A stretch of 33,245 nt of DNA from Gemmatimonadales bacterium (GCA_035311125.1 DATGDE010000149.1:1-33245); one strand, 5' to 3'; shown: positions 1 to 33,245, numbered from the stretch's first letter. Notes: a model not told the origin generated them from the letters alone. Numbers and translations: made by a program.

Positions 1-36
1 GGAGCGGGCGCGGGAATCAAGCGTTCGGGGTCATGG

Positions 37-1149
37 TCACCCGGCGAGCACCGGCTCGAATTCGAGCGGTATGGGCCCTGTCGCTCCGGTCTCGTGCGGC
101 TGCCGGTAGACGAACGTCTTCCCGGCGTAGTTGCGCAACACCACCTTGTCATCGTCGATGGACTGGACGTACTCGGGCAGCAGGGGAATCTTGCCGCCGC
201 CGCCGGGGGCGTCGATCACGTAATGGGGCACGGCCAGTCCGCTGGTCCATCCCCGGAGCGCCTGGACGATCTCGAGGCCCTTCTCGACGGACGTGCGGAA
301 GTGCTCCGCTCCGGCGACCTGGTCGGCCTGGTAGATGTAGTAGGGCCGCACGCGCGCGGCGAGCAGTTTCTGCATCAGGCACTTCATCACCGCCGGATCG
401 TCGTTGATCCCCTTCAGCAGCACCGTCTGGCACCCCAGGGGAATCCCGGCGTCGGCCAGCATACCCAGTCCCCTGACGGCCGCGGGCGTCAGCTCGTCGG
501 GGTGGTTGAAGTGGGTGTTGATGTAGAGCGGGTGGTGCTGCCTCAGGATCGCGCACAGCTCGGGCGTGATGCGCTCCGGCAGGTGACAGGGGACGCGGCT
601 GCCGATGCGGAGGATCTCGAGGTGCGGGATGGCCCGCAGCCGGCCGCAGATTTCGTCCAGGCGCCGGTCGGACAGCATGAGCGGATCGCCGCCCGACATG
701 ATGACGTCGCGGATCTCGGTGTGCTCGGCCAGGTACTGGAAGGCCGATTCGAGCTGCGCCATCGGGATCTTCTCGGGATCGCCCACCTTGCGGCGCCGCG
801 TGCAGAAGCGGCAGTACGAGGCGCACACCGGCGAGACGAGGAACAGGGCCCGGTCGGGATAGCGATGCGTGATGTTGGGGACGGGGGAGTGGGCGTCCTC
901 GGCGAGCGAGTCCACGATGCCGTCCTCGATCTCGAGCTCCTGGACGGTGGGAACGTACTGGCGCCAGATGGGGTCGCCCGGCTCGCGGATCAGGTCCACC
1001 ATGGCGGGCGAGATGCGGAACTCGAAGTTCTCCGCCGCCTCCTTGAGGCGCTCGATGTCGCCCACGTGCTCGGGCCCGAACCGCTCCGCCAGGGCCTCGA
1101 GCGAGGCGATGCTGCGCTTACGAAGCAGCTCCTGCCAGGTCATGTCCAT
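37..1149 (-). CDS. kamA: L-lysine 2,3-aminomutase (radical SAM / PLP enzyme, KamA-AblA family)
   Basis: 370-aa ORF. Radical SAM CxxxCxxC present as CASYCRFCTRRR. Also SGGDPLML, PYYIYQADQVAGAEHFR and YVIDAPGGGGKIP (PLP-lysine motif). The two Asp positions linked to binding the lysine epsilon-amino group (QAD, VID) appear retained. Confidence 0.9.
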   Translation of the reverse strand: MDMTWQELLRKRSIASLEALAERFGPEHVGDIERLKEAAENFEFRISPAMVDLIREPGDPIWRQYVPTVQELEIEDGIVDSLAEDAHSPVPNITHRYPDRALFLVSPVCASYCRFCTRRRKVGDPEKIPMAQLESAFQYLAEHTEIRDVIMSGGDPLMLSDRRLDEICGRLRAIPHLEILRIGSRVPCHLPERITPELCAILRQHHPLYINTHFNHPDELTPAAVRGLGMLADAGIPLGCQTVLLKGINDDPAVMKCLMQKLLAARVRPYYIYQADQVAGAEHFRTSVEKGLEIVQALRGWTSGLAVPHYVIDAPGGGGKIPLLPEYVQSIDDDKVVLRNYAGKTFVYRQPHETGATGPIPLEFEPVLAG

Positions 1150-1621
1150 GCGTCAAGTCCTTCGTGTAGATCACCAGGTCGTCGCCGGGCGCGTAATAGC
1201 CCGGAATGGTGGCGGTCTTGGCGTAGCCACGGGCCTCGTAGAAAGCCCGCGTCGGCACATAGTCCGTCCGTGAGGACGTTTCCACGACGATCAGCCGGCC
1301 GCCGTCGGCCCTGAGCCTGCGCTCCACCGCTTCCAGGAGCCGGGTGCCGATCCCCTGGCCGTGCCGCGCCCGGTCCACCGCGATCCAGTACAGGTCCCAG
1401 GTGCCCGCCGTGTCCGGCGTCGGTCCCCAGCAGGCGTAGCCGATCAGCTCGGGGCCGTCGAACGCTCCCAGGAAGCGATAGTCGTCATCGCCGGCCAGCG
1501 CCTCGTCCAGCAGCTCGACCGCCGTCGCGACCTCGGCCTCGCGAAACAGGCCGGTATCGCGCACCAGCGTCTCAAGGCGTGCGCGGTGCGCGCGTTCGAC
1601 GGGACGGAGCGAGCAGCTCAC
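1118..1621 (-). CDS. GNAT family N-acetyltransferase (candidate beta-lysine or peptide acetyltransferase)
   Basis: 167-aa ORF with a GNAT acetyl-CoA motif (WIAVDRARHGQGIGTRLL). It overlaps the kamA start by 32 nt and the upstream ATP-grasp stop by 50 nt. Confidence 0.8.
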   Translation of the reverse strand: MSCSLRPVERAHRARLETLVRDTGLFREAEVATAVELLDEALAGDDDYRFLGAFDGPELIGYACWGPTPDTAGTWDLYWIAVDRARHGQGIGTRLLEAVERRLRADGGRLIVVETSSRTDYVPTRAFYEARGYAKTATIPGYYAPGDDLVIYTKDLTHGHDLAGAAS

Positions 1622-2591
1622 GCGCGGCCTTGGCGCCCTGGGCTTCGCGCAGCGCCACTTCGGCGATGCGGCGGATCAGCTCGGGGTAGTCCCACCCCGC
1701 CGCGGCCGCCATGCGTGACAACCCGGCGTCGTCGTTCAGGTCGGGATTGGGGTTGACCTCGAGCACCCAGGGACGGCCCGTATCGTCCACCCGCAGATCC
1801 ACCCGGCCGTACCCCTTGCCCTGCATCGTGCGCCAGGCGAGGTCGGCCACGCGCGTCAGGCGATCGGCGAGGCGCTGCGACACGGGCGCCGGGCAGACCG
1901 GAACGCTCCCCAGATCCTCCGCCGATCCGGTGTGCCACTTGGCGGCATACGTGAGGATCGGCCAACTCCCTTCGGGCATGCCGGTGAAGTCGATCTCGGC
2001 GACCGGCAGAATGCGGCTGCCCACGAAGCCGACGTTGAACTCGCGACCGGGGACGTACTGCTGGACCAGCACTTCGTCGAACTGCTCGGTCATGGCGGCG
2101 ATCTTGGCGCGCAGCGCCTTGCGTTCGGTGACGACCGAACCCCGGTCGAGCCCGGCGCTCGCGTCTTCGGCGGCGGGTTTCACGATCGCCGGGAGCGGGA
2201 AGGCGTCGTCGATCTTGCCCTGCGCGATGGTCCAGGGCGGGATCGGAACGCCGGCCTGAGACAGGATCGCATTCGCGGTCGCCTTGCGGCGACAGGCGGC
2301 GATCGTCCACGGGCCGCATCCCGTCACCGGGACGCCGGCGAATTCGAGCGCCGCCACCACGTGCTCCTCCCATTGGGAGAAGCCGTGGACCCCCTCGCAC
2401 AGGTTGAACACCAGGTCGGAGCGCCGCGCCTCGGAGAACCAGCGCATGTCGTGCCGCACGGGGAGCTTCCGGGCCGTATGCCCCATCGCTGCGAAGATGC
2501 GATCGATTTCGTTGACGGCCCTCATCACCCCGGCGATATCCTCGGCCGTCCAGTCTTCGGCGCCGGGGTCGTAGAGGATGGATACCCTCAC
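1572..2591 (-). CDS. ATP-grasp ligase, D-alanine--D-alanine ligase-like (paralog B)
   Basis: Lies in the frame of track ORF 1572..3167. The upstream part of that ORF is R/P/G-rich junk. I place the start at GTG 2591, giving (M)RVSILYDPG..., which overlaps the TGA of the preceding gene (GTGA). Product is 339 aa. Motifs: LPAIVKPAAEDASAG, REFNVGFVG, GYGRVDLRVDDTGRPWVLEVNPNPDL. Confidence 0.8.
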   Translation of the reverse strand: MRVSILYDPGAEDWTAEDIAGVMRAVNEIDRIFAAMGHTARKLPVRHDMRWFSEARRSDLVFNLCEGVHGFSQWEEHVVAALEFAGVPVTGCGPWTIAACRRKATANAILSQAGVPIPPWTIAQGKIDDAFPLPAIVKPAAEDASAGLDRGSVVTERKALRAKIAAMTEQFDEVLVQQYVPGREFNVGFVGSRILPVAEIDFTGMPEGSWPILTYAAKWHTGSAEDLGSVPVCPAPVSQRLADRLTRVADLAWRTMQGKGYGRVDLRVDDTGRPWVLEVNPNPDLNDDAGLSRMAAAAGWDYPELIRRIAEVALREAQGAKAARELLAPSRRTRAPRTP

Positions 2592-3658
2592 GCCGTGGCC
2601 CCGGCCCGCAACCCGGCCGCTGCCGGCAGCATGATCTCCCGCCCGGTCACCCGCTTCCAGGCGATCCGGACGACTTCCTGAATCAGCTCGTCGTAGGCGA
2701 ACCCGGCGGCCCGCGCCGCCTTGGGGAAGCAGCTGTTCATCCGCGGGTCGGGAAGGATTCCCGGCAGGGGGTTGAGCTCCACGACGTTGGGAACGCCCGC
2801 CTCGTCGACCCGGACATCGATGCGGCACCAGTCGCGGCAGCCTAGCGCCTGGTAGGCGTCGAGGGCGACGATCTCGATGTGGCGGTAGAGCTTCTCGGGG
2901 ATCCGGGCCGGGCACTCGAAGATGTCGAGCTGGTGCTCGGCGGTGTCCCAGATCCACTTGGCTTCGAAGCCGTAGACCGGCGTCGCGCCGGGCGGCAGGG
3001 TCGAGAAATCGAACCCCACGATCGGCAGGCAGTAGGCGTCGTCCCCGTTGCCGATGATGGCCACGGTGAACTCGGGACCGGGGAGATAGGTCTCGACCAG
3101 CACCGGCTGCCTGTAGGTCTCTAAGAGGAAAGAGACGCGCTCCCGCAGCTGCGCGCGGTGATGGCATAAGTTATTGGCGAATATGCCCTTACCTGACCCC
3201 TCCGCGACCGGTTTGGCGAACAGCGGATACGGCAGCCGCACCCGGGCCAGGTCCACCAGGTCCGTCACCACCGCGAAGCGGGCCGTCGGGACGTCGTGGA
3301 AGGACAGGATCTCCTTCGCGCGCGCCTTGTTCAGCGACAGCGACAGCGTGAGCGGGTCACTCGCCGTGTACGGGACGTTCAGGTACTCGCAAATCGCGGG
3401 GACGTGCGCTTCGCGATTCTGCCCGTAGAGGCCTTCGGCCATGTTGAAGACGAGCTGCACGCGGGCGCGGGCGAGCTTTTGTGGAAACGTGGCGTCGGCG
3501 TGGAGGCGGATGACGCTGCCGAAGAGACCGAGAGCCTGCTCCACCGCATCGATGGTGGATGGCTCGTCCCACTCGGCGTAGACGTCGCTGTGACGACTCG
3601 AGTCGTTGGCGGTGGTGTCGGGGTCGGGTTTCTGATTGTACGCGAGACCGATACGCAT
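2588..3658 (-). CDS. ATP-grasp ligase, D-alanine--D-alanine ligase-like (paralog A)
   Basis: 356-aa ORF starting MRIGLAYNQK. Motifs: PLFAKPVAEGSGKGI, PEFTVAIIGNG, CRDWCRIDVRVDEAGVPNVVELNPLPGI. AAGGAGG lies 14 nt upstream of the ATG. Confidence 0.85.
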   Translation of the reverse strand: MRIGLAYNQKPDPDTTANDSSRHSDVYAEWDEPSTIDAVEQALGLFGSVIRLHADATFPQKLARARVQLVFNMAEGLYGQNREAHVPAICEYLNVPYTASDPLTLSLSLNKARAKEILSFHDVPTARFAVVTDLVDLARVRLPYPLFAKPVAEGSGKGIFANNLCHHRAQLRERVSFLLETYRQPVLVETYLPGPEFTVAIIGNGDDAYCLPIVGFDFSTLPPGATPVYGFEAKWIWDTAEHQLDIFECPARIPEKLYRHIEIVALDAYQALGCRDWCRIDVRVDEAGVPNVVELNPLPGILPDPRMNSCFPKAARAAGFAYDELIQEVVRIAWKRVTGREIMLPAAAGLRAGATA

Positions 3659-3681
3659 GTGGTCTCGGGTGACCTCCTTAC

Positions 3682-3710
3682 AAAAAAGGGGCCGTTCGGC
3701 GAACGGTCCG
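3682..3710 (-). terminator. Intrinsic-terminator-like hairpin plus U6 in the leader of the ATP-grasp/GNAT/kamA operon (possible attenuator)
   Basis: Minus-strand RNA reads GGACCGUUC-GCC-GAACGGCCCC followed by UUUUUUG. The stem is 6 bp, an A/C mismatch, then 2 bp. The SD AAGGAGG (3673-3679) follows immediately. Confidence 0.4.
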
Positions 3711-3738
3711 TGGATCGCTAACTGCTTGTGCCTGTGAA

Positions 3739-3767
3739 TGAATATGACAAGACGACGAGATATGCAA
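3739..3767 (-). promoter_or_regulatory. Putative sigma70-like promoter in an AT-rich island
   Basis: Minus strand reads TTGCAT (3767-3762), a 17-nt spacer, then TATTCA (3744-3739). The segment 3733-3770 is conspicuously AT-rich in a very GC-rich window. Confidence 0.25.
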
Positions 3768-3781
3768 TAGGCAGGAGGCGA

Positions 3782-3898
3782 GTTGTCGGTTGTCGGTGAT
3801 CAGTGGTCGACGGTCTGGATCTCGCGAGCGAGTCCGGCACAACGAGTCAGCTTCGTCATCAGCGACTACTGATCACCGACCACTGACCACCGATCACG
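3782..3898. repeat. Intergenic palindrome with heptamer-periodic arms (unit GTRRTCR)
   Basis: Left arm: GTTGTCG GTTGTCG GTGATCA GTGGTCG (ACGGTCT). Right arm: GACTACT GATCACC GACCACT GACCACC GATCACG, the reverse complement of the same unit. A 13-nt perfect complement pairs 3792-3804 with 3868-3880. Confidence 0.75.
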
Positions 3899-3902
3899 TC
3901 GT

Positions 3903-4655
3903 TCACACCTTGTGATACGCGACGCGTGCCGACTCCACCCCATCGTCCGCGGAGTAAATCTCGAAGTCGGAGAAGAACGCCGGCGCCTCCCGCTGCAATA
4001 CCCGCAACGCGGCGATCGCCATGCGACGGATCTCGAGCTCCGCGCCTTCGCCGCAGCGCAGCTCGAGCATGGTGCGCCAGGCGCGCGCGTTGGCGGAGAC
4101 GACGATCTTCGTCTCGGTAGCGTTGGGCAGCACGCTGCGCGCCGCTTCGCGCGCCATCTTGCGCCGGTGCACCTTGTCGCTCACCCACTCGTAGCGCTTC
4201 ATCAACGCTTCGACCGCGCGCACGTACGCCTCCTGCGCCGCGGTCACCTGGCGCTCCCACTCCGCCTCCAGCGCCGTGTCGCCCTGGATCGCGGGCGGCA
4301 GCACGAACGCGGCATGGGATTCGTCCACGTAGCGTTGCGACAGCTGCGAGTAACCGAACCCCGCACGGTGCCGCACCAGCTCGTGCGAGCAGGACCGGCT
4401 GATCCCCTCGATCAACAGGACGTAGACGGCGTGCTCCAGCACCGATCCGTGACCCTGCTTCTTGATGTTGTCGAGATACTCCGGGGTGGGACGCTGCGCC
4501 GGGTTGTGCTGGCTCATGTAGCAGATGCGTCCGGCGAACTCGGCGAGCCGCTCGCCGCCGGTCGCCTCCCCCTGCCATTGCACGGCGAGATGCGCCGGCT
4601 CGAGGAACTCGGGGCGGGCGATGAGGGTGATGCGGGGGGCGCGGAAGATTTCCAT
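3903..4655 (-). CDS. thyX: FAD-dependent thymidylate synthase
   Basis: 250-aa ORF with the ThyX signature RHRxxxxSQxSQRY (VRHRAGFGYSQLSQRY). Confidence 0.9.
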   Translation of the reverse strand: MEIFRAPRITLIARPEFLEPAHLAVQWQGEATGGERLAEFAGRICYMSQHNPAQRPTPEYLDNIKKQGHGSVLEHAVYVLLIEGISRSCSHELVRHRAGFGYSQLSQRYVDESHAAFVLPPAIQGDTALEAEWERQVTAAQEAYVRAVEALMKRYEWVSDKVHRRKMAREAARSVLPNATETKIVVSANARAWRTMLELRCGEGAELEIRRMAIAALRVLQREAPAFFSDFEIYSADDGVESARVAYHKV

Positions 4656-4683
4656 GCAGATGTCGGGTGCCAGGGGTCCGGTG

Positions 4684-6246
4684 TCAGGGTTGCCGGGTCA
4701 GCTCCAGCTTCGGCGTACTCCAGGCGGCGTTGCGCTCGAGCGCGCGCAGCCGGGTGGCGATGTCCGCGGGGATTCGTGCGGCGTCATCCCCGACCTTCAA
4801 GTCAGCGAGCGGCGTCCAATCGGGCGCGGGGAGTATAACACCGGGATTGAAGATGGACTTGGGGTCGTAGACCGCCTTGAGGTCCCGGAAGCGGCTCATC
4901 AGCTCGGGGCCGAAGAATCGCTCGAGCACGCCGGCGCGCAGCCGGCCGTCGCCGTGCTCGCCGCTCGGCGTGCCGCCCAGGTCGCGCAGCAGGTCCAGCA
5001 CGTCGGCGTAGAGTGCGTGCAGCGCCTCCCGCCATCCGGCTGCGCTCAGATCCGGCAGGGCGTTCACGTGCACGTGCCCGTCCCCCGCATGGCCGAACAT
5101 CGCGACCGGGATCTCGTGACGCGCCGCAGCGGCCCGCAGCCCCGCGACGTACTCGGCCAGACCGACGAGCGGTACGCAGCCGTCTTCGACGACCTGGAGG
5201 GAGCGGCGCGTCTCGGGGAGCCGGGCCAGCACCGGACTCGCCAGCCTCCGGACTCCCCAGAGACGCTCCAACCCGGCCCGGTCGATCGCGGTCTCGGCCT
5301 GGAGGATCAGGTCCTTCAGTCCGCGGACTGCGTCTCCTACCGCGCCACGGGCGGCCGCCTCCGTCTCGCGCTCGAACTCGACCAGCAGCAGTGCATCCGT
5401 CCCGGGCGGCACCTCACCCCCGCCCGCGACGACGAAATCCAGCAGGGTGCGGTCCAGCAGCTCGACCGCCGAGGGGTCGAGGGTGACGAGGTAGCTCGCG
5501 GCGGCGCCGAGGCTGTCCGGGCCGTCCAGGGCCAACGCCGCGCCGGCCGCCGCGGGAGGAATCGGGTCGAGGCGCCACTCGACGGCCGTCACAAAGCCCA
5601 GGGTCCCTTCGGCGCCGATGAACAGATCCAGCTCATCGCCCGAAGCCGCGAAGGCGTCCAGCGCGTAGCCCGACGAGTTCTTGCCGGTGCGCGGGAAGCG
5701 CTCTTCGACGAGGCGGCGGGTATCGAGGCTCAGGTGCCAGGGCCCCGCGCCGCCCCCACGGCGGACGCTGCGCACCGCGCCGTCCGCGCCGACGATCTCG
5801 ATGCTCTCGACCCAGCGGCGGACGCTGCCGTAGCGCACCGTGCGCGGGCCCGACGCGTTCGTGGCGACCATGCCGCCCGAAGTGGCGAAGGCGCCGGAGG
5901 AGGGATCGGGAGGAAGCCGCAGCCCGTGAGGACGGGCGGCGTCGTTCACCTCGGCCCAGGTGACGCCGGCGCCGGCGCGCGCGATGCGGCGGACGGGATC
6001 CACCTCCAGGGCGCGGAACCCTCGCGAGCAGTCCACGATGGTGCCGCGGCCGATGTTGCCGCCGGGCATCCCGCTGCCCGCGCCGCGCGGGATGAGGGGC
6101 GCGCCCCGACGCTCGGAGTCGCGCACCAGCTGCACCACTTCATCGGTGTTGCGGGGAATCGTTACCGCTGCGGGGAGGATGCGGTAAATGCCGGCGCCTT
6201 CGGAGTACGCGGAGCGGGTACGGAGGTCATGAAAGGAGGTGCCCAC
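4684..6246 (-). CDS. FAD-linked oxidase / FAD-binding dehydrogenase (GlcD / D-lactate dehydrogenase-like)
   Basis: 520-aa ORF. The N-terminus is PCMH-type FAD-binding (IPRGAGSGMPGGNIG). The C-terminal FAD-oxidase domain contains GEHGDGRLR. Confidence 0.8.
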   Translation of the reverse strand: MGTSFHDLRTRSAYSEGAGIYRILPAAVTIPRNTDEVVQLVRDSERRGAPLIPRGAGSGMPGGNIGRGTIVDCSRGFRALEVDPVRRIARAGAGVTWAEVNDAARPHGLRLPPDPSSGAFATSGGMVATNASGPRTVRYGSVRRWVESIEIVGADGAVRSVRRGGGAGPWHLSLDTRRLVEERFPRTGKNSSGYALDAFAASGDELDLFIGAEGTLGFVTAVEWRLDPIPPAAAGAALALDGPDSLGAAASYLVTLDPSAVELLDRTLLDFVVAGGGEVPPGTDALLLVEFERETEAAARGAVGDAVRGLKDLILQAETAIDRAGLERLWGVRRLASPVLARLPETRRSLQVVEDGCVPLVGLAEYVAGLRAAAARHEIPVAMFGHAGDGHVHVNALPDLSAAGWREALHALYADVLDLLRDLGGTPSGEHGDGRLRAGVLERFFGPELMSRFRDLKAVYDPKSIFNPGVILPAPDWTPLADLKVGDDAARIPADIATRLRALERNAAWSTPKLELTRQP

Positions 6247-6292
6247 GGCTCGAGAAGAATAGCACGACTTCCGGCTCCGGGCTCCTGCAGAT

Positions 6293-7084
6293 TCACGCGA
6301 CGGGCGGCCATTGCCACGCCGTCCGCTGTCCCGCGGTCAACCACTGCAGTCGGCGCGAGAGGCCGGCAGCCGCGAATGCACCCTCGATGTCCTGCCGGGA
6401 TTCGGAGAAGTGCTCCCAGCCTTCGTAGTGCACCGGCACGATGGGCGCCGGGCCGAACGCTCGCGCCGCCTCGACCCCTTCCGCGGCCGTCAGCGTGAGC
6501 GGCTGGTCACCGGCCGCGCGCACTTTCGCGGCCCCGAAAAACAGGACCGCGGCAGCGATGGAGAAGCGCTGCGCGACCTCTTGAACGCCATCGTACCACA
6601 CGGTATCACCCGACACGTAGATGGCATGCCGCGGTGGCGGTTCGTCGTCCCAGCGCAGCACGAAACCGATCACGGGACCGCGGTCGCCCTGGGCTGGTCC
6701 GTGGCGTGCCGGGGTGGCGACGACGCGCAGCACGCGGCCATCGGGCCCCGTCAGCTGGAATGCATCCCACGGCGCCAGGCCGTGGGCTCCCGCGCCGAGT
6801 CGCTCGGCAGCGGCGGTGGTCGTGAGCGTTCTCCCGAGGCTGCTCAGGAGGTCGCGTCCGGCACGATCGAGGTTGTCGAAGTGATGGTCGTGACTCAGCA
6901 GCACGGCGTCTACCCGCCCCAGCTGCTGCGGCGCCATCGCCGGGCTCTGCGTCTTGTGGAGGGTGTAGCTCGGCGTCGGATACGCGCTGCCCGCGGGATC
7001 GAAGGTGGGATCCGTGAGCAGCCGCAGCCCGTTCCACTCGATCAGCAGCGTAGGGCCGCCGATATAGGTCAGGTGGAGACTCAA
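6293..7084 (-). CDS. MBL-fold metallo-hydrolase
   Basis: 263-aa ORF with an HxHxDH-type motif (LLSHDHHFDNLD). Confidence 0.75.
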   Translation of the reverse strand: MSLHLTYIGGPTLLIEWNGLRLLTDPTFDPAGSAYPTPSYTLHKTQSPAMAPQQLGRVDAVLLSHDHHFDNLDRAGRDLLSSLGRTLTTTAAAERLGAGAHGLAPWDAFQLTGPDGRVLRVVATPARHGPAQGDRGPVIGFVLRWDDEPPPRHAIYVSGDTVWYDGVQEVAQRFSIAAAVLFFGAAKVRAAGDQPLTLTAAEGVEAARAFGPAPIVPVHYEGWEHFSESRQDIEGAFAAAGLSRRLQWLTAGQRTAWQWPPVA

Positions 7085-7091
7085 GAACCGC

Positions 7092-7568
7092 TCAGGTCCC
7101 GAACTTCTGCTTCAGCGCATCGATCAGCTGTTGAGTGATGCGGTACCCCTCCGACCCCTGCGGCACGATTTCCTCGAGATCCCGTTCGGGGCGCGACGGG
7201 TCGAGCATCGGGCGGTACACCGCCTCGACGGTGAGCTGGGTCTTGCCGGGAATGTTGGGATCGGCCCAGCAGCGGATCTTCACCGTGGAGAGGAGGTCGC
7301 CCGGATCGGCGTCGCCGAACACCGAGGCGTGGGTGCGCAGGTTGTACCACGCGGTCTCCACGTACCCGTCCTGCGGACTCGACCACTGTGCCTGCAGGCC
7401 CTGGCTCGTGAGCCACCCCACCGCTTCGGGAACGACGCGGGCCGCGGGCGCGTCGAGCACGATGACGAGCGCCTGCGGGTAGGGAAGGAAGGGCGGCCGG
7501 GTGGTGACGGGGGAGCAGGCGGCAAGGAGAAGGCCAAATGCGGATCTGAAGGGTCGGGCACGGGCCAT
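7092..7568 (-). CDS. Putative lipoprotein, function unknown
   Basis: Lies in the frame of track ORF 7092..7802, but the first 78 codons are R/T-rich junk. An internal ATG at 7568 gives MARARPFRSAFGLLLAAC SP, a signal peptide with a lipobox. Product is 158 aa. Confidence 0.6.
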   Translation of the reverse strand: MARARPFRSAFGLLLAACSPVTTRPPFLPYPQALVIVLDAPAARVVPEAVGWLTSQGLQAQWSSPQDGYVETAWYNLRTHASVFGDADPGDLLSTVKIRCWADPNIPGKTQLTVEAVYRPMLDPSRPERDLEEIVPQGSEGYRITQQLIDALKQKFGT

Positions 7569-7632
7569 CAGCTTGGCAGCGGCACTCCCACGGCGAATCC
7601 GCAATTCGCTTCCCGCAATCCGCAACGGCATG

Positions 7633-8217
7633 TCAGTGCGTATGCGGCGGCGTGCCGGGCGGATCCACGTGCGTGTGCGGCGCCGAATCAGGCATCGCGC
7701 CTGCCGCATCGTGGTCGTCCGCCTCACCCGCCTCGTGATGGTGTCCCTTGGCGCGGTCCTGGATCTCCGCCTGTAGCTTCGCGGTAGGGATACCAACTGC
7801 ATGGTCGAACACCAGCTCGCCGCCCTCTATGCCGGTGCGCACCAGCAGCACGAGCCCCACGATCATGAGCAGCTTGAGCACGCGATCCTCGGTGGGGCGC
7901 AGCTGGAAGCGGCGCACCAGCTTCCAGGCGAGCACGAGGGTGAACAGGCTCATGGTGATGAGGGCGAGCTTCTCGTGCACGCCCATGATCTCATGGGCGG
8001 CATCTCCGTGCTCGACGGCGTCTTCCGCGAGCTCTCCCAGGATCACGGCCGCCCAGCCGCCGACGACGCCGGCCCAGAGCGTCCAGATGCCGGCCCAGAC
8101 GAGCGAGTCGCGTTTCAGCAGCCACCCCATCAGATCGAACAGGACGGCGACCAGGAGCAGCGCCGCCGGGAGGTCGTTCACCGCGGCGTGCAGGCGTGGC
8201 AGGTCGTAACCGATCAT
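7633..8217 (-). CDS. Integral membrane protein (DUF2231-like) with a His-rich C-terminal tail
   Basis: 194-aa ORF with about 4 hydrophobic segments. The tail is GHHHEAGEADDHD...HTHVDPPGTPPHTH. Confidence 0.6.
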   Translation of the reverse strand: MIGYDLPRLHAAVNDLPAALLLVAVLFDLMGWLLKRDSLVWAGIWTLWAGVVGGWAAVILGELAEDAVEHGDAAHEIMGVHEKLALITMSLFTLVLAWKLVRRFQLRPTEDRVLKLLMIVGLVLLVRTGIEGGELVFDHAVGIPTAKLQAEIQDRAKGHHHEAGEADDHDAAGAMPDSAPHTHVDPPGTPPHTH

Positions 8218-8245
8218 GCGGGTTTGTCGCTCCTCTGGAGTCGGG

Positions 8246-9133
8246 TTAGAGGCCCAGGCTCGAGACCACCGGCGGGTTGGCCGAGTAGTCGTAGAAGCCT
8301 TTGCCGCTCTTCCTGCCGTACATGCCGGCGAGCACCATGCGCTTGAGCAGCGGCGGCGGCGCGTACTTCTGCTCCCGGTACTCCGCGAACATGATCTCCG
8401 CGATCTTGTAGGTGGTGTCGATCCCCACCAGGTCGAGCAGCGTGAGCGGACCCATGGGGTACCCGCAACCCAGCTGCATGGCCTTGTCGATGTCGGTCAC
8501 GCTGCCGACGCCGTGCTCCAGCGCCCGGATGGCGTCGAGCAGGTAGGGGACGAGCAGCAGGTTCACGATGAACCCGGAGTTGTCCTTCGCCGCCACCGGC
8601 TCCTTGCCGAGCGAGCGGGCGAAGGCGAACGCCCGCTTGAACGCTTCGTCCGACGTCGTGACCGTGCGCACGACCTCCACCAGCTGCATCAGCGGCACCG
8701 GATTGAAGAAGTGCAGCCCGACGAACCGGTCGGGGCGCTTGGTGGCTGCGGCCATCGCCGCGATCGTGAGGCTCGAGGTGTTGGAGGCGAAGATCGTCCC
8801 GGCGGGACACAGAGCGTCCAGCTCCTTCCACAGGGCGTTCTTCACGTCGAGGTCCTCGGTGACCGCCTCCACTACGACGTCGCAGGCCTTCAAGTCGGCG
8901 GTCACGGTGGTGAACGACAGGCGCCGCAGGGCGGCGTCACGGTCCGCCGGCTGGAGCTTGCCCTTCTCCACGAACTTGGCGAGGGACTTCTCGATGCCGG
9001 CTTTCGCCTTGTCGAGGATCGGCTGCGCCACGTCGCGCACGATCGTGTCGTACCCTGCGGCGGCGGCGACCTGCGCGATGCCGCTTCCCATCAATCCGCA
9101 CCCCAGCACCCCAACGCGCTGAATGTCGCTCAT
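8246..9133 (-). CDS. hbd: 3-hydroxybutyryl-CoA / 3-hydroxyacyl-CoA dehydrogenase
   Basis: I place the start at the internal ATG 9133 (MSDIQRVGVLGCGLMGSGIAQV, an NAD Rossmann motif). Product is 295 aa. The downstream segment is typical of the family (HFFNPVPLMQLVEV). Confidence 0.9.
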   Translation of the reverse strand: MSDIQRVGVLGCGLMGSGIAQVAAAAGYDTIVRDVAQPILDKAKAGIEKSLAKFVEKGKLQPADRDAALRRLSFTTVTADLKACDVVVEAVTEDLDVKNALWKELDALCPAGTIFASNTSSLTIAAMAAATKRPDRFVGLHFFNPVPLMQLVEVVRTVTTSDEAFKRAFAFARSLGKEPVAAKDNSGFIVNLLLVPYLLDAIRALEHGVGSVTDIDKAMQLGCGYPMGPLTLLDLVGIDTTYKIAEIMFAEYREQKYAPPPLLKRMVLAGMYGRKSGKGFYDYSANPPVVSSLGL

Positions 9134-9143
9134 GGATCTCTCG

Positions 9144-9965
9144 TTAGATCTGGAATTGTTTGCGGATCTCATCGGCGATCCGCACGAATGCGCTGGCCCG
9201 CGGACCAGGCAGTGCGTGCTCGGCCCGGATCTCCCCGCGCTCCAGCCGGTCCAGCACCTGCTCGAGCCCGACCTCTATCCGCCCCAGCTGGGCGCCGCGG
9301 CCGGCGACGAGCGTCGTGAGCGCGAGCACCCCGAAGCCGAGCGCCGGCAACGCCAGGAACGGGAACAGCACCCCGAGCGTCGCCGCCACGACCGACCCGG
9401 CGGCCCCGGTTCCCGCGAGGACGGCAGCGCCCCCGATCCGGGCCCGGCGGAGATTGCGCACATCCGCGCTCAGCCGCACGTGACAGAATCCCGGCTCCAG
9501 CTGCGTCACCTGACCGGCGACTTCGACCGCCCGGGTGAGCGCGTAGCTGCGGCCGCCGGCCCTGAGCCCCCGCTGCATGGACGCGATAAATCCGACCTGC
9601 GGCTCCCAGGTGATCCGATCGGGATAGCGGCGCTTCACGCGCAACAGCTCTTCGTTTTCCATCCAGGCCGACAACGCCCGCTCGATGCCGGCGCGGTCAC
9701 CCGGCACGACGCGGTGCGCGTCGAGGCGCCCGGGCCCTACGAGCGACCAGGCCAGGCCCCGCTCGCGGCGCTCCTCGGGGAGGCGGGTCCGCTCCTCGAG
9801 CAGCGCCTGCTTCAGGTAACGGGCGGGGATGCCGACGTCGTTGCCGAGCGCGACGAGCTCCGCTTCGGTGAGGCCCTCTCCGATGTCGCGCTCGCCGGTC
9901 TGGAGCTCGGCCGCGCGCTGGATGATCCGGTCGAGGGCCTCCCGGCTGATCAACTCGCCCGCCAT
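9144..9965 (-). CDS. Hypothetical membrane protein coupled to the SPFH gene
   Basis: 273-aa ORF with high GC3. It has a soluble N-terminal half, two hydrophobic segments (GGAAVLAGTGAAGSVVAATLGVLFPFLALPALGFGVLALTTLVA) and an amphipathic tail. The ATG lies 2 nt after the TAG of the upstream gene. Confidence 0.6.
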   Translation of the reverse strand: MAGELISREALDRIIQRAAELQTGERDIGEGLTEAELVALGNDVGIPARYLKQALLEERTRLPEERRERGLAWSLVGPGRLDAHRVVPGDRAGIERALSAWMENEELLRVKRRYPDRITWEPQVGFIASMQRGLRAGGRSYALTRAVEVAGQVTQLEPGFCHVRLSADVRNLRRARIGGAAVLAGTGAAGSVVAATLGVLFPFLALPALGFGVLALTTLVAGRGAQLGRIEVGLEQVLDRLERGEIRAEHALPGPRASAFVRIADEIRKQFQI

Positions 9966-9967
9966 GG

Positions 9968-10810
9968 CTACGCCCGGACCTTTTCCTTGTCGACGGGACT
10001 CGCAGGCAGGGACTCGCCTGCCGCGCGCGCCGGGAGGGCGGGGATGGCGCTGTCGGCCCGCCGGCCCGCCACCGTGTCGAGGATGCCCTTGAAGAGATCG
10101 ATCGGGACCGGGAAGATCGTGGTCGAATTCTTCTCGGACGCGATCTCCGTGACCGTCTGGAGATAGCGCAGCTGAATCGCGGCCGGCTCCCGGCCGATGA
10201 TCGCGGCGGCCTGCGCCAGCTTCTCGGACGCCTGCAGCTCGCCCTCGGCGTTGATCACCTTGGCGCGCCGCTCCCGCTCGGCTTCCGCCTGGCGGGCCAT
10301 CGCCCGCTTCATTTCGGGCGGCAGGTCCACGTCCTTCACCTCGACCGCCGAGACCTCGATGCCCCAGTCCTCGGCGCGCTGGTCGATGATCCGCTTGAGG
10401 ATCGCGTTGATCTTCTCGCGATTCGCCAGCAGCTCGTCGAGCTCCGTCTCTCCCAGCACGGAGCGCAGCGTCGTCTGGGCGAGCTGGCTCGTCGCATAGA
10501 GATAGTTCTCGACGCCGATCACCGCCTTCACCGGGTCCTTCACCAGCATGTACAGGACCGCGTTCACCTTGATCGAGATGTTGTCGCGGGTGATCACGTC
10601 CTGCGGCGGGATGTCGAGCGCCATCACGCGCAAGCTGACCTTCTGCATGCGGGCGAACAGGGGAGGCAGATAGATCAGGCCCGGTCCCTTGGCGCCCCAG
10701 GAGCGGCCCAGGAAGAAGTAGACGGCGCGCTCGTACTCGCGCAGCACGCGGAGGCCGGAGAAGAGGTAGAAGCCGACCCCGGCCAGGATACCCAGGAGGA
10801 CGTTGCCCAT
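9968..10810 (-). CDS. SPFH / band-7 (stomatin-like) protein
   Basis: 280-aa ORF with an N-terminal TM segment. The SPFH core contains [27 protein letters not shown], followed by an [10 protein letters not shown] coiled region. Confidence 0.9.
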
Positions 10811-10823
10811 GCGGGCCCCTTTC

Positions 10824-12026
10824 TCAGGCGGGGAAGGCTTCGACGATCACGGCCAGGCCCTGTCCGCCGCCGATGCACGCCGAGCCCAGGCCGTAGCGCT
10901 TGCCCGCGCGACGCAGGGCGTGCAGCAGGTGCAGGGTGATACGCGTGCCGCTCGCGGCCAGCGGATGGCCGATGGCGATGGCGCCGCCGTGCACGTTGGT
11001 CTTCGCGCGGTCGAGCCCCAGCTCCTTCTCCACCGCGAGATACTGCGGCGCGAACGCCTCGTTCACTTCAATCAGGTCCATTTGGGCGAGCGTCATGCCG
11101 GCTTTCTGGAGCGCCTTGCGTGCGGAAGGGGCGGGTCCGATCCCCATGTACTTCGGCTCCACGCCGACCACCGCCCAGGCCACCAGCCGTCCCAGCGGCT
11201 TCAGACCGTGCGCTTTGGCGTACCCCTCGCTCGCGATGACCGTCGCGGCGGCGCCATCGGAAATCCCGGACGCGTTGCCCGCGGTGACGACGCCGTCCTT
11301 CTTGAAGTAGGGCTTCAGTCCCGCGAGACCCTCGAGCGTCGTCTCCGGCCGCATGTGCTCGTCGGCGCGAAAGTCGACCGTCTGCCCCTTCTTCTTCACC
11401 GGGACGGGGATCACTTCGTCGGTGAAGACGCAGTCGTCCCAGGCCTTCTTGGCGCGCTGCTGCGAGTCCACCGCGACCTGGTCTACCTCGGCGCGGCCGA
11501 GCTTGTACTTGTCGGCGAGGTTCTCGGCGGTCTCGGCCATGGAGAAGCCGCACTGCGGGTCCTTCAGCGACTCCCACAGCAGGTCCTCGAGCGGGGCGGG
11601 GCCGAGCCGCAGGCCCCAGCGCGCGCCGCGGACGACGTGGGGGGCCTGACTCATCGACTCGCCGCCTCCGGCGAGCACCGCCTCGGCCTCGCCGAGGACG
11701 ATGAGCTGGGCCCCCTGGGTGATGGCCTCGAAACCCGAGCCGCACAGGCGGTTCACCGTGACCGCGGGCGTCTCGACCGGGAGTCCGGCCTTGAGGGCGA
11801 CGTGGCGCGCCATGTAGATCGCGTCGGCGGAGGTCTGGAGCGCGTTGCCGAATATCGTGTGGCCGATGTCGGCGGCCGGGACGCCCGAGCGCTCGATGGC
11901 GTGGCGGGCGGCGATCGCGCCCAGGTCGATGGCGGAAAGATCCTTCAGGGAGCCGCCGAAGGCGCCGAAGCCCGTGCGGACTCCCGAGAGAAAGACGACG
12001 TCGGTTTGACTGCCTTGGGTCTTCAC
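10824..12026 (-). CDS. Acetyl-CoA C-acetyltransferase (thiolase II)
   Basis: The upstream 125 codons of track ORF 10824..12401 are junk. I place the start at GTG 12026, 8 nt after GGAG, giving a 400-aa product. GTG 12032 is an alternative start. Thiolase motifs: [34 protein letters not shown]. Confidence 0.9.
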
Positions 12027-12094
12027 GAACACGACTCCGCTGGCGAGAGGAGGGAATATAACCCGGCCGGCGGGATGGCCCGGGCAGGCTCGTG

Positions 12095-13438
12095 TCAGGC
12101 CGCGGCCCGGTGCCGCCAGAACAGGTACGCCGGCGTTCCGAGCAGCACGATCCCCACTCCCGCGAGCGCCTGGACGGGCCGCGCCACCACGGTGTTGGCG
12201 ACGATCGCCACGGCGGCGAGGATGAAGACGGCCGGGGTCACCGGGTAGCCCGGCACCCGGAAGGGGCGCGGCGCATCGGGACGGCGCCGCCGCAGCACGA
12301 ACACGCTCGCCGCCGCCAGGGCCGCGAACAGCCAGCTCGCGAACACCACGTAGGTCAGCAGCTGCTCGAAGCTGCCCCACAGCGTGAGCAGCGCCGCCCA
12401 CGCCCCGCCGACGGCGATCGCCATTGCGGGAGTACCGAAGCGAGGATGCACCTGCCCCAGCGCACGGAAGAAGACGCCGTCGCGGGCCATGGCGAAGTAC
12501 ATGCGCGGGCCGGTGAGCGCGAGTCCGTTGGCGGCGCTGAACACGGAGATGAGCACCGCGGCGCTCACGAGCTTCGCGGGGACCGGCCCGAACAGCGCGC
12601 GGACGGTGTCCGCCGCGACGCGCTGGGAGCGGGCGACGCCGCCGGGTCCGAGAGCGGCGAGGTAGCCGATATTGGCGAGCAGGTAGAGCGCCACCAGGGC
12701 GGCCGTCCCGATGATGATGCCGCGGGCGAAGGTGCGCTGCGGGTCGAGCGCTTCACCCGCCGAGTTCGTCACGTTGATCCACCCTTCGTAGGCCCACAGC
12801 ACTCCGAGCAGCGCGACGCCGGCGCCCGACAGCAGGCCGGGTGAGAGCGGCGTCGCAAACGCACGGGCGCTGGACTCCGGGCCGCCCGATCCGAGGGCGA
12901 GCCCCGCTACGGCGATCGCGAGGATCGCCGCCACCTTCACCGCGGTGCTCCAGTTCTGCACCGTCGCCGCGTGGCGCACGCCGCGGATGTTCACGGCGGA
13001 GACCGCGACGATCATCAGCACGGGCAGCAGCTTGCCGCCTACGGGCCCGAGCGACACGAGCTCGCCCGCGTAGGTCGCAAAGGCTACAGCGAGCGTCGCG
13101 GTGGATCCGGTGTTGATCGCGAGAAACAGGGTCCAGCCGAGCAGGAACGCGGGGAACCGGCCGAAGGCTTCCCGCACATAGGTGTAACTCCCGCCCGCGT
13201 CGGGGTAGAGCGCGCCGAGCTCGGCGAAGGTCAGGGCACCCAGGAGCGAGCAGATGCCGCCGCCCAGCCACACGAGCAACGCCACGCCGGGATCGCCCGC
13301 GGTGTTGCGGAGCACGGTGCCGGGGACGAGCCAGATCCCGGAGCCGATGACCGTCCCAATGACGACCAGGACGAGATCGCCCTGGCGCAGCGTGCGGGTG
13401 AGGTCGCGCCGGGCGGTGACGGGTGTCGGAGCGCTCAA
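12095..13438 (-). CDS. APC-family amino acid permease
   Basis: The polytopic membrane part of track ORF 12095..14326 (LVLVVIGTVIGSGIWLVPG...). I place the start at TTG 13438, which overlaps the ggt TGA (TTGA). Product is 447 aa. The exact start is uncertain. Confidence 0.75.
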   Translation of the reverse strand: MSAPTPVTARRDLTRTLRQGDLVLVVIGTVIGSGIWLVPGTVLRNTAGDPGVALLVWLGGGICSLLGALTFAELGALYPDAGGSYTYVREAFGRFPAFLLGWTLFLAINTGSTATLAVAFATYAGELVSLGPVGGKLLPVLMIVAVSAVNIRGVRHAATVQNWSTAVKVAAILAIAVAGLALGSGGPESSARAFATPLSPGLLSGAGVALLGVLWAYEGWINVTNSAGEALDPQRTFARGIIIGTAALVALYLLANIGYLAALGPGGVARSQRVAADTVRALFGPVPAKLVSAAVLISVFSAANGLALTGPRMYFAMARDGVFFRALGQVHPRFGTPAMAIAVGGAWAALLTLWGSFEQLLTYVVFASWLFAALAAASVFVLRRRRPDAPRPFRVPGYPVTPAVFILAAVAIVANTVVARPVQALAGVGIVLLGTPAYLFWRHRAAA

Positions 13439-15120
13439 TGCCCCGCCGCCATGCCGTCCTTGCGCGGATCCGAGCCCGCGGCGTAGCCCCGCGGCAGCCG
13501 GAGAATCGCCTGTGCGCCGCCGAAGGCGACGTTCGAATCGGGGACGACGACGTGGCCCAGTGCCGCGAGGCGCCGGCGCACGTCGTCGCCGATCGCCGGT
13601 TCGAGTGCGACCCGCAGGCCGTCGAAGTGGCGGAAGCGGGGGGCGTCGACCGCGTCCTGCAGGTCCATGCCGAAGACGAGGAGGTTGAGCAGGACCTGAA
13701 CGTGGCCCTGCGGCTGCATCGAGCCGCCCATGACGCCGAACGACATCCACGGCTGCTCCACCCCGGTCGAATCGGGTTTGGTCACGAAGCCGGGGATGAG
13801 CGTATGGAAGGGTCGTTTTCCGGGCGCCACGGTGTTGGGGAGTCCCGGCTCGAGCGTGAATCCCGCGCCCCGGTCCTGCAGGGCGAAGCCGGTGCCCGGG
13901 ACGACGACGCCGGACCCGAAGAGGTCGTACAGCGAATTGATGAACGACACCATGTTGCCCGCCGAGTCGGCGACGGTGAGGTAGATCGTCTCGCTCGCCG
14001 TGAGGGGCTTCCCGGGCTGCGGCCGGTCCGCCGCGCGGGCGGTGTCGATGAGCGCGCGGCGTGCCGCTATGTACGCATCCGAGAGCAGCGCGGCAGGGGG
14101 TACGGTGAGCGACTTCGGCTCCCCGACGAAGCGCGCCAGGTCGGCGTACGCCAGCTTCTTCGCTTCGATCAGCAGATGCAGGTACGCCGCGGAATTGTGG
14201 CCGAGTGCTTTGAGGTCGTACGGCTCGAGCATCCGCAACATCTCGAGCACCGCCAGGCCCTGGTTGTTGGGCGGCAACTCCCACACCCGGTAGCCGTGGA
14301 ACGGCACCGAGATCGGCTCGACCCATTCGGGGTGGTGGCTCTTCAGGTCGTCGAGCGTGAGATAGCCGCCGAGCTCGCGCACCCGCGCCACGATCCGCTG
14401 TCCCAGGTCGCCGCCGTACAGCGTCGCGGGTCCCTGCGCGGCGATCTGACGGAAGGTCCGGGCCAGGTCGGGGTTACGGAACCATTCTCCGGGACGCGGC
14501 GCGCGTGTGCCGTCCACCAGAAACGTCGTTCGGGCGCCGGAGTCGCGTGCGAGCTTCGCCGCCTGGTCGGCCCAGTCGCGCCCGATGATGGGCGTGACGG
14601 GGAAGCCCTCCTCGGCGTACCCGATGGCGGGCTCGAGCGCCTGAGCGAGGGTGATCGTGCCGTAACGGGAGAGCAGGGCGTCCCATCCCGACAGCGCCCC
14701 GGGAACGGTGACGTCTTCGACCGTTTCCTCAGGCATCGAGCGGTGGCCTTTCGCGAGCAGCGCCTCGCGCGTCATGAGCGCGCCGGCGCGGCCGCTGGCG
14801 TTCAGGGCCACGAGGCGCCGCTCCTTGGCGACCCAGACGAGGGCGAACATGTCGCCGCCGATCCCGGTCATCATCGGCTCGACGACGTTGAGCACGGCTG
14901 CGGCGGTGACGGCGGCGTCGAATGCGTTGCCGCCGCGCTGGAGCACAGCGAGGCCGGCGGCGGTCGCGAGCGGCTGGCTGGTCGCGATCATGCCGTGCGG
15001 GGCATAGACGGTGGAGCGGTGGGCCATGGTGGTCGGGCGTTGCGCGTGGGTGGCGGCCGGGAGGGCGCCCGCGACGGCGAGCGCGACCAGGACGCGGCGG
15101 CTGGTCGGGGGGGCGTTCAC
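13435..15120 (-). CDS. ggt: Gamma-glutamyltransferase
   Basis: 561-aa ORF with a signal peptide. Typical GGT segments: ATSQPLATAAGLAVLQRGGNAFDAAV, MTGIGGDMF, DSAGNMVSFINS, MSFGVMGG. The GTG start overlaps the upstream TGA (GTGA). Confidence 0.9.
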   Translation of the reverse strand: MNAPPTSRRVLVALAVAGALPAATHAQRPTTMAHRSTVYAPHGMIATSQPLATAAGLAVLQRGGNAFDAAVTAAAVLNVVEPMMTGIGGDMFALVWVAKERRLVALNASGRAGALMTREALLAKGHRSMPEETVEDVTVPGALSGWDALLSRYGTITLAQALEPAIGYAEEGFPVTPIIGRDWADQAAKLARDSGARTTFLVDGTRAPRPGEWFRNPDLARTFRQIAAQGPATLYGGDLGQRIVARVRELGGYLTLDDLKSHHPEWVEPISVPFHGYRVWELPPNNQGLAVLEMLRMLEPYDLKALGHNSAAYLHLLIEAKKLAYADLARFVGEPKSLTVPPAALLSDAYIAARRALIDTARAADRPQPGKPLTASETIYLTVADSAGNMVSFINSLYDLFGSGVVVPGTGFALQDRGAGFTLEPGLPNTVAPGKRPFHTLIPGFVTKPDSTGVEQPWMSFGVMGGSMQPQGHVQVLLNLLVFGMDLQDAVDAPRFRHFDGLRVALEPAIGDDVRRRLAALGHVVVPDSNVAFGGAQAILRLPRGYAAGSDPRKDGMAAGH

Positions 15121-16175
15121 GAATTGACGTCGCTTTCGAGACGGCGAGTGACGGCCTCGGCTGCAGCGCCGGTCGTCGTCGTGCCACCGAGATCGGGCGT
15201 GCGGGCTCCGCCCGCGAGGGCACTGCGCACGGCCCGCTCGAGGCTCCGGGCCGCTTCGGCGTGGCCCAGCTGCTCGAACATCAGGGCGCCGGTGAGAATC
15301 GCCGCCATGGGATTGGCGACGCCCTTGCCCTTGAGCGACGGCGCCGAGCCGTGCACCGGCTCGAACAGCCCGGCGCGCCCGGGGTGCAGATTCGCGCTCG
15401 CGGCGATGCCCAACCCACCGACGAGCCCCGCTCCCAGGTCGGAGAGGATGTCGCCATACAGGTTGTTCGTCACGATCACCTGAAACCGCTCCGGCTCGCG
15501 CACCATTTCCATCGCCAGGGCATCGACGAAGCGATGCTCGGCCTGGATGCCGGGATACTCGGCCGCAATCGCCTTGAACCGCTCCTGCCAGATGCGGTGG
15601 GCCGGCACCGCGTTGGACTTGTCGCTCATCGTCACGCGGGTCTTGCCGTGGTCCCTGGCCCAGGCGAAGGCGGCGCGGATGATGCGCTCCACACCCGTCG
15701 CGGTGTTGATCTCCTCGGCGACGTATTCGCCGTCGGAGATGCGGCCGCGGCCGAGGTAGACGCCTTCGGTGTTCTCGCGGAAGATGACGAAGTCGATGGG
15801 CCGTTGCGACCGCAGCGGCGTGAGGTCGGGGTGGAGCAGCTGCACCGGCCGGAAGTTGACGTAGAGATCGAGCCGGAACCGCAGTCCCAGCAGGATGTCG
15901 CGCGCGTGCTCGTTGGAGGGGACGCGCGGATCGCCGAGGGCGCCGAGGAAGATGGCGGCGACGTCATCGCGCAGGTGCGTGAACGCCTGGTCGGGGAGCG
16001 TCTCGCGGGTCGCGAGGTAGTGGTCCGCCGAGTAGGGGAGCCGCTCCCACCCGACCGAGAAGCCGTGGGACGCGGCGGCGCGGTCGAGTACGGGGATCGC
16101 GGCCTCGATCACCTCGGGGCCGATACCGTCGCCGGCGATGACGGCGATGCGGTAGGGACGTGAGATCTCGGTCAT
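15117..16175 (-). CDS. Isopropylmalate / tartrate dehydrogenase family beta-decarboxylating dehydrogenase
   Basis: 352-aa ORF. Motifs: IAVIAGDGIGPEV, LDLYVNFRP, TNNLYGDILSDL, FEPVHGSAP. Confidence 0.85.
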   Translation of the reverse strand: MTEISRPYRIAVIAGDGIGPEVIEAAIPVLDRAAASHGFSVGWERLPYSADHYLATRETLPDQAFTHLRDDVAAIFLGALGDPRVPSNEHARDILLGLRFRLDLYVNFRPVQLLHPDLTPLRSQRPIDFVIFRENTEGVYLGRGRISDGEYVAEEINTATGVERIIRAAFAWARDHGKTRVTMSDKSNAVPAHRIWQERFKAIAAEYPGIQAEHRFVDALAMEMVREPERFQVIVTNNLYGDILSDLGAGLVGGLGIAASANLHPGRAGLFEPVHGSAPSLKGKGVANPMAAILTGALMFEQLGHAEAARSLERAVRSALAGGARTPDLGGTTTTGAAAEAVTRRLESDVNS

Positions 16176-16181
16176 GAGTCG

Positions 16182-16291
16182 TCAGCCATCAGCCGTCAGC
16201 ACTCAGCCGTCAGCGATCAGCCAGCCACGTACGACGGCCATACGCACGGCCTCAGTCTGCTGATGGCTGACGGCTGATGGCTGAGGGCTAA
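16182..16291. repeat. Intergenic palindrome with heptamer-periodic arms (unit TCAGCNN)
   Basis: Six tandem TCAGCNN units occupy 16182-16223. Five NNGCTGA units occupy 16257-16291. A 19-nt perfect complement pairs 16182-16200 with 16266-16284. Confidence 0.8.
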
Positions 16292-16297
16292 GTGCTC

Positions 16298-17020
16298 TCA
16301 TTCAAACCCCGTCGCTCGCCCGCAGCCGATACAGTAGGCCCAGCCCACGTCCACCTCGCTGCCGCACGCCGGGCACTTCAGCTCGCCCAGCGGCGGCTGG
16401 CCGCAGTGAGGGCAGAAATTGACCTTGCGATTCGTCGGCAGTGAGCCGCCGCAGTAGGCGCATTGCGCGGAGGAAGCCGTGTCCTCGTCCGAATCCGCCA
16501 GCTCGAACGCCAGCTCGGCTTCCGAAGGGGCAGGGCGCAGGGCGAGACCCTCGGGAGGAACCGGGTTCTCCGACGTCCAGCTGATCGGCTCCTCTTCTTC
16601 TTCTTCTTCCTGTGGGGCATCTTCGCGAGCGGCCGGTTCCGGCTCCGGTTCGGGGGACCCGAAGGCCGCACCCTGCCCGCGCCGCAGCACGCGCTCCGCG
16701 GCGAAGCGGTTCACCATCACCCGTGCGTCGGGGAAGTTGCGGAAGTATCCAGGATCGGGATTGGTGGCCGTCACTTCGCGCTGCATCCCGTCGCGCACCT
16801 CGGAGGGGTCGAGCTGCACGTAGCCGCGCTCTCCGGCGAGCAGGCGCAGCACCGTCATCTCGTAGTCCTGGTGCGTCGCCACCTTCAGTCGCGAGCGGTT
16901 GGACCGGTAAGGCACGAGCCGCTCGTAGATGTCGGCCGCGGGGAACGGGACGGCGATCCGCGCCTCGCGCGCCAGGGCCTCGACGAGGCACTCGAAGAGA
17001 CGATCGAGCTCGTCAGCCAC
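16298..17020 (-). CDS. Hypothetical protein with an acidic linker and a C-terminal double zinc ribbon
   Basis: 240-aa ORF with four CxxC pairs (CAYCGG...CPHCG...CPACG...CIGCG). A poly-Glu run is encoded by (TTC)5 on the plus strand. Confidence 0.7.
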   Translation of the reverse strand: MADELDRLFECLVEALAREARIAVPFPAADIYERLVPYRSNRSRLKVATHQDYEMTVLRLLAGERGYVQLDPSEVRDGMQREVTATNPDPGYFRNFPDARVMVNRFAAERVLRRGQGAAFGSPEPEPEPAAREDAPQEEEEEEEPISWTSENPVPPEGLALRPAPSEAELAFELADSDEDTASSAQCAYCGGSLPTNRKVNFCPHCGQPPLGELKCPACGSEVDVGWAYCIGCGRATGFE

Positions 17021-17071
17021 CCGTCACTCCCAGCCTCCGATCCACTCCACCGGTCTCGCCTTTCGCTCGTA

Positions 17072-17168
17072 CCTCTCCCCCTGACCCCCTCTCCGTTCCG
17101 GAGAGGGGGGACGATTCTCGCCTGTCGTGCTCGCTCGCCCGAGAGGGAGAGCGGGACAGGGGGAGAAG
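17072..17168. repeat. Nested GC-rich inverted repeats (C-tract/G-tract hairpin)
   Basis: Inner hairpin: CCCCCTCTCCG-TTC-CGGAGAGGGGG (17085-17109, 11 bp). Outer arms: CCTCTCCCCCTG (17072-17083) against CAGGGGGAGAAG (17157-17168), 11/12 complementary. Confidence 0.6.
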
Positions 17169-17172
17169 TACG

Positions 17173-18228
17173 TCATTTCACCACCACCACGCCCTTCATG
17201 AACGGGTGCGGCGTACAGTGATAGGTGTACGTCCCGGGCCGGTCGAAGCGGTGGACGTACGCGTTGCCCGGGTTGATCAGCTCGGAGCCGTGTTCCCCGC
17301 CGTCGAACGTGATCGTGTGGCCCAGCGGGTCGGCGTTGTTCCAGCGCACCGCCTGGCCGGCGGTGACGACGATCGTGTCTTGGGGGAACTTCATGGCGCT
17401 GATCGTGATCGTGGCGCCCACCGGGGCGTTCGCGTCGCCCGCGACGGCGGCGGTGGCGCTCTTGTGGAACCAGGCGCCGAAGCGGGACAGGTGCAGCGGG
17501 ATGGTGAACTCGAAGCCGTAGATCGGCTTGTTGAGTGCCGTGGGGATCGGGCCCTTGTGGGAGCTGCCCTCGATCGTATTCACGTCCACGTTGCTGGCCT
17601 GCAGCGAGAACGTATGGGGAGAGTTGGGAATCGCGAACACGAGTCCCACGCTCCAGGCGGCGCTTTCCCCGGGGCGCGTGGCCAGCAGAGAGGCCACGTC
17701 CCCGCTCAGGCCGACATAGGAATTGAGCCGCACGACCGCGCCGCCGGCGAGCGCCACCCGAGCCGTGTCGAGCCCGTACGCCTTGCTCATGCCACGCACG
17801 GCGCCGAGCAGCGTGAGCGGTCCTGTAGTCCAGTCGAGTCCGACTTCGCCGTCCAGGCCCTTCGACGCGGTGTTGTAGGCGGGCGTGAGCGCGAAGGTCA
17901 CCGGATGCGACCCTCCGAACCGGCGTTGCCAGCGGGCGTACAGCTCGGTCTCGTTGGTGCCGCTCCCGGTCTGGGCGTCGGCATGGGTTGCGTAGCGCAG
18001 TCCCAGACCGAGGTGCGCGGGCAGCCCCACGGCGAGGGTGAACGTGGGGAAGTTGATGACCGAGTGCGCCGGAGCCCCGGAGACGTAAAAGCGATGGAGG
18101 AAGTTGAACTGCACGACGCCGGGCTCGGGTACCCAGGTGCCGCTCAGGTTCGGTGAGCGGAACAACAACGACTGGGCGGACACGGGCGCGGCGAGGAGAG
18201 CGAGGGTACCGACGAGGAGGCGACGCAT
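17173..18228 (-). CDS. Secreted protein: N-terminal beta-barrel-like domain fused to a C-terminal amicyanin-type cupredoxin
   Basis: 351-aa ORF with a signal peptide (MRRLLVGTLALLAAPVSAQS). The C-terminus, GTYTYHCTPHPFMKGVVVVK, carries the C-x2-H-x2-M type-1 copper loop. The upstream His ligand candidate is in DPLGHTITF. Confidence 0.8.
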   Translation of the reverse strand: MRRLLVGTLALLAAPVSAQSLLFRSPNLSGTWVPEPGVVQFNFLHRFYVSGAPAHSVINFPTFTLAVGLPAHLGLGLRYATHADAQTGSGTNETELYARWQRRFGGSHPVTFALTPAYNTASKGLDGEVGLDWTTGPLTLLGAVRGMSKAYGLDTARVALAGGAVVRLNSYVGLSGDVASLLATRPGESAAWSVGLVFAIPNSPHTFSLQASNVDVNTIEGSSHKGPIPTALNKPIYGFEFTIPLHLSRFGAWFHKSATAAVAGDANAPVGATITISAMKFPQDTIVVTAGQAVRWNNADPLGHTITFDGGEHGSELINPGNAYVHRFDRPGTYTYHCTPHPFMKGVVVVK

Positions 18229-18261
18229 GGGGACTCCCGGAGTGGATGGCCAAATCTAGTG

Positions 18262-18289
18262 CGGAATGCCCGATGCAGAATGTGGAATG
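18262..18289. promoter_or_regulatory. Four tandem heptamers NNGAATG in the AT-richer upstream region of the cupredoxin gene
   Basis: The units are CGGAATG CCCGATG CAGAATG TGGAATG, 34-61 nt upstream of the ATG at 18228. A TAGATT-like -10 candidate lies on the minus strand at 18254-18259. Confidence 0.35.
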
Positions 18290-18318
18290 TCAGGGTGGGG
18301 TCCGGCGAGCGCAGGCCC

Positions 18319-18825
18319 CTATCGCCACTCCCCCACCCAGCGGTCGTACGGCACCGGCGTGACGCCGCCCTGGACCAGGACCTCGATACCGGACGGATCG
18401 CGGTACGCCTTTCTATAGAAGACGTGCGTCACTCCGGAATTGATCATCAGCTTGGCGCACATGACGCAGGGGGAGGCGCTCACGAATACGACCTTGTCGC
18501 GCACGCTGCCGGGCGCCTTCACGAGGGCGTTCATCTCGGAGTGGATGCACCCGCAGCTCCCCGGCACCGCGCTGTCGCAGCGGTTGGCGAGCCCCTTGGC
18601 GTTGCCGTTATACCCGATCGCCAGGACGTTCTCCAGCAGCTGATCGGTGACGACGGTGCCGACCTGAAGGCGCTGGCAGGTGGAGCGCTTGGCCAGCTCC
18701 TCGGCCATCCGCATGTACACCTCGTAGAGCGGGATCCGCTCGACGGGCGGCGCCGCGCCGCCGCCGTCGGGCAGCAGATTGAGACGATGCGTATTGGCGG
18801 CGACGCCGTCCTTAGGCCGGCTCAT
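18319..18825 (-). CDS. Deoxycytidylate (dCMP) deaminase
   Basis: I place the start at the internal ATG 18825, giving a 168-aa product. Zinc motifs: CIHSEMNA and PCVMCAKL. Confidence 0.85.
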   Translation of the reverse strand: MSRPKDGVAANTHRLNLLPDGGGAAPPVERIPLYEVYMRMAEELAKRSTCQRLQVGTVVTDQLLENVLAIGYNGNAKGLANRCDSAVPGSCGCIHSEMNALVKAPGSVRDKVVFVSASPCVMCAKLMINSGVTHVFYRKAYRDPSGIEVLVQGGVTPVPYDRWVGEWR

Positions 18826-19396
18826 GGACCTCCCGATCGGGGTCGTAGGGATCGTACTTGCCGCGCGCGCGTTGCTGCGCGAGCCAGGTGTCGAATCCCG
18901 AGGCGACGAGGCCGTTGGAGCGCTCCTGCCGCTCCGCGGCGCGCTGGGCGAGGTAGTTGGCGTACTCGTTCTTCGGGTGATCGGCGTGCCCCCGCACCCA
19001 CTTCCACTCGACGGCATGGGCGGCGGTGGCCTGGTCGAGCTTCTGCCACAGCTCGAGGTTCTCGATCGGGCCGGTCTTCCGCTTCCAGCCGCGCGCCTTC
19101 CACCCCGGCAGCCACTCCCGCATTCCCTTCACCAGGTATTCGGAGTCGGAGACGTACGTGACCTGTGCGTGCTGCCACTGGCGCCGGATCCATTCGAGCG
19201 CGGCGATGGCGCCGGCCAGCGCCATGCGATTGTTGGTCGTCTGCGGGGAGCACTCGTAGAAATCCCAGCGGGCGACGCTGTCGCCGGCCGGCGCCTCGAC
19301 CAGCGCCGCGTTGCCGCCGGGACTCGGCTTGGTGCGGTCGTTGCCGAGGCAGCTCTCGTCGGCATGGACGAGCACCGGTATCGCGGGCGACGCCAT
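18812..19396 (-). CDS. rnhA: Ribonuclease HI
   Basis: I place the start at the internal ATG 19396, which overlaps the upstream TGA (ATGA). Product is 194 aa. Motifs: VHADESCLGN, TNNRMALAGAIAAL, SDSEYLV, WKWVRGHADHPKNEYAN. Confidence 0.9.
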   Translation of the reverse strand: MASPAIPVLVHADESCLGNDRTKPSPGGNAALVEAPAGDSVARWDFYECSPQTTNNRMALAGAIAALEWIRRQWQHAQVTYVSDSEYLVKGMREWLPGWKARGWKRKTGPIENLELWQKLDQATAAHAVEWKWVRGHADHPKNEYANYLAQRAAERQERSNGLVASGFDTWLAQQRARGKYDPYDPDREVHEPA

Positions 19397-20145
19397 CAGG
19401 GTTGGATGGCGACCGGGAGGTCGGTGTGCAGCAGGATCTCCTCGGTATGGGAGGCGACGCTCGGCCGCCGCTCGCCGAGGCCGCGCTCCACGTGCGCCCC
19501 CGCGAACAGCGCGTCGGCGTGGACCTCGCGCACCAAACGCGCGATCACCTCGGCCGCCGACCCCTCCGCGAGATGCGTCTGGAACTGCACGCCCAGCAGC
19601 GACAGCTCCGCCTCGGCCTGGCCCGCGACCAACGTTCCCTCGTTCCGGTCGCGATACGCGTGAATCACGTGCACCGTGCTGCCCGCGACGCTCGCGAACC
19701 GGGCCGCGAGCTCGAGCGCGCGGCGGTTGCGTCCGTCGAACGCCACGGCGCAGGCGCGCATGGGCGATGCCGCTCCGCCGCACACGATCACCGGGTGCTC
19801 GACTAGCCGGATGAGAGACGCCGCGGTGCTGCCGATGGCGCCCGCCCCGGCCCGCTCGGTATGGAGTCCCCGCCGGCCCACCAGCGCGGCGTCGACCTGG
19901 TCCGCGAGCTCGGCCAGGTTGACGTCGGGCGCCCCCTGTCGCTCCACCGCCTCGACCTCGAGACCCCCCGCCTGCACGCGGAACCGTGCCCGCTCGAGCA
20001 GCGTCGCCGCGGCATCCTTGTCGTCCTCCGCGACGACGGCGACGACGATCACCGAGTGAAAGCGCCGCGCCAGAATGATCGCCTGTTCCAGGGCCGCATC
20101 GGCGTGCGGACTCCCATCCAGGCCGACCAGCAGGCGCGTGAACAT
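19396..20145 (-). CDS. Universal stress protein (tandem Usp domains)
   Basis: 249-aa ORF starting MFTRLLVGLDGSPHADAAL. A second Usp-like half is also present. Confidence 0.8.
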   Translation of the reverse strand: MFTRLLVGLDGSPHADAALEQAIILARRFHSVIVVAVVAEDDKDAAATLLERARFRVQAGGLEVEAVERQGAPDVNLAELADQVDAALVGRRGLHTERAGAGAIGSTAASLIRLVEHPVIVCGGAASPMRACAVAFDGRNRRALELAARFASVAGSTVHVIHAYRDRNEGTLVAGQAEAELSLLGVQFQTHLAEGSAAEVIARLVREVHADALFAGAHVERGLGERRPSVASHTEEILLHTDLPVAIQP

Positions 20146-20164
20146 CAGGCGGCGGGCAGCGTGC

Positions 20165-20401
20165 TCACGGCAGCACCGCGAAGGTTTCGAGATCGCGCAG
20201 CCGGAAGCTGAGGAGCTCTCCGGTCATGGGCAGCCGGGCCTGCAGCGTCTCCTCGCGGTCCGCCACGTCCAGCCGCTCGGCCACGACGACGTACTCGGTG
20301 CCGCGTCGCGACAACGCCACCCGGCGCCGCTCGCGCACGGCGCGCTCCAGGGCATCCAGCGCGTCGGGGGTGAGCGACCGGTATTCAGGGATGACGCCCA
20401 T
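20165..20401 (-). CDS. Small hypothetical protein
   Basis: 78-aa ORF with high GC3. It starts 9 nt downstream of the selD stop. I recognise no motif. Confidence 0.45.
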   Translation of the reverse strand: MGVIPEYRSLTPDALDALERAVRERRRVALSRRGTEYVVVAERLDVADREETLQARLPMTGELLSFRLRDLETFAVLP

Positions 20402-20410
20402 GGGGGAGAT

Positions 20411-21457
20411 TTAACGGACGACGATGGTTCCCGCTTGCTCGGCTCCGGCCAGTATCCGGCCGATCACCGCCGCCGGCGGCCGGCCCTCCCGCTCGAGCGC
20501 CTCCTGGAACCGGGGCACGCGCTCCGCCGGCAGGGCGATCAGCAACCCGCCGGAGGTCTGCGCGTCGGCGAGCAACAGCCGGTCCGGCTTGCCGGTGCTC
20601 TCGGGGAACCGCACTACCGCCGCCAGGCTCTCGAGGTTCCGGGTGCTGCCCCCGGGCACCGCGCCCTTGGCGAGCATCTCGCGGGTGTGCGGCAGCAGGG
20701 GGACCCGCGCCGCCTCGACTTCGGCGGCCACGCCGCTCGCGTCGAGCATGTTCCGCAGGTGGCCCAGCAGGCCGAACCCCGTCACGTCGGTCGCGGCGTG
20801 CACGCCGGTGGCGAGCATGGCGCGAGCCGCAGCGGCGTTCAGGGTGGTCATGGACTCGACCGCCTCGACCAGGGCGGATGCCGGGAGCAGATCGCGCTTC
20901 AGCGCGGTCGTGAGGATTCCCGTCCCGATCGGCTTGGTGAGGACGAGCGCATCTCCCGGCATCGCACCCCGGATCGTCACCACGCGCTCGGGATGCACCT
21001 CCCCGATCACGACCATCCCGTACTTGGGCTCGGGGTCGTCCACCGAATGCCCCCCGACGACGAACGCGCCCGCCGCCCGCGCCACGTCGGCGCCGCCGCG
21101 CAGCACGTCGCCCAGCAGTTCGAGCGGCAGGTGCTCGCGCGGCCAGCCGACGACGTTCAGGGCGAAGAGCGGCGCCGCTCCCATCGCGTACACATCCGAG
21201 AACGCATTGGTCGCGGCAATGCGGCCGAAGTCGTACGCGTCGTCGACGATGGGCGTGAAGAAGTCCACGGTCGCCACCAGGGCGCGGTCCGGCGCCACCT
21301 GAAACACGGCGGCGTCGTCCCGGCTCGCGGCGTCGACCAGGATCCGGGGATCCGTTGGCAGCGGCACGTGACGCAAGACCTGCGTCAGCTCGGACGGACC
21401 GAGCTTGCAGGCTCAGCCGGCGCCGTGCGAGAATGCCGTCAGTCGGACGGTGGTCAT
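20411..21457 (-). CDS. selD: Selenide, water dikinase (selenophosphate synthetase), selenocysteine-containing
   Basis: Track ORF 20411..21376 extends in frame through TGA 21413-21415 to ATG 21457. This gives MTTVRLTAFSHGAG-U-ACKLGPSELTQVL, which aligns with the SelD N-terminal GxG(C/U)xCK active-site loop. Product is 348 aa. Confidence 0.85.
21379..21411 (-). promoter_or_regulatory. SECIS-like stem-loop immediately 3' of the selD UGA
   Basis: Minus-strand RNA reads CCUGC-A-AGCUCGG-UCCGU-CCGAGCU-GAC-GCAGG. It forms 7-bp and 5-bp helices and begins 1 nt after the UGA. Confidence 0.6.
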
Positions 21458-21480
21458 GGGAGGCGAAATATCGAGGGGGC

Positions 21481-21544
21481 GGAAGAAGGCGGAAGAAGGC
21501 GGACGAAGGCGGACACCGTCCGCCTTTGTCCGCCCTTGTCCGCC
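21481..21544. repeat. Intergenic palindrome with decamer-periodic arms
   Basis: The sequence is GGAAGAAGGC GGAAGAAGGC GGACGAAGGC GGACACCGTC CGCCTTTGTC CGCCCTTGTC CGCC. The core hairpin is AAGGCGGAC-ACC-GTCCGCCTT and extends to about 28 imperfect bp. Confidence 0.75.
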
Positions 21545-22332
21545 TAGCCTTGCTGCGCGACCAGCAATGCCCGCAGCCCGATCAGCGCCCGTTCCTCGTG
21601 CGGCGGGCTGTCGAAGCTACCGTCGGGCCGCTGCAGCGCGACCAGCGCCGGGATCGCCCGCGTGATCACTTCGCGTGCCGGGCGGATGCCAGCGAGCAGC
21701 AGCGACTCGAGCATGTGGAAGAGGTTGGCGTCTCCCCAGGTGCCGTCGGGACGCTGTGCCGCGCCGATGCGCTCGACGCACGATTCGAGGCGGTCGTGAT
21801 AGGGAACCGGCGACACGGCGACCACGCCCAGCGCGCTGGCGGCGAGCTCGTCGTGGACCGTGGGCCAGAGGCTGAGCACGCGCTCCAGGCGGCGCAGCAC
21901 GCGCGGCCGCGCGTCCTGGCGCGCCCGCAACAACACGCGCAAGCCGAGGCACTCCGCCGCGAACGTGGCGCCGGCCTCGTTCGTGAGGACCGTTCCGTTG
22001 GGCAGCGCCAGGGGAGTCGGAGCCGGGGCCGGCGGCGGGGATTCGAGGAATGCCAGGACCCACGAGATGAGGCGCGACAGGCTGCCCTGCAATGCATCGA
22101 AGCCGAGGTCCATCATCTCCCATGCGGCCCAAGCCGTTGTGACCAATGACCCGCCGATCGAGCCGTCCATCTTGCTGCGGGCACGGTGCTCGATGCACAA
22201 CAGCTCGGCGAGGCGCTCGTCCTCGGGCTTCGGAATGCCCAGCATGCGCCGGGCGATGACGCCGGGACGGGTGTCCAGAGGGGAAAAGAGACGTTCCAGG
22301 CGGACGGTCGCCTGTTGCAGGGAAGTCGTCAT
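21544..22332 (-). CDS. Prenyltransferase / squalene-cyclase-repeat-like (alpha-alpha toroid) protein
   Basis: I place the start at the internal ATG 22332, 4 nt after GGAGG, giving a 262-aa product. Two QRPDG(T/S)(W/F) repeat motifs are present. Confidence 0.55.
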   Translation of the reverse strand: MTTSLQQATVRLERLFSPLDTRPGVIARRMLGIPKPEDERLAELLCIEHRARSKMDGSIGGSLVTTAWAAWEMMDLGFDALQGSLSRLISWVLAFLESPPPAPAPTPLALPNGTVLTNEAGATFAAECLGLRVLLRARQDARPRVLRRLERVLSLWPTVHDELAASALGVVAVSPVPYHDRLESCVERIGAAQRPDGTWGDANLFHMLESLLLAGIRPAREVITRAIPALVALQRPDGSFDSPPHEERALIGLRALLVAQQG

Positions 22333-22486
22333 GGAGCCTCCACATCCGGAGGTGTACACGGAGCTGCCGATAGCCGGGACTGCGACGGGAGGCGGGCGGC
22401 TCAAGGGCTCTGGCTTGCCGCGCGATCTCTGCTGCCTTGTAGCCCCCGGTCCGTGAAATGTTCCCGCGTGGTATCCGCGGTCCACC

Positions 22487-22822
22487 TCACCCCAGGAGCC
22501 AGGCCAGCAGCGCCCCGGCGCCCACGTAGCGCACCATCGTGAGCCCGACGGACAAGTATGACGGCCGCGTCGGCACCCGGGTGGCGAGCATGCCCACCAG
22601 CCCGAAGAGCAGCCACCATTGGCCGTGTCCGAGGCTGTCGAACCACAGCGAGCCGAACAGCGTCACGAGCAGCGCCTCCACCGCCAGCGCGAGCAGGACC
22701 GGGGTGGTCACCGGGGAATTGGCCACGACGCCCCCGCCGATGATCCGATTGGTGGCCCAGCCCGCGACGCAGAACCAGGCGGCGACCGGCAGCCAGGCGA
22801 ACAGCAGCCGCCCGAGGGTCAT
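22487..22822 (-). CDS. Small integral membrane protein
   Basis: 111 aa from ATG 22822, which overlaps the upstream TGA (ATGA). It has three to four hydrophobic segments. Confidence 0.6.
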   Translation of the reverse strand: MTLGRLLFAWLPVAAWFCVAGWATNRIIGGGVVANSPVTTPVLLALAVEALLVTLFGSLWFDSLGHGQWWLLFGLVGMLATRVPTRPSYLSVGLTMVRYVGAGALLAWLLG

Positions 22823-24552
22823 CGCGCGCCGGGTGGAACGTACCCGGGTCCGCGCAGACCGCGCCCCGGCCGGGCGGCCGTGAGTTGCCCCCGTTTCAGG
22901 ACGGTCTGTCCGTTGACGAGCACGTACTCGATGCCCACCGAGGTCTGGTGCGGCTGCTCGAACGTCGCGCGGTCCGCCACGGTCGCCGGGTCGAACACCG
23001 TGACATCGGCGAACATGCCGGGGCGCAGCAGGCCGCGGTCGAGGAGCCCGACTCGCTGCGCCGCGAGCGAGGTCATCTTGCGCACGGCGAACTCGAGCGA
23101 CATCAACCCCGAGTCGCGGACGTAGCGGCCGAGAATGCGGGGGAAGGTGCCGTACGCACGGGGGTGCGCCGATTGCGCGCCCAGCGGCCCGTCCGGCGCC
23201 ACGCCGCCGAAGTCGGTGTTGACCGCCACCCACCAGGTCTTCATCGCCGCCTGCACGTCGGGCTCGCTCATCACGAAGTACACGGCGTCGGTGCGATGCG
23301 GACCTTCCGCCAGGAGAATGTCGAAGATGGTCTCGATCGGGTCGCGGTGCCGCGCGGCCGCGATCTCGCTGATGCGCTTTCCCTGGAGGTCGTGGAGCGA
23401 GTCCTCAAAGACGCCCGTGATCAGGATCCCGGTCGCGCCACCGGCCTCGTTGTAGAACCCCTCGATCCCGCCCGCGGGGCGGATCATCTCCCCGTGGATG
23501 CGCGCGCGCATGGCCGGATCGCGGAGTCGCGCCAGGAGCGAATCGAGGCCGCCACTCTCGGCCCACGTGGGCAGGCTCGCGTCGAGCGAGGTGGCCGCGG
23601 CGATGTAGGGATACTGGTCGGCGGTGACGTCGAGGCCCGCCCGCCGGGCGGAATCGATCCGCGCCAGGACCGCTGGCATGCGGCCCCAGCTGCGGCGTCC
23701 CGCGACCTTCAGGTGGGAGATCTCGGCGGGGATGTCGGCCTCGCGCGCGATCCGGAACACCTCGTCCAGGGCCTGGTCGATCTGGCTCCCTTCGTTGCGC
23801 ATGTGGGAGGCATAGATGCCGCCGTGACGTCGCGCCGCGCGCGCGAGGGCGATCAGCTCGTCGGTGGTGGAATAGCTCGCCGGCGCGTATTCGAGCGCCG
23901 ACCACACGCCCAGCGCGCCCTGCTGCATCGCCGTGTCCACCAGCGCCGCCATGTGGGCCAGCTCCGCAGCCGTGGGCTGGCGATTCTCGCTGCCGATCGC
24001 GGCGAGCCGCACCTGGGTGGCGCCGACGAACGTCGCGATGTTGACGGTGGAGCCGTTGCGCGCGAGCTGGGCGAAATAGCCGTCGAGGTCGCGCCAGTCT
24101 TCCCGGTAGTGGTACTTGCGCATGGCGTCCGAGTCGAGCGCCACCAGCGCATCGGTGAGCGGGGCGACCGATCCCCCCTCACCCGTCACCTCGGTGGTCA
24201 CGCCCTGGGTGACCTTGCTCAGCACGCGATTGTCGATCAGGACATTGATCTCGGATTGGCCCATCATGTCGATGAACCCGGGGGCGACGATCAGTCCCGA
24301 CACGTCGAGCGTCTCGCGCGCGACGGCGCCGGGCAGCCGGCCCAGCGCGGCGATGCGATCGCCGCGAATCGCGACGTCGCCGCGCCAGCGGGGATTGCCG
24401 CTCCCGTCCACCACCCACCCGTTCTTCAACAGCACGTCGTAAACCGGCCCGCCGCCCGGACGCAGCGCGGCCCGGCCGCCGCGGTCGGCGGGACGATCGC
24501 AGGCGACCCCGAGCGCCAGGACGGCGATGGCCAGGCGTCTCACTTGCTCCAT
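22819..24552 (-). CDS. N-acyl-D-amino-acid deacylase (D-aminoacylase) family amidohydrolase, secreted or lipoprotein
   Basis: 577-aa ORF with a signal peptide (LAIAVLALGVAC). Typical family layout: LLKNGWVVDGSGNP...IAPGFIDMMGQSE...ISHLKV. Confidence 0.8.
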   Translation of the reverse strand: MEQVRRLAIAVLALGVACDRPADRGGRAALRPGGGPVYDVLLKNGWVVDGSGNPRWRGDVAIRGDRIAALGRLPGAVARETLDVSGLIVAPGFIDMMGQSEINVLIDNRVLSKVTQGVTTEVTGEGGSVAPLTDALVALDSDAMRKYHYREDWRDLDGYFAQLARNGSTVNIATFVGATQVRLAAIGSENRQPTAAELAHMAALVDTAMQQGALGVWSALEYAPASYSTTDELIALARAARRHGGIYASHMRNEGSQIDQALDEVFRIAREADIPAEISHLKVAGRRSWGRMPAVLARIDSARRAGLDVTADQYPYIAAATSLDASLPTWAESGGLDSLLARLRDPAMRARIHGEMIRPAGGIEGFYNEAGGATGILITGVFEDSLHDLQGKRISEIAAARHRDPIETIFDILLAEGPHRTDAVYFVMSEPDVQAAMKTWWVAVNTDFGGVAPDGPLGAQSAHPRAYGTFPRILGRYVRDSGLMSLEFAVRKMTSLAAQRVGLLDRGLLRPGMFADVTVFDPATVADRATFEQPHQTSVGIEYVLVNGQTVLKRGQLTAARPGRGLRGPGYVPPGAR

Positions 24553-25904
24553 CCCCCGCGCAGCGAATCGGGTCGGATCTGACGGCCGCGCACCATCACC
24601 CAGGCGATGTCCCGCGTGGCGGTGATGTCGTCGGCCGGGTTGCGGTTGAGCACCACGAGGTCGGCGGCCTTGCCGGGCGCCACCATGCCGAGCGAGTCCG
24701 CCGCCAGGACCTGCGCCCCGTAGCGGGTAGCGGCGGTGATGGCGTCGATCGGCGTCAGGCCGGCGCTCACCAGCAGCGCCAGCTCCTCGTGCAGGGACGC
24801 GCCCGGGACGAGCAGCGGGTTGGCCGCGTCCGTGCCCGCGGCCACGAGGCCCCCGGCGGCGCGGAACTCCCGCACGAACTGATCCTGGCGCGCCCGGCCG
24901 CGGCGGAACGCGGCGATGTCGGCCGCGTGCCAGCCGGCGCGTTGCAGCAGGGCGGACACCGCCCGGACCGGATTGGCGCCATCCGACGGCACGTCCGCCA
25001 TGCCGAGGCGCTGCAGCAGGGAGGGATCGTCGAGCCGGGAGAACGTCTCGTGCTCCACCAGCGCCGGGACGATCGCGACGTGCGTCGCGGCGAGCGCCGC
25101 CGCCAGTCGCGATACGGCGCCGGAATCCAGGGCTGCCCAGCCCGACTCCTCCATCGTCAAGCCCGCGAAGAACAGGTCGTTGGCCCTCAGGAAGGGAGCG
25201 GGATCCCGGGCCGCGGCGGGGACCACGCCCGCCAGCTGCTCCAGCGAGCCGATGCCCGCACGGGCCGCGGTGAGCGCGTCCATCTTGCCCGGCCGAGCCG
25301 CGACCCGCAGACGGAGCGTCGTCGCCTCGTCCACGATGGCTCGCAGCAGATCGGGTGTGATCTTGGTGTAGGCCGTGACGAAATCGGCGCCCGCTACGGC
25401 ACGCTGGTCCACCGCCTGGCGGGCTTCCTCGTCGGCGGCCACGGCGGTCGCCCCCGGCAAGGTGGCCGCCATGCCGTCGATCGCGGGGCCCGCCGTGTAC
25501 ATGCGCGGCCCGACCACCGATCCCAGGTCGATGTCCTTCTTGAGGGCGTAACCGGAGTCACCCGGCGAATGGATGTCCCGCACGCTGGTCACGCCCCAGG
25601 CGAGGTAGCGGGGCAGGGCCCAACGCTCCACCTCGGCGTGCGCGTCGATCAGGCCCGGTATGATCGTCTTGCCGACCAGATCGATGCGCTGCGCCCCGCG
25701 CGGCACCTTGATCTCGTTGACCTGGGCCACCGCCCGAATGGAGCCGTCCTTGATGAGGATCAGGGCGTCGGCCTTGGGAGGGCCGCCGGAGCCGTCGATC
25801 AGCGTCGCGCCCTCGAGAGCGATCATCCCCTCGCCGGGCGAGGTGCAGGCGGCGGCGAGCGCCGCCATGGCGCCGATCAGGATCGCCGGCCCCCACCACC
25901 TCAC
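24540..25904 (-). CDS. Amidohydrolase family protein (imidazolonepropionase/prolidase-like), lipoprotein
   Basis: I place the start at GTG 25904, which overlaps the upstream TGA (GTGA). Product is 454 aa. Features: signal ILIGAMAALAAAC, then TLIDGSGGPP...IIPGLIDAHAEVE...AGTDA. Confidence 0.75.
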   Translation of the reverse strand: MRWWGPAILIGAMAALAAACTSPGEGMIALEGATLIDGSGGPPKADALILIKDGSIRAVAQVNEIKVPRGAQRIDLVGKTIIPGLIDAHAEVERWALPRYLAWGVTSVRDIHSPGDSGYALKKDIDLGSVVGPRMYTAGPAIDGMAATLPGATAVAADEEARQAVDQRAVAGADFVTAYTKITPDLLRAIVDEATTLRLRVAARPGKMDALTAARAGIGSLEQLAGVVPAAARDPAPFLRANDLFFAGLTMEESGWAALDSGAVSRLAAALAATHVAIVPALVEHETFSRLDDPSLLQRLGMADVPSDGANPVRAVSALLQRAGWHAADIAAFRRGRARQDQFVREFRAAGGLVAAGTDAANPLLVPGASLHEELALLVSAGLTPIDAITAATRYGAQVLAADSLGMVAPGKAADLVVLNRNPADDITATRDIAWVMVRGRQIRPDSLRGGWSK

Positions 25905-26350
25905 GGTTTCGGGTCCGCGGATGTGTGGTCGTGCAGGATCTGCCAGCGCTCGCCGCGCTTCTGCAGGATCAGCGTGAACGGGCCGCTCGCGACCAGCGAG
26001 TCGCCACGGTGCAGCTCGAATCGCGCGGTCGCATAGGCCAGGTCCATGGTCAGGGGCCGGACGGCGATCTCCACGAAGGAGAGCGAGTCCCGGCTCTTTC
26101 CGGGCGCGAAGTAGGTCGCCTGGTAGTGGTCGTACAGCGGCTGCCAGCCGTACTGGACGTGGCCTCCGGTGACGTAGCTGACGGTCGAGTCCTTCACGTA
26201 GTCGCCCATGAAGCCGTCCAGGTCGCCGCGATTCCAGTCCGCCGCCGACCGCGCGAGCGTCGCGGTGATTTCCCGGGACGGGTCCCCGGTCGGGACCTTC
26301 GGCGCTGCGCAGGCTGCCGCGAGGGCCGCCACCCACCATGTGCCACGCAT
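25901..26350 (-). CDS. SnoaL / DUF4440-like (NTF2 fold) secreted protein
   Basis: I place the start at the internal ATG 26350 (MRGTWWVAALAAACAAP). Product is 149 aa. Motifs: AADWNRGDLDGFM...RWQILHDHTS. Confidence 0.6.
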   Translation of the reverse strand: MRGTWWVAALAAACAAPKVPTGDPSREITATLARSAADWNRGDLDGFMGDYVKDSTVSYVTGGHVQYGWQPLYDHYQATYFAPGKSRDSLSFVEIAVRPLTMDLAYATARFELHRGDSLVASGPFTLILQKRGERWQILHDHTSADPKP

Positions 26351-26394
26351 TCCGCACCTCTTCGTTCGCTGGCCGCCAGAACGTACCTTGCCGC

Positions 26395-27144
26395 ATGGCC
26401 GATGCAACCCCGCCACGCGGGTTCATCGTGTACGGCCCCGTGCAGTCACGCCGACTGGGCGTGAGCCTGGGCCTGAACCTGCTGCCGGCGCGATCCAAGG
26501 TGTGCAGTTTCGACTGCCCCTACTGCGAGTGCGGCTTCAACACGGGGAAGGCGGCCGATGTCCGCTGGCCCTCACCCGACGAGGTCGGTCATGCCCTGCG
26601 GCGCGCGCTGGAAAGGCTGGCGGCGGTCCCCCCCGACTGGATCACGTTCTCCGGAAGCGGGGAGCCGACCCTGCATCCCCGCTTTCCAGTCGTCGTAGAC
26701 CGCGTGCTGGCGGCGCGGGACGATCTCGCTCCCCGCACGCGCGTGGGCGTGCTGTCGAACGGCGTCCTGGCCGCAGCGCCGCGGATCCGAGAGGCGCTGC
26801 TCCGGCTCGACGGGCGCTTCCTGAAGCTCGACCCCGGGCCGCCGGAGCGCGTCAACGGCGTCGCCGGCGACGCGGGCGCGCTGGCCGACTCCTACCGTGC
26901 GTTGCACCCGGTCACGGTGCAGGCGATGGTGGCGCGCGGCCCCGACTGGGACGGCGCGAGCGCGGCGAGCCTCGCCGCCTGGGTGCCGCTCCTGGTACGC
27001 GCAGCGCCCGTCGCGGTCCAGCTGTATTCGATCGAGCGCCCGCCGGCGGACCCGCGGGTCCAAGACGTGCCGCGGGAGCGCCTCCTCGAGATGGCCGAGG
27101 CCATCCGGGAAGCGCTCCCGCACGCAGTCGTCGAAGTCTACTAG
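26395..27144 (+). CDS. Radical SAM protein of unknown specificity
   Basis: I place the start at the internal ATG 26395, giving a 249-aa product. Features: YGPVQSRRLGVSLGLNL, then CSFDCPYC (CxxxCxxC), then SGSGEPTLHP. Confidence 0.75.
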   Translation: MADATPPRGFIVYGPVQSRRLGVSLGLNLLPARSKVCSFDCPYCECGFNTGKAADVRWPSPDEVGHALRRALERLAAVPPDWITFSGSGEPTLHPRFPVVVDRVLAARDDLAPRTRVGVLSNGVLAAAPRIREALLRLDGRFLKLDPGPPERVNGVAGDAGALADSYRALHPVTVQAMVARGPDWDGASAASLAAWVPLLVRAAPVAVQLYSIERPPADPRVQDVPRERLLEMAEAIREALPHAVVEVY

Positions 27145-27152
27145 TTGAGCCG

Positions 27153-27446
27153 TTACCGCCGGCGGCGCGTCGCCTTGCGCTTCGCCCGCGCCGGCTTCTT
27201 GGCCCGGGGCCGCTTCGCCCGGCGCGCCGGCTTCTTCGCCTTCGCCTTCTTCGCTTTCCTGGCCGCCGGGCGTCTGGCCTTCTTCTTCTTCGCGGGAGCC
27301 TTCCGCGGCTTCGGCCGCGGCGTCTCTTCCATCATAGGCTCGTCCATCATCGGGGCCGGCTCCGGAGCCATCGAGGGCTCCGGCGGGAACATCGGCTCCA
27401 TCATGCCCGGGCCGCCCATTCCCGTTAGATCACTGGTCGCGAGCAT
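27153..27446 (-). CDS. Small protein with a Met/Pro/acidic N-terminus and a histone-H1-like K/R/A/P C-terminus
   Basis: 97-aa ORF. GGAGGA lies 3 nt upstream of the ATG. GC3 is high. The overlapping plus-strand ORF is F/A/G-rich nonsense. Confidence 0.65.
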   Translation of the reverse strand: MLATSDLTGMGGPGMMEPMFPPEPSMAPEPAPMMDEPMMEETPRPKPRKAPAKKKKARRPAARKAKKAKAKKPARRAKRPRAKKPARAKRKATRRRR

Positions 27447-27517
27447 CTATCCTCCGCTGGTTGTAGCCGCTGGGGGCCTATAGCTTACCTGCCTAACTTC
27501 CCGACGCAAGTGAGCGC

Positions 27518-30142
27518 ATGCGCCAGCTCCTCGGCGGCTTCCTCTTCTTTCCGACGCTTCTGGCCGCGCAAATCCGCCCCGACTCCAGTGCCGTACTGCA
27601 ACGGGCGCCGATCTCCTTGTCATGGCGGCGGTTCGACGTCACCCTGTCGGGACCGGTCCGCGGGTCCGGATACGTCAGCGCCATCGGCCGGCGGGCGGCG
27701 TTGATCGGGACCGACGCCGGCAGCTTCGAGGCCTGGACCTGGCCGCTCAAGCTGCTGCACGACTTCACGCTTTCCTTCAAGACGCCGCTCTACGATCAGC
27801 CTATCCCGGGCCGCGACGTCGCCCGCCGGGTGGAAATCTCGCCTGCCGGGGCGACCATCATCTATACCCACTCCGCCTTCACGGTGACCGAGCGGCTGTT
27901 CGCGCCGCTCAACGAGCCCGCGGTGGTCGCCGTCCTCGAGGTGGACGCCGTCCGGCCGATCGAGATCATCGCGCGGTTCCGGCCGGACCTGCAATTCGCC
28001 TGGCCGGCCGGGTTCGGCGGCCAGTACGTCGCGTGGGATGATGCCGAACGGGCGTTCGTGCTGTCGGAAAGCCGCCGTCAGGTAAACGGCTTTTTCGGCT
28101 CCCCGGCGGCTACCTGGGCGACCAACAACCCGTCGCACATGCTGGCCGACGCGGCGAGTGAGCTGCACATCGCCGTCGGGGATCAGGGTCCCGTGGCGAT
28201 GCCCCGACCGGGAGAGCCCGCGGGGCGCCTCACGGAGGTGCACGCCGCCGGCATCCCGATCGTGATGGTGGGCGCCGTCGCCCCGCGTGACAGCGTGCGC
28301 GCGATCTATCGACGGGTATTGGGTCATGTGGCCGAGCTGTACGCCGCGCGCGCCGCGCATGCGCAGCAGGTGCTCGACTCGACCGTCGTCTTCCAATCGC
28401 CCGATACGGCGCTCGATCTGGCGGTGCGCTGGGCCAGCGTGAACCTGGACGAAGCCATGGTGTGCAACCCCGATCTGGGCTGCGGCCTGGTGGCGGGGTA
28501 CGGGCCCAGCGGCGCGACGAGCACGCGGCCGGGCTTCGGGTGGTTCTTCGGGGGCGACGCCTCCATCAATTCCTTTGCGATGAGCTCGGTGGGCCTCTGG
28601 CCGGTGGCGCGCGACGGCCTCGCCTTCTTCGCGGGCTACCAGGGCAGCACCGCGCCCAACGCCGGCAAGATCCCGCACGAGATCTCCCAGGGCGCGGCGC
28701 GCATCCGCTGGTTCGAGGACTACCCCTACGCCTTCTATCACGGCGACACGACGCCCTTCTGGATGCTCGCGCTGGCCGAGTACTGGCGCGCGTCCGGAGA
28801 CAGCGCGACAGTACGGCGCCTCTGGCCCAATCTGAAGAAGGCCTACGACTGGTCGAAGGGCACCGACGCGGACGGCGACGGGTTGATGGACAATGCGAAG
28901 GCCGGCGCCGGCGCGATCGAGGTCGGCGACCTGCAGAAGGGCCTGCAGTCCGACATCTACATGTCCGCCGTCTGGGTGCGGGCGCTCGAGGTGTTCCCGC
29001 AGATGGCGGAGCTCGCGGGAGACCGTGCCTCCGCGACGGAGGCACGTCGCCTGGCGGCGCGGGCCCGCACATCGCTGCGGGAGAAGCTCTGGCTCCCCGC
29101 GGAAGGGCGCTATGCGTTCGCCCTCCTCGACGACGGCACGCGCTCCACCGAGCAGACGGTCTGGCCCGCCACCGGGCTGGCGTTCGGGCTGTTCGACGAT
29201 GCCCGCGGCATGGCCACGGCCGTTTCGCTCGCGCGGGCGGCCATCACCACCGACTGGGGCGCGCGCGCCCTGGCCTCCACTTCCCCCCTCTTCGACCCGC
29301 TCCACTACAACAACGGCACGGTGTGGCCGTTCGTCACCGGGTTCGATGCGTGGGGGCTGTATCGGGCGCACAACGCGCCGATGGGGTTCGCGGCGACGTC
29401 GGCCGTGGCGCGCACCACGTTCCTCTGGGGGCTCGGTGCCAACCCCGAGGTATTCTCCGGTTCGACCTTCGAGCCGCTCGAGACGGCCGTGCCGCAGCAG
29501 TTCTTCGCGACCTCCATGCTGCTCACGCCGCTGCTGCGCGGGCTGGTCGGCTGGGAAGGCGACGTCCCCGACGATCGCGTCACGCTCGCCCCACACCTGC
29601 CGCCGCAGTGGGACTCCCTCGCCGTCGAACGGCTCCCGGTCGGCACGGGTCGCTACACCGTGCGGTTCGCCCGCACCGATTCCACGCTCGCCACGGAGCT
29701 CACCCGCACGGCGGGGACGGGAGTGGACACGCTGGTCTTCTCACCGGCGCTGCCGCTGGGCGCCGTCGTAGCGGAGGTGCGCGCCAACGGCCGGACTGTG
29801 ACGTGCGGCGCGCGCTCCACCGGCGCGGACGAGCATGTGGACTGCCGCCTTCCCCTCACGGCGCATATGGCCATTCTGGTGCGGCATTCACCGGGCTGGG
29901 CGGTGTTGCTGCCGGCGCCCGCGCCGGAGCGCGGCGCGCGCTCGAGCAGTATGAAGGTGCTGTCGCAGCGGCTCGTCGGCGACACGCTCGAGCTGCAGCT
30001 CGAAGGGCTCGCGCGCAAGGCGTACCAGCTGGTCGTGCGGACACCGCGAGGCGAGCGGGTGGTGCCGGTCGCGTTTCCCGACAGCGGCGACGCAGTCGAC
30101 GGATACCGCGCGAGGACGGTCCGGGTTACGACGCCGCCGTGA
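27518..30142 (+). CDS. Six-hairpin glycosidase-like protein (amylo-alpha-1,6-glucosidase / glycogen-debranching GDE_C-like), secreted
   Basis: 874-aa ORF with a signal-like N-terminus. Motifs: FGWFFGGDASIN, GKIPHEISQG, DADGDGLMDN. Confidence 0.6.
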   Translation: MRQLLGGFLFFPTLLAAQIRPDSSAVLQRAPISLSWRRFDVTLSGPVRGSGYVSAIGRRAALIGTDAGSFEAWTWPLKLLHDFTLSFKTPLYDQPIPGRDVARRVEISPAGATIIYTHSAFTVTERLFAPLNEPAVVAVLEVDAVRPIEIIARFRPDLQFAWPAGFGGQYVAWDDAERAFVLSESRRQVNGFFGSPAATWATNNPSHMLADAASELHIAVGDQGPVAMPRPGEPAGRLTEVHAAGIPIVMVGAVAPRDSVRAIYRRVLGHVAELYAARAAHAQQVLDSTVVFQSPDTALDLAVRWASVNLDEAMVCNPDLGCGLVAGYGPSGATSTRPGFGWFFGGDASINSFAMSSVGLWPVARDGLAFFAGYQGSTAPNAGKIPHEISQGAARIRWFEDYPYAFYHGDTTPFWMLALAEYWRASGDSATVRRLWPNLKKAYDWSKGTDADGDGLMDNAKAGAGAIEVGDLQKGLQSDIYMSAVWVRALEVFPQMAELAGDRASATEARRLAARARTSLREKLWLPAEGRYAFALLDDGTRSTEQTVWPATGLAFGLFDDARGMATAVSLARAAITTDWGARALASTSPLFDPLHYNNGTVWPFVTGFDAWGLYRAHNAPMGFAATSAVARTTFLWGLGANPEVFSGSTFEPLETAVPQQFFATSMLLTPLLRGLVGWEGDVPDDRVTLAPHLPPQWDSLAVERLPVGTGRYTVRFARTDSTLATELTRTAGTGVDTLVFSPALPLGAVVAEVRANGRTVTCGARSTGADEHVDCRLPLTAHMAILVRHSPGWAVLLPAPAPERGARSSSMKVLSQRLVGDTLELQLEGLARKAYQLVVRTPRGERVVPVAFPDSGDAVDGYRARTVRVTTPP

Positions 30143-30162
30143 GAAGTTAGATTAGCGCTGCC

Positions 30163-32409
30163 ATGATCCCCCGCGCGGGACTGCCCGCCGCACTCCTGCT
30201 CGCCGTCGCGGGCGCTCCCCTCGCCGCGCAGACCGTGGCCGAAGTCCAGGTCGCGCCGCCATCGATCACGATCAAGGTGGGAGAGCGCTACGGCCTCCTC
30301 GCCACCGCCTACGACCGGGTGGGGAACGTGCTGCCCGCGGCCAAGGTGACCTGGGTCTCGAACAATCCGCAGGTCGCCAAGGTGGACATCGCCGGGACGG
30401 TGCTCGGAGTGGCCCCCGGCGTGGCGATCGTGGAAGCGCGCTCGGGACAGCGCCGCGGTCAGGCGGCGGTGCAGGTCACGAGCGCGGCCGCCGCGGGCGG
30501 AGCGGCTGCGGCGGGTGGCGCGGCCGTGGATCCCCTCGCGGGTCAGCCCCCCGGCACCGGACCCGCGACCGTGCTGCGCATCGATCCGCCGTCGGTGTAC
30601 CTGTTGCCTTCGGAGAACACGCGGGTGTCACCCCGGGCGCTGCGCGAGGACGGCTCACCGGCGGCGCCGGTGCAGGTCGCCTGGAAATCGCTGCGCGAGG
30701 ACATCGCGAGCGTGGACCAGAACGGCACCATCGTGGCGCTGGCGCCGGGCCAGGGCACCATCCAGATGACGGGACCGGGCGGCCTCACCGCGACTGCGCC
30801 CGTGGTCGTGCAGCCGGCCGACTACGCGGTCCAGGAGGGAACAGCCCTGACGTTCGCTCCCGGCGAGGCGGACACCCTGCACGTCGTCGTCCCGACGCAA
30901 GGGAACCGTCTCGTCAATCCGGTGGCGCTCACCTGGGCCTCGAGCGATCAGAGCGTGGCGCAAGTGAGCCTGACCGGGGTCGTGAAGGCCGTCGGATCGG
31001 GAAAAGCGATCCTCACCGTGTCGGGCCTGCTGCAGCAGCGGACCGTCGAGGTGCTGGTGCACCGCACGGTGGAACTCCTGGCGGTGCGGCCTACCACCCG
31101 GGAGGACGTCGAGGTGCCGCTCACCGCGAGCATCCGCTTCACGGCCGCGGCACTCGCAGCCGACAGCTCACCGGTCCCCGAAGCGTTGCTCGCGTGGAGC
31201 GTGGCGGACACCGGAATCGCCGCCTTCGACCCGGCGACCCTCACGCTGACCGGCAAGAAGATCGGACGCACGCAGCTCAACCTGCGCGGGCCGGGTCCCA
31301 ACCCGCCGCGTGCCGTCTGGGCAGTGAGCGTGATCGCGGGCTCGGTGAAGCTCTCGGCGGCCCGCTTGGGCATGGCGCTCAACGCGCGCACCAGCCTCAA
31401 GGCGAGCTTCATGGATGACACGGGAGCGGTGCTCGGTCCCGCGAGCGGCCTCACCTGGAGCTCCGACGCGCCGGGCGTGGCCGCGGTCTCCGAGGACGGC
31501 GTGGTCACGGGATCGAGTTATGGCCGCGCCCATATCACCGCGACGGCCCCCGGCGGCAAGTCCGCGACTGCCGACGTGTTCGTCGAGGACGAATTGCTGC
31601 TGGTCAGCTCGCGTGGCGGCACGTCGCGGCTCTACTGGCTGGACCGCTCGAACCTCGCCGCGCTGCGCCGGGTTACACCGGACACCGCAGGGGCGACCGA
31701 TCCCGCGATCTCGCCGGACGGCTCCCGCATCGCCTTCGTGTCCACGCGGGACGGCAACCCGGAGATCTACGTGATGGACGCGGACGGGACCAACCTCACC
31801 CGCGTCACCAACGATCCCCAGGCGGATGGACGGCCCGCGTTCACCGCCGACGGCGCTGGGATCGTGTTCCAGTCGCTGCGCTCCGGGAAGCCGCAGATCT
31901 GGACGGCGGCCCTCGACGGCAGCGGCGCCAGGGCCCTCACCACCGACTCGGTGAGCCAGACTCCCGCGGTCTCACCCGACGGCGCGACGATCGCCTACGC
32001 CTCGGTTCGCAGCAGGAACTACGACATCTGGCTGATGAGCCGCGACGGCACCAATCAGCGGGCCTTCACGAAGGCGCCGCAGCAGAACGAGACCGAGCCG
32101 CGGTTCCTGCGGGACGGGAGTCTGGCCTACATCGTGGAGCGCCGCGAGGCGAACCGCATGGTGCGGATGGTGGTGAAGGCGGACCTCGCCACCGGAGCCA
32201 TCACGCCGCTGACCGGCACCGACCTGCCCATCGCGGGCTTCGCGGTGTCGAGCGGCGGCGATCTCATCGCGCTCGTGGTGCCGAACGATCCCAACAACCG
32301 CCGCAATCCGCTGTACCGCGTCTACCTGCAGACGGTGGGGTCCGGCACGCCGACCCCCATCCCGGCCGGGCCGGCCGAGCAGATGATGGCGCCGGCCTTC
32401 CTGCCATAA
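30163..32409 (+). CDS. Secreted multidomain protein: bacterial Ig-like (Big_2-type) repeats plus a C-terminal TolB-like PD40 beta-propeller
   Basis: 748-aa ORF with a signal peptide. Ig-like strands recur (VAKVDIAGTVLGVAPGVAIVEA, IASVDQNGTIVALAPGQGTIQM, VAQVSLTGVVKAVGSGKAILTV, VAAVSEDGVVTGSSYGRAHITA). PD40 repeats are present (ISPDGSRIAFVSTRDGNPEIYVMDADGTN and similar). Confidence 0.8.
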   Translation: MIPRAGLPAALLLAVAGAPLAAQTVAEVQVAPPSITIKVGERYGLLATAYDRVGNVLPAAKVTWVSNNPQVAKVDIAGTVLGVAPGVAIVEARSGQRRGQAAVQVTSAAAAGGAAAAGGAAVDPLAGQPPGTGPATVLRIDPPSVYLLPSENTRVSPRALREDGSPAAPVQVAWKSLREDIASVDQNGTIVALAPGQGTIQMTGPGGLTATAPVVVQPADYAVQEGTALTFAPGEADTLHVVVPTQGNRLVNPVALTWASSDQSVAQVSLTGVVKAVGSGKAILTVSGLLQQRTVEVLVHRTVELLAVRPTTREDVEVPLTASIRFTAAALAADSSPVPEALLAWSVADTGIAAFDPATLTLTGKKIGRTQLNLRGPGPNPPRAVWAVSVIAGSVKLSAARLGMALNARTSLKASFMDDTGAVLGPASGLTWSSDAPGVAAVSEDGVVTGSSYGRAHITATAPGGKSATADVFVEDELLLVSSRGGTSRLYWLDRSNLAALRRVTPDTAGATDPAISPDGSRIAFVSTRDGNPEIYVMDADGTNLTRVTNDPQADGRPAFTADGAGIVFQSLRSGKPQIWTAALDGSGARALTTDSVSQTPAVSPDGATIAYASVRSRNYDIWLMSRDGTNQRAFTKAPQQNETEPRFLRDGSLAYIVERREANRMVRMVVKADLATGAITPLTGTDLPIAGFAVSSGGDLIALVVPNDPNNRRNPLYRVYLQTVGSGTPTPIPAGPAEQMMAPAFLP

Positions 32410-33245
32410 GAGCCTTCGTCCTCGGCGCCACGGGCGGGAGCGGGCTGGAGCACGCCGCCGTGGCCGATGTACCGGACGCGCCGGCCCCTGGCCCCGGCGA
32501 AGTGCGCCTCGCCGTGCGCGCGGCGGCGCTGAACCATCTCGACCTGTTCGTCATGGAAGGGGTGCCGGGCGTCACCTACCGGTTCCCGCACATCCTGGGC
32601 GCCGACGGCGCGGGCGTGGTCGCCGATGTGGGCAGTGGCGTGTCGGGTGTGCAGCCGGGCGACCGCGTAGTGGTGAACCCCGGCATCTCCGATTACACGT
32701 GCGAGTTCTGTCTCCGCGGCGAGCACAGCCTCTGCGTCCGGTACGGCATTCTGGGCGAGCATCATCCCGGCACTCTCGCGGAGCTGCTCACCGTCCCGGC
32801 GCACAACGTGCTGCCCCTGCCGCAGCTCGACCCGCCGCTCTCGTGGGGCGAGGCCGCGGCGTTCTCTCTCGTGACCCTCACCGCGTGGCGGATGATGATG
32901 ACCCGCGCGCAGGTGAAAGCAGGAGAGTGGGTGCTCGCGTGGGGCATCGGCGGCGGCGTGTCGCTCTCCGCCATGCGCATCGCGAAGCTCGCGGGCGCCC
33001 GCGTGATCGCGACGTCGTCCAGCGACGCGAAGCTCGAGCGGGCGCGCGAGCTGGGAGCCGACGTGACCGTGAACCATCGTACCCAGCGCGTCGTCACCGA
33101 GGTGCGCGCGGCGACCGGGAAACGGGGCGTGGACGTGGTGGTCGAGAACGTCGGGGAGGCGACCTGGGGAGACTCGCTCCGCTGTCTCGCCAAGGGCGGC
33201 CGCATCGTCACGTGCGGTGGCACGACCGGACCGAAGCTCGTGACC
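32406..33245 (+). CDS. Zinc-type alcohol dehydrogenase / quinone oxidoreductase (MDR superfamily), 3' end outside the window
   Basis: Not in the ORF track because it is open at the window edge. My own translation of the frame from 32409 reads RAFVLGATGGSGLEHAAVADVPDAPAPGPGEVRLAVRAAALNHLD...HILGADGAGVV...GEWVLAWGIGGGVSLSAMRIAKLAGARVIATSSSD. The start codon is unresolved (ATA 32406 or GTG 32460). Confidence 0.75.
   Translation, partial: MRAFVLGATGGSGLEHAAVADVPDAPAPGPGEVRLAVRAAALNHLDLFVMEGVPGVTYRFPHILGADGAGVVADVGSGVSGVQPGDRVVVNPGISDYTCEFCLRGEHSLCVRYGILGEHHPGTLAELLTVPAHNVLPLPQLDPPLSWGEAAAFSLVTLTAWRMMMTRAQVKAGEWVLAWGIGGGVSLSAMRIAKLAGARVIATSSSDAKLERARELGADVTVNHRTQRVVTEVRAATGKRGVDVVVENVGEATWGDSLRCLAKGGRIVTCGGTTGPKLVT

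Follow-up and report, generated by a model that had tools for sequence, protein, structure and literature searches.

What would be made by an operon that combines a KamA-family aminomutase, two paralogous Ddl-like ATP-grasp ligases and a small acetyltransferase? The question is raised by a soil Gemmatimonadales genome, in which four open reading frames, here called AG1, AG2, GNAT and KamA, are tightly packed on the minus strand of the stretch of 33,245 nucleotides that we analysed (the window; Table 1). A first-pass annotation had proposed that these genes form a coupled pathway in which beta-lysine is ligated to amino acids non-ribosomally and capped by acetylation, and had recognised no described pathway of this composition. 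Our search of the full-text literature agreed with it in finding no pathway described with KamA, two ATP-grasp ligases and a GNAT, the computational checks that it had suggested turned out in support of it throughout, and the analyses reported here suggest that the locus is one copy of a recurrent cassette that probably makes an undescribed beta-lysine peptide in many bacteria and archaea.

Table 1. Features of the operon and its leader, with coordinates counted from the first letter of the window
Feature	Coordinates	Strand	Description
AG1	2588..3658	-	356 aa, type-1 Ddl-fold ATP-grasp ligase, first gene of the operon
AG2	1572..2591	-	339 aa, type-2 Ddl-fold ATP-grasp ligase, paralogue of AG1, GTG start
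GNAT	1118..1621	-	Small N-acetyltransferase, 167 aa if the GTG at 1621 is the start
KamA	37..1149	-	370 aa, radical-SAM/PLP aminomutase, final gene of the operon
Promoter-like blocks	3739..3771	-	CCTATTGCATATC ... TCATATTCA, within the 244 nt that separate thyX from AG1, 3' of thyX
Hairpin	3682..3709	-	GG-A-CCGTTC / GAACGG-CC then T6; GC-rich, just upstream of the Shine-Dalgarno; terminator-like site in scan
Shine-Dalgarno to start codon	3656..3679	-	AAGGAGG (3679-3673), 14-nt spacer TCACCCGAGACCAC, AG1 ATG (3658-3656); read from the sequence

When the sequence was read again, the four coding sequences, their overlaps and the separate leader lay at the positions first reported for them. The GTG start of AG2 and the TGA stop of AG1 have two bases in common in the GTGA at 2591-2588, GNAT and KamA overlap by 32 nt (1118-1149), and AG2 and GNAT by 50 nt (1572-1621) if GNAT is taken to begin with the GTG at 1621. 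On an identical contig NCBI has called a later start, which yields a protein of 148 aa; we favour the GTG at 1621 because gene calls in relatives contain the same overlap of about 50 nt, and because in the closest solved structure (2R7H) 34 residues precede the position aligned to GNAT residue 17. The kamA stop lies 36 nt from the window edge, and the operon ends there, since the genes 3' of kamA differ among relatives.

The leader upstream of AG1 comprises 244 nt (3659-3902), and both its promoter-like blocks and its hairpin are conserved across relatives. Block columns corresponding to CCTATTGCATATC and TCATATTCA are invariant in the alignment of Gemmatimonadales leaders. In loci L014, L026-L029 and L032 the same blocks stand about 10 nt from the ATG and the hairpin is missing, which argues, from conservation, for reading them as the promoter of the operon; a scan of the leader for the sigma-70 consensus gave no match. 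The hairpin resembles an intrinsic terminator and might have a role in attenuation or in RNA stability. Among the 77 distinct Gemmatimonadota leaders 47 passed the hairpin test, most of them with hairpin and T-run 17-25 nt before the start codon and five with a distance of about 42 nt, and the stems vary in sequence with complementarity kept (CCGTTC/GAACGG, CCGC/GCGG, CGTCTC/GGGACG). A search of the leader against Rfam returned no match. The stretch from Shine-Dalgarno to ATG is identical in the closest relatives, the spacer TCACCCGAGACCAC being invariant.

The gene arrangement is not due to chance. The order AG1-AG2-GNAT-KamA is found in 56 of the 64 species genomes of Gemmatimonadota, and it is also kept far beyond this lineage: among 39 diverse metagenome loci (AG1 about 40-70% identical to that of the window, locus GC between 33% and 70%) AG-AG-GNAT-KamA is colinear in 26, and KamA is at most 5 kb away in 34. 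Seven Gemmatimonadota loci contain AG1-AG2-GNAT with no adjacent kamA, and three further ones have only a divergent KamA-like gene (28% identical). In the flanks of 49 long loci no other gene family recurred, whether exporter or transporter, peptidase or hydrolase, or regulator, and a cytoplasmic product fits this absence. These observations bear on the idea of a secreted, antibiotic-like beta-lysine peptide. Beta-lysine is found in several antibiotics, streptothricin having chains of it, and some peptide antibiotics, such as bacilysin, pheganomycin and dapdiamide, are products of ATP-grasp ligases; but the cassette is fixed on the chromosome beside thyX across the whole order, its proteins are 50-90% identical among these genomes, it comes with no exporter, resistance or tailoring genes, and it is present in DPANN archaea, which are described as a minimal-genome group. 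We regard a secreted product as very unlikely.

Profile HMMs placed the product of the last gene in the KamA family, both ligases among Ddl-like ATP-grasp proteins and the acetyltransferase among the GNATs, in agreement with the first-pass annotation. KamA scores 277.9 bits against the KamA family model TIGR00238 (cut-off 199.2), 443.8 bits against the AblA model TIGR03820, which is under the cut-off of 525.4, and aligns to structure 2A5H with an E value of 4.8e-109. All the hallmarks listed in the first-pass annotation were recovered in this alignment: the radical-SAM cysteines C109-x3-C113-x2-C116, the SGGDPL motif at 152, the PLP lysine K320 within GGGGK (K337 of 2A5H), and the lysine-specific pair D276 and D313 (D293 and D330 of 2A5H). 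The protein has no C-terminal zinc site; Asp stands at the position of C268 of 2A5H, and the C-terminal portion of the AblA model extends beyond the end of the protein. From the conserved specificity residues KamA is predicted to be a lysine 2,3-aminomutase making beta-lysine, its exact substrate and product being not certain because it falls under the AblA equivalog cut-off and the zinc-site cysteines are absent.

Both ligases match PF07478 (2.7e-29 for AG1, 3.8e-26 for AG2), the single domain found in a search that detected no Mur-ligase-like or primer-binding domain, and they are 30% identical to each other over their full length. The AF2 model of AG1 (pLDDT 93) has a Ddl as top Foldseek match (TMq 0.73, 24% identity). 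Residues K111, K149, E153, K234, R279, D281, E294 and N296 of AG1 correspond to K97, K144, E148, K215, R255, D257, E270 and N272 of DdlB, and AG2 keeps the same K/K/E/K/R/D/E/N set, with Ala in place of DdlB S150; with all ATP-grasp catalytic residues kept, AG1 and AG2 both look active. The equivalent of DdlB E15 is conserved as well, and the N-terminal Ddl motif GGxSxE is replaced. Because Ddl is the top match in sequence and fold, and because the PDB name of 2R7H mentions D-alanine, one might take AG1 and AG2 for cell-wall D-Ala-D-Ala (or D-Ala-D-X) ligases, GNAT for a D-alanine acetyltransferase and kamA for an accidental neighbour. Against this, both proteins score far under all Ddl family cut-offs (in the Ddl subfamily NF002378, the top NCBIfam match of AG1, 160.7 bits, and 133.5 for AG2, versus a cut-off of 243), in both, E, W and R stand at the pocket positions taken by H63, Y216 and M259 in DdlB, and proteins of the AG1 type have four extra residues ahead of the position of DdlB S281. 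No mur, ftsQ or ddl-type genes adjoin the cassette, members of the ligase family are found in archaea that have no murein (Thermoplasmatota, Methanocellales and DPANN), and KamA and ligase are fused in both domain orders. The genomic evidence thus contradicts coincidental neighbours, and we consider that reading extremely improbable.

GNAT matches Acetyltransf_1, _7 and _10, and its NCBIfam matches are weak and sub-threshold (rimI, 43.9 bits). It had been likened to AblB/YodP, a likeness that did not survive the HMM search, in which GNAT gave no match to the AblB model; its closest solved structure is 2R7H (E 3.3e-32, residues 17-154), an uncharacterised protein named in the PDB 'putative D-alanine N-acetyltransferase of GNAT family', where D-alanine appears to be the depositors' annotation only. 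Orthologues 30-55% identical occupy the same position in the diverse metagenome loci. The acetyltransferase of the archaeal cassettes belongs to another GNAT subfamily (Acetyltransf_3/4/8), with no match to the GNAT of the window at E 1e-5, indicating that the acetylation step itself is under selection, and no acetyltransferase is present in L093, L094 and the KamA-AG loci, so that the core chemistry does not depend on capping. The proposed association of four genes therefore stands, but its parsing as a kamA-GNAT pair to which ligases were added does not, given this absence from some archaeal and other versions and the different subfamily elsewhere; the evolutionary core, as judged from these comparisons, is KamA with both ligases.

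Gene fusions show that these functions are coupled. KamA-AG1 fusions of about 700 aa form more than 100 clusters in Thermoplasmatota, Methanocellales, Woesearchaeota, Nanoarchaeota, Spirochaetales and Deltaproteobacteria, P0167 has the reverse order (AG-KamA), a Methanocellales locus encodes KamA-AG1, AG2 and GNAT consecutively, and in L095 KamA-AG1 adjoins an AG2 orthologue fused to GNAT. The ligase domains of the KamA fusions share 39-43% identity with AG1 and about 30% with AG2, and the lysine-specific Asp pair and PLP lysine are also found in the KamA domains of these fusions. AG-AG tandem fusions, which are common, support the view that the ligases act as a pair. From fusions and synteny we infer that the ligases act on beta-lysine. 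In Myxococcota and Bdellovibrionota a Peptidase_S58 gene lies directly 3' of the AG-AG fusions in all three distinct genomes examined, and the members of this family characterised so far (DmpA, BapA) are beta-aminopeptidases (PMC9235088); on a Thioflavicoccus plasmid a ligase homologue sits by genes for a DABA transaminase, SbnA, an SbnB-like protein and KamA. Both neighbourhoods connect ligases of this family with beta- and diamino acids.

The fusions and neighbourhoods also bear on how large the product might be. AG1 and AG2 might work like the two sites of cyanophycin synthetase, alternately extending a storage or polycationic oligomer or polymer in which beta-lysine is either joined to itself at the epsilon- or beta-amine, as a homopolymer, or copolymerised with an acidic amino acid, with GNAT capping or priming the chain. 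The two distinct ligase sites do stay together, as neighbours or in a single polypeptide, the pairing of AG-AG fusion and Peptidase_S58 (3/3 genomes) resembles that of the synthetase cphA with the hydrolase cphB, and one homologue is clustered with KamA and genes for DAP and DABA supply. Yet none of the 49 long loci has a hydrolase with the KamA cassette, the ligases consist of PF07478 and no Mur-ligase-like or primer-binding domain, and a polymer-making ligase is not told from a dipeptide-making one by its sequence; we hold a polymer to be unlikely.

The KamA-AG1 and AG2 module is kept in Woesearchaeota and Nanoarchaeota (DPANN) and in Patescibacteria, groups generally described with small genomes; this would be a hint of a core role in the cell. 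One Woesearchaeota locus lies near genes for MscL, a Na+/H+ exchanger and CorA, a weak osmotic hint. Such a core role might consist in the ligases placing beta-lysine or a short beta-lysyl peptide on a protein or cell-envelope component, for example a translation factor, as in the beta-lysylation of EF-P, or a ribosomal protein, as with RimK, and in a RimI/RimJ-like GNAT acetylating the new N-terminus. RimK, LysX and tubulin-tyrosine ligase provide precedents for ATP-grasp enzymes that modify proteins, Lys34 of E. coli EF-P carries attached beta-lysine, and the cassette GNATs are nearest to protein N-terminal acetyltransferases (weak rimI and archaeal Nat matches; Acetyltransf_3 in archaea). 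However, no efp, ribosomal protein or carrier protein gene recurred beside the cassette in the flank survey, KamA scores 444 bits for AblA versus 231 for EpmB (cut-off 369), and a single attachment needs no second ligase. Modification of a macromolecule is in our judgement quite unlikely.

The reading that we prefer, to which we give about an even chance, is that of a self-contained operon that converts lysine to beta-lysine, performs two ligations and adds an N-acetyl cap, yielding a small cytoplasmic peptide. We infer the sequence of steps, the position acetylated, how large the product is and what it does in the cell as follows. KamA would convert L-lysine to beta-lysine (3,6-diaminohexanoate), and AG1 would take this product directly. 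AG1 and AG2 would operate as a pair, most likely as a heterodimer for which the Ddl dimer is the model; either ligase would activate a carboxylate with ATP to an acyl-phosphate, the chemistry expected from the fold and catalytic residues shared with Ddl, and then form one amide bond, so that two amide bonds would link beta-lysine with common amino acids or with more beta-lysine. GNAT would cap a leftover free amine, and the most likely product would be a small N-acetylated di- or tripeptide with beta-lysine, kept in the cytoplasm. Its most probable role would be that of a nitrogen-rich compatible solute for organisms of dry or saline habitats, possibly so on the grounds of analogy and of one gene neighbourhood. 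The simple beta-lysine solute, N-epsilon-acetyl-beta-lysine, is made without a ligase, and we know of no tripeptide compatible solute; two ligases could thus also mean a polymer or a more elaborate target.

How the cassette relates to known systems is best seen from its enzymes. The ligases share the three-domain ATP-grasp fold and the catalytic residues of the Ddl/VanA family, from which they differ in identity (24% for AG1), in their pocket, in the Ala at S150 of AG2 and in the replaced GGxSxE, and their genes sit with KamA and GNAT rather than with cell-wall genes and occur in murein-free archaea. In EpmB/EpmA a KamA-family aminomutase likewise feeds beta-lysine into an ATP-dependent amide bond, but EpmA is a LysRS paralogue and not an ATP-grasp enzyme, the KamA of the window falls short of the EpmB model (231 of 369 bits), and no efp lies nearby. 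PylB and PylC offer another parallel, a radical-SAM mutase rearranging lysine to a non-proteinogenic amino acid that an ATP-grasp ligase joins to an amine; PylB, however, is not a KamA-family enzyme, PylC is absent among the PDB sequence matches at E 1e-5, and the cassette has no PylD and possesses two ligases and a GNAT. With CphA/CphB it would share two ATP-dependent ligation sites serving one product with a basic amino acid, as proposed here, and relatives of the AG pair adjoin a peptidase gene, whereas the cassette has no Mur-ligase-type domain, primer-binding N domain or hydrolase. Carnosine synthase is an ATP-grasp precedent for a beta-amino acid as acyl donor, its likeness to the AG ligases being one of proposed chemistry; DmpA and BapA degrade such peptides (PMC9235088), and S58 genes accompany the AG-AG fusions but not the KamA cassette. 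Ngg/AsnO, which make NAGGN, combine GNAT and ATP-grasp chemistry in a non-ribosomal N-acetylated peptide osmolyte, and the AG2-GNAT fusion of L095 echoes the bifunctional Ngg; the cassette differs in having no amidotransferase, two Ddl-like ligases instead of one and, as building block, beta-lysine from a radical-SAM mutase, and the likeness is one of proposed chemistry. AblA/AblB (KamA/YodP) produce N-epsilon-acetyl-beta-lysine, which serves methanogens and some bacteria as a compatible solute, and resemble the cassette in that a small, self-contained and transporter-free unit encodes a GNAT together with a KamA that has the lysine-specific pair of Asp residues. The cassette differs from them in a KamA that is devoid of the C-terminal zinc-site region and scores under the AblA cut-off, in a GNAT that is a 167-aa RimI-like homologue of 2R7H and is absent or of another subfamily in some lineages, and in the addition of two ATP-grasp ligases as conserved partners of KamA.

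The gene order AG1-AG2-GNAT-KamA, that is, two paralogous Ddl-like ATP-grasp ligases, a small acetyltransferase and a predicted lysine 2,3-aminomutase in the direction of transcription, recurs both within Gemmatimonadota and beyond this lineage. Among the 80 best species-representative loci of a scan seeded with alignment A3, all of them from Gemmatimonadota, 64 carried enough downstream sequence, and in 56 of these the four genes stand in the same order as in the window, as expected from the coupled operon proposed in the first-pass annotation; seven of the 64 have AG1-AG2-GNAT without an adjacent kamA, and GNAT is missing in one. The window's own source is an uncultured Gemmatimonadales bacterium, and a Gemmatimonas metagenome-assembled genome (L035) also carries the operon. 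One of the seven loci with no adjoining KamA (L040) has a SusC/RagA gene after AG1-AG2-GNAT, and in three others (L041, at 10625-11965, L043 and L054) the position of kamA is filled by a divergent 446-aa KamA-family protein, which is 28% identical to the KamA of the window and falls under the KamA family cut-off. Because the 80 best loci were all Gemmatimonadota, the taxonomic breadth was taken from the search of representative sequences, from the searches for fusion proteins and from a metagenome scan. The latter, seeded with distant members of the family, gave 80 loci, 39 of them with enough flank; 26 of the 39 have all four genes in the order of the window, and in 34 KamA is less than 5 kb away. 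The AG1 proteins of these loci are mostly about 40-60% identical to that of the window (about 70% in a few Gemmatimonadota-like loci), and the GC content of the loci ranges from 33% to 70%. Most loci are metagenome-assembled genomes or unbinned contigs, whose taxonomic labels are no more reliable than the binning. All-against-all clustering of the flanking ORFs returned no recurrent family besides the ATP-grasp, GNAT and KamA families, and no transporter, peptidase or regulator.

The junctions between the four genes, all of which have high GC3, read in the sequence as they had been claimed: the GTG start of AG2 overlaps the TGA stop of AG1 in a GTGA at 2591-2588, AG2 and GNAT overlap by 50 nt (if GNAT starts from the GTG at 1621) and GNAT and KamA by 32 nt. 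In the public NCBI annotation of an identical 4.5-kb contig (GCA_050264235.1) the GNAT start is placed later, at 1564, giving a 148-aa protein that is 19 codons shorter and loses an N-terminal strand present in homologues. The long form starting at 1621 appears preferable, because the gene calls of relatives show the same overlap of about 50 nt and because 2R7H, a structure homologous to GNAT, has 34 residues ahead of the position aligned with GNAT residue 17. The kamA stop lies 36 nt from the window start, and since the gene 3' of kamA differs among relatives (an M1 peptidase, an alcohol dehydrogenase or a gene on the opposite strand) the operon ends at kamA. Upstream of the cassette (3903-12000) lie thyX and genes for an FAD-linked oxidase, a metallo-beta-lactamase-fold protein, a DUF2231 protein, a 3-hydroxyacyl-CoA dehydrogenase and a Band 7 protein, the next gene after the latter being a thiolase gene in relatives. 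This gene order is syntenic across Gemmatimonadales, and the cassette therefore occupies a stable core-genome position rather than an island. More than 15 kb away from it, the window also encodes an 881-aa protein with a mannosylglycerate-hydrolase-like (MGH1-like/GH116) glycosidase domain (27497-30142, plus strand) and a tandem universal stress protein (19396-20223, minus strand).

Coordinates of the cassette genes and of the elements of their leader
Feature	Position	Strand	Description
AG1	2588-3658	-	356 aa ORF
AG2	1572-2591	-	339 aa ORF
GNAT	1118-1621	-	167 aa ORF
KamA	37-1149	-	370 aa ORF
Conserved blocks CCTATTGCATATC and TCATATTCA	3771-3739	-	shared across relatives
GC-rich hairpin + T6 run	3709-3682	-	terminator-like, within 5' leader

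The operon has its own leader, as had been supposed, in the 244-nt intergenic spacer after thyX, which contains the conserved blocks and the hairpin, followed by AAGGAGG, an invariant 14-nt spacer and the AG1 ATG. When sequences were folded one by one, a stable hairpin abutting a T-run was found in 47 of 77 distinct Gemmatimonadota leaders (loci L002-L087), the T-run mostly ending 17-25 nt from the start codon and the stems varying in sequence while staying complementary. RNAalifold returned no structure on the 33 leaders of alignment A5, because indels shift the 5' arm out of register. In six loci (L014, L026-L029 and L032, about 60 nt upstream of AG1) the conserved promoter-like blocks TTGCGTATC ... 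TCGTATTCT are only some 10 nt away from the ATG, and neither a hairpin nor a Shine-Dalgarno sequence is present, which suggests a leaderless or near-leaderless operon mRNA. The position of the blocks in these few relatives argues that the blocks are a putative promoter and that the hairpin would lie inside the 5' UTR, where it may act as an attenuator or as a stabilising stem. Rfam gave nothing at the gathering threshold over the whole window, and in the leader a permissive scan brought up nothing beyond miRNA and snoRNA matches at chance level; the leader is therefore not a known riboswitch.

KamA aligns with the lysine 2,3-aminomutase of Clostridium subterminale (2A5H; E 4.8e-109) and retains every hallmark that had been read by eye: the radical-SAM CxxxCxxC cluster (C109/C113/C116, CASYCRFC), the SGGDPL motif at 152, the lysine K320 (VIDAPGGGGK) at the position of K337 in 2A5H, and the two aspartates tied to lysine specificity, D276 (YQAD) and D313, at the positions of D293 and D330. 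K337 is the PLP-binding lysine of 2A5H, and D293 and D330 bind the epsilon-amine, roles based on that structure and on glutamate 2,3-aminomutase. The best-scoring model for KamA is AblA, under whose equivalog cut-off it falls (TIGR03820, 443.8 against 525.4 bits, with model positions 9-364 of 417 matched) because its C-terminal region is missing; the general KamA family model is the only one whose cut-off it exceeds (TIGR00238, 277.9 against 199.2). The zinc-site C268 of 2A5H is replaced by Asp (NDCVHVM against NDDPAVM) and the protein ends at residue 370 without the C-terminal cysteines, which, together with C268, form the inter-subunit zinc site of the clostridial enzyme. Judging from these features, KamA is a KamA-family enzyme that very probably makes beta-lysine from L-lysine and that belongs to a distinct short subfamily.

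Fusion proteins link KamA to the ligases physically. Proteins of about 700 aa with a KamA and an ATP-grasp domain form over 100 clusters when grouped at 90% identity, and come from Thermoplasmatota, Methanocellales, Woesearchaeota, Nanoarchaeota, Spirochaetales and Deltaproteobacteria, their sole annotation being 'KamA family radical SAM protein'; both specificity aspartates are kept in their KamA domains, and one protein (P0167) has the reverse domain order. The ligase domain of these fusions is of the AG1 type (39-43% identity to AG1, about 30% to AG2), and an AG2-type ligase stands beside the KamA-AG1 fusion, alone in a woesearchaeotal locus (L093), doubled in a deltaproteobacterial metagenome-assembled genome (L094), followed by a GNAT in Methanocellales (L178), and itself fused to a GNAT in L095. 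Tandem fusions of two ATP-grasp modules (650-730 aa) are common. The module is thus also found in methanogen relatives and in other largely uncultured lineages, and its conserved core is KamA with AG1 and AG2, an N-acetyltransferase being a frequent fourth member. The four-gene set put forward in the first-pass annotation held for KamA and the two ligases, and not for GNAT as a constant member, which is missing or belongs to another subfamily in some versions.

AG1 and AG2 are 30% identical over their full length and match only Ddl-type NCBIfam models, in each case far under the cut-off (NF002378, 160.7 and 133.5 bits for AG1 and AG2, cut-off 243; TIGR01205, 125 and 118 bits, cut-off 245.65), which speaks against bona fide Ddl enzymes. 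Pfam finds PF07478 alone in both, plus a marginal PF02655 match in AG2, and the AlphaFold model of AG1 (pLDDT 93, pTM 0.91) has Ddl enzymes as its top structural matches (Foldseek TMq 0.73, TMt 0.82, 24% identity). In alignment A6, which places the ligases against E. coli DdlB (residues 58-305 of the latter verified against the retrieved sequence), DdlB K97, K144, E148, K215, R255, D257, E270 and N272 vary little or not at all across the two paralogues and their orthologues. The equivalent of E15 is kept in both types, H63, Y216 and M259 are replaced by Glu, Trp and Arg in both, AG2 has Ala instead of S150, and AG1-type proteins carry a four-residue insertion ahead of the S281 position, so that neither protein matches the Ddl substrate triad E15-S150-Y216 and its D-Ala-sized pocket. 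Both proteins are probably active as ligases, with a substrate pocket unlike that of Ddl; the acidic and basic residues that they have gained would, we infer, fit a cationic side chain and a further carboxylate. Their neighbours are KamA and GNAT, not cell-wall genes, and homologues occur in Thermoplasmatota, Methanocellales and DPANN archaea as well, and thus are not confined to murein makers. A true cell-wall Ddl was rejected on account of the scores, the altered pocket, the genomic context and the archaeal homologues, and a merely coincidental adjacency of true Ddl enzymes to kamA is ruled out by the gene order, the fusions, the scores and the pocket residues. AG1 has matches at E <= 1e-30 in at least 1007 representatives at 50% identity, whose source names, where there are any, are D-alanine--D-alanine ligase, ATP-grasp domain protein or hypothetical protein; an exact-sequence cluster look-up of ten diverse homologues returned almost no names.

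In the first-pass annotation the pairing of KamA with an acetyltransferase was set beside that of kamA/ablA with ablB (yodP). In the NCBIfam search GNAT matches no AblB model and has only four weak, sub-threshold matches to rimI and AAC(6') models. Its nearest solved relative is 2R7H (E 3.3e-32), a structural-genomics entry of putative function, presumably from a Desulfovibrio strain, deposited as 'putative D-alanine N-acetyltransferase of GNAT family'; one component of the cassette thus already has a solved structural homologue. The archaeal acetyltransferase belongs to a different GNAT subfamily (Acetyltransf_3/4/8) that gives no match to the GNAT of the window at E 1e-5, which suggests that selection maintains the acetylation step as such, not any one protein. 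The RimI/RimJ-like character of the GNATs, together with the fact that DPANN archaea and Patescibacteria have kept the module, has suggested another reading, in which the product would be a modification of a protein or of an envelope component.

Relatives of the ligases outside the cassette also touch on their substrates. In all three distinct Myxococcota/Bdellovibrionota genomes examined (L088, L091 and L092), a Peptidase_S58 gene directly follows a 680-725 aa fusion of two Ddl-like ATP-grasp modules, with no KamA or GNAT there, an arrangement suggestive of a distinct synthetase/hydrolase pair yet to be characterised. Two S58 enzymes that have been characterised, DmpA and BapA, are beta-aminopeptidases acting on N-terminal beta-alanine peptides such as carnosine, and carnosine is made by an ATP-grasp ligase (PMC9235088). 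The search of plasmids found only distant AG1 homologues (about 33% identity). One of them, on plasmid pTHIMO01 of Thioflavicoccus mobilis (L177, 2515-7996; 33% identity), lies with genes for a diaminobutyrate transaminase, SbnA and an SbnB-like ornithine cyclodeaminase and with a convergent KamA-family gene, a cluster that may encode a pathway to diamino-acid peptides on a conjugative plasmid. Many symbiosis plasmids of Rhizobium, Sinorhizobium and Bradyrhizobium also carry homologues with 31-35% identity to AG1 (L176, hits H2-H13), that of S. medicae adjoining an MFS transporter and IS elements. The S58-linked fusions and the Thioflavicoccus cluster tie this branch of ligases to beta-amino and diamino acids, and support, rather than prove, beta-lysine as the substrate of the ligases here. 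Such peptidase-linked relatives, and the presence of two active sites, have also suggested a cyanophycin-like polymer as the product.

Taking these results together, all of them comparative, it is likely that the enzymes of the cassette act on beta-lysine as one pathway. KamA would convert lysine to beta-lysine; AG1 and AG2, probably as a heterodimer in which AG1 corresponds to the ligase fused to KamA elsewhere, would then form one ATP-dependent amide bond each through an acyl-phosphate; and GNAT would cap a free amine. We tentatively propose a small di- or tripeptide as the product, and, with less confidence still, a compatible solute as its most likely role. A small cytoplasmic product is favoured because there is no exporter or hydrolase, because of the acetyl cap and the habitat of the hosts, and because one archaeal neighbourhood has MscL and Na+/H+ exchanger genes. 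A secreted metabolite is an improbable rival. It seems rather doubtful that KamA-AG1-AG2 is an unrecognised domain-spanning machine making either a beta-lysine polymer (a cyanophycin-like store of nitrogen or polycation) or an EpmA-independent beta-lysylation of a protein or envelope target by ATP-grasp ligases; if true, Gemmatimonadota, Thermoplasmatota, DPANN archaea and others would possess a biomolecule or a modification of a new class. Three further candidates were rejected: an anti-phage system, none of the four proteins matching a PADLOC defence-system model; a RiPP/graspetide cluster, no precursor ORF lying within or next to the operon; and a locus for EF-P modification, with no linkage to efp or EpmA.

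Gemmatimonadota belong to the more common phyla in soil and are known for their presence in dry soils. A compact pathway conserved in this way implies an unrecognised metabolite derived from beta-lysine, possibly a polymer or modification, and soils and sediments may contain it in abundance. Work on the pathway would establish what substrates are used by a large branch of Ddl-like ATP-grasp enzymes that has no name so far, extend the uses of lysine 2,3-aminomutase past fermentation, N-epsilon-acetyl-beta-lysine, antibiotics and EF-P, and enlarge the set of enzymes for beta-peptide synthesis in biocatalysis; it could also help to understand how the host groups adapt to osmotic stress or desiccation.

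The first-pass annotation had recognised no described pathway of this composition, and none joining KamA to ATP-grasp ligases was found in a full-text search of freely accessible literature; the Pelobacter paper has the standard ablA/ablB pair only. In AblA/AblB an AblB-type N-acetyltransferase stands beside ablA, whereas the acetyltransferase of the cassette is, among solved structures, closest to 2R7H. Ngg, the NAGGN synthase, unites GNAT and ATP-grasp in one enzyme and has an AsnO-type amidotransferase as partner; an AG2-GNAT fusion is present in L095, and no amidotransferase recurs with the cassette. CphA combines ATP-grasp with a Mur-ligase-type domain in one protein, and no Mur-type domain was found in AG1 or AG2. 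In the case of EpmB/EpmA, KamA falls under the EpmB cut-off (TIGR03821, 230.7 against 369.3 bits), and that system is linked to efp and to the LysRS-like EpmA, whereas the recurrent neighbours of the cassette come only from its own three families. The enzyme families are thus all known, and the logic by which the cassette would combine them resembles that of AblA/AblB, Ngg and PylB/PylC.
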